NCBI GenBank assembly: GCA_963828255.1
Contig: CAWHDZ010000027.1
Location: 1-64,000 of the forward strand
Length of the DNA: 64,000 nt
Reading direction: 5' to 3'
From: an uncultured delta proteobacterium
Lineage (GTDB): Bacteria; Myxococcota; Myxococcia; Myxococcales; Anaeromyxobacteraceae
A program made the translations under genes and the position numbers. The notes under the pieces were generated by a model. The model was given only the letters and a program-made list of their open reading frames with translations, was not told the DNA's origin and searched no databases. Shown piece by piece: positions 1-64,000 of the stretch. How positions within the stretch are numbered: the first letter of the stretch is position 1; each line of letters opens with the position of its first letter.

Positions 1-1
1 G

Positions 2-67
2 AGCATCTACCCGGCCGCCCGCGCCAGCGACGCCCCCGCCACGGAGCTCTCCCGCGATGCCCTCTAG
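2..67 (+). CDS. C-terminal end of an upstream gene, probably an ABC (FtsX-like) permease; truncated by the window edge
   Basis: Frame reads SIYPAARASDAPATELSRDAL-stop and overlaps the next start. xYPAxRA is typical of FtsX-type permease C-termini, which often precede AttH-like genes. Confidence 0.45.
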   Translation, partial: SIYPAARASDAPATELSRDAL

Positions 68-1166
68 CCTCCCCCTCCTGGCGCTCCTGCTCTCCATCGC
101 CGACCCCGCCTGGAAGCCCGCCGCGCCCGGCCACTCCTGGTCGTTCCCCGCCGACCACTGGTCGCACCCCGGCTACCGCAACGAGTGGTGGTACTTCACC
201 GGGAGCCTCGTCTCTTCGGCCACACCCGTCGTGAAGGGCCGCCGGTTCGGGTACCAGGTCACCTTCTTCCGGATCGGGGTCTCGCCGACGCCGCAGCCCG
301 GCTCGGCGTGGAGCGCGACCGACGTCCTGATGGGGCACGCCGCGGTCATCGACCTCGCGTCCGGGGAGCGGGTCTTCTCCGAGGTTCTCTACCGCACGGC
401 CCCCTTCCTGGCCGGGTTCGGCGCGGCGCCCGACCCGGTCCTGGCCTGGGCGCTGGGACCACCCGGGACCGACCGCCGCTGGGAGCTCAGGCAGGACGGC
501 GAAGGGTTCTCCATCGAGGTTGCCGATCGGGCCAGGGGGCTCTCGCTGCGCCTGCGGCTGCGCCCGGAGCGGAGCCCGGTCCTGCAGGGACCGGGCGGGG
601 TCTCGCGGAAGTCCTCCCGTGAGGGCTTCGCGAGCCTCTACTACAGCCTGACCCGCCTTTCGACGGAGGGTGAACTGGAGCTGGGCGGGGTGCGCGCGAC
701 GGTGCGGGGCGAGAGCTGGATGGACAAGGAGTTCGGGTCGAGCCAGCTGGCGCCCGACCAGGCCGGATGGGACTGGTTCGCGCTGCGCCTCGCCGACGGG
801 CGCGACCTCATGCTCTACCTGCTCCGTGACAAGGACGGTGCGGTCTCCTTCGGGAGCGGAACGCTCGTCGGTCCGGACGGACGGCCGCGCTGGTTCGAGG
901 CCGGCGAGTTCCGCGTTCGCTCCACCGGCCGCTGGCGCAGCCCCTCCACCCGGGCGGAGTACCCCTCGGGCTGGACCGTCGAGGTCCCCTCGGCCGGGCT
1001 CTCCCTTCGCATCGAGCCCGAGGTGGCCGACCAGGAGAACCGGGGTGGATCGGCGCCGCACTACTGGGAAGGGGCGGTCCGGGTGATCGGGAGCGGTGGC
1101 GCCCCGGCGGGCGAGGGGTTCGTCGAGCTCACCGGGTACGGCGAGGGCAACCGGCCACCAATCTAG
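57..1166 (+). CDS. Secreted lipocalin-like protein, AttH/CrtC (carotenoid 1,2-hydratase-like) family
   Basis: Signal peptide; FPADHWSHPGYRNEWWYFTG, WMDKEFGS, GWDWF, YWEG and GFVELTGY motifs. Confidence 0.85.
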   Translation: MPSSLPLLALLLSIADPAWKPAAPGHSWSFPADHWSHPGYRNEWWYFTGSLVSSATPVVKGRRFGYQVTFFRIGVSPTPQPGSAWSATDVLMGHAAVIDLASGERVFSEVLYRTAPFLAGFGAAPDPVLAWALGPPGTDRRWELRQDGEGFSIEVADRARGLSLRLRLRPERSPVLQGPGGVSRKSSREGFASLYYSLTRLSTEGELELGGVRATVRGESWMDKEFGSSQLAPDQAGWDWFALRLADGRDLMLYLLRDKDGAVSFGSGTLVGPDGRPRWFEAGEFRVRSTGRWRSPSTRAEYPSGWTVEVPSAGLSLRIEPEVADQENRGGSAPHYWEGAVRVIGSGGAPAGEGFVELTGYGEGNRPPI

Positions 1167-2200
1167 CGGCACCGATCGTCGTTCACGCAGGGCAACGGCG
1201 CCGCAACCGGGCAACGGGACGAGGCTCCATCCCCGGCGCCCCGCGGATCCGCCAGCGCGCGCACCGTCTTGCCGAGGATCTCGCCGGCATAGGCCCGCAG
1301 CGCAGGGAGCGGGATGCGTTGCGCGCGCCCGGCCTGCTCGATGAGCCGCGCGAGCCACCGCTCCGCGTCCGCGAGGATGCCCTCCCCCCGCTCCCGGAAG
1401 AACGGGTGCGATCCGAAGGGCCAGTAGTTGCACGGGCTCACGGCCAGGTGGGTCCGCATCTCGTCGTCGCTGGGGTGCACGCCGGCCCAGGCCAGGACCT
1501 CCCGCCGGATCCGGGTGCTGTCGGAACCCAGGTCGTCCACCATCTCCACCGTCATCTGGCCGGTGTGGATGCGGTAGCGCATCACCACCGGCTCGACGTT
1601 TCCAACCCGGCCCAGACGCATCGCCGCAGCCGAGAGCGCCCAGTCCACGCCGAGCCGCAGCCGCTCGTCGAAACGCACCGCGTGGCGTGCCATGCACTCC
1701 CGGTCGAAGGTGACGGCCCCGGAGATGACCTCGGACTTGAAGAGGGTCCGGGCGCGCACCGCCGCGTCGGAGGTCGCGTAGTGCCACACGCTGCCCTCGA
1801 CCAGGTGGCGGTCGCACAAGGTGACGACGGCGCCGCCCAGGAGCACCAGGCCGGGATCGCGCTCGAACGCCGGGATCTGGAGCGCGAGCCGCCCCGGGGT
1901 GGCCTCGTCGTCGGCGTCGAGGACCGCGAGGTAGCGCCCCCGGGCCCGATCCAGCCCGGCGTTGAGCGCGGCGGCCTGGCCCCGGTTCCGTTCGAGCCGG
2001 ACCAGCTGGAAGCGCGGATCGGCCCGTGCGAACCCCTCGGCCACGGCGGAGGTCCCGTCGGTCGAGCCGTCGTCCACCACGATCACCTCGAGGTCGTCGA
2101 GCGTCTGGCCAGCCAGCGAGGAGAGCGCCCTCCCGAGGTGACGGGCGGCCTGGTGGGCCGCCACGACGGCGCTGACGAGCGGGCGGCGCGAGGTGCTCAT
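1163..2200 (-). CDS. Glycosyltransferase family 2
   Basis: ATG at 2200 overlaps the ATPase stop (ATGA). VIVVDDGSTDG, NRGQAAALNAG and LDADD motifs. Confidence 0.85.
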   Translation of the reverse strand: MSTSRRPLVSAVVAAHQAARHLGRALSSLAGQTLDDLEVIVVDDGSTDGTSAVAEGFARADPRFQLVRLERNRGQAAALNAGLDRARGRYLAVLDADDEATPGRLALQIPAFERDPGLVLLGGAVVTLCDRHLVEGSVWHYATSDAAVRARTLFKSEVISGAVTFDRECMARHAVRFDERLRLGVDWALSAAAMRLGRVGNVEPVVMRYRIHTGQMTVEMVDDLGSDSTRIRREVLAWAGVHPSDDEMRTHLAVSPCNYWPFGSHPFFRERGEGILADAERWLARLIEQAGRAQRIPLPALRAYAGEILGKTVRALADPRGAGDGASSRCPVAAPLPCVNDDRCR

Positions 2201-4929
2201 CGACGACGCCGCCGGGTCAGGATCTTCTCCATCCCCATGGCCGGCAGGATCACCACCGCCACCAGCGCGGCCCGGCCGAGGTCGGCGAGCGCGAGGGGTG
2301 CGGTTCCGAAGACCCGGTGCATGAAGGGCGCGTAGACGAAGAGCGCCTGCAATCCCAGGAGGGCCGCCACTCCCGGCAGCACGGTTGGGTTCTCCCGGAG
2401 GCTCCTCGCGAAGAGCGACCGGTCGAAGGATCGGGACTCGAGCAGGTAGAACACCTGGAAGAAGATCACGGTGGTGACGGTCAGCGTCTGCGACTCGGCG
2501 AGGGCCAGCGGCGGCGCCACCCCGGCGGCCAGCTCCCGGTGCCACTCCCAGAGGAAGAGCCCCACCGCCCCGCCCGTCATGAGCAGCGCCGAGAGCGCGG
2601 TCCGGCGCAGGACCATCCCCGAGAGGATGGGCTCCCCGGCGGGGCGGGGGGGACGACTCATCACCTCCCGCTCCTTGCCCTCGAAGGCCAGCGGAAGGGC
2701 CAGGGTCACCGCGGCGACGAGGTTGATCCAGAGGAGCTGGGTGGGGCGCATCGGAAGGAGGAGCGCCTGCGTCGCCGCGTCGAACGGGAAGGCGAAGACG
2801 GCGCAGACGAAGATGAGCGCCAGCCCCAGGTTGGCGGGGAGGACGAACGCGAGGGCCTTGACCAGGTTGTCGTAGACCCGCCTCCCCTCCTCCACCGCCG
2901 CGACGATGGTGGCGAAGTTGTCGTCGGTGAGCACCATGTCGGCCGCCTCCCGGGAGACCGCCGTGCCGGTGATCCCCATGGCCACGCCGATGTCCGCCTG
3001 CCGGAGCGCCGGCGCGTCGTTGACGCCGTCTCCGGTCATGGCCACCACCTGGCCGTCCCGCTGCAGCGCGCGGACCAGCCGGAGCTTGTGCTCCGGGGAG
3101 ACCCGGGCGAAGACGCTGCCGCGCGCGGCCAGGGCTCCCAGGTCCTCGTCCCGGGTGGCGGAGAGCTCCTTGCCCGCGATCGCGACCTCGTCCGCGCCCA
3201 GCAGCCCGAGCTGGCGTCCGATGGCCTGGGCCGTTCCCGGGTGGTCGCCGGTGATCATCTTCACGTGGATGCCCGCTGTGCGGCAGGCCGTCACGGCCGC
3301 GATGGCCTCGGGCCGCGGCGGATCGATCATCCCCACCAGCCCGAGCAGGAGGAGCCCGCTCTCCGCGTCGGCCGGGGAGAGGGCGTCGAGAGCCGCGTCC
3401 CAGGGGCGCGCCGCCATCGCCAGCACCCGCATGCCCCGCCCCGCCATCGCCTCGACCTCGGCCAGCACGGTGCGGGCGTCGAGCGCACCGCCACCGGCCA
3501 GGGACGAGCAGCGGCGCAGGACCGCCTCGGGCGCCCCTTTCACCAGGAGTCTCCGGGTCCCGTCCGGCCACCGGTGCAGCGTGGCCATGTACTGGTGCTC
3601 CGACTCGAAGGGCAGGACGTCGAGGCGCGGCGCCTCGCCCCGCAGCGCCTGGGCCTGCAGCCCGGCCTTCCCCGCCGCCACCACCAGCGCCGCCTCGGTG
3701 GGATCGCCGGTCACCGCGAACCCTGCGCCCGCGCGCTCCACGTTGGCGTCGTTGCAGAGCGCCCCCGCGCCCATCAGGTCGATCGCCCCGGCATCCGGCG
3801 TCACCGGAACGCCGCCGGAGAGGAAGCGTCCCCGAGGCGCCCAGCCGTTTCCCTCCACATCGAGCTTCCCGGCGGGCGTCCAGAGCGAGAGCACCGTCAT
3901 CTCGTTCCGGGTGAGCGTGCCGGTCTTGTCGGAGCAGATGACGGTGGTGGAGCCGAGCGTCTCCACGGCGGGCAGCTTCCGGACGATGGCGTGCCGCGCC
4001 GCCATCCGCTGGACGCCGATGGCCAGCGCGATGGTGACGATGGCCGGAAGCCCCTCCGGGATGGCGCCGACCGCCAGCGAGATGGAGAAGACGAGCATCT
4101 CCCGCAGGGCCTCGCCCATCGGCACGCCCTGGCCCACGCTGCGCCAGGTGCCGACCGCCATCATGACCGCGGTGAGCGCGAGGATCCCGATGGTGATGGT
4201 CTTGCCCACCTGGGCGAGCGCCCGGGTGAGCGGCGTCGCCAGCACGTCGGCCTGGCGCAGGAGCCCCGACACCTTGCCCAGCTCGGTGCCGTCCCCGGTG
4301 GCCACCACCACCCCGATGCCTGTCCCCGAGACGACGAGCGTGCCCGCGAAGGACAGGCAGCGACGGTCGCCGAGCTCCGCCTCTGCGGGCGCCGCGGCGG
4401 TGCCCTTCTCGGCGGGGGTGGATTCCCCGGTGAGCGCCGCCTCCTCCACCCGCAGCCCCTTCACTGCGAGCAGGCGGAGATCGGCCGGGACCTTGTCCCC
4501 CGAGGCGAGGGCGACGATGTCGCCGGGGACCAGCTCGGCGAGCGGCACGGCGCGTCGATCCCCGTCGCGCAGGGCCGTGGCCCCATCCGGAACGAGGCCG
4601 GCCAGCGCCTCGATGGCGCGGCTGGCCCGGAACTCCTGGAAGAATCCGATGAGCGTGTTGACGACCACCACGGCGCCCACCACCGCCGCGTCGGTGACCT
4701 CGCCGAGCAGGGCGGCCGCAGCCGCAGCCGCCAGGAGGACCAGGATGAGCGGGGAGTCGACCTGGCGCCAGAGGATGCGCCAGGCGCCCTCTCCGGCGGT
4801 TCGGGCGAGCAGGTTCGGACCGTGGGCGGCCAGCCTGACCGCCGCCTCGGCAGTGGTCAGGCCTTCCGGGCCGCTCTCCGTCCGGGCCAGGGCCTCGTCG
4901 GCGGACAGGGCGTGCCAGGGAGTCTCGAT
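2197..4929 (-). CDS. Cation-transporting P-type ATPase (type II, Ca2+/CtpF-like)
   Basis: LTGES, IPEGLP, CSDKTGTLT, MITGDH and GDGVNDAPAL motifs. The frame stays open upstream of 4683 with the typical N-terminus (WHALS..GLTTAEAAVRLAAHGPN), but the only RBS-positioned in-frame start candidate is ATC at 4929. Confidence 0.9.
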   Translation of the reverse strand: METPWHALSADEALARTESGPEGLTTAEAAVRLAAHGPNLLARTAGEGAWRILWRQVDSPLILVLLAAAAAAALLGEVTDAAVVGAVVVVNTLIGFFQEFRASRAIEALAGLVPDGATALRDGDRRAVPLAELVPGDIVALASGDKVPADLRLLAVKGLRVEEAALTGESTPAEKGTAAAPAEAELGDRRCLSFAGTLVVSGTGIGVVVATGDGTELGKVSGLLRQADVLATPLTRALAQVGKTITIGILALTAVMMAVGTWRSVGQGVPMGEALREMLVFSISLAVGAIPEGLPAIVTIALAIGVQRMAARHAIVRKLPAVETLGSTTVICSDKTGTLTRNEMTVLSLWTPAGKLDVEGNGWAPRGRFLSGGVPVTPDAGAIDLMGAGALCNDANVERAGAGFAVTGDPTEAALVVAAGKAGLQAQALRGEAPRLDVLPFESEHQYMATLHRWPDGTRRLLVKGAPEAVLRRCSSLAGGGALDARTVLAEVEAMAGRGMRVLAMAARPWDAALDALSPADAESGLLLLGLVGMIDPPRPEAIAAVTACRTAGIHVKMITGDHPGTAQAIGRQLGLLGADEVAIAGKELSATRDEDLGALAARGSVFARVSPEHKLRLVRALQRDGQVVAMTGDGVNDAPALRQADIGVAMGITGTAVSREAADMVLTDDNFATIVAAVEEGRRVYDNLVKALAFVLPANLGLALIFVCAVFAFPFDAATQALLLPMRPTQLLWINLVAAVTLALPLAFEGKEREVMSRPPRPAGEPILSGMVLRRTALSALLMTGGAVGLFLWEWHRELAAGVAPPLALAESQTLTVTTVIFFQVFYLLESRSFDRSLFARSLRENPTVLPGVAALLGLQALFVYAPFMHRVFGTAPLALADLGRAALVAVVILPAMGMEKILTRRRRR

Positions 4930-5128
4930 GGCGTCACACCTCCGTGTGGTGGACCTTGACGTGGGAGCTTACCGGACATGCCGGGTCTCGACGCGGCACG
5001 TCATCTCCCCGGGCGGAAATCGTACCCGGAAGGGTGGTGTCGGGATACCGGCCTGACGTAATCTCCCGCCTCGGTCCTTTTCCAGCCCCAGCCCATTCGC
5101 CGGCCCTGCGCCGGTTCGGAGGAAGCGC

Positions 5129-5407
5129 ATGTACGGGACGATCCGGCGTTACAAGCTGTCCAGGCCCAAGGAGTTCAACGACGCGGTGAACGGCTCCTTC
5201 ATCAACGTCGTCCGGAAGGTTCCCGGCTTCATCTCCTACATCGCCATCGACGAGGGCGACGGCTGGTGGGCGTCGCTCAGCCTGTTCGAGACCCGCGAGG
5301 GCATCCTCCAGTCCGATCGGGTCGCCGCCGAGTGGGTGAAGGGCAACGCCGCTGGATTCATCTCCGGGCCGCCGGAGATCACCGCCGGCCCCGTCGTCGT
5401 GAAGTAG
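5129..5407 (+). CDS. Small ABM-like (dimeric alpha/beta barrel) protein
   Basis: GGAGG RBS. VRKVPGFISY..SLSLFET..SDRVAAEWV pattern. Confidence 0.65.
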   Translation: MYGTIRRYKLSRPKEFNDAVNGSFINVVRKVPGFISYIAIDEGDGWWASLSLFETREGILQSDRVAAEWVKGNAAGFISGPPEITAGPVVVK

Positions 5408-5422
5408 CCGACAGGGACGACC

Positions 5423-6073
5423 GTGCTCAACATCCACTCCACCGAGCAACTCCTCAAGGCGATCGCGCTGGCCAGCGCCGCGCTCTCCGTCCTCATCGGG
5501 ATCTGGTACATCATCCGCCGTCCCCACCTGAACCGCGGCACCAAGTCCATGCTGCTTCTGGGGCTGGGCGCCTTCCCGCTCATCGTGTCCCTCACCGGCA
5601 ACATCGCCAGCTTCGAGTACACGCTGTCGCGCCCGTTCTGCGGCTCCTGCCACGTGATGGGCCCCTACCTGCGCGACGCCGAGGATCCGAAGTCGAACAG
5701 CCTCGCGGCGATGCACAGCCGGAACCACAAGTTCGGCGAGAACAGCTGCTACACGTGCCACGCCGACTACCAGATGTTCGGCGCCATCACCACGAAGCAG
5801 AACGGCATGAAGCACCTCTTCAAGTACCTCACCGAGTACGCCAGCACCGGCCCCGACGGCGAGGGCGGCCCGCCCATCCACCTCTACAAGCCGTTCAAGA
5901 GCGGGGCCTGCATGCAGTGCCACTCGGCGACCGCCAAGAAGTGGGTGGAAACCCACGCCGACTCGGCCGAGGCCATCCGCTCGGGCGAGATGAACTGCAT
6001 CGACTGCCACAACGAGGTCCACCCGCTCGCGCTTTCCCGCAGGCCCAAGACCGCGATGGGAGTCGTCCGATGA
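5423..6073 (+). CDS. NapC/NirT-family membrane-anchored tetraheme cytochrome c
   Basis: Two N-terminal TM segments and four CxxCH motifs (CGSCH, CYTCH, CMQCH, CIDCH). Confidence 0.85.
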   Translation: MLNIHSTEQLLKAIALASAALSVLIGIWYIIRRPHLNRGTKSMLLLGLGAFPLIVSLTGNIASFEYTLSRPFCGSCHVMGPYLRDAEDPKSNSLAAMHSRNHKFGENSCYTCHADYQMFGAITTKQNGMKHLFKYLTEYASTGPDGEGGPPIHLYKPFKSGACMQCHSATAKKWVETHADSAEAIRSGEMNCIDCHNEVHPLALSRRPKTAMGVVR

Positions 6074-6348
6074 AGCACGAGATGGCAAAGAAGATGGTCC
6101 TCTTCTCGGTGATCGGGACCATCGTCGCCATGATCTTCATGGCCTCGTCGATCGTCTTCCCGCACCCGCTGCTCCTCGTCCTCGCCATGAGCATCGGGCA
6201 GGGCATCGCCATCTTCGCGCTCGTGCTCTACCTGCTCGCGGTGGCCCTCGACCTCCAGTCCAGCGGGGAGATGTACATCCCCACGGAGGAGGCGCCGGCG
6301 ATCGAGTCGCCTCCGCCGGCCCAGGGAAGCGGGCCGCCCCCGGCGTAG
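6070..6348 (+). CDS. Small membrane protein (2 TM), hypothetical
   Basis: ATGA-coupled to the cytochrome; hydrophobic MKHEMAKKMVLFSVIGTIVAMIF... Confidence 0.7.
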   Translation: MKHEMAKKMVLFSVIGTIVAMIFMASSIVFPHPLLLVLAMSIGQGIAIFALVLYLLAVALDLQSSGEMYIPTEEAPAIESPPPAQGSGPPPA

Positions 6349-6349
6349 C

Positions 6350-6934
6350 GTGCGCCGCGTCCTCGTCACCTTCCTCCTCGCCTGGGCCGCCCTGCCGGCC
6401 CCGTCGAGGGCGCAGGGGGCAGGGGGCGCCCCGGCTGCCCGTCCGCAACCGGGTTTCCCGTCGGTCACGCTGGCGGCGCGGAGCATCGGCTCGCGCCGCG
6501 GGGATCCCCCGGAGAAGCGGGCGCACGCTGCGCTCCTCGTCCGGCTCTCCGCCGGCCCCGGCGGCTTCATCCTGCAGGGCGGCAAGGAATCGGTTCCGGG
6601 CTGGCTGCCGGGGCGCGCCCGCGTGGTGGGCTACGTCATCCCCTGCCAGGACCCGGCGATCGAGTTCACCCGTGCCGCCGGAGCGTGGTGGGGCGAGACC
6701 GGCGTCCGCGACCTTCCGACGCGGGAGATCGCGACCTTTGTCGAGGCGGGGCTCACCGAGGCGCGCATCCGCACCATCGTGGACGCGCTGAACGAGGAGT
6801 TCCGGACCCGCGACTACCGGCTCGAGGGCGGCCCGAGCTCCAACAGCTTCGTGAGCAGGTTCCTCGAACGGTTGGGGCGCGAGCTTCCGGCCATTGGCGA
6901 CGCCGACCTCCCCGGCTGGGGTTGGAGGCCGTGA
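6350..6934 (+). CDS. Exported hypothetical protein, DUF3750-like
   Basis: Signal peptide; YRLEGGPSSNSFV and terminal PGWGW resemble DUF3750 motifs. Confidence 0.5.
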   Translation: MRRVLVTFLLAWAALPAPSRAQGAGGAPAARPQPGFPSVTLAARSIGSRRGDPPEKRAHAALLVRLSAGPGGFILQGGKESVPGWLPGRARVVGYVIPCQDPAIEFTRAAGAWWGETGVRDLPTREIATFVEAGLTEARIRTIVDALNEEFRTRDYRLEGGPSSNSFVSRFLERLGRELPAIGDADLPGWGWRP

Positions 6935-6946
6935 AAGGGCCCGGAC

Positions 6947-7987
6947 ATGGCTGAAGCCCCGCGCCGCAAGATGTGGCTCGACTGGCAGCGCGGCCTGGCC
7001 GTGCTCTACATGCTCCAGTGGCACACCTGGGACTCCTGGCGCCACGATTCCGCGGCCTCGGGCGCGGTCCACGATCTCCTCGGCCTGGTGGGCGGCTTCG
7101 CCGCGCCGTCCTTCCTCTACATGGCGGGCATGTCGCAGGTCCTCGGCGACGCCGCGCAGGAGCGCAAGGGCGTTCCCGTGGGCGTCCGGCGCCTGGGAGC
7201 GATCCGGCGCGCGCTCTGGCTGCTCGGCGTGGCCTACCTGCTCCGGGTGGTCTGGTTCCTGGCCGGCGGTGCCTGGCGGGTGCCGGACGGGTGGCACGGG
7301 ATCCTGAAGGTGGACGTCCTGAACGTCATCGCCGTCTCGCTGCTCCTGTCGGCCCTCTTCACCGTGGGTATCAAGCCCCGGCTCCACGCGGTGATCGCGG
7401 TGGCGGCCACGGCCGCCGTGGCCCTCCTGGCTCCGGTGGTGGCGGGCTGGCAGCACCCGCCGAGCCGCATCCTCGACTACCTCTACTCGGAGTGGCCGCG
7501 CGGCATCTTCCACCTCTTCCCCTGGGCGGCATTCTGCTTCGCGGGGAGCGCGCTGGGGCGGCTGGCCATGAAGGAGTCGAGCCCCTTCACCTGGATCGGC
7601 ATCGGGGTGGGGCTGGCGCTCGCCGGCTGGGCCGGCGACAGGCTCCCCACCTTCTATGCGCACCAGGACTACTGGCGCGTCTCTCCCTCCTGGGTGGCCA
7701 TCCGGCTCGGCGGCGTGGTGGCCACGAGCGGGCTGCTGCAACTCGTCCCGGCCTCTGCCGACCGCTGGCTGGCCTGGCTCCGGCTCATGGGAAAGCACAG
7801 CCTGCTCGGCTACTTCCTCTCCATCGAGCTGCCCTACGGCGTGCTCTCCCGCCCCCTCCACAAGCAGCTCGGAACCTCCGCGGGGCTCGCCGGCGTCGTC
7901 GCCATGACGGTCCTCATCTGGGCGGCCTCGGCGGCGGCGGAGCGTTACGACGGGTGGAAGGCGCAGCGCGCGCGCGCGGCTGCATGA
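6947..7987 (+). CDS. Membrane acyltransferase-like protein (DUF1624/HGSNAT-like)
   Basis: LDWQRGLAVLYMLQWH, AAPSFLYMAG, DVLNVI, LFPW and MGKHSL motifs; multi-TM. Confidence 0.8.
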   Translation: MAEAPRRKMWLDWQRGLAVLYMLQWHTWDSWRHDSAASGAVHDLLGLVGGFAAPSFLYMAGMSQVLGDAAQERKGVPVGVRRLGAIRRALWLLGVAYLLRVVWFLAGGAWRVPDGWHGILKVDVLNVIAVSLLLSALFTVGIKPRLHAVIAVAATAAVALLAPVVAGWQHPPSRILDYLYSEWPRGIFHLFPWAAFCFAGSALGRLAMKESSPFTWIGIGVGLALAGWAGDRLPTFYAHQDYWRVSPSWVAIRLGGVVATSGLLQLVPASADRWLAWLRLMGKHSLLGYFLSIELPYGVLSRPLHKQLGTSAGLAGVVAMTVLIWAASAAAERYDGWKAQRARAAA

Positions 7988-9069
7988 GCCGGCTCCGGAC
8001 GGCGGCGGCCCTGGTCGCGCTCGTGCTGGCCGGCGACGCCGTGGCGGCACCCGACCTCCGGGGCGGTCCGCTCGTGGCCGCGCCCCTCGTCTCGCGCGGG
8101 AAGCGGGTCGCGTCGAGCCCGGGGGGCGGCAAGGTGGTGGTGGACGGGGTCTACCGCACCAGCGCCTCCTGGGCCGGGGGCCGCCCCACCCCGGCGAAGC
8201 CCTCCTGGGTCGCCATCGACGTGGGCTCCGGCCCCCGGCGCCTCCTGGTCTCCTGGACCTCGTCGGGCAACCACGACTACACCGACAGGAAATACGGGGC
8301 GCCGGTGGACTACCGCATCGAGACCTCCGCCGATTCCACCGACGGTTCCGACGGGAAGTGGCGCACCGCCGTCACCGTCACCGGGAACCCGGTCCGCTCG
8401 CGGGCCCACGCCGTGGACTTCGGCGGCCAGCGCTGGGTCAGGATGGTGGTCACCGGCCTCTCCCCCGACGTCTTCGAGTGGGGGCTCTACCTCGACGAGA
8501 TCGACGTGCACGACCTGTCGCGCGGCGGCAACGACGTCTGGGTCTTCCTCGGCGACAGCATCACCTCCCAGGTCTTCGACCGGGCGCCGTCGCACCAGCC
8601 GAGCTTCGCGGAGACCATCGCGCGCATCCACCCGGGCTTCCACCCCGCGGTGATCGGCGCCGGCTTCGGGAGCCTGCACCACGCCGACGCGGCGCGGCGC
8701 ATCGACGAGGTCCTTGCGCTCAACCCCGACGCGAAGGTGGTCGCCCTGGCCTTCGGCTCCAACGACTGGGACCCGGTCGCCTTCCGGGCCGACCTCCTCG
8801 AGGTGATCCGCAAGGTTCGCGCCGCCGGACGCATCCCGGTGGTGGCGCGGATCCCCTTCCGGGCCGACAGCCCGGTGGACTACCCGGCCCGGCTCAACGC
8901 GGTGGTGGACGAGGTGACCACCTCTCTCGGCCTCCTCCCCGGCCCCGACCTCCACGGGTGGTTCAAGACCAACCGGGCGCGCCTCACCGACGGGCTCCAC
9001 CCCGACGCCGATGGGTCGCGGGAGATGATCCGCCGCTGGGCCGAGGCGGTGGCGCCGCTCTACCCGTGA
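7984..9069 (+). CDS. Secreted SGNH/GDSL hydrolase with N-terminal discoidin (F5/8-like) domain
   Basis: Signal peptide; WVAIDVG..YRIETS..W..RWVRM; FLGDSIT, GSND and DGLHP catalytic blocks. Confidence 0.85.
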   Translation: MSRLRTAAALVALVLAGDAVAAPDLRGGPLVAAPLVSRGKRVASSPGGGKVVVDGVYRTSASWAGGRPTPAKPSWVAIDVGSGPRRLLVSWTSSGNHDYTDRKYGAPVDYRIETSADSTDGSDGKWRTAVTVTGNPVRSRAHAVDFGGQRWVRMVVTGLSPDVFEWGLYLDEIDVHDLSRGGNDVWVFLGDSITSQVFDRAPSHQPSFAETIARIHPGFHPAVIGAGFGSLHHADAARRIDEVLALNPDAKVVALAFGSNDWDPVAFRADLLEVIRKVRAAGRIPVVARIPFRADSPVDYPARLNAVVDEVTTSLGLLPGPDLHGWFKTNRARLTDGLHPDADGSREMIRRWAEAVAPLYP

Positions 9070-9079
9070 AGGTTCCGCT

Positions 9080-10740
9080 TCACTCGCACCGGTAGTCGAT
9101 GGGCCCGACGCGGCGACAGCCGTCGGGCGGGCCATGCCGATCCCAGTACGCGGCCAACCCGACCTTCCGGGCGAACTCCGGAAAGGCCGGCAGCGCCCGG
9201 GCGGCGCGTCCGTAAGGCCCCCAGAGCACGCCGAAGACGAGCGCCAGGGCCTTGGCACGCGCGTCGGCATCGCCGAAGATCCCCCGGGCCAGCACCTCGG
9301 CCGAGTCCGGCGCGAAGTCGCCCAGGAAGACCCGGAGTGCGGGAGTGATCTGCTGGACGGCCTCCTCCTTCCGGCCGCGCGCGTCCGACACCGCGGAGAG
9401 CCCCAGGCCGACGTAGAAGAGTCCGAGGTCGTTGGCGCGGCGCAGCAGGCGCTCCGCTCCGTCGAGATCGCCGTTGTTGAAGAACTGCGTGCCGCGCCAC
9501 ATGAGGGCGTTCGGCAGGATGGGATCGAGCACGAGCACCCGGTCGAGGACCTCCGCGCCCTGCCGGGCGTATCCCTCCACGACGAGATTGGTCGCCGACC
9601 AGAAGTTGGCGGTGATGTCGTCGGGGTCGACCACGAACGCGCGCCGGAAGGCGACTCCCGCCTCCTCCCAGCGCCGTTGCTGGCCGAGGAGGAGCCCCAG
9701 TACCGCGTGGGGCTCGGCGAGGCCGGAGTCGAGCTCGATGGCCTGGCGCGCGTGCTTCTCGGACGCCGCCACCGCCGCTTTCACGCCGCGGGTGGAGTAG
9801 CTCGGGGTGATGGCGTGGAGGGCAGCGAGGCGCGCGTGGGCGCGGGCGTAGGCCGGGTCGAGGGCCAGGGCCTGCTCGAGCTGGGAGGCGGCGTCGGCGA
9901 AGCGCGACCCGTCCCGCCGGTTGAAGATGGCGGTCGCCTGGAGATAGAGCGCGTAGGCCTCGGGGTTCCGGGTGGCAACCGGGACCAGGCGGGCCTGCGG
10001 GTCGCCCTGCAGGACCACCTGGAGCTCAGCGGTGATGGCGCGGGCGATGCGTTCCTGCAGCTCGAAGACGTCGGTCAGGTCGCCGTCGTAGGTCTTCGAC
10101 CATAGGTGAAACCCGTCCCTGGCCTTGATGAGCTGCGCGGTGATGCGCACCTTGTTGCCCTGCTTGCGGACCGAGCCCTCGAGCACGTTGTCGACGCCCA
10201 GGGCCGCCCCGATGGCGTGCAGGTCCTCGTTCCTTCCCTTGAAGTGGAAGGAAGAGGTCCGCCCCGCGACCTTGAGCCCCTTCACGCGGGCCAGCGCGTT
10301 CAGGATCTCCTCGGCGATGCCGTCGGAGAAGTACTCCTGGTCCTTGCCCGGGCTGAGATCGGCGAAGGCCAGCACGGCGATGGAGGGAGGGCCTTCCGAC
10401 CTGGGCGCCTCGGCGGGCGCGGTCGCGACCCGGTGAGGCCGGAGCCCGGGGGAGCCTCTCCCGCAGCCGGCACGGTGCGGGTGATCCCCTTCGCGGTGAG
10501 GTCGAAGACCCAGGCCAGGACCACGGTGACGGGAAAGCCCGCCCCCAGGATGGAGACGACCGCTGTGAGCGACCAGTCCGGGAGGTGGTAGGCGTGCAGG
10601 ATCGGCTCCACCACCTGCAGGACGGCGATGGCGAAGATGCCCCATCCGATCAAGGCGCGGATCACGCGCCTGCGCCTCAACTCGGCGACGAAGTCGCTGA
10701 AATCGGTCAGTCGGTCCCCCCTCGAGACGATGCCTGTCAT
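9080..10740 (-). pseudogene. TolB-like/TPR membrane protein, frameshifted
   Basis: The N-terminus (ELRRRRVIRALIGW..GFPVTVVLAWVFD) and the body (SIAVLAFADLS..QEYFSDGIAEEILNAL plus TPRs) are in different frames. The switch is near 10420-10440. Confidence 0.75.
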
Positions 10741-10821
10741 CGCACCAACCGGCCCGGACGCCAGCCCGTGCGTGCACGACGGTCCGCGGCTAAGGAGAGC
10801 GCCAGGATCCCGGAGGACTCC

Positions 10822-11679
10822 ATGACCGAACGCGAAGTGAGGGAGGTCGTCACCCCGGTCGTCGCCAGCGACGGTGCGGGGGTGCGGCTCAAGCGCAGCA
10901 TCGCCACCCGGACCCTGGATCACCTGGATCCGTTCTTCCTCTTCGACCACTTCGGCTCCGAGAACGCCGAAGACTACATCGCGGGCTTTCCCATGCACCC
11001 GCACCGCGGCATCGAGACCATCACCTACATGCTCGACGGCAGCGTCTCCCACAAGGACAGCATGGGGAACTCGGGCGTCATCGGCGCCGGCGACGTCCAG
11101 TGGATGACCGCGGGCAGCGGCATCCTCCACGAGGAGATGCCGCGGGTCGGGCCACGCGGCCTCGACGGCTTCCAGGTCTGGGTGAACCTGCCCCGGAAGC
11201 TCAAGATGACCGCGCCCCGCTACCAGGACGTCGCGGCGGCGCGGATCCCCGAGGTGGCGCGGCCCGACGGGGCGCGGGTCCGCGTGATCGCCGGCGACGT
11301 GGACGGCACGGCCGGGGCGGTTCGCGAGATCTTCGCCGGCCCAACCTACCTCGACGTGGCGCTCCCCGCCGGGGCCAGCTTCGAGCAGCCCGTTCCCCGC
11401 GGACACACCGCCCTCCTCTACGCCTTCCAGGGGGAGGTCGCGGTGGGTGGACAGCCTTCCGGTGTGGCGGACGCGATCACTGCCCCGCGCCTCGTCATCC
11501 TCGGGGACGGCGACGTGGTCCGCGTGCGCGCCCCGGCCGGGCCGGCCCGCTTCCTGCTCCTCTCGGCGCAGCCCCTCCAGGAGCCCGCGGTCCGCTGGGG
11601 CCCCTTCGTCATGAACACCCAGGACGAGATCGCCCTGGCGCTTCGGGAGTTGCGGGAGGGGACGTTCATCAAGAGGTGA
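10822..11679 (+). CDS. Pirin family protein
   Basis: GGAGG RBS; DPFFLFDH, FPMHPHRGIETITY, VQWMTAGSGILHEE and GPFVMNT motifs. Confidence 0.95.
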   Translation: MTEREVREVVTPVVASDGAGVRLKRSIATRTLDHLDPFFLFDHFGSENAEDYIAGFPMHPHRGIETITYMLDGSVSHKDSMGNSGVIGAGDVQWMTAGSGILHEEMPRVGPRGLDGFQVWVNLPRKLKMTAPRYQDVAAARIPEVARPDGARVRVIAGDVDGTAGAVREIFAGPTYLDVALPAGASFEQPVPRGHTALLYAFQGEVAVGGQPSGVADAITAPRLVILGDGDVVRVRAPAGPARFLLLSAQPLQEPAVRWGPFVMNTQDEIALALRELREGTFIKR

Positions 11680-11696
11680 GGTAAGAGGAGATTCAT

Positions 11697-12125
11697 ATGT
11701 TCACCTGGGATCCCGCCCTCGCCATCGACGTGCCCGAGATCGACGCCCAGCACCGGGCTCTCTTCGAGCAGGCGGCCCGGTTCGACGCGGCCGTCCGCTC
11801 GGGCCAGCCAGCCCGGGAGGTCGAGGAGCTCTTCGCGTTCCTCTCCCGCTACGCCCAGGAGCACTTCGAGGCGGAGGAGCGCCTCATGCTCGAGGCCGGC
11901 TACCCGCGCCTTCCCAGCCATGCGCTGGAGCACGCCGAGTTCCGGCGCAGGCTGGCCACGCTGGTTCCCCACTGGGAGTCGGAAGGCGACTCCTCGTCGC
12001 TCCTCATGGCCGTCTCCGGATTCCTGGTGCGCTGGCTCCGCGAGCACATCGGCACGAGCGACCGCGCCATCGGCGCGTACCTCCGGGCGCGCGCTACGCA
12101 ACCGCCGAGGCGACCCCCCACTTGA
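11697..12125 (+). CDS. Bacteriohemerythrin
   Basis: W..IDAQH, EHFEAEERLM, HALEH and WLREHIGTSD motifs. Confidence 0.92.
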   Translation: MFTWDPALAIDVPEIDAQHRALFEQAARFDAAVRSGQPAREVEELFAFLSRYAQEHFEAEERLMLEAGYPRLPSHALEHAEFRRRLATLVPHWESEGDSSSLLMAVSGFLVRWLREHIGTSDRAIGAYLRARATQPPRRPPT

Positions 12126-12190
12126 TCAGGTACTGCGAGAGCCCCATGTCGTGGGCCAGGTTGTCGGCGAGCCACGCTAGAATGACCCGC

Positions 12191-12454
12191 ATGCCCGCCA
12201 ACGACCCCTTCCTGGACGCCCAGGAGCGCGTGAAGAAGCTCTCGAAGCGCCCCTCCAACCCCGAGCTCCTGGACCTCTACGGCCTCTTCAAGCAGGCCAC
12301 CGAGGGGGACGCGAAGGGGAGCCGGCCCGGGATGCTCGACCCGAAGGGGCGGGCCAAGTTCGACGCCTGGACCTCCCGGAAGGGAATGGCGGGCGCCGAC
12401 GCCAGGACCCGCTACGTGGCGCTCGTGGCCGAGCTCGTGAAGAAGCTGGGCTGA
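12191..12454 (+). CDS. Acyl-CoA-binding protein (ACBP)
   Basis: LLDLYGLFKQATEGD..RPGMLD..GRAKFDAW signature. The start could instead be ATG 12182. Confidence 0.92.
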   Translation: MPANDPFLDAQERVKKLSKRPSNPELLDLYGLFKQATEGDAKGSRPGMLDPKGRAKFDAWTSRKGMAGADARTRYVALVAELVKKLG

Positions 12455-12468
12455 GAGGGGATGCCCCG

Positions 12469-13404
12469 ATGAAGTACCGGAAGCTTGGTGGGAGCGACCT
12501 CCTGGTCTCCGAGGTGAGCCTCGGGTCATGGTTGACCTACGGTGGAGGGGTCTCCCGCGAGCGGGCCGAGGCCTGCGTGCAGCGGGCCTTCGACGTCGGC
12601 ATCAACTTCATCGACACGGCCAACGTCTACTCCGGTGGCGCGGCCGAGTCCTTCCTCGGGGAGGTGCTCTCCGGCCGTCCGCGGGAGAGCTACGTCCTCG
12701 CCACCAAGGTCTTCTTCCCCATGCCGTCGGGCGACCGCGGCCTCTCGGCCGCGCAGATCGAGAAGCAGCTCGAGGCCTCGCTGCGGCGGCTGCGCACCGA
12801 CCACGTGGACCTCTACCAGTGCCACCGCTTCGATCCGCACACGCCGCTCGAGGAGACGATGGCCGCGCTCACCCGGGCGGTCCGCGGGGGCAAGACCCGC
12901 TACATCGGCTTCTCGGAATGGAACGCCGGCCAGATCCGGAACGCCCTCGCGCTCACGGGCGAGCGATTCATCTCGAGCCAGCCACAGTACTCGCTTCTCT
13001 GGCGCGAGCCGGAGGCGGAGGTCTTCCCCCTCTGCGCCCGGGAGGGCATCGGCCAGATCGTCTGGAGCCCGCTCGCGCAGGGCATCCTCGCCGGAAAGTA
13101 CCTGCCCGGGCAGCCCGTGCCCGAAGGCTCCCGCGCCGCGAGCCCCGAGATGGGCGGGTTCATGAAGCGGCGACTCGACCCTGCCACGCTCGCGGGGGTG
13201 CAGCGGCTCCACCCCGTGGCCGCCGAGCTCGGGCTCACCCTCTCCCAGCTCGCGATCGCCTGGGTGCTTCGCCGGCCGGAGGTCTCGTCGGCGATCATCG
13301 GGGCGTCGCGGCCGGAGCAGGTCGAGGAGAACGCGCGGGCGTCGGGGGTGGAGCTGGATCCGACCGTGGTCGACCGCATCGAACGAACGCTTTCAAGTAG
13401 TTGA
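12469..13404 (+). CDS. Aldo/keto reductase
   Basis: GINFIDTANVY, LATK, DLYQCH, SQPQYSLL, WSPLAQG and IIGAS motifs. Confidence 0.95.
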   Translation: MKYRKLGGSDLLVSEVSLGSWLTYGGGVSRERAEACVQRAFDVGINFIDTANVYSGGAAESFLGEVLSGRPRESYVLATKVFFPMPSGDRGLSAAQIEKQLEASLRRLRTDHVDLYQCHRFDPHTPLEETMAALTRAVRGGKTRYIGFSEWNAGQIRNALALTGERFISSQPQYSLLWREPEAEVFPLCAREGIGQIVWSPLAQGILAGKYLPGQPVPEGSRAASPEMGGFMKRRLDPATLAGVQRLHPVAAELGLTLSQLAIAWVLRRPEVSSAIIGASRPEQVEENARASGVELDPTVVDRIERTLSSS

Positions 13405-13408
13405 CGCC

Positions 13409-13720
13409 ATGCCCCTCTCCAAGAAGCTCGCAGCGGAGTTCATCACGATGGCCTCGCCATCGGTCACATCTCCGGCTGCCACCTGAACCCGGCCGTCTCG
13501 ATCGGCCTGTGGGGCGATCCTCTACCTCATCGCCAGCGGGAAGCCGGGCTGGTTCGACGCCCCGCGCATGCTCGCGGGCGCGTGGGCCCTGGACCGGCTC
13601 TGGCTCTTCTGGGTCGCTCCCGTCATCGGTGCGCTCATCGCCGGCTTCCTGTACGCGTGGCTCGGTGGTCACGGCGCCGAGGTCTCGGGCGACCGGTCGT
13701 CTCCCCCGGGATCGTGGTAG
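13409..13720 (+). pseudogene. aqpZ: Aquaporin Z remnant with multiple internal deletions
   Basis: Successive fragments in shifting frames: MPLSKKLAAEFI / AIGHISGCHLNPAVSIGLW / ILYLIASGKPG / LWLFWVAPVIGALIAG. Confidence 0.85.
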
Positions 13721-13729
13721 CCCGTGGGG

Positions 13730-14071
13730 ATGCTCGCCGACCTGCTCGAGCACGAGCTGGCCCCGCAGCTGGCGGGCTGGGACGGCCTCCACTCCTCGTA
13801 CGATCCGGAGGCCGAGGCGGTCCTCCACGTCCCGCCCCCCTGCGGCGCCGCCACCCTCGTGTTCCTCGGCTGCGGGCTCGGCCTGCACGTCCGGGAGACC
13901 CTGGCCCGGAACCCGCAGGCCACCCGCGCCGTCCTCATCGAGCGCCACCCCGAGCTCGCGCCCATGGCGGCCCGGGCGCTATCCAGGATCGACCGCCGCG
14001 GCGCGCTTCACCCCGACCGCCTCGAGGATGTTCACCAGCGGGCAGAACCCGGTCAAGGAGCTCTGCAATAG
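13730..14071 (+). pseudogene. Probable truncated N-terminal fragment of a Maf-type (motility-associated factor) protein
   Basis: LHSSYDPEAEA..VFLGCGLGLHV..VLIE resembles Maf N-termini. The ORF runs into the convergent DUF2892 gene. Confidence 0.4.
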
Positions 14072-14203
14072 ATTTGCCCCCACGAAGGTGGTGAACCAGA
14101 GCCAGTGCGTGCTCACGAAGACGGGGCTTCCGGGCGCGCCCAGTGCGAGCGACAGGAGGACGAAGGAACCGGCGAAGAGGCGGACGTAGCGTTCCAGGGT
14201 CAC
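13979..14203 (-). CDS. DUF2892 (YgaP-like) membrane protein
   Basis: ERYVRLFAG..FVGANLLQSSLTGFCPL signature. Confidence 0.85.
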   Translation of the reverse strand: MTLERYVRLFAGSFVLLSLALGAPGSPVFVSTHWLWFTTFVGANLLQSSLTGFCPLVNILEAVGVKRAAAVDPG

Positions 14204-14260
14204 GGAAGTCTCCAGGGTTCGAAGTTTGCCCCGGTGGGAGCCCGGAGCGCCGGGAAGGAT

Positions 14261-17200
14261 TCATCCTCGCGCGACGAGGGCCTCCTCCGGCGTCGCCGCA
14301 CCTTCCGGCAGCCCCTTCCCCTTCCAGAGCAGGTAGACCGCCGGGTAGACCAGCAGCTCGAGCGCGAACGAGGTCACGAGCCCGCCCACCATGGGCGCGG
14401 CGATGCGCTTCATGACGTCGGCGCCGGTGCCGGTGGACCACATGATGGGGAGCAGTCCCATGAAGGCGGCCGAGACGGTCATGGCCTTGGGACGGATCCG
14501 CTTCACCGCGCCGTGAACGATGGCCTCGACGAGGTCGCCGCGGGTCCGGAGCTGGCCGCGCCTGGCCCGGTCCTCGAGGGACAGGTCGAGGAAGAGCAGC
14601 ATGAACACCCCGGTCTCGGCGTCGAGCCCCATGAGCGCGATCATCCCCACCCAGGCGGCGATCGAGACGTTGTAGCCGAGCACGTACATGAGCCAGACCG
14701 CGCCGATGGCCGAGAAGGGGACGGCCAGCATGACGATCCCGGCCTTGAACGCCGACTTCGTGTTCATGTAGAGGAGGCCGAAGATGAGGAGGATGGTGAC
14801 GGGGAGCACGAGCTTGAGCCGCTCCCGCACCCGCAGCATGTTCTCGTACTGCCCGCTCCAGGAGAGGGAGTAGCCGGTCGGGACCTTCACCCCCTCCACC
14901 GCCTTCTTGGCTGCGTCCACGTAGGTGCCGATGTCGACCTTCGAGGTGTCGAAGTCGACGTAGACGTAGCCCGCCAGCATCCCGTTCTCGTTGCGGATCA
15001 TGGACGGCCCGGAGACGAGGAGGACGTCGGCGATCTCCTCCATGGGAATCTGGCCACCCTGGGGCAGCGGCAGGAGCACCCTCTTCAGGGCGTCGAGGTC
15101 CTCGCGGTAGTCGCGCGCGTAGCGGACGTTGATGGAGTAGCGCTCGCGCCCCTCCACGGTCACCCCCTGCTCGTCGCCCCCCACCGCGGTCATCACCATC
15201 ATGTTGGCGTCGTCGATGGAGAGCCCGTACCGGGCCAGCTGGTCGCGCTTCAGGACGAAGTCGAGGAAGTAGCCGCCGGCCACCCGCTCGGCGAAGACGC
15301 TGCGGGTGTCGGGCAGCTTGCGCAGCGCGGCCTCGGTCGCGAGCGCGATGCGCTCGATCTCCGGGAGCTTCGCCCCGGACACCTTGATCCCGATGGGGGT
15401 GCGGATGCCGGTGGAGAGCATGTCGAGCCGCCCCTTGATGGGCATGGTCCAGGCGTTGGAGATCCCGGGCAGCTGGAGCGCGGCATCCATCTCTCCCTTG
15501 AGCTCCTCGGAGGTGATGCGGTCGCGCCAGAAGGAGCGGAGCGGGGACTTCACCCATTCCGGCGCCCACGAGGAGTACCAGCGGGGCCTCTCCCGCCACT
15601 CCGCCTCGGGCTTGAGGACGATGGTGGTCTCCATCATCGAGAAGGGGGCCGGGTCGGTGGAGGTATTGGCACGCCCCGCCTTGCCGAAGACGCTCTTCAC
15701 CTCCGGAAAGGTGCGCAGGATCTTGTCCTGGATCTGCAGCGCGGACTGGGCCTCGGCCACCGACATCCCCGGCTGGACCGCCGACGGCATGTAGAGGATG
15801 GTTCCCTCGTCGAGCGGCGGCATGAACTCGGAGCCGAGCCGGAAGTAGACCGGCACGGTGGCGGCGACGAGGAGGATGCTCGCCGCGATGGTGGCCCGCG
15901 GGTGGCGGAGGACGAACCGGCAGGGCCCCTCGTAGACCCGGTGAAGCGCCCTGCTGATGGGGTGGCGCTCCTCCGAGTGGTACGTACCCACGACGGCCTG
16001 GGTGGCGAGCCAGGCGAGCGCCTTCGGCTTGAACCGGAAGGGCTCGATGCGCGCGAAGAGCATGCGCATGGCCGGGTCGAGCGTGATGGCCAGCAGCGCG
16101 GCGATGGCCATGGCCAGGTTCTTGGAGATGGCGAGCGGCCGGAAGAGCCGCCCCTCCTGGTCCACCAGCGTGAAGACCGGCAGGAAGGCGACGGCGATGA
16201 TGAGCAGCGAGAAGAAGACCGTCGGGCCCACCTCCAGCAGGGCATCGAGCCTCACCTTGTGGAAGTCGCCCTTCGAGCCGCCCGCCTGCCAGTGGTGGAT
16301 CTTGTTGTAGGCGTTCTCGACCTCCACGATCGCGCCGTCGACCAGCACGCCGATGGAGATGGCGATCCCGGCAAGCGACATCAGATTTGCCCCCATCCCC
16401 ATCGCGTACATGGGGATGAAGGCCAGCGCGACCGACACCGGGATGGTGACGATGGGGACGATCGCCGAGGGGATGTGCCAGAGGAAGATCAGGATCACGA
16501 TCGACACGATCACGATCTCCTCGATCAGCTTGGACTTCACCGTTCCGATGGCCTGGCCGATGAGCTCGGAGCGGTCGTAGGTGGTCACCACCTCCACCCC
16601 GACCGGGAGCGAGGGCCTCAGCTCCGTGAGCTTGGTCTTCACGCGCTCGATGACGTTGAGCGCGTTCTCGCCCTGGCGCATCACCACGATGCCGCCCACC
16701 ACGTCCCCCTCCCCGTTGAAGTCGGCGACGCCGCGGCGGATCTCCGGGCCGAGCGCCACGGTGGCGACGTCCTTCACCTGGATGGGCGTGCCCCCCTCGG
16801 CCTTGAGGACGAGCTTCTCGAGGTCGGCGATGGACTTCACGTAGCCCCGGCCGCGCACCATGTACTCGCGGCCGGAGAGCTCGACGAGCCGCCCGCCCAC
16901 GTCGTTGTTCCCCTTGCGCACCGCGGTGATCACCGCCTCGAGCGGGAGCTTGTAGGCGGCCAGCTGGGTAGGGTTCACGGTGATCTGGTACTGGCGGACC
17001 TGGCCGCCCACCGTGGCCACCTCCGCCACCCCTGGCACCGACTGCACCGCGTAGCGCAGGAACCAGTCCTGGTAGGAGCGCAGCTCGTCGGAGCTCTGGG
17101 TTCCGGTCCGGTCCACCAGCGCGTACTGGAAGACCCAGCCCACGCTGCTGGCGTCGGGCCCCAGCTCGGTCTTCACCCCGGCGGGAAGCTGACCGGTGAT

Positions 17201-17545
17201 CTTGGACAGGTACTCGAGGACGCGGGTCCGCGCCCAGTAGGGGTCGGTGCCGTCCTCGAAGATGACGTAGACGTAGCTGTACCCGAAGTCGGAGAAGCCC
17301 CGGATCGCCTTCACCTTGGGTGCCCCGAGGAGCGCCGTGGTGATGGGGTAGGTGACCTGGTCCTCGATGATGTCCGGGCTGCGGTCCCAGCGGGAGTAGA
17401 CGATCACCTGGGTGTCGGAGAGATCGGGCAGCGCGTCGAGGGGGATGTGGCGCATCGTGTAGACGCTGAACGCCAGCAGCACGAGGGTCCCGGCGATGAC
17501 CAGGAACCGGTTCTCCGCGGAGAAGCGGATGATCCGCTGGATCAT
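14261..17545 (-). CDS. cusA: CusA/CzcA-family heavy-metal RND permease
   Basis: LDALPDLSDTQVIV, IEDQVTYP, LGSEFMPPLDEG, WTMPIKGRLDML and KRIAAPMVGG motifs. Confidence 0.95.
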   Translation of the reverse strand: MIQRIIRFSAENRFLVIAGTLVLLAFSVYTMRHIPLDALPDLSDTQVIVYSRWDRSPDIIEDQVTYPITTALLGAPKVKAIRGFSDFGYSYVYVIFEDGTDPYWARTRVLEYLSKITGQLPAGVKTELGPDASSVGWVFQYALVDRTGTQSSDELRSYQDWFLRYAVQSVPGVAEVATVGGQVRQYQITVNPTQLAAYKLPLEAVITAVRKGNNDVGGRLVELSGREYMVRGRGYVKSIADLEKLVLKAEGGTPIQVKDVATVALGPEIRRGVADFNGEGDVVGGIVVMRQGENALNVIERVKTKLTELRPSLPVGVEVVTTYDRSELIGQAIGTVKSKLIEEIVIVSIVILIFLWHIPSAIVPIVTIPVSVALAFIPMYAMGMGANLMSLAGIAISIGVLVDGAIVEVENAYNKIHHWQAGGSKGDFHKVRLDALLEVGPTVFFSLLIIAVAFLPVFTLVDQEGRLFRPLAISKNLAMAIAALLAITLDPAMRMLFARIEPFRFKPKALAWLATQAVVGTYHSEERHPISRALHRVYEGPCRFVLRHPRATIAASILLVAATVPVYFRLGSEFMPPLDEGTILYMPSAVQPGMSVAEAQSALQIQDKILRTFPEVKSVFGKAGRANTSTDPAPFSMMETTIVLKPEAEWRERPRWYSSWAPEWVKSPLRSFWRDRITSEELKGEMDAALQLPGISNAWTMPIKGRLDMLSTGIRTPIGIKVSGAKLPEIERIALATEAALRKLPDTRSVFAERVAGGYFLDFVLKRDQLARYGLSIDDANMMVMTAVGGDEQGVTVEGRERYSINVRYARDYREDLDALKRVLLPLPQGGQIPMEEIADVLLVSGPSMIRNENGMLAGYVYVDFDTSKVDIGTYVDAAKKAVEGVKVPTGYSLSWSGQYENMLRVRERLKLVLPVTILLIFGLLYMNTKSAFKAGIVMLAVPFSAIGAVWLMYVLGYNVSIAAWVGMIALMGLDAETGVFMLLFLDLSLEDRARRGQLRTRGDLVEAIVHGAVKRIRPKAMTVSAAFMGLLPIMWSTGTGADVMKRIAAPMVGGLVTSFALELLVYPAVYLLWKGKGLPEGAATPEEALVARG

Positions 17546-17547
17546 CG

Positions 17548-18852
17548 CTACTTCCCGCCCATGGTGGCCAGGGAGGCCCGCAGCCGCGACTCCGAGTCCA
17601 CCAGGAAGTTGGCGCGGGTGACCACCTTCTCCCCCTCCTCCAGGCCGGAGAGGACCTCCACCTGGTCCCCGGTGACCGGGCCGACCGCGACCTCGCGGGG
17701 CTGGAACTTGCCCTCGCCGAGCGCCACGAAGACCACCTTCCTGGTACCCGAGTCGATGAGCGCATCGGCGGGGATCCGCAGGCCGTCCCGGGCCGCGGTG
17801 CGCAGCGTCACCTCGCCGAACATCTCCGGCTTGAGCTCCGCGCGGGGATTGGGGAACTCGAGCCGGACCTTGGCGGTGCGGGTCTTCGGGTCGAGCACGG
17901 GGTCGACGAAGATGACGCGCCCCTTGAACGTCTGGTCGGGAAAGGCCTGCAGGGAGAGGGTGGCCGGCATGCCCGTGCGGACGCGCCCCAGGTCGGTCTC
18001 GTAGGCGTCTGCCAGCACCCAGACCCGCGACAGGTCCGTGATCTCGTAGGGCATGTCCCCCTCGTTGAGCCGGTGCCCCATGACGATGTCCTTCTTCGTC
18101 ACCACTCCGCTCATGGGTGCGAACATGGTGAGGTTCTTCACCGGCTTGCCGGTCCTCTCGAGCCGCTCCACCTCCGCCTCGGGAACGTCCCAGAGGCGCA
18201 GCCGCTCCCGCGCCGCCTCGACCAGGTCGTCGCCTGCCCCGGTGGCCACCCCCCCCCCGGCGAGCGCCTTCCGGGTGCGCAGCGCGAGCAGGTACTCCTG
18301 CTGCACGGAGAGCAGGTCGGGGCTGTAGATGGAGAAGAGCCGCTCGCCGCGGCGAACGGCCTTGCCGACGTAGTCCACGTAGACCGTGTCCACGAAGCCG
18401 CCCACCTTGATGTTCACGTGGTGCACGTTGGTCTCGTCCACCGCCACCTTGCCCACCGTGCGCCAGCTCTCCCCCACCGGGCCGCGGCTCACCTCGGTGG
18501 TGCGCAGGCCGATGAGCTGCTGCCGCTGCGGGTCGATGGACACCTCGGCCAGCCCCTCCGCCGTGGCGGCTCCGCCGTGCGCGTGCCCGCCGGCCTCCTG
18601 CGCGCCGGCCTTCACGAGCGCCATGCCGCAGATGGGGCAGTCTCCGGGGTGGTCGGAGACGATGGTGGGGTGCATGGGGCAGGTGTAGACGGCCTTCGGC
18701 CCGGCCTTCGCCGCCACGGCGTCTCCGCCCGGCGCGGGGCGCGTGAGGAGCCAGGCGGCCCCGGCGCCCACGCCGAGGCCCAGCGCCAGGACCAGCAGGA
18801 GGGCCCCGGCGCCGAAGCGGCGGGGGGGGGCGAGCGGGTTCACGTCACTCAT
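17548..18852 (-). CDS. cusB: CusB-type RND periplasmic adaptor with heavy-metal-binding domain
   Basis: YTCPMHP..CPICGMAL, IYSPDL..QQEY, LKPEMF and FLVDSES motifs. Confidence 0.92.
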   Translation of the reverse strand: MSDVNPLAPPRRFGAGALLLVLALGLGVGAGAAWLLTRPAPGGDAVAAKAGPKAVYTCPMHPTIVSDHPGDCPICGMALVKAGAQEAGGHAHGGAATAEGLAEVSIDPQRQQLIGLRTTEVSRGPVGESWRTVGKVAVDETNVHHVNIKVGGFVDTVYVDYVGKAVRRGERLFSIYSPDLLSVQQEYLLALRTRKALAGGGVATGAGDDLVEAARERLRLWDVPEAEVERLERTGKPVKNLTMFAPMSGVVTKKDIVMGHRLNEGDMPYEITDLSRVWVLADAYETDLGRVRTGMPATLSLQAFPDQTFKGRVIFVDPVLDPKTRTAKVRLEFPNPRAELKPEMFGEVTLRTAARDGLRIPADALIDSGTRKVVFVALGEGKFQPREVAVGPVTGDQVEVLSGLEEGEKVVTRANFLVDSESRLRASLATMGGK

Positions 18853-18870
18853 CGTCGATTCTCCTGAAGG

Positions 18871-20247
18871 TCACATTCCGGAAGGCATGCCGGTCGCGGC
18901 GGGCACGGCGGCTGGCTGGGGGGAGGCGCCCGATGCGCCGGCGCGTCCGCTGGTGGCCGCCGCGGCGACTCCCGGCATCGAGCCTCCGGCGGCGCCGCCG
19001 GAGGGACCGGCCGGCGGGGCCAGGCTCACCTCGCGATCGGCGATGTCGATCCTCTGCGCCGTCGCCAGCGCGTCCAGGTAGCCGCCCTCGTCGACGACCA
19101 GGCCGCGCAGCACCTCGAGCACCGACGGGAAGGTCACCTTGCCCACCCGGTACTGGGCCAGGGTGGAGAGGACCGCTGCGTCCGACTGCACGAGGATGCC
19201 GCCACGGAAGAGGTCGAGCGTCTCCAGGGCCGCGGAGAGCAGCGCCCGGCGCTCCTGCGCGCGCAGCTGGACCAGCTGGCGGACCGCGTCCTCGCCGCGC
19301 AGGTCGGCCTCGCGGCGCGCCTGGCTCTCCTCCACGCCGCGGGCCTGCTTGGTCGCGCCCCAGACCGGGAGCGTGATCCCCAGCTGCACCGTCCACATGG
19401 GCTCGATCTGCCCCCGCGGCATCACGCCGGCCGTGACGGCGAGGTCGGGGAACCAGTCCTTCCTCGCCGAGTCGACGCGCCGGTCAGCGGCCACCACGGC
19501 GAGCCCGGCGATGGCCAGGTCGGGGCTGCGCCGCTCGGCGTCGGCCACGGCCTCTGCGGCGTTGCGGAGCACCGGATCGGTGAACGACGCCAGCGGCCGC
19601 GGTGTGGCCACGGGCTCGTCGAGCGGGCGCACCCGGAGCCGGTTCAGCGCCTGCAACCGGGTTCGCTCCTCCCCCTCGATGGCGACGCGCCGCTGCCTGA
19701 GCCGGGTTCGCTCGAGCTGGGCGCGCAGGAGATCGGACTGCGTCCCCTGGCCGACCTCGTAGCGGGTCCGGGCCATCGCCTCGGCCTCGGCCCAGAGCAC
19801 CTCCAGCTTGGCGAGCAGCGCGAGCTGGCCACGGACGACGAGCAGGTCCACGTAGGCCCGCTCCACCTCCGCCGTGATGGCGAGCCGGAGCCTCGCCGTC
19901 TCCCCGCCTGCGACGCCCGCCTGGGCGCGCACCGTGGCCGCGCGCGCCGAGAGCTTGCCGGGCCAGGGAACCGGCTGCGTCAGCATCACCTGCCAGTACG
20001 AGGTCTCCATGGTCCCGATCTGGATCGACTGGAAGCCGTCGTTCTGGATGCCCAGCGTCAGGGTGGGATCGGGGAGCGACGAAATCTGGGGCACGCGGGC
20101 CATCTCGGCCCGGGTGGTCGCGTCGGCGCGGGAGACCTCGGGGCTGTTCGAGAGCGCCTCCTGCACGAGGGCCGCCACCGCGGGATCGGATGCGAGGGGC
20201 GAGGGCGAGGGAGCCGCCAGGGCGAGCGAGGCGAGGAGGGCGAGCAT
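18871..20247 (-). CDS. TolC-family outer-membrane efflux protein
   Basis: Signal peptide; LPDP, QPVPWPGKL and RYEVGQGTQSDLLRAQLE motifs; first gene of the cus operon. Confidence 0.88.
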   Translation of the reverse strand: MLALLASLALAAPSPSPLASDPAVAALVQEALSNSPEVSRADATTRAEMARVPQISSLPDPTLTLGIQNDGFQSIQIGTMETSYWQVMLTQPVPWPGKLSARAATVRAQAGVAGGETARLRLAITAEVERAYVDLLVVRGQLALLAKLEVLWAEAEAMARTRYEVGQGTQSDLLRAQLERTRLRQRRVAIEGEERTRLQALNRLRVRPLDEPVATPRPLASFTDPVLRNAAEAVADAERRSPDLAIAGLAVVAADRRVDSARKDWFPDLAVTAGVMPRGQIEPMWTVQLGITLPVWGATKQARGVEESQARREADLRGEDAVRQLVQLRAQERRALLSAALETLDLFRGGILVQSDAAVLSTLAQYRVGKVTFPSVLEVLRGLVVDEGGYLDALATAQRIDIADREVSLAPPAGPSGGAAGGSMPGVAAAATSGRAGASGASPQPAAVPAATGMPSGM

Positions 20248-20263
20248 GGGTACCCGGCACGAG

Positions 20264-20279
20264 AGCAGCAAGCATGCCG
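20264..20279 (-). promoter_or_regulatory. Putative sigma-54 (-24/-12) promoter of the cus operon
   Basis: Minus strand CGGCATGCTTGCTGCT is GG-N10-GC; the divergent operon encodes an NtrC-type activator. Confidence 0.55.
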
Positions 20280-20364
20280 TGCCTGGCAGGTCGCCCTCCT
20301 CCCTCAACCGGAAGGAAATCCAGCAAGTTGGGCTGGCTGGTCGGGCACGCGAACGCGACACGGA

Positions 20365-20401
20365 GTCACCATCTGGATTACAGTGTGACCACGAGGGTTA
20401 C
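20365..20401. promoter_or_regulatory. Putative tandem enhancer (UAS) for the NtrC-type regulator
   Basis: GTCAC-N7-ATTAC and GTGAC-N7-GTTAC imperfect palindromes with a 20-bp period. Confidence 0.45.
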
Positions 20402-20404
20402 GAT

Positions 20405-23253
<2,849 letters not shown>

Positions 23254-23346
23254 CCCCGGGGACGGGATCGCCCCCGAAGGGTTGCACTCGAGCCCGATCC
23301 CGTCTAGATCGGCCAATCGACCCGTTGCCGTCCGGAGGATCCACCG

Positions 23347-23796
23347 ATGCGAACCCTCTCCCTCGTCCTGCTGCTCGCCGTGCTCGCCCCCGCCTCCGTC
23401 CAGGCCGAATCAGCGGCCACGTCGGGGAAGAAGGCCACCAAGGCGAAGTTCGACCCGGCCACCGTCGTGACGATCGCGGGGACGGTCCTGGGCGAGCAGC
23501 GGGTGGACACCGGCAAGGGGCCCAAGGCGGTCCGGCTCGTGATCAAGGTTGGGGAGCAGCAGGTCTCGGTCCAGCTGGGTCCGGATTCCTACGTGGACGG
23601 GCAGAAGACCCGGTTCGGCGCCGGCGACCAGGTGTCGGTCAAGGGGTCGAAGTTCACCTACGGCGACAAGTACGGCCTCATCGCCCAGGCGGTGACCCGC
23701 GGCTCGGACACCGTCGTGTTCCGCGACCCGAAGGGCAAGCCGGTCTGGAAGGTCGCCTCCCAGGGACAGGCCCCGGGCTCCGCCGACCGCAGCTGA
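23347..23796 (+). CDS. Exported OB-fold-like hypothetical protein (MamS/MamX-domain-like)
   Basis: GGAGG RBS, signal peptide, DPATVVTIAGTV..VQLGP..GDQVSVKGS..FRDPKGKPVW. Confidence 0.6.
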   Translation: MRTLSLVLLLAVLAPASVQAESAATSGKKATKAKFDPATVVTIAGTVLGEQRVDTGKGPKAVRLVIKVGEQQVSVQLGPDSYVDGQKTRFGAGDQVSVKGSKFTYGDKYGLIAQAVTRGSDTVVFRDPKGKPVWKVASQGQAPGSADRS

Positions 23797-23800
23797 ACCG

Positions 23801-24211
23801 CTACAGCCCCCGGGCCCAGGCCGCGAGAAGCGCCTTGTCGGCGCCGCTGAGCTTCGCCTCGGGGTGGGCGGCGACGTAGAGCGAGGGCGGCATCGCCCCC
23901 TTCTCGATCTCCTTGGCGAGCTCCTTGCGGGCGCGCTCCGCCTGCTTCGGTCCCCAGTCGGAGAGGTTGAACTCCTCCCTCCCTTCCTTCACGTCGTGCG
24001 CGACGTACCAGGAGAGCGGGGCCACGTAGGCCTGCAGCGGCCAGATCGTCTCGTGCGAGTGGCAGTCGAAGCAGGCGCGCCTGAGGATGCTCGCCACCTC
24101 CGCCGGCGCGGCGACCGCCGAGACCACGGGCGGGTTCGTCCGGGCGACCGGGATGAGCTGGATTGCGAAGAGCGCCACCACGAGGGGGACGAGGATCCGG
24201 GACCATTTCAT
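23801..24211 (-). CDS. Heme-binding domain (Haem_bd) c-type cytochrome
   Basis: [26 protein letters not shown]. Confidence 0.85.
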
Positions 24212-24293
24212 CCCCCGAGGCAATCACAGGACCTGGCGGCGCGCGAGCCCCCCTGCCGGGGGAGAGGGGTGGCCATCCCAGACCGGGCGGGCA

Positions 24294-24395
24294 TTTACAC
24301 CGTTTACTTTTCACCGGGGGGTCGGTGCTGGATCCTTTTCTACAAGCCCCTTCCGAGAACGGGACAGGATACCTCCTTCCTCTTACAACCTTTAC
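24294..24395 (+). promoter_or_regulatory. Two putative RamB/ScfR-type operator sites upstream of aceA
   Basis: TTTACACCGTTTAC (24294-24307) and CTTACAACCTTTAC (24382-24395). Confidence 0.45.
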
Positions 24396-24413
24396 TCCAC
24401 CGAGGAGAGCCCC

Positions 24414-26660
24414 ATGGACTTCGAGAAGGAAGTTGCCAATCTTCGTGACTGGTTCGCGAGCCCCCGCTTCGCGGGGCTGAAGCGGGTCCACACCGCGCGC
24501 GAGGTGGCCGAGCAGCGCGGGACCATCCGCCCCGACTACGCCGTCGCCCGCGCCGCCGCGGACGCCTTCCACGCGAGGCTGCGCCAGCTCTTCTCGGAGA
24601 GGAAGTCCATCACCACCTTCGGGCCGTACTCCCCGGGCCAGGCCGTGGCCATGAAGAGGATGGGAATCGAGGGCATCTACCTGGGCGGGTGGGCCACCTC
24701 CGCCAAGGGCTCCTCCCACGAGGATCCGGGCCCCGACCTGGCGAGCTACCCGCTCTCCCAGGTGCCGGACGAGGCGGCGCCCATCGTCCGCGCCCTCCTC
24801 ACCGCCGACCGCAACCAGGCCTTCGCCCGCGCCCGCATGACCGAGGAGCAGCGCCGGGCCACGCCCGAGGTGGACTTCCGCCCCTTCATCATCGCCGACG
24901 CCGACACCGGCCACGGCGGCGACGCCCACGTGCGCAACCTCGTCCGCCGCTTCGTCGAGGTGGGCGTCCCCGGCTACCACATCGAGGACCAGAAGCCCGG
25001 CGTGAAGAAGTGCGGCCATCAGGGCGGCAAGGTGCTGGTCTCCGAGGACGAGCAGGTGAAGCGCCTCTCGGCGGCCCGCTTCCAGCTCGACATCATGGGC
25101 GTGGCGGGCATCATCGTGGCCCGCACGGACGCCGAGTCGGCCACGCTCCTCGACGGGCGCAGCGACGACCGGGACCAGCCCTTCATCCTGGGCGCGGTGA
25201 ACGTCTCCATCCCCACCTTCAAGGCGGCCTTCCTGGCCATGCTCCGCCAGTTCCACGCCGCTGGCGTGGAGGAGCTGTCCGGCCACCTGCTCTACGCCCT
25301 CTGCGACGAGGAGTACGCCGCAGCCGACGCCTGGCTGGCGAAGAGCGGGTTCGCCAAGGCCGTGGACGCGGCCGCCGCCGAGTGCAGGGCCGGGAAGATC
25401 ACCGTCGACGCCGCGCTCGACAAGGTCTTCGACAGGTTCGTGGACGCCTGGCAGCAGGAGGCCGGCATCTGCACCTACGCCGAGGCGGTGGGCAACGTCA
25501 TCGCCTTCCGGCACCACGAGGGCGACCCGCCCTCCATGACCAAGGAGCAGTGGCTCGCCTACGCCGGGAGCATGCCGTTCTTCAAGGCCCGCGAGAAGGC
25601 CCGCCAGATCGGGGTCGACATCACCTGGGACTGCGAGCACGCCAAGACGCCGGACGGCTACTACCAGGTGCGCGGAGGCATCGACTACGCCATCGCCAAG
25701 TCGCTGGCGGCGGCCCCCTTCGCCGACATCCTCTGGATGGAGACCAAGACCGCCGACCTCCACGACGCGAAGAGGTTCGCCGACGCCATCCACGCAGTCT
25801 TCCCCGACAAGATGATGGCCTACAACCTCTCCCCGTCCTTCAACTGGGACACCACCGGGATGAACGACGAGCAGATGCGCGCCTTCCCCATCGAGCTCGG
25901 CAAGATGGGCTTCGTCTTCAACTTCATCACCTACGGTGGACACCAGATCGACGGGCTGGCCTCGGAGGAGTTCGCCACCGCGCTCCGGCAGGACGGCATG
26001 CTGGCCCTGGCCCGGCTGCAGCGGAAGTTCCGGCTCCTCGAGTCGGGCTACCGCACGCCGCAGACCCTGGTGGGCGGACCGCGCGCCGACGCCGGCCTCA
26101 TGTCCATCTCCGGCCGCACCTCCACCACCAAGGCCATGGGGCAGGGCTCCACCCAGCACCAGCACCTGGTGCAGACCGAGGTTCCGCCCAAGCTCCTCGA
26201 GGACTGGGTGGACGCCTGGCGCAAGCACCACGGCGTCACGGAGAAGCTCAAGGTGTCGCTGAAGCCCCGCAGCGCCGGCTCCGACCTGCTCGAGCTCGCG
26301 CTGCTCGGCCCCGACGGAAAGGTCCGGGCCAACGTCGTCTTCGCCGTCATCCAGGACCGCAAGGGGCGCAACATCCTCTCGGTGCGCGACCAGAACAACT
26401 TCGACCTGGCGCTCCGGAAGAAGCGGCTCATGACCCTGCTCCAGCTCTTCCTGGTGCACCGCTACAAGATCTACTCGGTGCACTACGTGACCCCGACCGA
26501 GGACAACCAGCGGCAGGCCGAGGGCATGAAGCGCCAGGGGATCTTCGGCCTGGTGAACGAGGAGGTCGGCGAGATCATCGTCGCCGACGTCTCCCAGGAC
26601 CGGGTGAAGGAGCTGCTCTCCGCCGACAAGATCGCGCTCCAGAACCTGATCGCCGCCTGA
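24414..26660 (+). CDS. aceA: Isocitrate lyase, long ICL2-type
   Basis: [45 protein letters not shown] and [10 protein letters not shown] motifs; extra C-terminal domain. Confidence 0.95.
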
Positions 26661-26675
26661 AGGGAGCCCACACAC

Positions 26676-28979
26676 ATGATCCGCGCCGACGTCCTCCAGC
26701 AGTTCCCCTCCATCTTCGGCAAGCAGACCGTCAACGGGCGCGTGCTCGACGTGGACGAGACCATCACCCTCCTCTCACGGGAGATCGACCCTGCCATCGC
26801 GGACGCGCTGGCCGCGCGCCGGGCCATCCTGGCGGCGCCCGCACCCGTGGCCGGGAAGTACGCCTGGCCCTCCTGGGACGAGAGCTTCGAGGACCCGATC
26901 TCCGGGAAGCCCTGGACGTACCGGCAGATCGTGCAGGGGCTGGTGGACAACTTCCTCGGCCGCGAGACCCCCTGGCGGTGGCGGATGAACGACCAGGTTG
27001 CCATCCCCGACCACGTTCACCCCGGGAAGATCGCCGGACTGGAGCTGACCGGCCCGTGGGCCCCCCTCGACATGGCGTTCAACGCGCTCAACAGCCCCGC
27101 GCCCATGAACATGCCGGACTTCGAGGACGCCTCGCCTCCGCACTTCCACCCGGAGAGCGCGCCGGCCAGCGAGCCGGTGGGCGTCTTCGCGGCCATGCAG
27201 AACGCCAAGGAGATCTTCGCGGGCAAGTGGGACACGAAGCCGTACGAGGTGGTGAAGAAGGGCAAGACCCGCAGCTACCGGATCGATCGGCCCCCGGCGC
27301 AGTGGCCCACGCGGCTGGCCCGCCCGCCCAGCATCCACCTGCGCTACGACCACGTCACCGTCGACGGCAAGCCGGCGCCCGGCCTCGTGGTCATCACCGT
27401 CCTCTGGGTGCTCAACAACTTCGACGCGCTGAAGCGCGCCGGCAGCGGCACCTACTTCTACATCCCCAAGATGCAGACGCCGCGCGAGGCGCTCATCGTC
27501 GAGCGGCTCCTGGCCCGCATCGAGGAGCTCGTGGGGGTCCCCGCCGGCACCATCAAGACCAAGATGCTCTACGAGGAGGGCATGGCCGGCCGCTACCTGC
27601 CGGCCATCGCCTGGACCTTCCGGCGCCGCCTGCTCGGCACCAACGTGGGGCGCTGGGACTACCTGGGCAGCCTCATCGAGATGTGGAAGGACGACCCCAG
27701 GGGCATCTTCCCCGATCCCCAGTCGGTGGGGATGGCCACGCCCAACATGATCGCCTACCAGCGCTACAACGCGCTGCTCATGACCATGGCGGGCATGAAG
27801 GACGGCGCGCTCACCAACGCCTCTCCCATCGGCGGCATGGCGGCCGTCATGATCTACCAGCAGGGCGATCCCTACGGCCGGGCCCGCTACAACCCGCTGG
27901 CGCTCCGCGCCATGGTGGTGGACAAGCTGCGCGAGCGGCTCCTCGGCCTCACCTTCGTCCCCGACGCGGCGCTCCCCGCCGGCGCGCGCCCCACGCTGGC
28001 CGAGATCCTCGACGGCAAGGTGACGGGGCGTCTCTACGACGCCTACCGGCAGAGCTGGGTGGCGAGCCCCGAGGTCGAGTACGTCGCCGCCGGCAACGGC
28101 CCGCTCCAGGCCAGGCTCGGAGAGCTGCAGTCCCTGGTGGACCGTCCGCTCGAGACCGCCGACGTGGCCGGCCGCGCCGTGCCCACCGTGCCCTCCGGCC
28201 TCTCCCCGGCCGAGCGGGAGCTGCTCCAGTCGCGCGGGGTCCTCGACGCCGCCGGCCGGATCACCCCGGTGGCGCTCTCCCGCGAGTCGATCGACGCGCC
28301 GGAGAAGCTGCTGTCGCCCGGGCTCTGGGACGCCATCTACCAGGTTCCGAAGGGGGACGTGACCATCGAGCACGTCCAGCACTCGCTCTACATGGCGGCC
28401 AACTACGGCTTCCAGATCCTGAACGGAAACTTCGCCGCCGCCATCGACGACTACGAGCTGAAGCTGCGCTTCATGAACGACCTGGCCACCTACCGCATCT
28501 ACGTGTCGTGGCTCTGGTCGCTGGCCCACCACGAGGCGCCGGTCACGAAGGACGGTAATCTATTGCAGCAGGAGCTCACCGGGGACGGCGTGGTGCTCGG
28601 CAAGCTGGCCGAGCCGGTCAAGGCCGGAACCCGGCTCGACCGGGCCCTCTTCGACAAGGTCTTCGCCTACCACGACGAGTGGACGGCGGCCTTCTTCGCC
28701 GAGCAGGACAGGGGCGGCGCACCGGGACGCTTCGACCGCAGCAAGGCCCCGGTGATCATGGACCTGCTGCGGCGCCAGCTGCTCTCCCCCCGCTACGTGC
28801 AGCACAGCGCGCGCGTGCTCTTCGTGGTCGGGCAGGCCAAGCCGGCGCTCCACGGGCAGATCCTCGAGGCCATCTTCGACCTGTCCCGCGAGGAGGTCGT
28901 CGGCCGCGTGCGGGCCGGAAAGATGGACCGGGCCGCGCTCGAGGCCCACGACTACTGCCTGGACCTGCCGCCGGCCTAG
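26676..28979 (+). CDS. Malate synthase (divergent, 767 aa)
   Basis: ELTGP, MPDFEDA, YFYIPK, NVGRWDY, IGGMAA and MNDLATYRI motifs; directly after aceA. Confidence 0.88.
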   Translation: MIRADVLQQFPSIFGKQTVNGRVLDVDETITLLSREIDPAIADALAARRAILAAPAPVAGKYAWPSWDESFEDPISGKPWTYRQIVQGLVDNFLGRETPWRWRMNDQVAIPDHVHPGKIAGLELTGPWAPLDMAFNALNSPAPMNMPDFEDASPPHFHPESAPASEPVGVFAAMQNAKEIFAGKWDTKPYEVVKKGKTRSYRIDRPPAQWPTRLARPPSIHLRYDHVTVDGKPAPGLVVITVLWVLNNFDALKRAGSGTYFYIPKMQTPREALIVERLLARIEELVGVPAGTIKTKMLYEEGMAGRYLPAIAWTFRRRLLGTNVGRWDYLGSLIEMWKDDPRGIFPDPQSVGMATPNMIAYQRYNALLMTMAGMKDGALTNASPIGGMAAVMIYQQGDPYGRARYNPLALRAMVVDKLRERLLGLTFVPDAALPAGARPTLAEILDGKVTGRLYDAYRQSWVASPEVEYVAAGNGPLQARLGELQSLVDRPLETADVAGRAVPTVPSGLSPAERELLQSRGVLDAAGRITPVALSRESIDAPEKLLSPGLWDAIYQVPKGDVTIEHVQHSLYMAANYGFQILNGNFAAAIDDYELKLRFMNDLATYRIYVSWLWSLAHHEAPVTKDGNLLQQELTGDGVVLGKLAEPVKAGTRLDRALFDKVFAYHDEWTAAFFAEQDRGGAPGRFDRSKAPVIMDLLRRQLLSPRYVQHSARVLFVVGQAKPALHGQILEAIFDLSREEVVGRVRAGKMDRAALEAHDYCLDLPPA

Positions 28980-28989
28980 TGCCCCGCCC

Positions 28990-29337
28990 CAGGTTGGGGC
29001 TGTTCTGCAGCTGGTTCTTCCTCGCCGCACGGAGCGGGGCCACGGCCTCGGGGAGCAGCACCACCATCGTCATCACCGACAGTGCACAGAGGACGGCCAG
29101 CGCGGCGCTGGCGCCGCGCACCTGGAAGCCCTGCTCGTGGTGGCGCACCCCGCCGGCCAGCAGGCAGAGCCCGACGATCCCGTTGGCGGTGATCATGACG
29201 GCGGCGACGACGACGAGCATGAGCACGCCTGCGGCAAAAGCGCGCACGACCGGATGGGGGAGCACGACGGCGAGTGCCAGCACGGCCACCGCGGCGGCGG
29301 GGATGCTCAACGTCCATGCGGGGTTGGTCTTCGTCAT
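28990..29337 (-). pseudogene. chaA: Ca2+/H+ antiporter (ChaA-like) remnant with large internal deletions
   Basis: N-terminal TM fused directly to MITANGIVGLCLLAGGVRHHEQGF, then to LLPEAVA..RAARKNQLQNS.NL. Confidence 0.8.
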
Positions 29338-29475
29338 GCGCGGCCGGAATCCCGTCGATGTGGGGAAGTCACACCTTTAGTCAATTCTCATACTTATGTC
29401 CTGCCCGATCGAGTTCTTGAATCGCGCCCGGCACGGCCGCACACTCGAACTGTCCCGAGCACAAGGGGGTCCGTC

Positions 29476-29970
29476 ATGCACTTCGCCCAACCCGCAGCGC
29501 CCCGCATCGATGTCACCAAGGGCATGGGTGCGCTCTTCTGGCGCCCCGACCTGTCCACCGGCATCCGCGAGATCGACCTGCAGCACGAGGAGCTCCTCGC
29601 CAACGTCTCCGCGCTCCGTGAGGCGGCGCGCACCGGAAACCTGGGCCTGGCCGAGGGAGTGCTCGGCTGCCTGGAGCGCTACGCCGCCGAGCACTTCGCC
29701 ACCGAGGAGCGCGTCATGTGGGGGGCCGGCTATCCCGGCCTCGACGCCCACTGGTCCCTCCACCTCTCCTTCGCGACCGAGCTGGCACGTCGGAAGGGCG
29801 AGTACGCGGCGAGCCGGTCGAGGGCATCCCTCCTCCTCGACCTGGGGCGCTGGATGGAGCGGTGGCTCGAGGAGCACCTGCTCGGGGCCGACGCCGAGAT
29901 GGCGAGATTCCTCCGCGGCCAGGTCAGCGGGACCGGGACGACGGCATCCCGCCGACACGACCGGCCCTGA
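29476..29970 (+). CDS. Bacteriohemerythrin
   Basis: W..LSTGIREIDLQH, EHFATEERVM, HWSLH and EEHLLGAD motifs. Alternative start at 29524. Confidence 0.88.
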   Translation: MHFAQPAAPRIDVTKGMGALFWRPDLSTGIREIDLQHEELLANVSALREAARTGNLGLAEGVLGCLERYAAEHFATEERVMWGAGYPGLDAHWSLHLSFATELARRKGEYAASRSRASLLLDLGRWMERWLEEHLLGADAEMARFLRGQVSGTGTTASRRHDRP

Positions 29971-30087
29971 CGGGGCTCGCCCGGAAGGGACGACGACCTG
30001 GCCCGGTTCGTCCGGGGACGAACGTCGGCGGCCCAGCCGGTCGAGCCGGGCTGATCCGCTTTCCGGGTGGGCTGATAGGCTCCCCGG

Positions 30088-31470
30088 ATGTCCGGCCTCT
30101 CCGCCACCGTGGGGCGCACCCGCCACGTCTTCGCCGACCTGAAGGACGTCATGGCCAGGGCCTCCCCGCCGCGGTCCGGGGACGATCTGGCCGGCATCTC
30201 GGCCCGCTCGGCCCAGGAGCGGGTGGCGGCGCGCCTGGTCCTTGCCGACCTGCCGCTCTCGCGCTTCCTCGAGGAGCCGCTCGTGCCCTACGACGAGGAC
30301 GAGGTGACCCGTCTCGTCGTCGACGGCCACGACGCCACCGCCTTCGCGCCGGTTCGGGACCTCACCGTGGGCCAGTTCCGGGAGTGGCTGCTCTCCTACG
30401 AGACCGATGCGCCCCGCCTCACCGCGCTGGCCCCCGGCCTCACGCCGGAGATGGTCGCGGCGGTCTCGAAGCTCATGCGCAACCAGGACCTGGTGCTGGC
30501 GGCCCGCAAGTGCCGGGTGACCACCCGTTTCCGCGGCACCATCGGGCTCCCGGGGCGGATCTCGGTCCGGCTGCAGCCCAACCACCCCACCGACGACCCG
30601 GCCGGCATCGCCGCCAGCGTGGTGGACGGCCTGCTGCAGGGGTGCGGCGACGCCTGCATCGGCGTGAACCCCGCCACCGACTCTCCTGCCTCCATGGAGC
30701 GGCTGGTCCGTCAGCTGGCCGAGCTCGTCGATCGCTTCGAGATCCCCACCCAGACCTGCGTGCTGGCCCACGTCACCACCGCGCTCCGGGTCATGGAGCG
30801 TGGCGCACCCGTGGACCTGGTCTTCCAGTCGGTGGGCGGCACCGAGGACGTGAACCGGAGCTTCGGCGTCTCGCTCCCGCTGCTCGCCGAGGCCCGCGAC
30901 GCGGCCCTCTCGCTCGGCCGCGCGGGACCCGGCGGGAACGTCATGTACTTCGAGACCGGGCAGGGGTCGGCGCTGTCGGCCGGCGCCCACCACGGCGTGG
31001 ACCAGCAGACCTGCGAGGCCCGCGCCCACGCCGTCTGCCGGGCCTTCTCCCCGCTGCTGGTGAACTCGGTGGTGGGCTTCATCGGCCCCGAGTACCTCTA
31101 CGACGGCAAGCAGATCCTCCGCGCCGGCCTGGAGGACCACTTCTGCGGCAAGCTCCTCGGCCTGCCCATGGGCGTGGACGTCTGCTACACGAACCACGCC
31201 GAGGCCGACCAGGACGACATGGACGCGCTCCTCACCCTGCTCGGCGCCGCCGGCTGCTCCTTCGTGATGGGGGTGCCCGGGGCCGCCGACGTCATGCTTC
31301 ACTATCAGTCAACAAGCTTCCACGACGTCCAGTACCTGCGCCAGGTCCTGGGCCTGCGCCCGGCGCCGGAGTTCGAGGCCTGGCTGCTGCGCATGGGGAT
31401 CGTGGACGAGGCCCTGCGCCTCCTGCCGGTGACCCGCGGGCACAGGCTGCTCCGGGGGGTGGCGCGGTGA
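30088..31470 (+). CDS. eutB: Ethanolamine ammonia-lyase large subunit
   Basis: RSGDDLAG, RLQPNHPTDD, MYFETGQGS, FIGPEYLY and EDHFCGKL motifs. Confidence 0.97.
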   Translation: MSGLSATVGRTRHVFADLKDVMARASPPRSGDDLAGISARSAQERVAARLVLADLPLSRFLEEPLVPYDEDEVTRLVVDGHDATAFAPVRDLTVGQFREWLLSYETDAPRLTALAPGLTPEMVAAVSKLMRNQDLVLAARKCRVTTRFRGTIGLPGRISVRLQPNHPTDDPAGIAASVVDGLLQGCGDACIGVNPATDSPASMERLVRQLAELVDRFEIPTQTCVLAHVTTALRVMERGAPVDLVFQSVGGTEDVNRSFGVSLPLLAEARDAALSLGRAGPGGNVMYFETGQGSALSAGAHHGVDQQTCEARAHAVCRAFSPLLVNSVVGFIGPEYLYDGKQILRAGLEDHFCGKLLGLPMGVDVCYTNHAEADQDDMDALLTLLGAAGCSFVMGVPGAADVMLHYQSTSFHDVQYLRQVLGLRPAPEFEAWLLRMGIVDEALRLLPVTRGHRLLRGVAR

Positions 31471-32231
31471 GCGGCGGGCCGGGCATCGTCGCCGATCCCT
31501 GGAGCGCCCTGCGGTCGCTCACCCCGGCGCGCATCGCGCTGGGCCGGGCGGGCGGGTCGCTCCCCACCGCGGAGGTGCTCGACTTCTCCGCGGCCCACGC
31601 CGCGGCCCGCGACGCGGTCTGGACCGCCCTCGACCTCGACCGGCTCGAGTCCGACCTCTCGCCGATCGGGCTGCCGGTGCTGCGCCTCTCCACGCGGGCG
31701 CCCGATCGGGCCACCTACCTGCGCCGCCCCGACCTGGGGCGACTGCTCGACGAGGCCAGCGTGGCGCGCCTCGCCGGCGCTGCACCCGGAGACGGCTGCG
31801 ACGTGGCCCTCGTCGTCGGTGACGGCCTCTCCGCCACCGGCGTGCAGGCCCACGGCGCCGCGCTGGCCATCGACCTGGCCGGCCGGCTCCGGGAGCGCGG
31901 CTTCCTCCTGGGCCCGGTCGCCCTGGTGCGGCAGGCCCGCGTCGCGGTGGAGGACCCGGTCGGCGCGGCGTTGCGGGCCCGGGCGGCGGTCATCCTCCTG
32001 GGCGAGCGCCCCGGCCTCGGCTCCCCCGACGGCGTGGGCGCCTACCTGGTCCTCGGCCCCCGCCCCGGCCGGACCGACGCCGAGCGCAACTGCGTCTCCA
32101 ACGTGCGGCCCGGCGGGCTGCCCGTGGCCGCGGCCGCCGAGCTGCTCGCCTGGCTGGTCGGGGAGTCGCTGAGGCGCGGCCTCTCCGGGGTGGGGCTCAA
32201 GGACGAGCGGGGGCTTCTCGGCAGCGGGTAG
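31467..32231 (+). CDS. eutC: Ethanolamine ammonia-lyase small subunit
   Basis: TPARIALGRAG, YLRRPDLGR, GERPGL and DAERNCVSN motifs; GTGA-coupled to eutB. Confidence 0.95.
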   Translation: MSGGPGIVADPWSALRSLTPARIALGRAGGSLPTAEVLDFSAAHAAARDAVWTALDLDRLESDLSPIGLPVLRLSTRAPDRATYLRRPDLGRLLDEASVARLAGAAPGDGCDVALVVGDGLSATGVQAHGAALAIDLAGRLRERGFLLGPVALVRQARVAVEDPVGAALRARAAVILLGERPGLGSPDGVGAYLVLGPRPGRTDAERNCVSNVRPGGLPVAAAAELLAWLVGESLRRGLSGVGLKDERGLLGSG

Positions 32232-32249
32232 GCACGCGGCCTCCCTTCA

Positions 32250-32828
32250 CTACCAGTTTCGGACGGGACCGGTGTCCACGTGGACGAAGTCCGGTCCGGC
32301 GTAGTAGCCCACGCCGCCGCGCCCGAGCTCGAGCGCCGCGTCCCGGAGCACGGACGACCGGACGTCGGCCAGCCGCACGTCGATGGCCCGTCCCTGCATG
32401 TGGAGGCTCCGGCTCGCCTGGCCCCCGCCTCCGGCGCGAAGGGCCGCATTGGTCTGCGGCGAACGGTATCCGCTGATGACCTGGAAGGGAGCGGACGAGC
32501 CGGTAACCAGGCGGAGGTCGTGCAACTGGTCGAGGAGCGCCGGGTCGATGACGTGGCGCTCGCCGGTGCGGAAGTCGCGGAGGAAGGAGTCGACCCGCGA
32601 CAGGTTGCCGGGCAGGTAGGTCCCGTCTCCCCAGTAGGGCAAGGTGAGGTGCTCGCCCGTGTGGGTGTGGAAGAAGGACACCACCCGCTCCCCGTGGAGG
32701 ACCGGCGAGGCGAGGACCCGACCCGGCGCGATCGCCGCCGCCCCGGCCAGGGCGGCGCAGGCCTTGATGAATTCGCGCCGGGAGACGCCGGGCCGGTTCC
32801 GCCCGTTCTGGGGCTCTTTCCAGGACAT
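32250..32828 (-). CDS. ycbK: YcbK/DUF882 (M15) peptidase with Tat signal
   Basis: SRREFIK Tat motif; HTHTGE, ISGYRS, SLHMQGRAID and FVHVDTG motifs. Confidence 0.92.
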   Translation of the reverse strand: MSWKEPQNGRNRPGVSRREFIKACAALAGAAAIAPGRVLASPVLHGERVVSFFHTHTGEHLTLPYWGDGTYLPGNLSRVDSFLRDFRTGERHVIDPALLDQLHDLRLVTGSSAPFQVISGYRSPQTNAALRAGGGGQASRSLHMQGRAIDVRLADVRSSVLRDAALELGRGGVGYYAGPDFVHVDTGPVRNW

Positions 32829-32895
32829 GAGGGGTGTATCAATCTCGTAACCGAGGTGGCCTTCTCGCGCAACCTCGGAGGGGGGGAGCGGCAGG

Positions 32896-34563
32896 ATGCG
32901 TGGGGGAACCGGGTGGCTGGCCGCCTGCCTGCTGGCGGCGACGATCTCACCATGGGTGACGGACGCTGCCGACGCCGACCCGCGCACGGCCATCGCCGGG
33001 GTCGTCGGCGCCTCGCGCCACCCGTGGCTCCGGCGGACCGACCTCCGCGACGTCGCGGAGGACCTTCGCGCCCTCTACCCGGCGGGGTCCACCGAGCCGA
33101 TCTGGTTCGAGGACGGGCGGCCGGTCCCGGCCCTGGAGGCCACGGTGGAGGTGATCGGCCAGGGTGCCGCCCTCGGACTCGACCCGGCCGACTTCGACGC
33201 AGGCCGGCTCGCCGAGGCCGCGCGGGCGGCGGCGGGCGGCGGGGCTCCCTCCGGCCGGGAGCGCGCGCTCCTCGATGTTGCACTTTCGGTGCAGTGGATG
33301 CGGTTCCTGTCCGCGGCGCACCGCGGGCGCGTCGAGGCGCCCCACGCCGGCCGCGGCTCCGACCTTCCGGCCCGCCCGATGGACCTCCCCCGCCTGGTGC
33401 GCGAGACCCGCGCCGGGGGCGACCCGGCCGCCGTGGTGGCCTCCGTCGAGCCGCGCCACCCGGGCTACGCCCGGCTGAAGGGCTCGCTGGCCCGGCAGCG
33501 GGCCCTCGCGGCGAAGCCGATGTCGCCCGTCCCGCTGCCCCTCGCCAAGGTCGAGCCGGGAGCCTCCTGGGCCGGCATCCCGGCCGTGCGCGCCCGGCTG
33601 GCCGACCTGGGTGACCTTCCCCCACAGGCTTCACCACCGGTGGACCCCGACCTTCACGACCCCGCCCTGGTGGCCGCGGTCCGGCGCTTCCAGGACCGGC
33701 ACGCCCTCGCCGCCGACGGCGTGATCGGCAGGAGGACGGTCGCCGCCCTGGACGTCCCGCCGGCCCGTCGGGCGCGCCAGGTGGAGCTCTCGCTGGAACG
33801 CTGGCGCTGGCTCCCCGACCCGGGTCGCCGGGTCGTGGTGGTGGAGCTCCCCCGGGCCGAGCTGTGGGCCATCGACGTGGAGCGGGGCACCACCGACCTC
33901 CACATGCGCACGGTGGTGGGCGCGTCGCGGAGCCACGCCACGCCCATGCTGGCGGCCTCCATCTCCGCGGTGGTCTTCCGCCCGTACTGGGTGCCGCCGC
34001 CCGGGATCCTCAGGAACGAGATCCTGCCCAGGGCCCGGGCCCGTCCCGGGTGGCTGGCCGCCCACGGGATGGAGATCGTGTCCGGGCCCGGGGAGGACGC
34101 CGAGACCTTCGCGCCCACCGAGGAGGTGCTCTCCCGGGTCGCGAGGCGGGAGCTCATCCTCCGCCAGCGCCCCGGCCCGAGGAACGACCTGGGCGCGGTG
34201 AAGTTCGTCATGCCCGACGCGCAGTGCATCGCGCTGCACGGGACGCCCTACGGACGCCTCTTCGAGCTGCCGCAGCGGGACCGCAGCCACGGCTGCATCC
34301 GGCTGGAGGACCCGAACGCGCTCGCCCGATGGGTCCTCGTCGGCGAGCCGGGCTGGGACGAGCCCCGGATCGCCGAGGCGACCGCCCGGGAGCGGTCGAC
34401 CTCGGTGAGGCTGCGCGAGCCGGTGCCGGTGGTGTTCGTCTACGGCACGGCCACCGTGGATCCCGACGGGACCGAGCACTTCGTCGAGGACGTCTACCGT
34501 CTCGACGCCCAGCTGGAGGCGCACCTGGCGCGCCAGGCCCCGCCCGCCGGCGCGGGTGGCTAG
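32896..34563 (+). CDS. ycbB: L,D-transpeptidase YcbB/LdtD-like with peptidoglycan-binding domain
   Basis: AVRRFQDRHAL..DGVIG, LERWRWLP, LRQRPGPRNDLG and LHGTP..SHGCIRL motifs. Confidence 0.9.
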   Translation: MRGGTGWLAACLLAATISPWVTDAADADPRTAIAGVVGASRHPWLRRTDLRDVAEDLRALYPAGSTEPIWFEDGRPVPALEATVEVIGQGAALGLDPADFDAGRLAEAARAAAGGGAPSGRERALLDVALSVQWMRFLSAAHRGRVEAPHAGRGSDLPARPMDLPRLVRETRAGGDPAAVVASVEPRHPGYARLKGSLARQRALAAKPMSPVPLPLAKVEPGASWAGIPAVRARLADLGDLPPQASPPVDPDLHDPALVAAVRRFQDRHALAADGVIGRRTVAALDVPPARRARQVELSLERWRWLPDPGRRVVVVELPRAELWAIDVERGTTDLHMRTVVGASRSHATPMLAASISAVVFRPYWVPPPGILRNEILPRARARPGWLAAHGMEIVSGPGEDAETFAPTEEVLSRVARRELILRQRPGPRNDLGAVKFVMPDAQCIALHGTPYGRLFELPQRDRSHGCIRLEDPNALARWVLVGEPGWDEPRIAEATARERSTSVRLREPVPVVFVYGTATVDPDGTEHFVEDVYRLDAQLEAHLARQAPPAGAGG

Positions 34564-35744
34564 CCATCGACGACGATCAGGTCGTCGGGAAGGCCGGTGA
34601 TGCGCTCCCCGCCCCGCTCTCCCACGGCCCAGGTGTTCTCGATCCCCACCGCACCTCGCCCGGGGAAGACGAACTTGGGCTCGATGGCGACGGTCTGGCC
34701 GAGGAGCATGGGGGCGTCGAATCCTGGGGCGAGCACCGGGAACTCGTCGAGCTCGAGCCCGATCCCGTGGCCGACGAAGCGCGCCTGCGCCCCGGGCGGC
34801 CCCATGAAGCGGTCGCCCAGCCCGGCCCGGTCGGCCCTCCGGCGGGCGGTCTCGAAGAGCTGGCTGGGAACGGCGCCGGGGACCAGCGCAGGGCCGAGCT
34901 CGTCCTGGATGTCGCGGGCGACCCGGAAGGCCCGCTCGATCTCCGGGGCCAGCCTGCCGCACACCGCGATGCGGCTCATGTCGGTGACGTACCCGCCCTT
35001 GATGGCCGTGTAGTCGAGCAGCACCGGCACGTGCGGTCCGATGACGTCGAGCGAGGCGCCCACGGGCGAGGAGGGCGAGAGGCCACGGCCGGTGACCGGC
35101 CCGTCGAAGTAGCTCGCCGCGGCCGCGGCCCCGCCCGCGATGGCGAGCCCCATGAAGAACTCCTGGTTGAACCCCCGGACCCTCGGGCTCCCCTCGTTCC
35201 CGGCCCGGCGCATGCGCACCTCGATCTCGGCGGCAAGGTCCACCTCGCGCATCCCAGGGCGCAGGAAGGAGGGCACCTCCCGGAAGACCCCGGAGAGGAG
35301 GCGGGCCGTCTCGCGCATCCGCTCGAGCTCCCAGGGAGACTTCACGCTCCGTGACTGACGCACCAGCCCCGCGACGTCGGTCCACTCCACGCCGGGCAGC
35401 GCGCGCGACCAGAACTGCTGGACCGCCACCGGCACGGTGTCGAGGGTGAGGCCGAGGCGGCGCGCAGGCCCGAGGAGGCCGCCCAGGTCCCTCGAGGCGG
35501 GGAACGGGACCACCCGGGAGAGCGGACTCTCGGCGCGCGCCCGCTCGAGGCTCTTGCGTACCAGGAGCAGCGGTTCCCCCTCGACCGGAACCCAGAGCGC
35601 GGCGTTCTGGCGGGTTCCGGAGACCCAGAGGACGTCCACGGCCTGGAGGAGCAGCGCCCCGTCGAGTTCCTGCCCGGCGAGGCCCGCCCGGAGGATGGCG
35701 AGGCGGCGTGCGGTCTCCGACGGGGGGGTGAGGAGCGATTCCAC
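34560..35744 (-). CDS. Xaa-Pro peptidase (M24 family)
   Basis: RSVKSPWE, GYVTDMSR, GHGIGLELDE, AIEPK and GIEN motifs. Confidence 0.9.
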   Translation of the reverse strand: MESLLTPPSETARRLAILRAGLAGQELDGALLLQAVDVLWVSGTRQNAALWVPVEGEPLLLVRKSLERARAESPLSRVVPFPASRDLGGLLGPARRLGLTLDTVPVAVQQFWSRALPGVEWTDVAGLVRQSRSVKSPWELERMRETARLLSGVFREVPSFLRPGMREVDLAAEIEVRMRRAGNEGSPRVRGFNQEFFMGLAIAGGAAAAASYFDGPVTGRGLSPSSPVGASLDVIGPHVPVLLDYTAIKGGYVTDMSRIAVCGRLAPEIERAFRVARDIQDELGPALVPGAVPSQLFETARRRADRAGLGDRFMGPPGAQARFVGHGIGLELDEFPVLAPGFDAPMLLGQTVAIEPKFVFPGRGAVGIENTWAVGERGGERITGLPDDLIVVDG

Positions 35745-35787
35745 GCCCTTCAGCCTACCCGGGCCGACCCCCACGCTCCAATCGGGT

Positions 35788-36957
35788 TCAGCGCCTGGCC
35801 CGCACGGTCCAGGCCGCGGCCGCCGATCCCAGGCCGAGCAGGATGCTGCCCCCGAAGTAGCCGGGGTACCCGGCGCGCGCCACCAGCGCACCGCCCACCG
35901 CGGGCCCCAGGAACGACCCGAGTTGCACGGCGAACATCATGAGATTCGCGTTCAGGGGCCGGAAGCGCGGCTCGGAGAGCTCGAAGACGAGCCCGTTCAG
36001 CGCCGGGTAGCCGGCCCCGAGTCCGAGCCCGAAGAACGCGCCGAGGAGCGGCGCCGCCCCGATGGGCAGGATCGCCAGCGCCAGATGGCCCAGCGCGATC
36101 ATCCCGAAGGAGAAGGCGGCCAGCCGCGCCTTGTCGAAGCGGTCGAAGAGCCGGCCGCCGGCGAGCCGGATCCCGATCATCACCGCGGTGAGCACCGAGA
36201 AGAAGACTCCCACGTTCCCGAGGCCCCGCTCGGTCGCGAACCCCTTGAACAGGTAGTAGAGGCTGCTCCAGTTCGCGAAGTAGGCGACGCCGAGCGCGAG
36301 AACCTGCCGGAGGCGGGTGCTCCCCAGGGTCTCCCGGATGTCCGCGAAGGAGGGAAGGTGCGGCTCCCCGTCCGCGCCCGGCGGGGGCGGACGGATGCGC
36401 CGGCGGAGCGCGAAGACCAGCCCCACCGCCGGCAGGAGGGCCAGGCCGGCCAGCGCGTAGGCCTGCGTCACGCCCGTGAAGCGCGGGACCGATGCGTCCA
36501 TCGCGGCCGGGACCACGCCGTAGGCGGCCAGGATCGCCACCGAATAGATGCCGAAGGCCTCGCCGCTCCGGTCCGGAGGGATCACCGTGACGAGCAGCGC
36601 CATGGCCCCGGAGCCGAGGAGGAACCCTCCCGCTCCGCAGGCGGCCCGCAGGAGGAAGAGCCCCCAGAACGACCGGACGACGAGGAAGGAGACTCCTCCC
36701 ACGACCAGGATGGCGATGCCGGCCAGCATGGCCCCGGGCGCCCGGCGGGCGTCGAGGAACGGGCTCGCCAGGAGGTAGAGGAGCATGGCGACGAGCGGGT
36801 AGGCGCCGACGACGAGGCCGCGCAGCTCCGCCGGCACGCCCAGCGACGCCAGGTGGCCGAAGAGGTCGTAGTAGGCCGTCCCGTTCGCGATGGCCAGGAA
36901 GGCGATCAGGCAGAGGCTCGTGAACTCGAATCCGAGCAGCTTGCGGGGGGAGGCCAT
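35788..36957 (-). CDS. MFS transporter
   Basis: About 12 TM segments; GRLFDRF and LGSFLGPAVGG motifs. Confidence 0.88.
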   Translation of the reverse strand: MASPRKLLGFEFTSLCLIAFLAIANGTAYYDLFGHLASLGVPAELRGLVVGAYPLVAMLLYLLASPFLDARRAPGAMLAGIAILVVGGVSFLVVRSFWGLFLLRAACGAGGFLLGSGAMALLVTVIPPDRSGEAFGIYSVAILAAYGVVPAAMDASVPRFTGVTQAYALAGLALLPAVGLVFALRRRIRPPPPGADGEPHLPSFADIRETLGSTRLRQVLALGVAYFANWSSLYYLFKGFATERGLGNVGVFFSVLTAVMIGIRLAGGRLFDRFDKARLAAFSFGMIALGHLALAILPIGAAPLLGAFFGLGLGAGYPALNGLVFELSEPRFRPLNANLMMFAVQLGSFLGPAVGGALVARAGYPGYFGGSILLGLGSAAAAWTVRARR

Positions 36958-36998
36958 GGCGCCTCCCCATGTTAGGCATGTACCGGAGGATTTCCCCG

Positions 36999-38444
36999 AT
37001 GCATCGCCTCGACAGATCGATTCTCGCCCGCCATGCCGCCCTGGCCCTGGCGCTGCTCTCCCTGGCCGGTCCCTCCCGTGCCCAGACCGGGAAGGGAGCC
37101 GCCGCCTCGCCGATCCTCAGCGAGCTCAACGCAGCGGTGACCCAGCTGGTGGCCCGGATCTCGCCCGCGGTGGTGCAGATCCGGGTGACCGGCTACGGCC
37201 CTGCCGGCGACGCCGGCGGCGAGGGTCCGGTGGTCTCGCGGCAGCGCACCATCGCCTCGGGCGTCATCGTGGACCCGTCCGGATACGTGCTCACGAACGA
37301 GCACGTCATCCACGGCGCCCAGCGCATCCAGGTGGTCCTGCCGGCGCCCCCGGACGGCGAGAAGCCCGCGGCCAAGGGAGGGCGCCAGCGGATCTACGAG
37401 GCGCGCGTGGTGGGGACGCAGGCCAGCATCGACCTGGCCCTGCTCCGCATCGACGCGACCGGGCTGCCCACCCTGCCGATCGACGCCTCCGCCAAGGTCC
37501 GGCAGGGCGAGATGGTCTTCGCCATCGGCAGCCCGCAGGGGCTCGCCAGCACCGTCACCATGGGTGTCGTCTCCTCCTCGGCGCGCCAGCTCGACGTGGT
37601 GGCGCCGCTGCCCACCCCGATGCTCCTCATCCAGACCGACGCGCCCATCAACCCGGGCAACAGCGGCGGGCCTCTGGTGAACGCCGACGGAGTGCTGGTG
37701 GGGATCAACACCTTCATCGTCAGCCAGTCGGGAGGCAGCCAGGGGCTGGGGTTCGCCATCCCCGCTCCCATGGTCCGGTTCGCCTACGACAACCTCCGGA
37801 AGTACGGCCACGTGCGCCGGATCGAGGCCGGGATCACCGCCCAGGCGGTGTCGCCCACGCTGGCCGCCGGCCTGGGCCTCGCGCGCGACTGGGGCGTGGT
37901 GGTCGCCGACGTCTCCCCCGGCTCTGCTGCGGCGGCGGCCGGCGTCCGCCCCGGCGACGTCATCGACACCTTCGACGGACTGCAGGTGGACAGCCTTCCG
38001 GCGCTCACCGGGGCCCTCTTCCTCCACCGGGTCGGGGAGCCGGTGACCCTGGGACTGATCCGCGGGGACCAGCCACTTTCGCTAATAGTGAACGCCCCGG
38101 AGGCCAAGCAGCCCACCGACCTGCTCGCCGACCTGGCCAACCCCGACCGGGGGCTCGTCTCCCGCCTGGGGATCCTGGGCGTGGACGTGAGCGAGAAGCT
38201 CCGCGGCATCATCCCGCCGCTGCGCATCGGCTACGGTGTGGTGGTGGCGGCCCGGACCGCGGAGGGAGGCTCGAGGGGGAGCGGGCTCCAGCCCGGCGAC
38301 GTCATCCACGCCATGAACGGGAACCCGGTCGAGTCGGTGGAGGGGCTGCGCCAGGCGGTGCTGGCCGTGAAGGCCGGCGACCCGGTGGTCCTGCAGGTGG
38401 AGCGCCAGGGGCGTCTCACCTACCTGGCCTTCGAGATGGAGTGA
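36999..38444 (+). CDS. HtrA/DegP-family serine protease with two PDZ domains
   Basis: GGAGGA RBS; LTNEHV, DLALLRI and QTDAPINPGNSGGPL motifs. Confidence 0.93.
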   Translation: MHRLDRSILARHAALALALLSLAGPSRAQTGKGAAASPILSELNAAVTQLVARISPAVVQIRVTGYGPAGDAGGEGPVVSRQRTIASGVIVDPSGYVLTNEHVIHGAQRIQVVLPAPPDGEKPAAKGGRQRIYEARVVGTQASIDLALLRIDATGLPTLPIDASAKVRQGEMVFAIGSPQGLASTVTMGVVSSSARQLDVVAPLPTPMLLIQTDAPINPGNSGGPLVNADGVLVGINTFIVSQSGGSQGLGFAIPAPMVRFAYDNLRKYGHVRRIEAGITAQAVSPTLAAGLGLARDWGVVVADVSPGSAAAAAGVRPGDVIDTFDGLQVDSLPALTGALFLHRVGEPVTLGLIRGDQPLSLIVNAPEAKQPTDLLADLANPDRGLVSRLGILGVDVSEKLRGIIPPLRIGYGVVVAARTAEGGSRGSGLQPGDVIHAMNGNPVESVEGLRQAVLAVKAGDPVVLQVERQGRLTYLAFEME

Positions 38445-39325
38445 CCACCGGCCAGCAGCTCGCTTCCCACCCAGTGGGCCGCGAACTGCCAGGCGATCCG
38501 GCCGCTCGCGTCCCCCTTCTTGTGGGTCCAGGCGACGGCGGCGGCGCGGGCGCGCTCGTCCCAGGGCAGCGAGGTGCCGCGGGCCACGCACAGCCGATCG
38601 ATCCACTGCCGCACCACCGCCAGGTACTGCTCGGTGCTGAAGGAGTGGAACCCCACCCAGAGCCCGAACCGGCCGGAGAGCGAGATCTTCTCCTCGATGG
38701 CCTCGCCGTGGTGGATCTCGTCGTTCACGAGGAGCGCGCCGCGGTTGTCGGTCTCGAACTCGGGCAGGAGGTGGCGCCGGTTGGAGGTCACGTGGATGAG
38801 CACGTTCTCGGGCACGGCGTAGACCGACCCGTCGAGGGTGCTCTTCAGCGCCTTGTAGCTGGACTCGCCGGGCTCGAAGGAGACGTCGTCGGCGAACAGG
38901 ATGAAGCGGTAGGGCTGGTCGCGCAGGCCGTCCACGATGTCGTGCAGCATCACCAGGTCGTCCTTGTCCACCTGCACGAGGCGCAGGCCGTCCCGCGCGT
39001 ACGCGGCGAGAAGCGCCCGGACCAGCGACGACTTTCCGGTTCCGCGCACCCCCCAGAGCAGCACGTTGTTGGCGGGCAGGCCGGCCAGGAACTGCCGAAC
39101 GTTCAGCTCCACCACCGCCTTCTGTTCGTCGATGCCCAGGAGGTCCTCGAGGCCGGGCCCACCCTGGGAACGGAGCGGCTCGAGCCAGCCGGCCAGCGGA
39201 CGCCGCCGCCAGGCCGCGGCGTGGTGGACGGTCCAGTCGGTGTCCGGCACGGGGCGGGGCAGGATCTGCTCGACTGCGGTCAGGACACGGCGAATCTGCT
39301 CGATCAGGTCCGAATCAAGGGGCAC
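38420..39325 (-). CDS. DUF815-family AAA+ ATP-binding protein
   Basis: ANNVLLWGVRGTGKSS, YKALKSTLDG, TSNRRHL and EEKISLSGRFGL motifs. Confidence 0.92.
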   Translation of the reverse strand: MPLDSDLIEQIRRVLTAVEQILPRPVPDTDWTVHHAAAWRRRPLAGWLEPLRSQGGPGLEDLLGIDEQKAVVELNVRQFLAGLPANNVLLWGVRGTGKSSLVRALLAAYARDGLRLVQVDKDDLVMLHDIVDGLRDQPYRFILFADDVSFEPGESSYKALKSTLDGSVYAVPENVLIHVTSNRRHLLPEFETDNRGALLVNDEIHHGEAIEEKISLSGRFGLWVGFHSFSTEQYLAVVRQWIDRLCVARGTSLPWDERARAAAVAWTHKKGDASGRIAWQFAAHWVGSELLAGGHSISKAR

Positions 39326-39373
39326 GAATCCTCCGGGGGATCCCTTTCATAGCAGAAGGCGTATGCTCCGCCG

Positions 39374-39565
39374 ATGCGCGACGAGCCGGTCATCGACATG
39401 CGTCTCACCCATCTGATGGCGCTCGACGCCAGCCTCTCCGACGTCCGGGGCGCCCTCATGCGCGCCGCCCGCATCCGGACCGCACACTGCGCCGAGATCC
39501 GCGCCCTCCTCGCCCAGGTGGACGACCTGGGGCGGCGGGTCATGGTGGAGGTCAGCACCCCGTGA
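39374..39565 (+). CDS. Small hypothetical protein
   Basis: GC3-rich codon usage; GTGA overlap with the next ORF. Confidence 0.5.
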   Translation: MRDEPVIDMRLTHLMALDASLSDVRGALMRAARIRTAHCAEIRALLAQVDDLGRRVMVEVSTP

Positions 39566-39759
39566 CCCAGAACCCCGTGACGACGTTCCGGGTGGGAAGG
39601 CACGAGCTCCGGATCTGGATGCAGGACGGGCGCTGGTACGTGGCCGTCGATGGGGTCCAGCTCCCCATCTGGCACAAGGTGCAGGCCGATGCCTGGACGG
39701 CCGGCGTCACCGAGGCCGACCGGCTCGACCGGGGCGCGCCGCAGCAGCCCTCGGCCTAG
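39562..39759 (+). CDS. Small hypothetical protein
   Basis: GGAGG RBS, coupled start and GC3-rich codon usage. Confidence 0.6.
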   Translation: MTQNPVTTFRVGRHELRIWMQDGRWYVAVDGVQLPIWHKVQADAWTAGVTEADRLDRGAPQQPSA

Positions 39760-39814
39760 AGCGCACCAGCGGGGGGATGTCACATCCGTTGCCCCCGGTC
39801 GTCTTTCTCCATGA

Positions 39815-40498
39815 GTGCCCGCAACTCTCCTCGCTCCGTTCGACCTCGTCGCAGGGCATGTCGTTGCTGCCATCGACGGCCGCCGCGTCCTCCTCGACAC
39901 GGGCTCCCCTGCCACCTTCGGGCGCGGGGACAGGCTCAGCCTTCCCAGCGGCGTCCACCCCATCTCGTCCGGCCTCCTGGGCTTCACCGTGGAGACCGCC
40001 GCGGAGCACATCCGGAAGCTCCCGGGAGTCTCCCCGGACTTCGACGTGGACGTCCTCCTCGGAACCGACCTGCTCTGGGGCAACGAGGTCCTCCTCGACT
40101 TCCCCTCCCGGAAGGTGCGCATCACCCCGGCGTCACCGCGGGAGGGCACGGCGTGCTGCTCCACGCGGACCCGCTTCCTGATCGAGGACCTCGTGGTCGG
40201 GGGCTTCCGCGCCCCGGCCCTCCTCGACACGGGTGCTCCGGTCTCCTACCTGGCCACCCACCACACCGCGGGCGTCCCGGTGTCCGGTTGGGCGCGCGAC
40301 TTCTTCCACGGGGGGGGGGACTACCAGGTTCCCCTGCGGGTCGTGCCGGCGCTCTTCCGGAGGCGCGGGGTCGCGGTGGGCTTCGCCGAGCCCCCTGTGT
40401 CGGTCTGGATGGCCATGCGGCTCCTCGGGGTGCAGGCCATCGTGGGCACCGACCTGCTCGAGCAGGTCGGCGTGGTCTCCCTCGAGCTCGTCGACTGA
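39815..40498 (+). CDS. Tandem retropepsin-like aspartyl protease
   Basis: Two LLDTG motifs (VLLDTGSP, ALLDTGAP), each followed by a GTDLL closing motif. Confidence 0.7.
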   Translation: MPATLLAPFDLVAGHVVAAIDGRRVLLDTGSPATFGRGDRLSLPSGVHPISSGLLGFTVETAAEHIRKLPGVSPDFDVDVLLGTDLLWGNEVLLDFPSRKVRITPASPREGTACCSTRTRFLIEDLVVGGFRAPALLDTGAPVSYLATHHTAGVPVSGWARDFFHGGGDYQVPLRVVPALFRRRGVAVGFAEPPVSVWMAMRLLGVQAIVGTDLLEQVGVVSLELVD

Positions 40499-40551
40499 AC
40501 CGGACCGCCGGACTCGCCGGCCCCAGTTCCCTGGGCTACACTTCCCGTCTC

Positions 40552-41574
40552 TTGGCCTCGGCGCGGCGGAAATCGGCGGCGGAAGTGCGGCTCCTCGGGC
40601 TGGCGACCTGGCTCGTGGCGCGCGACGCGCCGGTGACCCGCGAGGAGATCTACGAGGCCTTCCCCGGCGAGTACGTGGGCAGCCCCGCCGCGCGAGAGAA
40701 GAAGTGGACCCGCGACAAGAACGACCTCCACCGCCTCGGGATCCCGCTCATCTTCGAGGAGAACCAGGGCAAGGAGGGCGCCTACCTCCTCGACACGAGC
40801 TCCTGCACGCTTCCGAAGCTGGAATTCACCCCGGACGAGGCGGCGGTGCTCTGGACCGCGGGGCAGGCGGCGCTGCGCACCGACGACCACCCGCTCGCCG
40901 CGGATCTGGAGACGGCGCTCCGCAAGCTCGCCGTGGGCGCGAAGGGGCTGCCGCCGCGGGCCGCGCTCCTCGAGGCCGACTGGGGGGCGACCCCGCCCGC
41001 CGAGCCCGGCAAGTGGCTCGCCCTTCTCGCCGACGTGGTGGAGCGGCGAAAGCGGATCTCCCTCGCCTACCGCAAGACCGACGGGTCGATCACCGAGCGG
41101 CTCGTGGACGTCCTCGGGTACGCCTGGCGCCGCGGCCACTGGATCTTCGTGGGGCACTGCCACCTGCGCGGCGGCCTCCGGATGTTCTACCTCGATCGGG
41201 TCCGATCCATGACGATCACCCCGGCCACGCCCCGGGGCCCCGACTTCGCCGTCCCTGCAGACTTCGACATCCGCGCCTGGTCGCGCCAGGAGACCTGGGA
41301 GTACTTCGACCACGCGCCGCGCGCCGCGCTGGTGCGCTTCAGCGGCTCGCTCTCCCCGCTGGCTCCGAAGCTGCTCCCCCGCGCCACGCTCACCCGCGCG
41401 CCCGACGGCTCGCGCCTCGCCCGGCTCGAGGTCCGCAACTTGCGCGGACTGGTGCGCCAGGCGCTGGCCTGGGGCCCGGAGGCCGAGCTGCTCGAGCCGG
41501 TCGAGGGGCGCGAGATGGCGCGCTCCATCCTGGCTTCCCTCTCGGAGCGGCTGGGGAAGGATCCCGCCCCGTGA
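40552..41574 (+). CDS. wHTH-WYL transcriptional regulator, PafB-like
   Basis: RLLGL..VTREEI..EY..AREKKWTRDKNDL..LGIPL; WIFVGHCHLRGGLRMFYLDRV; WCX-type LAWGPEAELLEP. Start is approximate. Confidence 0.88.
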   Translation: MASARRKSAAEVRLLGLATWLVARDAPVTREEIYEAFPGEYVGSPAAREKKWTRDKNDLHRLGIPLIFEENQGKEGAYLLDTSSCTLPKLEFTPDEAAVLWTAGQAALRTDDHPLAADLETALRKLAVGAKGLPPRAALLEADWGATPPAEPGKWLALLADVVERRKRISLAYRKTDGSITERLVDVLGYAWRRGHWIFVGHCHLRGGLRMFYLDRVRSMTITPATPRGPDFAVPADFDIRAWSRQETWEYFDHAPRAALVRFSGSLSPLAPKLLPRATLTRAPDGSRLARLEVRNLRGLVRQALAWGPEAELLEPVEGREMARSILASLSERLGKDPAP

Positions 41575-42536
41575 CCAGCCCGGTCGGACAGGTCCGCAAG
41601 ATGCTGCTCCTCGTGCCCGAGGCCTGGCGCGCCGGGACGAAGGGGCTCCCGCTCGAGAAGGCGGTCCGCGTCACCGGCGCCCGGAGCGTGAAGGAGATCG
41701 AGCAGATCGTCGGCGCGCTGGGCCAGATGGAGTTCGGCCCTTCCCTCCCGGACACCGCGCTCCTCGTCTCCATCGAGGACGGGCGCGTCTTCGCCGACCG
41801 GGCCCTGCACCTCTCGACGCCGCCCCCGCTCTCGCTGCGCGAGGGGGCCGCGCTCCTGGCCGCGATCCGCCCCTTCGAGAAGAACGCCGGCAAGGCGGTG
41901 GCCAGCGCCGCGCGGAAGCTCAAGGGGGCCGTCCCGGAGCCCTTCCGCAGGACGGTCGAGGCCCTGGCCCGGGCCATGGACTACCCGGTCGATCCGCCCG
42001 GCGAGTGGGCCGACGCCCTCGGCCGGGCCATCGAGGGGCGGCTCGAGATCGCCGTCGACTACCGCGCCGAGGCGTCCGGGACGGTGGCCCGGCGCACGCT
42101 CGAGCCGCGGGCCGTCTTCCACCGGGACGGCCACTGGTACCTGGCCGCCTGGAACGTGGCCAAGGGCGAGGAGCACCTCTACCGGCTCGACCGGTTCGCC
42201 TCGATCGCCCTGGGCACGCGCTTCTTCGGGGATCACAAGGGGCCCCCGCTCGACCGGTTCCGGGCCCGCCACCTCTACTTCCAGTCGGGGGGCGAGCGGG
42301 ACGTCTCGGTGCGGTTCTCCGGCGAGGGGGGCGCGCTCGCGCTGGAGCAGTGGCCCGAGCGGTCCACGGAGAACCCCGACGGCTCGGTGACGGTGAAGGC
42401 CCGGCTCGCGCCCGGGAACTACCTCCTCGGCTGGGTGCTCGGCTACGGCGGGCAGGCCGAGGTGGCCGGGCCACCCGACGTCCGTGAATTGCTCAGGGCC
42501 CGCGTCGCGGAACTCTCCGCCCTGTACGCGGGATAG
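41571..42536 (+). CDS. WYL transcriptional regulator, PafC-like
   Basis: PPLSLREGAALL; WYLAAW..YRLDRF; WVLGYGGQAEVAGP; GTGA-coupled. Confidence 0.88.
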   Translation: MTSPVGQVRKMLLLVPEAWRAGTKGLPLEKAVRVTGARSVKEIEQIVGALGQMEFGPSLPDTALLVSIEDGRVFADRALHLSTPPPLSLREGAALLAAIRPFEKNAGKAVASAARKLKGAVPEPFRRTVEALARAMDYPVDPPGEWADALGRAIEGRLEIAVDYRAEASGTVARRTLEPRAVFHRDGHWYLAAWNVAKGEEHLYRLDRFASIALGTRFFGDHKGPPLDRFRARHLYFQSGGERDVSVRFSGEGGALALEQWPERSTENPDGSVTVKARLAPGNYLLGWVLGYGGQAEVAGPPDVRELLRARVAELSALYAG

Positions 42537-42551
42537 CGGGTCGGCCGCGCC

Positions 42552-43361
42552 ATGCGCCTGCACCTCGTGGACGGGACCTTCGAGCTCTTCCGGGCCCACT
42601 TCTCGAAGCGTCCCGCGCGGCTCTCGGACGACGGGCGGGACGTCAAGGCGACCCTGGGGCTCGTGGACTCGCTGCGCGCGCTCCTCCGCGACCCGGGCGA
42701 GGCGGTCACCCACGTCGCGGTGGCCTTCGACAACCCCGTCCGCTCCTTCCGCAACGACCTCTTCACCGGCTACAAGACCGAGGAGGGCGTTCCCCCCGAG
42801 CTCCTCGCCCAGTTCGACGCCGTCGAGGATGCCGTCCGCGCGCTCGGGGTGACGGTCTGGTCGATGCGGGAGTTCGAGGCCGACGACGCGCTGGCGACGG
42901 CCGCCTTCCGGTTCCGCGACCAGGTGGATCAGGTCCGCATCCTCACGCCGGACAAGGACCTGGGCCAGTGCATCTCCGGCCGCCGGGTGGTGCAGGTGGA
43001 CCGGATCCGCGCGAGGGAGATCGACGAGGAGGCCCTGCGGGCGCGGCGCGGCGTCGGGCCGGAGAGCATCCCCGACCTCCTGGCGCTGGTGGGGGACGCG
43101 GCCGACGGGATCCCGGGCATGCCGGGCTTCGGCGAGAAGACCGCGGCGGCGCTCCTGGCGCGCCACATTCACCTGGAGTCAATACCGGAGGACCCGGCGC
43201 TCTGGCCGCCCGGGATCCGCGGCGCCGCGCAGAAGGCCTCCGTCCTCGCCTCCGGCCGCGAGAACGCCCTGCTCTACCGGCGGCTCGCCACGCTGGCGCG
43301 CGACGTGCCCCTCGCGGAGACCCTCGAGGATCTCCGGCTGCCGCCCACCCGTCCTGTCTAG
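42552..43361 (+). CDS. Stand-alone 5'-3' exonuclease / flap endonuclease
   Basis: LVDGTFELFRAHF, SFRNDL..YK, EADD, DKDL and H3TH motif LVGDAADGIPGMPGFGEKTA. Confidence 0.93.
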   Translation: MRLHLVDGTFELFRAHFSKRPARLSDDGRDVKATLGLVDSLRALLRDPGEAVTHVAVAFDNPVRSFRNDLFTGYKTEEGVPPELLAQFDAVEDAVRALGVTVWSMREFEADDALATAAFRFRDQVDQVRILTPDKDLGQCISGRRVVQVDRIRAREIDEEALRARRGVGPESIPDLLALVGDAADGIPGMPGFGEKTAAALLARHIHLESIPEDPALWPPGIRGAAQKASVLASGRENALLYRRLATLARDVPLAETLEDLRLPPTRPV

Positions 43362-43450
43362 CCTGCGCACGGCCCAGGCGCAGGCCGGTTCGCGGGGGGC
43401 GCGTCATCGGGCGTGCGGAGAGGCGGGCCCGGCGATAACGATCCCCCGAC

Positions 43451-44635
43451 ATGCGCTGGGTCTCCGCCCTCTCCCGCCGAGCCGACCTCGCCGGCGCCTT
43501 CGCCGAGGCATCCGCCGCGGTGGAGGCCGGCCTGGGCGACCGGCCCCCGGACCTGCTCCTCGCCTTCGCCTCCCCCCACCACGCGCAGGACCTCGAGGCC
43601 CTCCCCGCACTGGCCGGCTCGCGTCACCCGGGGGCGCTCCTCGTCGGCTGCACCGGCAGCGGCGTCATCGGAGGCGCCCGCGAGGCCGAGGAGGGCCCGG
43701 CGCTCTCCCTCACCGGCGCCTGGCTCCCCGGCGTCGCCTGCAACGGCTTCCACGTGGAGGTGACCTCGCTCCCCGACCCGGACACCGGCGCCGCCTCCTG
43801 GCACGACCTGGCCGGGGTCGGACCGCGCGCCCGGCCCAAGTTCCTCCTGCTGGCCGATCCCTTCACGCTCGACTCCGACGTCCTGGTGCGCGGACTCGAC
43901 CGGGCCTTCCCGCGCGCGCCCAAGTTCGGCGGGCTGGCCAGCGGCGGCCGGGCCCCCGGCGAGCACCGGCTCCTTCTCGGCGACGAGGTCCACCGGGGCG
44001 GCGCGGTGGGCGTGGCCTTCACCGGAGATCTCGAGGTGGACACCCTCATCGCCCAGGGCTGCCGGCCCATCGGCAGCCCCATGCTCGTCACCCGCTGCCG
44101 CGGCGGCACGCTCCTCGAGCTCGACCGCGGCAAGCCGCTCGAGGTGCTTGCCGAGATCTACGGCGAGCTCGACCCGCGCGACCGCGAGCTCATGCGCCAC
44201 TCCCTCTTCCTCGGGCTCGACATGCGCGAGGAACGGGTCGAGTACGATCCCGGCGAGCTTCTCGTCCGAAACATCGTCGGCGCCGACCCGGAGAGCGGCG
44301 CCCTCTCGGTGGGCGAGGAGCTGCACCCGGTCCAGGCCGTCCAGTTCGTCCTGCGCGACGCCGCGTCGGCCGAAGGGGAACTCCGCAGGATGCTCGAGGT
44401 CCGCCGGGACACCGGCGCTCCCCGGCCGGACGGTGCGCTCCTCTTCTCCTGCACCGGGCGGGGGTCCGGGCTCTTCGGACGGCCCGACCACGATACCGGC
44501 CTCTTCGAGGAGGTGCTGGGGCCCTCCGCGCTGGGCGGCTTCTTCTGCAACGGGGAGATCGGCCCGGTGGGCGGGACCACCTTCCTGCACGGCTACACGA
44601 GCGCCTTCGCCCTCTTCCGCGGAGTGAAGCGGTAG
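43451..44635 (+). CDS. FIST (NosP-like) signal transduction protein
   Basis: GCTGSGVIG..EAE, GGLASG, AQGCRPIG, FSCTGRG and GFFCNGEIGP..LHGYT motifs. Confidence 0.92.
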   Translation: MRWVSALSRRADLAGAFAEASAAVEAGLGDRPPDLLLAFASPHHAQDLEALPALAGSRHPGALLVGCTGSGVIGGAREAEEGPALSLTGAWLPGVACNGFHVEVTSLPDPDTGAASWHDLAGVGPRARPKFLLLADPFTLDSDVLVRGLDRAFPRAPKFGGLASGGRAPGEHRLLLGDEVHRGGAVGVAFTGDLEVDTLIAQGCRPIGSPMLVTRCRGGTLLELDRGKPLEVLAEIYGELDPRDRELMRHSLFLGLDMREERVEYDPGELLVRNIVGADPESGALSVGEELHPVQAVQFVLRDAASAEGELRRMLEVRRDTGAPRPDGALLFSCTGRGSGLFGRPDHDTGLFEEVLGPSALGGFFCNGEIGPVGGTTFLHGYTSAFALFRGVKR

Positions 44636-44645
44636 GCCGTCCCCG

Positions 44646-47254
44646 TCATGGACCGAGGAGGTACTTTCCGAGAGCCACGTCGTGGGCCAGGACGTGGTAG
44701 CGGAACCACTCCGGGAGCCGGCTGGTCGCCCACCGGACGAACCCTGACGTGAGCCCGTTCCGTTCCAGCTCCGCCTGGAACCGCTTGGCGTCCGCCACGA
44801 AGAGGATGTGGGCCTCCTCGTGCCGGGCCCGGGACGGGTAGGCCCGCTTCCGCATGAGCGCGTTCTCGTGCTCGAAGTGCGCGGCGACGGCCTCGATCAG
44901 GCCGGCCATGACCGGGACCACCTTCGCGGCGTTCCCTCCCTGCAGGAGCTCGACGAACGAACGGAGGGCCTCGGCGAGCTCCCGGTGCTCGGCGTCGATG
45001 GGCCCGTACCCGGTGTCCATGTAGAGCGGCCTGCCGTCGCCGCGGCCGTCATCCTTCCCCTGCGCCTCCGCGGCAGCCACCACGTCCATGTCCACCCAGG
45101 CCTCGGCGCAGCGCACCCGGTTGCGCCCTCCGCTCTTCGCCTGGTAGAGCGCCTCGTCGGCCCGCCGGACCATGCTCTCCACGGTGTCGTCCGGGCGCAT
45201 CTCGGCGACGCCGAAGCTGGCCGTGATGGCGTCCACCGGCCCGAGGTGGGTCACCTCCAGGAGGGCCCGCAGCTTCTCGGCGAGACGGGTCGCGCCGGCG
45301 GCGTCGGTCACCGACGCGATCACGGCGAACTCCTCGCCGCCCCAGCGGGCCACGAAGTCCGACTCGCGGACCCGCGCCGAGAGCATGCGTGCCGCCCCGA
45401 CGAGCACCTTGTCGCCCACCTGGTGGCCAAATCAATCGTTCACCCGCTTGAAGTTGTCGAGGTCCACGAGGACCATGGCGAGCGGGTGGCGGAAGCGCCG
45501 GGCCCGCGCGAACTCGCGGGCGATCGCCTCGTTGAAGCCCTGGCGGTTCGCGATCCCGGTCAGCGCGTCGGTGTCGGCGCGCCTGGCCATCTCGCGGGCC
45601 CTGCCCTCGGTCTCCTTCTGCTTCTCGGCGAGCTGCGACTCGGCGCCCAGCTGCCGCTGCAGGATCAGGAAGGAGGCCACGATCACCAGGCTGAGGAGGA
45701 GCGTGATGAGGATGCCGAGCAGCCGGTTGGTCCCCCGGAGCATCTCCTTCTTGACGGCGACGACCGACCAGTCGAGGGAGGGCAGGGGCAGGCGCACCGC
45801 CACGTGGCGCACGCCGTCGATGCGGACCCAGCTGGTCCCGGCCGGCTCCAGGGCGAGGAGCGGCCTCGTGCCGGCCCCGGCCGGTCCATCCGCCGGGCCG
45901 GCGCCCGGCCACAAGGGCCGGCGCCCCAGCCCCCCGGCCCCGGCCACGAGCACCCGCCCGTCGTTGCCCACCAGGAAGGAGGTCCCGGTCCCCAGCGGCC
46001 CGAACGACTTCACGGAAAGTACGTGCTTCACCACCGCGACCCCCACGACCGTCCCTTCCCCGTCCCGCACCGGCTCGCTCGCGTAGTAGCCCGCCTTCCC
46101 GCTCGTCAGCCCCTTCCCGACGAACCGGCCCGGGGTTCCGGCCAGCGCGTCCCTGAAGTACGGGCGGGCCGCGTAGCTCTGCCCCAGGAAGGAGTCGGGA
46201 CGCCGGCGGTTCGACGCCGCCACGGTCTTCCCGGTCGTGTCGAGCAGGTAGGCGACGTGCTCCTCGGTCGGACCGGCGACCGAGTCCACGACGTCGTCGA
46301 GCCGGGGCAATCCCCCCGGGCGATGGCGCCGGCGAGATCGAACCGGGCGATGAACCTCACGGCGGTCCGGGCGGCGTCGCCCGTCGCCTCCATCTCCATG
46401 ACCAGGTGATCCTGGACCTGGGCGGCGTCGGCCTCGGCGTCGGCCGCCAGGTCCAGGTCGTGCTGGCGCCCGAGCTCGTTCGTGAAGGCCCAGCCCCCCC
46501 CGAGGACGATGATCAGCGTGACCGCAGCGAGCCAGAAGAAGCGCCAGCGCTTGCGGACGACGCGACCCTGGGTGTCGAGCGAGGTCGCGAAGGCCCAGAC
46601 GCCGAGCGCCGCTCCGCCGACCGCCGTGGCGCGCAGGAGCTGGACCGGGACACCGGTGACCCTGAAGAACGCGTCGACGGTCGGCCAGCCGTGGGGAACG
46701 AGCGGCGCGGCCGGGAGCACGAGGCCCGCCGCGATGCCGTATCCGGCCATGCAGAATCCCGCCCAGGCCAGCGCACCTCGGGCCTCGCTCCCGGACGCCC
46801 CCTTGCGCCGGGAGGCCCTGGCCAGCGTGGCCCCCGCCCAGAAGGTCGCCGGGATGGCGAGGAAGACCCGGGTCGCCGCGTCGAGGTTCTCGATCCCCCA
46901 GAGGAGCGCGACGCCGACCGGCAACGCTCCGGCCACCCAGGTGAGCCAGCGGCCCGGCCCGGATCCCGCGATCAGGGCGTGGGCCCGCCGGGCGAACTCG
47001 AAAAGCAGAAGGTAGCTCCCGAGCAGGAGCAGCGTCACCACGAACGCGAGCGCCGGGCGGTCCCCGCTCGAGAGCTCGGCGAGGTGCAGCCACTCGACGA
47101 TCCCGTGGGCATAGGCGAATGCCGCAAACCAGCCCCAGGGGAGACGGTCGGGATCGGAACGCGAGATGGAGGTCGCCACCGAGCCCAGCAGGATGAGGGC
47201 GAGCCCGTAGGCGAAGTAGACGAAGTCGAGCTGGGATGTGAGGAACTCGGCCAT
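44646..47254 (-). pseudogene. Multi-TM/Cache-GGDEF-hemerythrin diguanylate cyclase, disrupted
   Basis: Frameshift at or next to a 6-nt G run (46312-46317) and an in-frame TGA at 45432-45434 in KRVND*FGH. GGEEF motif and C-terminal hemerythrin are intact. Confidence 0.85.
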
Positions 47255-47418
47255 CGCGGACCCGGCTGGTGCACGCCCCGGACTCGGGCAACTGCACCTG
47301 CATCGTCGGCCCTATCTTGGGGACTTCAAAGCAATTTCCCGCTTCAGTCGGTTCCCTCCACGACCCGGAGCCGTGGCGACCATTGGCTCCACCCACCCAC
47401 CGCGCCGCACAGCGGGCC

Positions 47419-47559
47419 ATGACAGCGCCCATCGCGACATGGATCCATCGGGCCATGACCTCCATGTTCATCTTCACCGGTGGTGCAGTCGGCGTCCTTC
47501 TCGTCTCCTTCATCGTGGCCGAGGTGCGGGACGCGGCCCGCACGCGCCGCTTCCGCTGA
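47419..47559 (+). CDS. Small single-TM hypothetical protein
   Basis: Hydrophobic FIFTGGAVGVLLVSFIVA followed by a basic tail. Confidence 0.35.
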   Translation: MTAPIATWIHRAMTSMFIFTGGAVGVLLVSFIVAEVRDAARTRRFR

Positions 47560-47576
47560 GAGGCCCGGGAGACGGC

Positions 47577-49079
47577 CTACCCGCTGGTCGGCATGGCCAG
47601 CGTGGGGCGGCTCCCCTCCCCGGTCGAGGGCCACCGGCTCGTGACCGCCTTGGTGCGCGTGTAGAACTTCACGCCCTCCATGCCGTGGACATGAAGGTCG
47701 CCGAAGAGCGACTGCTTCCAGCCGCCGAACGAGAAGAAGGCCATGGGCACGGGGATGGCGACGTTCACGCCCACCATCCCCACCTGGACCTCGTGCTCGA
47801 AGCGCTGGGCCGCGGCGCCCGAGCCGGTGAAGATGGCCGTCCCGTTGCCGTGCGGGTTCCGGTTCACGAGCCCGATGGCCTCGTCGAGGGTGGTCGCCCG
47901 CACCACCACCAGAACCGGACCGAAGATCTCCTCCCGGTACACGGTCATCGCCGGGGTGACGTGGTCGAGCAGCGTGGGGCCGAGGAAGAAGCCCCCCTCC
48001 CCGCCCGGCACGCGCAGCGCGCGCCCGTCGAGGACGGCCTGGGCGCCCTCCGCCACACCCGCGGCGACGATCCCGCGGATGCGCTCCCGGTGCCCGGCGG
48101 TGACGAGCGGCCCCATCTCCACGCCGGCCTGGGTGCCCGGTCCCACGCGCAGCGCCGCCGCCTTCTCCCGCAGCCGGGCCACGAGCGGCCCGGCGACGTC
48201 GCCCACCGCGACCACCACCGAGATGGCCATGCAACGCTCGCCGGCCGAGCCGTAGCCCGCGCCGATGAGCGCGTCCGCCGTGAACTCCAGCTCGGCGTCC
48301 GGGAGGACCACCGCGTGGTTCTTGGCGCCCCCCAGCGCCTGCACCCGCTTCCCGGTGCGCGCCGCCGTCTCGTAGACGTGCCTGGCGATGGGCGTCGAGC
48401 CGACGAAGGAGACCGCGTTCACGTCGGGGTGGGCGAGGATGGCGCCGACCGCCTCCGCGTCGCCCGGCACGACGTTGAGGACGCCCTCCGGCAGCCCGGC
48501 CTCGTGGAAGATGCGGGCCATGGCGAGCGCCGTGGACGGGACCTTCTCCGAGGGCTTCAGCACGAAGGTGTTGCCGCAGGCGATGGCCACCGGGAACATC
48601 CAGAGGGGCACCATGGCCGGGAAGTTGAAGGGGGTGATGCCGGCGCAGACGCCCACCGGCTGCAACACGGAGTGTGAATCGACCCCCCGCGCCACGTCCT
48701 CGGCCCACTCTCCCTTGAGGAGGTGGGGCGCCCCGCTCGCGAACTCCACCACCTCGATGCCGCGCTGGACCGACCCGGCCGCGTCGGGGAGCGTCTTGCC
48801 GTGCTCCTGGGTCACGAGGCGGGCCAGCTCGTCCCGGTTGGCCTCGAGCAGCTCGCGGAAGCGCGCCAGGATCCGGGCGCGCCGGAGCGGCGGGGTGTCG
48901 CGCCAGCCGGGGAGCGCCGCCCGGGCCGCCGCCACCGCCAGTCCGACCTCGGCGACGCTCGCGAAGGGGGCGCGCCGGGTCACCTGGCCGGTGGACGGGT
49001 CGAAGACCTCGCCGCTTCGGCCGCTCTGCGAGGGGACTTCCTTGCCACCGATCCAGAGGGGGAGGACGGGCACGGTCAT
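47577..49079 (-). CDS. mmsA: CoA-acylating (methyl)malonate-semialdehyde dehydrogenase
   Basis: GITPFNFPAMVPLWMFP, RVQALGGAKNH, GSAGERCMA and FSFGGWKQSLFGD motifs. Confidence 0.95.
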   Translation of the reverse strand: MTVPVLPLWIGGKEVPSQSGRSGEVFDPSTGQVTRRAPFASVAEVGLAVAAARAALPGWRDTPPLRRARILARFRELLEANRDELARLVTQEHGKTLPDAAGSVQRGIEVVEFASGAPHLLKGEWAEDVARGVDSHSVLQPVGVCAGITPFNFPAMVPLWMFPVAIACGNTFVLKPSEKVPSTALAMARIFHEAGLPEGVLNVVPGDAEAVGAILAHPDVNAVSFVGSTPIARHVYETAARTGKRVQALGGAKNHAVVLPDAELEFTADALIGAGYGSAGERCMAISVVVAVGDVAGPLVARLREKAAALRVGPGTQAGVEMGPLVTAGHRERIRGIVAAGVAEGAQAVLDGRALRVPGGEGGFFLGPTLLDHVTPAMTVYREEIFGPVLVVVRATTLDEAIGLVNRNPHGNGTAIFTGSGAAAQRFEHEVQVGMVGVNVAIPVPMAFFSFGGWKQSLFGDLHVHGMEGVKFYTRTKAVTSRWPSTGEGSRPTLAMPTSG

Positions 49080-49118
49080 GGGACCGACATCCTAGCGCAG
49101 GCGCGCTATCCTCCGGCG

Positions 49119-49562
49119 GTGACCGACACCGCACGCCGCATCCCGCACGTCTTCCCCCGCAGCGAGCTGGCCTGGCTGCTCGCCCCCACCTACGCCGACT
49201 CGCTCGCCGTGGACGAGGAGATCGCCGTCGAGCGGCTCGGGCGCGCGCTCCAGAACCCGGAGATCCTGGCCGGGCTCCACGCGGCGCTCGCCGCCGCCCT
49301 GGAGGACACGCGGGGCCCCCGGACCGACTCCGAGGCCCAGATCGACCGGATCTCGAAGCGGCTCCAGACCCGCCGTTCCCGGGTCAAGCCGGCCGCCTCC
49401 ACGCCGGCGGTCTCTGCGGTCATGATCTGGCTGAACCTCGCCATCGGGATGGCGCCCGAGTCGATGCGGGAAACCCTCTCGACCGGCAAGGGCGCGGCCA
49501 TGCTCGCGACCGGCCTCCGCGAGGTGGCCGCGAGCATGGTGAAGGATTTGTCGCGCGGCTGA
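49119..49562 (+). CDS. Hypothetical protein
   Basis: GC3-rich ORF that fills the gap between the divergent and convergent neighbours. Confidence 0.65.
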   Translation: MTDTARRIPHVFPRSELAWLLAPTYADSLAVDEEIAVERLGRALQNPEILAGLHAALAAALEDTRGPRTDSEAQIDRISKRLQTRRSRVKPAASTPAVSAVMIWLNLAIGMAPESMRETLSTGKGAAMLATGLREVAASMVKDLSRG

Positions 49563-49590
49563 GCGCGGGAGGACCGGGCGCGGAGGCCGG

Positions 49591-50091
49591 CTACCCGACC
49601 TTCACGTACTTGCTCCGCGGCGCCCCGCAGATGGGGCACTTCTCCGGCGGCTCCCCGAACTCGACGTCGCCGCAGGCCGGGCAGAGGTAGACGTCCATCC
49701 TCGAGAGGTCCTTGCCGGACTCGAGCGCCGCGAGCGCCTCGGCGAAGAGCCGGGCGTGGACCTTCTCCGCCTCGTTGGCGAACCCGAGCATGGTCCTGGC
49801 CCGGTGCCCCTCTGCCTTGGCCTGCTCCACCATGGGCGGGTACATCTCGGTGTACTCGTAGGTCTCTCCGGCCACGGCGGCCTTCAAATTCTCGAGCGTG
49901 GTTCCCACGCCGCCCATGTTGCGCAGGTGGGCGTGGGCGTGGATGGTCTCGGCGTCGGCCGCGGCGCGGAAGAGCCGGGCGATCTGCCCGTAGCCCTCCT
50001 TCTCGGCGGCCTGTGCGAAGGCGAGGTACTTGCGGTTGGCCTGGCTCTCGCCGGCGAACGCGACGGCGAGGTTCTCCTGGGTGGTGGGCAT
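49591..50091 (-). CDS. rbr: Rubrerythrin
   Basis: AFAGESQANRKY, ETIHA, GETYEY, EKVH and C-terminal CPACG..CPICG. Confidence 0.95.
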   Translation of the reverse strand: MPTTQENLAVAFAGESQANRKYLAFAQAAEKEGYGQIARLFRAAADAETIHAHAHLRNMGGVGTTLENLKAAVAGETYEYTEMYPPMVEQAKAEGHRARTMLGFANEAEKVHARLFAEALAALESGKDLSRMDVYLCPACGDVEFGEPPEKCPICGAPRSKYVKVG

Positions 50092-50156
50092 GCAGCGACC
50101 TCTACCGTTCCCGGCAGAGGCCGCCCATGATCCCGGTCATTTCACCGCAACTGCCA

Positions 50157-50855
50157 TCAGGTCCGGAGGAAGCTCCGCGAGAGGGCCTTCCACTGTGCGT
50201 CGGTGAGGAGCGTGTCCGGTGAACCGACGAGCTCGCCGCCGTCCGCGGCCGCCATGCCCAGCTGGTCCTCGTAGAACCGCGTCAGCCGCTCCCCCTCCGC
50301 GCGCAGCCAGCTGCGGGCCCGCTCCCCGGCCGGGAGGGACTTCCACTCCAGGCCGATCGGCTCGATGGCGAAGAGCCACCCGTTGCCGTAGTTCTCGCTC
50401 TTGGCCAGGGTGGGCTCCCGGAGCACCTCCGGGTTCACCGCCACGATGCGCCCGGAGGCGGGCGCCGCCACCTGCACCTCGCGGTCGCCGCAGGAGAGCG
50501 TCGCCACCGGCTCCCCTTCCTTCACGAACTGCCCGGTCCGGGGCATCTCCACGGCCACGGTCCAGGGGAGGATGCGCTGGGCCAGGTCGTCGAGCCCGAC
50601 CTTGAGGGAGCCGCCCTCCGACTTCACCCAGGTGTGGCCCGGGGAGTAGGCGAGCCCACCGCGGAAGCGCAGGCTGCCCGCCGAGCGGTAGCCCTGCATC
50701 CACATCCGCACCGCGCCGAAGACCTTCCCGGCGCCCAGCACGAGCATCACGGGCGCCAGCAGCACGAGGGCGATGACGACCACGAGGCCGAGGCGGGTGG
50801 CCAGGCCGGCCAGGAAGACTCCAACGGTGGTCAGGGTGTCGATGAAGGCGGTCAT
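50157..50855 (-). CDS. Membrane-anchored glycine cleavage H-like protein
   Basis: N-terminal TM; GHTWV..VGLDDLAQ, APASGRIVAVN and YGNGWL motifs; no ESxK lipoyl motif. Confidence 0.85.
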   Translation of the reverse strand: MTAFIDTLTTVGVFLAGLATRLGLVVVIALVLLAPVMLVLGAGKVFGAVRMWMQGYRSAGSLRFRGGLAYSPGHTWVKSEGGSLKVGLDDLAQRILPWTVAVEMPRTGQFVKEGEPVATLSCGDREVQVAAPASGRIVAVNPEVLREPTLAKSENYGNGWLFAIEPIGLEWKSLPAGERARSWLRAEGERLTRFYEDQLGMAAADGGELVGSPDTLLTDAQWKALSRSFLRT

Positions 50856-50865
50856 GGCGGTCTCC

Positions 50866-51567
50866 TCACTCCTGCGTCCTGAAGAACTCCCGTGCGATCT
50901 CGTCCCAGTGCTCGGCGTCCAGCTCGCGTGCCATGCCGTGGAGCGGCGCACCGCCGTCGTGCATCGCCGGGGCGAGCGCCATCTCCGGCGCGAGCCGCAT
51001 GGTGAGCTTCCGTCCCTGCTCCTCCACCCAGTTCCTGGCGGCGTCGCCGGTGAGCAACTGGGCGGCGTTCTTGGCCCAGCGGGTGGGGCGCACCTTGAAG
51101 AGCCAGCCGTCGCCGTACGGCGTCGAGCCGTCGCGCGCCATGGCCGGGTTCGCGGCCACCACCTCGCCGTCCACCGGGGAGAGCAGCCCCACGCTCTTGC
51201 CGCCGGCCTCGAGCCTCACGGCAGCCGCGCCCTGCTCCACCATGCTGCCGGTCCTGGGCAGGTCGATCCCGTCCAGGGCGCCGATCATCCGGTGTCCGAG
51301 GTCGTCGAGCCCGACCGCGACGGTGCCGTCCTCCTCCATGCGCGCCCAGGTGTGCCCCGGGTGCAGCGCCACGTCGGCAGGGACCTCGAACCATCCGGCG
51401 GTGACGGCGCGGGGCAGCTCGGCCGCCTTGGCGACCACCGCCTTCGCGGCTTCCTGCCCGCCGTGGATGAAGCGCCAGAATCCGACGAAGAGGATGAGGT
51501 AAGCGACGGCCAGTCCGTACTCGACCAGCTTTGCGGAGTATCCGGTGAGGAATTCGTTTCCGTGCAT
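50866..51567 (-). CDS. Membrane-anchored glycine cleavage H-like protein
   Basis: N-terminal TM (AKLVEYGLAVAYLILFVGFW); HPGHTW..VGLDD, SPVDGEVVAAN and PYGDGWL motifs. Confidence 0.85.
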   Translation of the reverse strand: MHGNEFLTGYSAKLVEYGLAVAYLILFVGFWRFIHGGQEAAKAVVAKAAELPRAVTAGWFEVPADVALHPGHTWARMEEDGTVAVGLDDLGHRMIGALDGIDLPRTGSMVEQGAAAVRLEAGGKSVGLLSPVDGEVVAANPAMARDGSTPYGDGWLFKVRPTRWAKNAAQLLTGDAARNWVEEQGRKLTMRLAPEMALAPAMHDGGAPLHGMARELDAEHWDEIAREFFRTQE

Positions 51568-51599
51568 GGCGGACCCTGTGGTGGCGGCGGCGGGTGGTG

Positions 51600-51668
51600 C
51601 TACGGGATGCGGTTGAGGAAGGCGATGACGACGAGTCCGACGACTGCGAAGGCGGTGGCGGCGATCAT
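51600..51668 (-). CDS. 22-aa hydrophobic small protein
   Basis: AGGAG RBS; MIAATAFAVVGLVVIAFLNRIP. Confidence 0.5.
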   Translation of the reverse strand: MIAATAFAVVGLVVIAFLNRIP

Positions 51669-51732
51669 GGCGTGCTCCTGCTGGTGGTTCGGTTTGCTCC
51701 CGGTGGACCTTGCTTCGTCTGTTGAGTGCTTT

Positions 51733-51748
51733 CGCAACAGGTGGGCCA
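51733..51748 (-). promoter_or_regulatory. Putative sigma-54 promoter
   Basis: Minus strand TGGCCCACCTGTTGCG is TGGC-N7-TTGC (GG-N10-GC), upstream of the small ORF and the GcvH-like pair. Confidence 0.55.
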
Positions 51749-52252
51749 GATCCGGGGTCGCAGCACCCATCGGGAAAAACCTCCTCGTGGCGGATGCTTG
51801 GAACGTGCTCCGGCCGACGCCCCTCGGAGTGTTGAGAATCTGGTCGGTGAGGATTCCGACGCGAAATCCGGCCTGGATCGGTGTCAACCAACCGTGATCC
51901 GGGCGGGATCCAGCGCCCGGGCCCCCTTGTCACGAATTCCCACGACCCGGCGGGATTCTCGACACCTCGCAGGGGCGTAGGCGCTTTCCAGGGTTGGACT
52001 AGTGTGCCCGTTCGGGGGCGTGATGAAAAACAACGTGAAGATTGCCCTGACGCTGGCGACCGCTCTTGCCCTCTTCTACCTGGTGGTCCGATTCTTCCCT
52101 CTCGGCCGGTGACCAGGACGCGCCTTGACGCTGGAATGTGCTGGGGGACGCACTTTCCGATATCGGCCGACCGGGTCAATAAATGTCCACCCGGGGCGGG
52201 TCGCCTATACTCGACCTGATTTTCCATCTCGGCAGGCTGACCCAGGGGGACC

Positions 52253-53482
52253 GTGATCAACGAACGGGAGATCGCCGCGCTGGTGGCGCGTTTCGGCATG
52301 GGCAACCAGCTGAACGGCGGCCTCCTGCTGGTGGACGACGAGCCCAACAACCTGGTCGTCCTGCGCGGTTTCCTCGACGACGAGGAGCGCTGGCAGGTCC
52401 ACACGGCGGCCTCGGGCGAGGAGGCGCTCGCCATCGCGGAGAGGACGCCCCTCGACGTGGTGGTGACCGACCACCGCATGCCGGGGATGACCGGGGTGGA
52501 CCTGCTCGAGAAGCTCCGGCGCCTTCGTCCGGACGTGGCCGGCATCGTGCTGACCGGCTACGCCGACATGGACGCCCTCGAGGCTGCCATCAACCGGGCC
52601 GCGGCCTTCCGGTTCCTGCGCAAGCCCTGGGAACCAGCCGACATCCTCGAGGCCATCCAGCAGGCCAGCAACATGGTCTCGCAGCGGCGCATCATCGAGC
52701 GGCTGGTCTCCCTCCTCTCCGAGCGGGGCGAGATGCTCCGCGCCTCCTTCGAGGAGGTGAAGCGGCAGCAGCAGGCCCTCCTCCACCTGGAGCGGATCGG
52801 CACAGTGGGCAAGCTGGCCTCCGGCGTCACCCACGACCTGCGCAACATGGTGACCAGCCTGCGCGAGGCCGAGTACCAGCTCTCCCAGCACTCGGCCTCC
52901 CCCGAGCTGCGCGAGACCTTCACCCTGGGGCTCGCTCACGTCGAGAAGATCCTCTCCACCTTGAAGACGCTCCAGGATTTCGCCCACGCCGGGAAGCTGG
53001 AGATCGCGCGCGCCCCGGCCGACCCGGCCGACGTGGTGCGGGACGCCGTGACCATCTCCCGGATGGACCTGCACTTCCGCCTGCGGCGCCTCGTCGTGGA
53101 CGTCGCCCCGGATCTCCCTCCCCTCCAGGCCGACCGGCTCAAGCTGTCGCAGGCGCTCGTCAACCTGATCCAGAACGCGGTCCAGGCCACCGGCAAGGAC
53201 GCCACCGTGCGCATCGCCGCCCGGCCCGCCGACGGCGGCGTGGAACTGGCCGTGGAGGACGACGGACCAGGCGTCGATGCCGAGCTCCGGCCCCGCCTCT
53301 TCCAGCCCTTCGCCCCGGGCAAGGGCTCGCCCGGCCTGGGAATGGGGCTCTACATGGCGCGCCTCATCGTCGAGTCCCACGGGGGCTCCATCCGCCTCGT
53401 GGACCTGCCCGGCGGCGGCGCCCGCTTCGAGCTGCTCCTCCCGAACACCCCACCGTCGAGCCCTCCAGCCACACCCACCTGA
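52253..53482 (+). CDS. Hybrid REC-histidine kinase (PhcR-like architecture)
   Basis: LLVDDE, TDHRMPG, LTGYAD..AIN..FLRKPW; THDLRN; HATPase; no DNA-binding domain. Confidence 0.9.
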   Translation: MINEREIAALVARFGMGNQLNGGLLLVDDEPNNLVVLRGFLDDEERWQVHTAASGEEALAIAERTPLDVVVTDHRMPGMTGVDLLEKLRRLRPDVAGIVLTGYADMDALEAAINRAAAFRFLRKPWEPADILEAIQQASNMVSQRRIIERLVSLLSERGEMLRASFEEVKRQQQALLHLERIGTVGKLASGVTHDLRNMVTSLREAEYQLSQHSASPELRETFTLGLAHVEKILSTLKTLQDFAHAGKLEIARAPADPADVVRDAVTISRMDLHFRLRRLVVDVAPDLPPLQADRLKLSQALVNLIQNAVQATGKDATVRIAARPADGGVELAVEDDGPGVDAELRPRLFQPFAPGKGSPGLGMGLYMARLIVESHGGSIRLVDLPGGGARFELLLPNTPPSSPPATPT

Positions 53483-53526
53483 TCCTCCTCGAGCCTTCGT
53501 CCAGCGCAGACACCTCGCCCGTCACC

Positions 53527-55080
53527 ATGGAAAAGAAGACCACCATCAAGCTAGTCGAGCCCCCCGGGGAGGCCCCCTCCTCGCCCCTGCCGCTCGGGCC
53601 CCGTCCCCACCGTTACGAGGAGCTGGAAGGGGCGGAGGGGCGCGCCGTCTTCTTCCGCCCCCACCGCCACTCCGCCGCCGACCTCGAACCCCTGCGCGGA
53701 GTCGTCACGGTCAACGTGGACGGAGTCCGGCGCGAGTGCGCCGTCCTCGACGTCAGCCAGAACGGCGTGGCGGTGGCCTGGACGCACGGCCTGCCCGCCC
53801 GGAAGGGCAGGCTCGTCCCGGCGGTGCTCCGCTTCGACGCCCACCAGCCCTTCGAAGGCCAGGTCCGCATCGGGTCGGTCCGCGAGGCCGACGGTTCCAC
53901 CGTGGTCGGGCTCTCCTTCGACAACTTCCTCCTCGACGTGGAGGAGGTCCTCTCCCTGCGCACGGTGCGCGCCTGGGCGGCGGGCGCCGGGGGCGCCCGT
54001 GTCCAGGACAGACCCTGGGGCGTTTCCTCCGGGGAGCGCTTCCAGGCCCGTGTCGCCGAGCTCCGCATGCTGCTCGAGGACGGGCGGCAGCAGCTCGACG
54101 CGCTCGAGCGGCAGCTCCCCTGGCACGCCCTGCACGGACCGCTGAGCCCGGTCCTGGCCGCCCTGGAGCGGTCGCTCCGCGCGGGCTTCGTCCCGGAGTT
54201 CGTGCGGCTCACCGAGGCCATCGACGCGGAGATCCGCACCCTCCCCGGCGGCCACCGCAACGAGCAGGCCCGCCTGTGGGCGATGCGCAACCTCCAGGAG
54301 TTCCTCATGGAGTCTCCCGGACTCCGCCGCGCCTACGAGAAGCCCTTCGGCTACCCGGGCGACTACGAGGTGATGAACGCCATCTACGAGCGCTTCTACG
54401 AGGGCTCTACGCTCTTCGCCCGCTCGGTCGGCCTGGGATTCTCGGAGGCGCTCTGCTCCAAGGCGGTCCGCTTCCGCAAGGACCTGGTCAAGCGGCAGCT
54501 GAAGGCGCTCCTCTCCCGGCGGGCCGGGTCAACGGGGCCGGTGCGGGTGCTCTCCATCGGGGCCGGACCGGCCCAGGAGCTGCACGAGCTCTTCCAGGAG
54601 GTGGACGACCTCCCGGTGCCGCTCGAGGTGGTGCTCTTCGAGCAGGACAAGAACGCGCTGGCCCACGCCTTCCGGCGGCTCACGCCGACGGTGGAGGCGC
54701 GGTTCCAGGGGCGCGTCCGGCTCCTCTTCCTGCACGACTCCATCAAGCGGCTGCTGCGCGACGGCTCGCTCTTCGCCCCCTTCGGGAAGTTCGACCTGGT
54801 CTACTCCGCCGGACTGCTCGACTACCTCCAGCAGCGCACCGGCACGGTGCTCACCCGTCACCTGGCGGGGACCACGGCGCCCGGGGGGCAGCTCCTCATC
54901 GCCAACATGGTGGACAACCCGGCCCGCACGCTGCTTCAGGTACACCTCGACTGGGCGCTCATCTACCGGACCCGGGAGGAGCTCCTGGACATGGCCCACG
55001 CAGCGGTTCCGGGCGCGAGGGTCCGCATCCTCGAGGAGGAGAGCGGGGTCAACCCGTTCTTCGAGATCGTCCGCGGGTAG
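53527..55080 (+). CDS. PilZ-like domain plus class I SAM-dependent methyltransferase, PhcB-like signal synthase candidate
   Basis: DVSQNG (PilZ DxSxxG); RAYEKPFGYPGDYEVMNAIY; VLSIGAGPAQE; FDLVYSAGLLDYL; LDWALIYRT. Confidence 0.8.
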   Translation: MEKKTTIKLVEPPGEAPSSPLPLGPRPHRYEELEGAEGRAVFFRPHRHSAADLEPLRGVVTVNVDGVRRECAVLDVSQNGVAVAWTHGLPARKGRLVPAVLRFDAHQPFEGQVRIGSVREADGSTVVGLSFDNFLLDVEEVLSLRTVRAWAAGAGGARVQDRPWGVSSGERFQARVAELRMLLEDGRQQLDALERQLPWHALHGPLSPVLAALERSLRAGFVPEFVRLTEAIDAEIRTLPGGHRNEQARLWAMRNLQEFLMESPGLRRAYEKPFGYPGDYEVMNAIYERFYEGSTLFARSVGLGFSEALCSKAVRFRKDLVKRQLKALLSRRAGSTGPVRVLSIGAGPAQELHELFQEVDDLPVPLEVVLFEQDKNALAHAFRRLTPTVEARFQGRVRLLFLHDSIKRLLRDGSLFAPFGKFDLVYSAGLLDYLQQRTGTVLTRHLAGTTAPGGQLLIANMVDNPARTLLQVHLDWALIYRTREELLDMAHAAVPGARVRILEEESGVNPFFEIVRG

Positions 55081-57735
55081 ATGACGACCTCCGACTTCGA
55101 GATCGAGAGGAGCTGGGCCGCCTGGCGGCTGGGGCGCAATCGCCGCGGCCTGAAGGTCGGGCTCCTCTTCATGGTCACGCTGTACCCGGCCTTCGGCCTG
55201 CTCGACTGGGCGCTGGCCCCGCCCTCGGCCCTGCCCTGGCTCTGGGGGACGCGCGCCGGGATCGTCTCGCTCGCCATGGTCCTGCTCCTCCTCATGCGCA
55301 ACCCGCGCTTCGACCGCTGGGTGGACGCCGTGGCGGTGCTCTGCGGCTGGCTCGCCGGTGCGGGCATCAGCATCATGACGGCCTACATGGGTGGCCTGGC
55401 GTCGCCCTACTACGCCGGGCTCATCCTGGTGGTGCTGGCGGCCGGCCTGCTCTTCGTCTGGCCTCCGGTGCTGGTCTTCGTGACCTTGCTCGGGCTGGTG
55501 GCGTCCTTCCCGCTCGTCAACCTGGCGCTCGGGGCCGGAGGGGATCTTCACGTCGCCGCATCCAACATGACGTTCCTGTCGGCGACGGCCCTCATCGCCG
55601 GCGTCGCCCAGGTCCTGCAGTTCACCACGCTGCGCGAGCAGCACGAGCAGCGGCTCCGGCTCGAGGTCACCTCCCACAACCTGGAGCGGGCGCACACCAA
55701 GCTGCAGCAGCTCGACGAGTTCAAGTCGCGCTTCTTCGCCAACATGACCCACGAGCTGCGCACGCCGCTCGCCATGGTCGTCACCCCGCTCGAGCTGATG
55801 ATGCAAGGGGAGATGGGCGCATTCAGCGAGCCCCAGCGCAGCTCGCTCGCCACCATGTACCGGAGCGCGCTCAAGCTCCTGAAGCTCATCAACGACCTGC
55901 TCGACCTCTCCCGGCTCGAGGAGAGCCGGCTCCGCATCGACGTGAAGGAGCAGGACCTGGCCGCCCAGCTGCGCGGCCTCGTCGAGCAGACCGATGTGCT
56001 GGCGCGCCGCAAGCTGATCACGCTCTCCTTCTCCAGCGGGGACAGGCCGTGCACCGTCTGGTGCGACGCCGAGCGGCTGGAGCGGGTCTTCGTCAACCTG
56101 CTCTCCAACGCCATCAAGTTCACGCCCGTGAACGGACACGTCACGGTGGAACTGCGCGAACAGCCCGACGACGTCGAGGTGGTGGTCACCGACGACGGCC
56201 CGGGCTTCCCCCCCGACCGGGCCGAGCAGATCTTCGAGCGCTTCTACCAGGTGGACATGGCCGACCGGCGCGCCCACGGCGGCACGGGGATCGGGCTCGC
56301 CCTGGCCCGCGAGCTGGTGATGCTCCACGGCGGCTCCATCCGCGCCGAGAGCGACGGACGGACGGGCGCCCGCTTCACCGTCAAGCTCCCGAAGGGGCGC
56401 GGCCACTTCCGCCCCGAAGCCCTCGCCGAACCGCGGGACGCCGGGGAGGGGGCGCGGGGAGAGCCCGGCCTCGACTGGGCGGTCCAGCTCGCCGCCCGCT
56501 CCGAGTTCCGGCTGCTCGACATCGAGGAGGCCACCGAGCGGCGCGCCGTCGAGCGGGACACCGACGAGGAGGCCCGCCCGTACACGGCGGTGGTGGTCGA
56601 GGACCACCCCCACATCATCCAGCTCGTGCACATGTCGCTGCGACGCCAGTTCAAGGTGCTGACCGCCTCGGACGGGCTGAAGGGGCTCGACCTCGTCCTC
56701 CGGGAGCGCCCGAACCTGGTGGTCACCGACCTCATGATGCCGGGCATCGACGGCCTGGCGCTCACCCGCAGGCTTCGCGAGGAGCCGTCCACCCGCCACA
56801 TCCCCATCATCATGCTCACGGCGCGGGGGGAGCTCGACGACCGTGTGAAGGGGCTCGAGACGGGGGTCAGCGCCTACCTCACCAAGCCCTTCTCGCCGAA
56901 GGAGCTTCTCACCGCGGCGCGGGAGCTGGTCAAGGCGAAGGAGCAGACCGCCGATCTGGTGCTGACCCAGCGCATGGAGTCGCTCGAGATGGTGGCGGCC
57001 GGCCTGGCCCACGAGATCAACAACCCGCTCAACTACCTCAAGAACGCGCTGGGGCGGGTCCGGCTCGACGCCGAGAAGGTGCTGGGGCTGTGCGGTGAAG
57101 CGCGCGAGCGGCCGCTCGACCTTGCGGGACAGGCCCAGGTGGACCGGCTGGCGGCGCGGATCCGCGAGCTGCTCGGGGTGGCCGACTCCGGCGTGAAGCG
57201 CATCGGATCGACCGTCGAGCTGATGAGCCGCTACGGGCGGGCCGGCTACAAGCGGGAGATGGTGCCGCACGACGCCTGGGCGGCGGCCCACGCCGTGGTG
57301 GGGATCGTGCTCCCGGCCACCGGGCGCCACGTGAAGGTGGACCTCGACCTCGAGGGGGACGGCTCCCTCGAGTGCGTGCCCGAGGAGTTCAGCCAGGTCC
57401 TCTCCAACCTGGTCCAGAACGCCATCGAGGCGGTGCCCGAGGAGACGGGGAGGGTCCGGGTGCGGGGGCGCGTCGAGGACGGCGAGCTTCTGATCTCTGT
57501 GAAGGACAATGGGCCGGGGATCCCCCCGGAGGTGGTCCAGAAGCTCTTCACCCCCTTCTTCTCCACGAAGGGGCCGGGGAAGGGCGTGGGGCTCGGCCTC
57601 ACCATCACGCGCCGCGTGGTCCAGAGCCTGGGCGGCAGCCTCAACGTGACGAGCGCCGTCGGCCAGGGGACGGAGTTCCTGGTCCGCGTGCCGCGAACGC
57701 AGCCACGGCCGCGCGCGCTCCCCGCGCCGGGCTGA
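55081..57735 (+). CDS. Membrane hybrid sensor kinase: about 5 TM, HisKA-HATPase-REC-HisKA-HATPase
   Basis: FFANMTHELRTPL, GGTGIGL, TDLMMPG, YLTKPF, AHEINNPL and FFSTKGPGKGVGLGL motifs. Confidence 0.93.
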   Translation: MTTSDFEIERSWAAWRLGRNRRGLKVGLLFMVTLYPAFGLLDWALAPPSALPWLWGTRAGIVSLAMVLLLLMRNPRFDRWVDAVAVLCGWLAGAGISIMTAYMGGLASPYYAGLILVVLAAGLLFVWPPVLVFVTLLGLVASFPLVNLALGAGGDLHVAASNMTFLSATALIAGVAQVLQFTTLREQHEQRLRLEVTSHNLERAHTKLQQLDEFKSRFFANMTHELRTPLAMVVTPLELMMQGEMGAFSEPQRSSLATMYRSALKLLKLINDLLDLSRLEESRLRIDVKEQDLAAQLRGLVEQTDVLARRKLITLSFSSGDRPCTVWCDAERLERVFVNLLSNAIKFTPVNGHVTVELREQPDDVEVVVTDDGPGFPPDRAEQIFERFYQVDMADRRAHGGTGIGLALARELVMLHGGSIRAESDGRTGARFTVKLPKGRGHFRPEALAEPRDAGEGARGEPGLDWAVQLAARSEFRLLDIEEATERRAVERDTDEEARPYTAVVVEDHPHIIQLVHMSLRRQFKVLTASDGLKGLDLVLRERPNLVVTDLMMPGIDGLALTRRLREEPSTRHIPIIMLTARGELDDRVKGLETGVSAYLTKPFSPKELLTAARELVKAKEQTADLVLTQRMESLEMVAAGLAHEINNPLNYLKNALGRVRLDAEKVLGLCGEARERPLDLAGQAQVDRLAARIRELLGVADSGVKRIGSTVELMSRYGRAGYKREMVPHDAWAAAHAVVGIVLPATGRHVKVDLDLEGDGSLECVPEEFSQVLSNLVQNAIEAVPEETGRVRVRGRVEDGELLISVKDNGPGIPPEVVQKLFTPFFSTKGPGKGVGLGLTITRRVVQSLGGSLNVTSAVGQGTEFLVRVPRTQPRPRALPAPG

Positions 57736-57753
57736 TGGCGCTATGCTGCCGGG

Positions 57754-59091
57754 ATGCGGATCCCGGTCGCCCTGCTCGCGTCCCTCGCCGCGACCCTGTT
57801 CGTCGCCGCCTCCTGCTCGGGGAACAACCCCAGGCCGCCGCTCCTGGGCGCGGGCGGGTGGTCCTGGTCACCGGCCGTGGCGGGCGACCATCCGCTCCCG
57901 GTCCTGTGGTGGGGGAGCACGACCCCCTCGCCCCTCCCGCTCCTCGACGGCGGCGACTGCTCCGCGTCGGGCTCGGTCCAGGCTCTCGTGGCCGAGGTGG
58001 GCCAGCCCCTCGCCGTGGGGATCTCGGTGACCTGCGCGGGAGGCATTCCCGCCATGCTCCCCGTCGCCTGGCCCGGCGGCGCCGTTCAGGCCCTCCCGCT
58101 GCCGGCGGGGGCCACCCAGGGAACGGCGCTCGCGGTCGTGTCCCGCCCCGGAGCGACGCGGATCGCCATCCCAGACCGGTTCATCGGTGGCGCGACGGGG
58201 ACGACCTCACCCCGCCCGACGTTCTGGAAGAACGGCGCGGTGGTGGCATGGGACCCGACGGACCTGCTGCCCCCCGGCCACGACGCGGGGGTGGTGACCA
58301 GCATCGCGGCGACGGACCAGTTCGTGCTCGCCGCCGGCGTCGTCCACCGCACGGGGAGCTCTCCGCCGGCCTACTCCGGGATCATCTGGCTCTTCGACCT
58401 CGACTTCACCGCATCCACCTGGGAATTCCTCCCCCTGCCGACCGACGCCGGCGGCGCGAGCTTCGGCTCCTGGGTCTCGATGGTGATCGAGGGGACCACG
58501 ATCTGGTCGGCGGCCGCCATCTGGAACGCCGCCGCCGCGCCGAAGCCGGTGGTCTGGACGGACGACGTATCGGTGCCCTGGTTCGGGGTGGAGTTCGGGA
58601 CGGCCCCCTGGGCCTCGCCCACCGGCCTCTCGATGGTCGAACTCGTCCCCTACTCGAGCGGCTGGGTCCGAACGGCCTCCACGAGCGGACCGCCGCAGCC
58701 CGCCATCTGGGCAGGGCCCGTCCTGTCCCTCCTCCCCGCCGCCGACCCGTCGAATCCCATCGGCGCGGGCGAGTCCATCGCCATCTACCTCGAGGGGGCC
58801 TACGTGTCCGGTGAGAGCCTCGCCGGCGACCCTTCCAGCCCCTCGCGCAGGCTGGCCGTGCCCGCCATCTGGTCGAACGGGGCCCGGACCGATCTCGGCA
58901 CGCTCTCCGCGCCCGGAGCCGGTCCGGCCATCTCCGGACCGCTCTTCGGCTGGTGGCGCCTCCCCGGCACGCCCGTGACCTCCCCGCCCGACTGGCCCTA
59001 CCCGGGCGGCACCGGCGAGGTCCTCGATTCACTTCCCGTGTCGGCGGCCGGCTCGGGCGTGGCCCGGACGGTGGTCGCCGTCCCGCCCTGA
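57754..59091 (+). CDS. Hypothetical lipoprotein with repeated PxxW units (possible beta-propeller)
   Basis: Lipobox-like VAASC; repeats PVLW, PVAW, PTFWKNG, PVVW, PAIW and PAIWSNG. Confidence 0.65.
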   Translation: MRIPVALLASLAATLFVAASCSGNNPRPPLLGAGGWSWSPAVAGDHPLPVLWWGSTTPSPLPLLDGGDCSASGSVQALVAEVGQPLAVGISVTCAGGIPAMLPVAWPGGAVQALPLPAGATQGTALAVVSRPGATRIAIPDRFIGGATGTTSPRPTFWKNGAVVAWDPTDLLPPGHDAGVVTSIAATDQFVLAAGVVHRTGSSPPAYSGIIWLFDLDFTASTWEFLPLPTDAGGASFGSWVSMVIEGTTIWSAAAIWNAAAAPKPVVWTDDVSVPWFGVEFGTAPWASPTGLSMVELVPYSSGWVRTASTSGPPQPAIWAGPVLSLLPAADPSNPIGAGESIAIYLEGAYVSGESLAGDPSSPSRRLAVPAIWSNGARTDLGTLSAPGAGPAISGPLFGWWRLPGTPVTSPPDWPYPGGTGEVLDSLPVSAAGSGVARTVVAVPP

Positions 59092-59118
59092 CCGATCGGC
59101 CCGGGCGGCTCCGGACCG

Positions 59119-60483
59119 CTACTTCACCCAGACCGTCTTCACGTTGACGAAGGCCCGGATCCCCTCGAGCCCCAGTTCCCGGCCGTAGCCCGAGGTCTTC
59201 ACGCCGCCGAAGGGCAGGCGCGGGTCGCTCTTCACGAGCCCGTTCACGAAGACGGCGCCCGCCTCGATGCGCGGCACCAGCCGCTCGATCTTGGCCGGAT
59301 CCGTCGTCCACAGCGAGGCGCCCAGGCCGAACCGCGAGTCGTTGGCGATCTCCACGGCGTGGTCGGGCGAGTCGGCGCGGATCACCACCGCCACCGGCCC
59401 GAAGAGCTCCTCCTTCGCCGCCACGTTGCTGGTCTTCACGTCGGCCAGGATGGAGACCGGGTAGAAGGCGCCCGGGCCGGCGGGGATGGTGCAGCCCATG
59501 GCCGGGCGCGCTCCCTCGGCGATGGCCTGCTTCACCAGCTCGTGCATCTCGTCGCGCAGGTCGGTGCGCGCCTGCGGCCCGATGTCTGTGCCCGGCTGCA
59601 TGGGGTCGCCCACCTTGACCGCCTTCATGGCGGCGGTGAACTTCTCGAGGAAGGCGTCGTAGACCGCCCCCTCGACGATGAAGCGCTTGGCGCAGATGCA
59701 GCTCTGCCCGGCGTTGATGGTGCGGGCCAGCGCGCCCACCTTGGCGGCCTGGTCGAGGTCGGCGTCGGCGAGCACGATGAACGGGTCGGAGCCGCCCAGC
59801 TCCATGACCGAGGGCTTGAGCGCCTCGCCCGAGGCGGCCGCCACCGCCCGGCCGGCCGGTTCACTGCCCGTGATCGTGGCGGCGGCGATGCGCGGGTCGA
59901 GGATGATGCCGCGGACCGGCTTCGAGCCCACGAGGAGCGTGCGGAAGAGGTCGGGCGGGAAGCCGGCGTCGTGCATCAGCTTCTCGATGGCCAGCGCGCA
60001 CTGGGGCACGTTGGAGGCGTGCTTGAGCAGCCCTCCGTTGCCGGCCATGAGGTGGGGCGCGATGAACCGGAACACCTGCCAGTAGGGGAAGTTCCAGGGC
60101 ATCACCGCCAGGATCACGCCGATGGGATCGAAGCGGACGTAGGCCTGGCTCCCGTCGCTGGTCTCGGGGCGAGGGGCCAGGAAGACCTCGGCGTTCTCGG
60201 CGTAGTACTCGCAGACCCAGGCGCACTTGGTGGCCTCGGCCGCGCCGTCCTTCAGGGGCTTTCCCATCTCGATGGCGGCCAGCCGGCCCAGCTCGGGGGC
60301 CCGCTCGCGGAGCAGCGCCGCGACCTTGCGCATGGGGACGGCCCGCTCGGCGATGGGCACGCGCGCCCAGGCCCTCTGCGCCTTCGCGGCGGCGTCGAGG
60401 ATCCGGTCGACCTCGTCCTTGCCCATCTCGGGGAAGGTTCGGAGGACCTCTCCGGTGGTCGGGTTCAGGGATTCGATGGCCAT
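59119..60483 (-). CDS. NAD(P)-dependent succinate-semialdehyde dehydrogenase-like ALDH
   Basis: [38 protein letters not shown] and EELFGP motifs. Confidence 0.93.
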
Positions 60484-60502
60484 TGGGTTTCGTCCTTTCG
60501 GC

Positions 60503-61630
60503 TCAGGTGTGCGGCAGGAGCACCTGCCGCACGGCCTGGCCGGCGGCGAGGGCCTCGAAGGCTTCGTTGATCCGGTCGAGCGGCATCGACGCGCTCTGCA
60601 GCCGGTCGACCGGCATCCGCCCGGCCTTCCAGAGGGAGATGTACCGCGGGATGTCCCGCTGCGGGGCGGCCGATCCCATGTAGGACCCAACCAGGGACTG
60701 CCCCATCCCGGCGAAGTTGAGCGCGGGGAGCGACACGGTCCTGGTCGGATGGGGCAGCCCCATGGCGACCGTGGTCCCGCCCCGGCGGGTGGCCCGGAAG
60801 GCCGCCTCCAGGACGGAGGGCACGCCGGCCGCCTCGAAGGTGACCTCGGCCCCTCCGTGGGTGAGCTCCTTCACCCCCGCCTCTGCCTCGTCCGGCGAGA
60901 GCGCCGCGGTGGCGCCGAGCTGGAGGGCCAGCGCGCGCTTGGCCGCGACGGGGTCCACCGCGATGATGGGCCAGGCGTTCGCGACCACCGCCCCGATCAC
61001 CGAGGCGAGCCCGACGCCGCCCAGGCCGAAGATGGCCACCGACTGCCCCGGCCGCACCGCCGCGGTGTTGAGGACCGCTCCGGCCCCGGTGAGCACGGCG
61101 CAGCCGAAGAGGGCGGCGGTCTGCAGCGGCACGTCCTTCGGGACCACCACCGCCGACTCGCGCGCCACCACGGCGTGGCGGGAGAAGGCCGAGATCCCCA
61201 GGTGGTGGTGGATGGGCTTGCCGTCCTGGCCGGTGAGCAGCGGGCCCCCGTGGAGCAGGGTCCCGGCCCCGTTGGCCAGCGCGCCGGGCGTGCACAGGGC
61301 CGGGCGTCCCGAGGAGCACTCGGCGCAGGAGCCGCAGCTGGGGACGAAGGTCAGGACCACGTGGTCTCCGACCTTGACCTGCTTCACTCCTGGTCCGACC
61401 TCCTCGACCACCCCGGCCGCCTCGTGCCCCAGCGCCATGGGGAGCGGCCGGACCCGCGAGCCGTCCACCACCGAGATGTCGGAGTGGCAGACCCCGGCGG
61501 CCTCGATGCGGACCAGCAGCTCGCCGGCGCGCGGGGCGCCGAGCTCGACCTCCTCCAGCACCATCGGCTTCGACTCCGGGTACGGGCGCCTGTCGGTGAC
61601 GGCGCGGAGCACTGCGGCGACGGTCTTCAT
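60503..61630 (-). CDS. Zn-dependent alcohol dehydrogenase
   Basis: CHSD, GHEAAG, CGSCAEC..C, GCAVLTG and FGLGGVG motifs. Confidence 0.93.
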   Translation of the reverse strand: MKTVAAVLRAVTDRRPYPESKPMVLEEVELGAPRAGELLVRIEAAGVCHSDISVVDGSRVRPLPMALGHEAAGVVEEVGPGVKQVKVGDHVVLTFVPSCGSCAECSSGRPALCTPGALANGAGTLLHGGPLLTGQDGKPIHHHLGISAFSRHAVVARESAVVVPKDVPLQTAALFGCAVLTGAGAVLNTAAVRPGQSVAIFGLGGVGLASVIGAVVANAWPIIAVDPVAAKRALALQLGATAALSPDEAEAGVKELTHGGAEVTFEAAGVPSVLEAAFRATRRGGTTVAMGLPHPTRTVSLPALNFAGMGQSLVGSYMGSAAPQRDIPRYISLWKAGRMPVDRLQSASMPLDRINEAFEALAAGQAVRQVLLPHT

Positions 61631-61652
61631 GGTTCCCTTCCTTTCGCGGCGG

Positions 61653-62303
61653 TCAGGCGGCGGCCCGGGTCACCTGGCCGCGGTCGATGGCGTAGACGAC
61701 GTCGAGGAGCTTGCGGGAGTGGGAGAGATCGGACTCGGAGAGGATCACCGAGAGCCCCTCGGTGCGCAGCCTGGAGACCACCTCGGCGAGGCGCCCGGCC
61801 AGCACCGGCGCCACCCCCTCGAAGGGCTCGTCGAGGAGCAGGAGCTTCGAGCCGCTCATGAGGGCCCGGGCCAGCGCGGCCAGCTTCTGCTGCCCGCCGG
61901 AGAGCTGAAGACCCTTGCGCTCCTTCCACTGCCCCACCTCCGGGATCATCTCGTAGATGCGCCGGAGCCGCTCCTCCGGATGGGCCTGGCCCGCGGCCCA
62001 GGCCGGCAGGGAGACGTTCTCCTCGATGGAGAGCTGCGGGATGATGCGCCGGTCCTCGGGCATGTAGCCCATGCCGCCCCGGGCCCTCATGTAGGAGGGG
62101 ACTCCCTTCATGGGCGCCCCGTCGAAGGCGATGGTCCCGGCGGTGGGCTCGAGGATGCCCATGATGGCGCGCATGAGCGTGGTCTTGCCGGCGCCGTTGC
62201 GGCCGATGAGCCCGACCAGCTGACCGGGGGCCACGTGGAGCCCCACCCCGCGCAGGATGCGGACCGACTTGATGGAGACGTCGATCGACTCGATCGTCAG
62301 CAT
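61653..62303 (-). CDS. livF: Branched-chain amino acid-type ABC ATP-binding protein
   Basis: GRNGAGKTT, LSGGQQ and LLDEP motifs. Confidence 0.88.
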   Translation of the reverse strand: MLTIESIDVSIKSVRILRGVGLHVAPGQLVGLIGRNGAGKTTLMRAIMGILEPTAGTIAFDGAPMKGVPSYMRARGGMGYMPEDRRIIPQLSIEENVSLPAWAAGQAHPEERLRRIYEMIPEVGQWKERKGLQLSGGQQKLAALARALMSGSKLLLLDEPFEGVAPVLAGRLAEVVSRLRTEGLSVILSESDLSHSRKLLDVVYAIDRGQVTRAAA

Positions 62304-63070
62304 TGCGGGGCCTCCTCCGGCGCCTGTTCGCCCACCACCAGCCGGCGCACCTCGGGGTTCGAGAGCACGGCGGCCGAGTCGGCGTCGGCGATGACCTTGC
62401 CGTCGTAGAAGGCCACGATGCGCTGGGTGTAGCGGCGCACGATGTCCATGTCGTGCTCCACGAAGAGCACGGTGACCTTCTCGGCCCGGATGGCGCCGAG
62501 CACCAGGTCCATGAGCGAGAACTTCTCGTCGGCCGAGACGCCGCTGGTCGGCTCGTCGAGCAGCAGGATGGCCGGCTTCACCGCCAGCGCCATGGCGATG
62601 TCGAGCAGCTTGCGCACCCCCTCGGGAAGAACCGAGGCCGGCTCGTCGCGGTACGCGCGCAGGTGGAAGCGCTCCAGCATCTCGTCGGCCACCGACTCGG
62701 GGCGCGCCGTCCCCAGGTTGCTGCCCACGAAGGCCTTTCGTCCCATGGCGACGATGCCCAGGCCGACGAGCAGGTTCTCGTAGGCGGTGAGGGTGTCGAA
62801 GACCTGTGGGATCTGGAAGGACCGGCAGATGCCCAGGCGCGTGATGCGGCGCGGGGCCATCCCGGTGACGTCCCTGCCCTGGAACCGGACGGTCCCGGAG
62901 GTGGGCTTCAGGTAGCCGGTGACCAGGTTGAGGAAGGTGGTCTTGCCGGCGCCGTTGCCGCCGATGAGCCCCACCACGGTGTCCTCCTCGATGGAGAGGT
63001 TGATGTCGCGCGCCGCCGTCACCGCGCCGAAGGTCTTGGTGAGGCCGGTGGCCTCCAGGATCGGGCTCAT
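62297..63070 (-). CDS. livG: Branched-chain amino acid-type ABC ATP-binding protein
   Basis: GGNGAGKTT, RSFQIP, LLDEPT and VEHDM motifs; starts MSPILEATGL. Confidence 0.88.
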   Translation of the reverse strand: MSPILEATGLTKTFGAVTAARDINLSIEEDTVVGLIGGNGAGKTTFLNLVTGYLKPTSGTVRFQGRDVTGMAPRRITRLGICRSFQIPQVFDTLTAYENLLVGLGIVAMGRKAFVGSNLGTARPESVADEMLERFHLRAYRDEPASVLPEGVRKLLDIAMALAVKPAILLLDEPTSGVSADEKFSLMDLVLGAIRAEKVTVLFVEHDMDIVRRYTQRIVAFYDGKVIADADSAAVLSNPEVRRLVVGEQAPEEAPQC

Positions 63071-64000
63071 GACGCGGCCCTCCGGCGCCGCCTGAAGATG
63101 GACCAGAGCCCCTCGGGCAGGAAGAGGATCACCGCCAGCATGGCGCCCCCCATGACCAGCTGCCAGGTGTTGGGGGCGTGCTCGTAGGCGAAGCTGCGCA
63201 GCAGCTCGAGGAGCAGGGCGCCGGCGAAGGGGGCGGCCACGCTGGCGGTGCCGGAGAGGATGGCCACGAAGACGAATTCGCCCGAGGTGGTCCAGTAGGC
63301 CATCTCCGGGTCCACGTGCCCGACGGCGAGCGCCGTGAGCGCCCCGCCCACCCCGGCCAGCGCCGCGGCGATGACCAGGTTCAGGTGGACCACGTTGCGG
63401 ACCGAGGCGCCCATGTACTCGACGCGCAGCTCGTTGTCGCGGACCGCCGGGGCGAGCCGCCCCAGGTAGGTGGAGAGGTAGCGGTCGAGCCCCACCGATG
63501 CGCCGAAGGCGCAGAGCGCGGCCATCGCGTACACGCCGTAGCGCCCCAGGCTGCTCGTGGCCGGCAGCCCGAAGACGGTCCGGGGCGCGACGTTGAACCC
63601 GTCGGTGGAGCCGAGCGCCGAGGTCTTCACCAGGAGTCCGTAGAGGATCATCGAGAAGGCCAGCGAGAGCATGGCGAAGAAGATGGCGCGGTACCGGGCC
63701 AGCAGGACCCCCAGCACCGCGGCCACCAGCGCCGCCATCAGACCGCCGAGCAGCACCATGGGCACTGCGTCGCGCACCTGGAGGACGTTGGCCGTCACCC
63801 CGGCGGTGTAGGCCCCGGCAGCGAAGTAGAGCCCCTGCCCGAAGGAGACCAGGCCGGTGCGCATGAGCAGGAGCAGCCCCAGCGCCACGAGCCCCTTGGC
63901 GATGGCGATGGTGACGAGGAAGAGGGCCCACTTGGGCAGGAAGGGCGCGAGCAGCCCCAGGACGAGCAGCGCGATGCCCAGCCCCAGCGTGGTGCGTCGG
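63067..64000 (-). CDS. livM: Branched-chain amino acid-type ABC permease; 5' end beyond the window
   Basis: GLVSFGQ, FAMLSLAF, AVRDNE and ILFLPEGL motifs. Confidence 0.88.
   Translation of the reverse strand, partial: RRTTLGLGIALLVLGLLAPFLPKWALFLVTIAIAKGLVALGLLLLMRTGLVSFGQGLYFAAGAYTAGVTANVLQVRDAVPMVLLGGLMAALVAAVLGVLLARYRAIFFAMLSLAFSMILYGLLVKTSALGSTDGFNVAPRTVFGLPATSSLGRYGVYAMAALCAFGASVGLDRYLSTYLGRLAPAVRDNELRVEYMGASVRNVVHLNLVIAAALAGVGGALTALAVGHVDPEMAYWTTSGEFVFVAILSGTASVAAPFAGALLLELLRSFAYEHAPNTWQLVMGGAMLAVILFLPEGLWSIFRRRRRAAS

Follow-up and report, generated by a model that had tools for sequence, protein, structure and literature searches.

A conserved three-gene module with a PhcB-homologous methyltransferase and a PhcS-type sensor kinase in Anaeromyxobacteraceae

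The locus and its flanks

The window (the whole 64,000-nucleotide stretch analysed) contains three co-oriented genes, here called R, B and S, at positions 52253-57735 on the + strand. A first-pass annotation, made from the sequence alone, had read them as a possible Phc-type quorum-sensing locus in a myxobacterial-type host; all three open reading frames (ORFs) are present, and the host assignment is supported. The features are as follows.

52157-52166 and 52206-52211, + strand: CCGATATCGG palindrome and TATACT -10-like hexamer, candidate promoter elements
52253-53482, + strand: R, REC-HisKA-HATPase protein without a DNA-binding domain; 409 aa, GTG start; D73, H194
53527-55080, + strand: B, PhcB-homologous class I SAM methyltransferase; 517 aa, made up of an N-terminal arm, a PilZ barrel, a helical linker and the methyltransferase
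53653-53937, + strand: PilZ domain of B, aa 43-137 (PF07238, model barrel, motif census)
54340-54378, + strand: KPFGYPGDYEVMN motif of B, aa 272-284, family-wide
55081-57735, + strand: S, six-helix PhcS-type sensor, kinase 1 (H224), REC (D550) and kinase 2 (H644); 884 aa
55081-55695, + strand: PhcS-type membrane sensor domain of S, aa 1-205 (hhalign against PhcS, alignment)
57754-59091, + strand: lipoprotein-like ORF, 445 aa, co-oriented, genus-specific and outside the conserved module

R combines REC and HATPase domains in the absence of a DNA-binding domain, as had been described, and has the architecture of PhcR. The TAG stop of B (55078-55080) directly abuts the ATG of S at 55081, and S, with six hydrophobic segments, is indeed a multi-TM kinase-REC-kinase. 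The phospho-sites are intact in both R (D73/H194) and S (H224/D550/H644), and the start codon of R and a purine-rich site are conserved in relatives. A 965-aa frame at 52183-55080 was rejected as a gene; homologues begin at the ATG at 53527. Besides the window's own locus, R lies upstream of B in 21/21 loci of close relatives and S downstream in 20/21, the sole locus lacking S being one in which the contig stops inside B. Since the neighbours recur in these 21 other close loci, the arrangement is not due to chance, and the locus is a real three-gene module conserved in close relatives. No LysR-type gene was found by Pfam among the genes flanking it.

The long leader ahead of R is AT-richer, as had been noted, with a GC content of 0.63-0.64 against 0.67-0.78 in the remaining bins of 44000-64000, but it is really a 685-base divergent intergenic region, common to a GcvH-like gene and containing two short ORFs. 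In the alignment of the upstream element (8 correctly placed rows; the misplaced row L247 was left out), the palindrome and the TATACT hexamer are kept in 8 rows, with one change in the palindrome in 2 rows, and together they may represent a promoter. A sigma-70 consensus scan called no promoter, the TATACT hexamer included, and an Rfam search of 50000-60000 gave two chance matches only and supported no riboswitch in the leader.

Downstream, the lipoprotein-like ORF follows S in 7/7 same-genus wide loci and in none from other genera. It is present in 13/13 same-genus genomes against 0/47 others, and G011 has it even though that genome lacks B. Pfam and PDB searches found no match for the ORF, and none in the Atlas was convincing. 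Metatranscriptome contigs from three runs in three studies cover R, B and S at ~88-99% identity; they come from relatives, could derive from DNA, give no strand or level, do not establish a single transcript, and are not counted as evidence.

The methyltransferase and its PilZ domain

Sequence and profile searches both make B a homologue of PhcB, in line with the first-pass annotation. It shares 31% identity over 271 aa (E 5e-32) with PhcB of C. taiwanensis (Cupriavidus P0272, holding CAQ70526.1, which PMC6989110 Fig. S1 lists among the PhcB homologues), profile-profile comparison gives a probability of 100 over 393 columns, and B is the only match to the PhcB profile among the 25,686 ORFs of its own genome (E 9e-37). 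Close homologues occur in the cultured, non-pathogenic species A. paludicola (62%) and A. oryzae (59%), and 30 of the 120 listed carry the automatic JGI annotation “EF 3-hydroxypalmitic acid methyl ester biosynthesis protein”.

B nevertheless groups outside canonical PhcB, an outcome that had been named beforehand as one that would count against a Phc-type reading and that is partly borne out: its own 21-row clade (SH-aLRT 100) lies far from the 22-row canonical clade (100) in a tree whose deep order is not resolved. Of the 78 positions that do not vary among 21 canonical PhcB rows, B retains 47% and the sensor-less short relatives 49%. B belongs to a large family (4,126 clusters at E<=0.001) in which some members lack a sensor. 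KPxGYxGD, which had been described as characteristic of PhcB-like proteins, is present in Cupriavidus PhcB but is family-wide; because G-Y-x-G-D occurs in 19/19 short relatives without an abutting sensor, the motif alone does not mark a quorum-sensing synthase and was rejected as diagnostic.

Searches of B against solved structures by sequence gave no match (best E 0.21), and NCBIfam has no model for it. In fold, the B model comes closest to small-molecule methyltransferases and to 3ocj, a Bordetella protein that is uncharacterised (Z 19.9, rmsd 2.9, 250 aligned). The substrate cannot be fixed by sequence, and an ester product is proposed by homology.

The earlier description of B as a SAM methyltransferase with the KPFGYPGDYEVMN motif stands, but it overlooked the N-terminal PilZ domain. 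PF07238 matches aa 55-137 with 24 bits (cut-off 22.5), and the model has a six-strand barrel (strands 58-131) followed by a helix (138-153), with block pLDDT of 84-96 over aa 51-150. These features, together with an intact [D/N]hSxxG motif, are shared with the c-di-GMP receptors YcgR, MrkH, Alg44 and MapZ, whereas the first motif of B is F/Y-R-x-x-R instead of RxxxR. In B itself, the motifs read F43-R44-x-x-R47 and D75-V-S77-x-x-G80. The second is intact in 120/121 rows, the remaining row being a gap; R44 and R47 are found in 120/121 rows with F or Y at position 43 in all 120, so that RxxxR is only half kept. R39, present in 119/121 rows, might stand in for the missing first arginine. The module is possibly under c-di-GMP control through this domain.

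The N-terminus of PhcB is predicted to be a PilZ barrel as well, lacking the DhSxxG that B retains. This link rests on a fold search, because sequence barely connects the two (hhalign probability 10.6; iterated HMM E 0.001-0.04). The R22C change in PhcB, known to alter the signal, falls in this predicted motif-less barrel.

The sensor kinase and its linkage to the enzyme

The six hydrophobic segments of S lie within aa 23-181, leaving hardly any periplasmic domain, and are followed by HisKA-HATPase-REC-kinase. The proposed relation to PhcS is supported by homology of the membrane domains: hhalign gives a probability of 99.2 over 194 columns, and conserved residues include D42, R58, G105 and S108-x-YYAGL. 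S ranks first with the PhcS membrane-domain profile among the 25,686 ORFs of its own genome (E 0.001, next 0.7), and an S-type sensor profile from which all PhcS were excluded finds 120/120 PhcS domains at E<1e-5 and, in the genome, only S. By these sequence comparisons, S carries a PhcS-type six-helix sensor. A Pfam search with aa 1-215 of S gave no hit, even with E allowed up to 10, and a genome search for MASE8 (PF20968) likewise gave none; most PhcS homologues bear a precomputed PF20968 label, but PhcS of C. taiwanensis itself did not hit in the same Pfam search. The TM-kinase-REC-kinase layout of S recurs in eight loci with 41-49% identity to PhcB (L120, L124, L125, L128, L129, L133, L134 and L139), and their REC-kinase halves form one clade with that of S (SH-aLRT 95).

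Linkage of such enzymes to such kinases in other genomes, for which a synteny survey had been suggested, is clearly present. The sensor is encoded immediately after the enzyme in 25/29 close loci, 42/47 second-tier loci and 73/80 PhcB loci (6 of the 7 misses among the last have <200 bases of contig left), against 0/26 loci of short relatives. Among Myxococcota genomes (G215 left out), the sensor is found in 90/93 with a strong B match, 9/84 with a weak match and 18/223 with none; in G287 the query used detects no sensor in the genome. The output behind the sensor varies between kinase, kinase-REC-kinase, SpoIIE phosphatase and cyclase. Retention of the sensor beside the enzyme while the output is swapped fits a cognate pair of synthase and receptor. 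The clades of the sensor match those of the enzyme (r 0.92 on 78 pairs; 5 changes, the minimum), and paralogous pairs within one genome follow this pattern too; plain operon co-inheritance would also produce such co-divergence.

The genes might indeed be mere co-inherited neighbours, the enzyme being regulated by, or just beside, an ordinary hybrid kinase. The genome is rich in REC-kinase hybrids (the PhcR profile has 75 hits), and four close B homologues without an adjoining sensor (L238, L241, L242 and L244) lie beside other regulators. However, the same rare membrane domain stays behind B through a divergence to about 30% identity and with four or more kinds of output, and we regard this explanation as very improbable.

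A different alternative is that B acts directly on S by methylation or binding, in the manner of CheR, with PilZ as a MapZ-like switch and no small molecule. B and S are tightly translationally coupled, and MapZ offers a parallel, with a PilZ helix that binds to CheR, a methyltransferase (bioRxiv 10.1101/814665), although MapZ acts in trans and the PilZ of B is fused in cis to its methyltransferase. ImcA (PA1851, PDB 8WCN) offers another parallel: the S-type sensor family matches it weakly (178 positions, E 0.0012), and both have six helices ahead of a signalling domain. ImcA needs this domain to bind a partner protein that regulates its GGDEF output, and in the part of its description consulted no synthase is reported. 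Nevertheless, B does not resemble CheR (best match E 0.2, in the SAM region only), its fold resembles 3ocj and small-molecule enzymes, the membrane domain stays with B while the cytoplasmic output is swapped, and PhcB makes a small molecule. Direct action is therefore distinctly unlikely.

Relation to Phc and the proposed signal

Phc signalling has been called unique to the Ralstonia group (PMC11298618), and a survey of Proteobacteria found the phc cluster restricted to Betaproteobacteria (PMC10653808). The phcBSRQ loci of Ralstonia, Cupriavidus and Paraburkholderia resemble the present one in that a PhcB-homologous methyltransferase comes directly before a kinase whose six-helix sensor is homologous, and in having a REC-kinase without a DNA-binding domain in the operon (PMC6989110 Fig. 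S1). In contrast, the host here belongs to Myxococcota, R is upstream of B, and S is an 884-aa TM-kinase-REC-kinase whereas PhcS, at about 445 aa, is a plain TM-kinase. With the PhcR profile, S ranks 1st and R 4th in the genome, and R falls in a separate clade that does not join PhcR, in a tree with few unrelated controls. PhcQ was not found in the genome (99% complete) with a profile of its C-terminal part (best E 0.2) that detects PhcQ in canonical loci at E<1e-40. With B in its own clade at 31% identity, R no more than a candidate counterpart of PhcR, and PhcQ not found, filing the locus as canonical Phc was rejected.

B and S likely form a circuit with a self-made signal, to which we give a probability of roughly 0.62. 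B would methylate a small acid, probably of the fatty-acid type, whose methylated product would reach the six-helix sensor of S and alter kinase activity. By analogy with PhcB, SAM-dependent esterification would render the acid neutral and diffusible. The predicted signal is a methylated compound, probably a lipid, that probably differs in chain length and hydroxylation from 3-OH-MAME/PAME. From the architecture, kinase 1 (H224) would pass phosphate to the internal REC (D550), which in turn would control kinase 2 (H644), the half most like the PhcS kinase, while R (D73/H194) may serve as the next relay or as a brake. The output target lies elsewhere, because the locus has no DNA-binding output. 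More speculatively, PilZ would let c-di-GMP tune signal synthesis. It counts against the circuit that even in Ralstonia deletion of phcS alone has little effect, and that signal perception there is not settled (PMC13532016, PMC11960443).

B might instead methylate a membrane or metabolic acid that S reads without its leaving the cell, so that the pair monitors lipid state, SAM supply or c-di-GMP. The presence of PilZ suggests an internal input, a sensor with scarcely any periplasmic domain could read a ligand within the membrane, and such sensors occur in 18/223 genomes without a B match. However, in Ralstonia and Cupriavidus, which have the sole characterised members, a methyl ester is secreted and sensed according to cell density (PMC6989110, PMC11960443, PMC10653808), and we consider the same-cell gauge unlikely.

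A broader and decidedly tentative extension of the self-made-signal circuit, which we would sooner doubt than accept, is that B is a c-di-GMP-gated autoinducer synthase and that enzyme and sensor form a modular cell-to-cell signalling family, found in about a quarter of Myxococcota genomes and wired to kinases, phosphatases and cyclases. Phc would then be a derived form, in which Ralstonia shortened the sensor and retained only the motif-less PilZ barrel.

If the module makes a signal, methyl-ester signalling would extend to Myxococcota, Anaeromyxobacteraceae would gain a candidate density-sensing system, and there would be a family of synthase-receptor pairs. The synthase here has a PilZ barrel intact enough to test, whereas that of PhcB is degenerate, and this opens a coupling of c-di-GMP to signal output to direct testing.

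The three-gene locus and its surroundings

The locus comprises three genes, co-oriented as the first-pass annotation had it, in the window of the Anaeromyxobacteraceae contig.

52253-53482 (+): R, a REC domain with a kinase
53527-55080 (+): B, a methyltransferase with a PilZ domain
55081-57735 (+): S, a membrane sensor with two kinases around a REC domain

The abutting B/S junction and the multi-TM kinase-REC-kinase architecture were both borne out: the stop codon of B directly adjoins the start of S, which has six hydrophobic segments and a REC domain between two kinases, with its phospho-site residues H224, D550 and H644 all intact. The "AT-richer leader" does have a lower GC content, but it lies between divergently oriented genes and includes two short ORFs. 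Conserved promoter-like elements are found there, upstream of R. Both ORFs encode hydrophobic peptides, one of 22 aa (51600-51668, −), conserved in 7 of 8 correctly placed rows of the intergenic alignment, and one of 29 aa (52023-52112, +), intact in 5 of the 8.

Two GcvH-like genes in tandem, both extended by a hydrophobic stretch at the N-terminus (50160-50855 and 50869-51567, −), run divergently from the module, then rubrerythrin, an arrangement kept in several same-genus loci. Directly 3' of S lies a lipoprotein-like ORF (57754-59091, +) that is confined to the genus and belongs to no known family, for which the closest Atlas clusters, unnamed Bacteroidota proteins (0.91), are weak evidence. 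Elsewhere in the window, a membrane dCache-GGDEF-hemerythrin gene (44646-47254, −) is apparently split over three frames (46106-47254, 45435-46310 and 44646-45419), and appears to be a pseudogene or an assembly error. Tandem WYL-domain genes (40585-42533, +), isocitrate lyase and malate synthase (24414-28976, +), ethanolamine ammonia-lyase (30088-32228, +) and a Cus-type efflux operon (14264-20178, −) are ordinary by Pfam.

The host is of the myxobacterial type proposed: the nearest homologues with a name place it in the Anaeromyxobacteraceae, and the closest of them (95%) are in an uncultured Anaeromyxobacter MAG. Its assembly has 6.6% contamination, and identical matches on contig pairs C33/C7, C37/C4 and C11/C1 suggest duplicated segments.

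Homology to PhcB and PhcS

B is a homologue of PhcB, the Phc signal synthase, as had been suggested. It shares 31% identity with C. taiwanensis PhcB across 271 aa, aligns with the PhcB profile from aa 98 to its end (393 columns), and is the only match to that profile among the 25,686 stop-to-stop ORFs of its own genome. The reference set, which includes no R. solanacearum sequence, consisted of Cupriavidus PhcB records, 120 PhcS-like proteins, 80 PhcB loci from a metagenome scan and a Paraburkholderia graminis plasmid operon, whose last REC gene is a PhcQ homologue according to the text of Fig. S1 in PMC6989110. KPxGYxGD, put forward in the first reading as a PhcB-like signature, occurs family-wide. 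B keeps 47% of the canonical PhcB invariant positions, versus 49% in sensor-less relatives.

The PhcS-like nature of S likewise held up. A PhcS membrane-domain profile matches S at E 0.001 (next 0.7) among the same ORFs, and the reverse profile, built from 30 S-type sensor domains with canonical PhcS excluded, recovers all 120 PhcS domains with E below 1e-5 and, in the genome of S, picks out S alone. By hhalign, the two sensor domain types match with a probability of 99.2 over 194 columns. The PhcS kinase is closer to kinase 2 of S than to kinase 1.

The AlphaFold model of B (mean pLDDT 85; aa 1-45 of low confidence) predicts a barrel of six strands, joined through a helical linker to a class I methyltransferase. 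Residues 55-137 are a PilZ domain, overlooked in the first reading. In the motif census, DhSxxG, R44 and R47 were found in 120 of 121 close rows; with F or Y at position 43, RxxxR is half present, and the full RxxxR occurs in a more distant group (L046-L049). Together, RxxxR and DhSxxG define c-di-GMP binding, according to bioRxiv 10.1101/814665.

A PilZ-like fold is also predicted for PhcB itself. With the first 120 aa of L060, a PhcB at 89% to that of C. necator, the top 12 fold-search rows for the model were all PilZ domains, led by MrkH at Z 9.9 (rmsd 3.2 over 89 aligned positions); rows of other kinds began at Z 7.8. Foldseek agreed, with E 0.003 at best. This N-terminus has neither PilZ motif. 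Replacing R22 of PhcB by Cys affects how the cells respond to quorum (PMC6989110), and this residue maps onto a strand of the modelled barrel.

A stand-alone PilZ gene with the full RxxxR adjoins short PhcB-like methyltransferases that lack a membrane sensor (L053:6538-6825, L210:6467-6763, L213, L215 and L229); in L053 and L210 it is convergent to the methyltransferase. This is a second, independent association of PilZ with a methyltransferase. A DUF2378 gene is present at L053, L210 and L221.

Linkage and shared history of enzyme and sensor

A synteny survey found R upstream in 21/21 close loci and S downstream in 20/21, and B is present in 12 of 13 other same-genus genomes. In wider loci, a non-random sample picked by hand from the upper and middle parts of the match lists, a sensor lies directly 3' of the enzyme in 25/29 close and 42/47 second-tier loci. 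The same holds for 73/80 PhcB loci (the best 80 of at least 573 in a metagenome scan), and for 0/26 loci of short relatives. However, close homologues at L238, L241, L242 and L244 lack an adjacent sensor.

Across the phylum (400 genomes counted, after G215 was dropped from the 401 searched), 90/93 genomes with a B match at E ~1e-40 or better have the sensor, as do 9/84 with a weaker match and 18/223 with none, counts in which related genomes are non-independent and the sensor profile has linked sensors among its members. The output domain behind the sensor differs by locus, and may be a kinase, kinase-REC-kinase, SpoIIE phosphatase or adenylate/guanylate cyclase; in Rhizobium, the sensor match is weak (E 1e-4) and belongs to a divergent GGDEF-EAL protein. 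A separate PhcB-like clade of 21 tree rows (L051, L052 and L172-L206) has as its next gene the same sensor fused to a SpoIIE/PP2C phosphatase, and a SiaC-like gene adjoins this locus in L052.

Sensor clades parallel enzyme clades with five changes, the minimum, and with r 0.92 over 78 pairs, where none of 2,000 permutations exceeded 0.09, a parallel that also holds for two modules within one genome. Mere co-inheritance of neighbouring genes could explain this parallel; as an account of the whole module, it seems to us very improbable.

A proposed pathway and its relation to canonical Phc

We consider it fairly probable (about 0.6) that B produces a small methylated acid, that this product is sensed by S in the membrane, and that the signal passes on through the two kinases of S and through R to a target beyond the locus. 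Homology, linkage and architecture are established here; the substrate class, the diffusion of the product, its sensing by S and the order of phosphotransfer are inferred. By esterification, an acid would become neutral and diffusible. The same product might instead serve as an intracellular cue rather than a cell-to-cell signal, which is unlikely. Slightly less likely still is direct action of B on S, by comparison with CheR, which acts on chemoreceptors; here, the sensor family weakly matches ImcA, a protein with a six-helix membrane domain. Control by c-di-GMP would be a speculative step.

Titles and abstract openings, outside the subscription papers on PhcB biochemistry, yielded no published description of a phc-like locus in Myxococcota or of a PilZ domain on PhcB. 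The distribution survey in PMC10653808 covered Proteobacteria and therefore says little on Myxococcota. Background was otherwise taken from parts of PMC11960443, PMC13532016, PMC11298618, PMC9102662 and PMC10904736.

Trees were quick IQ-TREE runs (LG+G4, SH-aLRT support only, midpoint root). The enzyme tree, of 105 sequences cut to their last 300 aa, places B in a 21-row clade (SH-aLRT 100) separate from the canonical PhcB clade (100); the methyltransferase thus clusters away from PhcB, although the homology stands. In the kinase tree, which had few unrelated controls, R forms its own clade, unjoined to PhcR, and a profile search of the genome did not find PhcQ. In some phc operons (L006:9187-9591, also L071 and L078), a lone REC domain of ~134 aa occupies PhcR's place. 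In the midpoint-rooted tree, canonical PhcB branches from within loci whose sensor has the long TM-kinase-REC-kinase form, which suggests, in a tree without an outgroup, that PhcS is a shortened form of the longer sensor. The module probably works like Phc, but lies outside canonical Phc membership.
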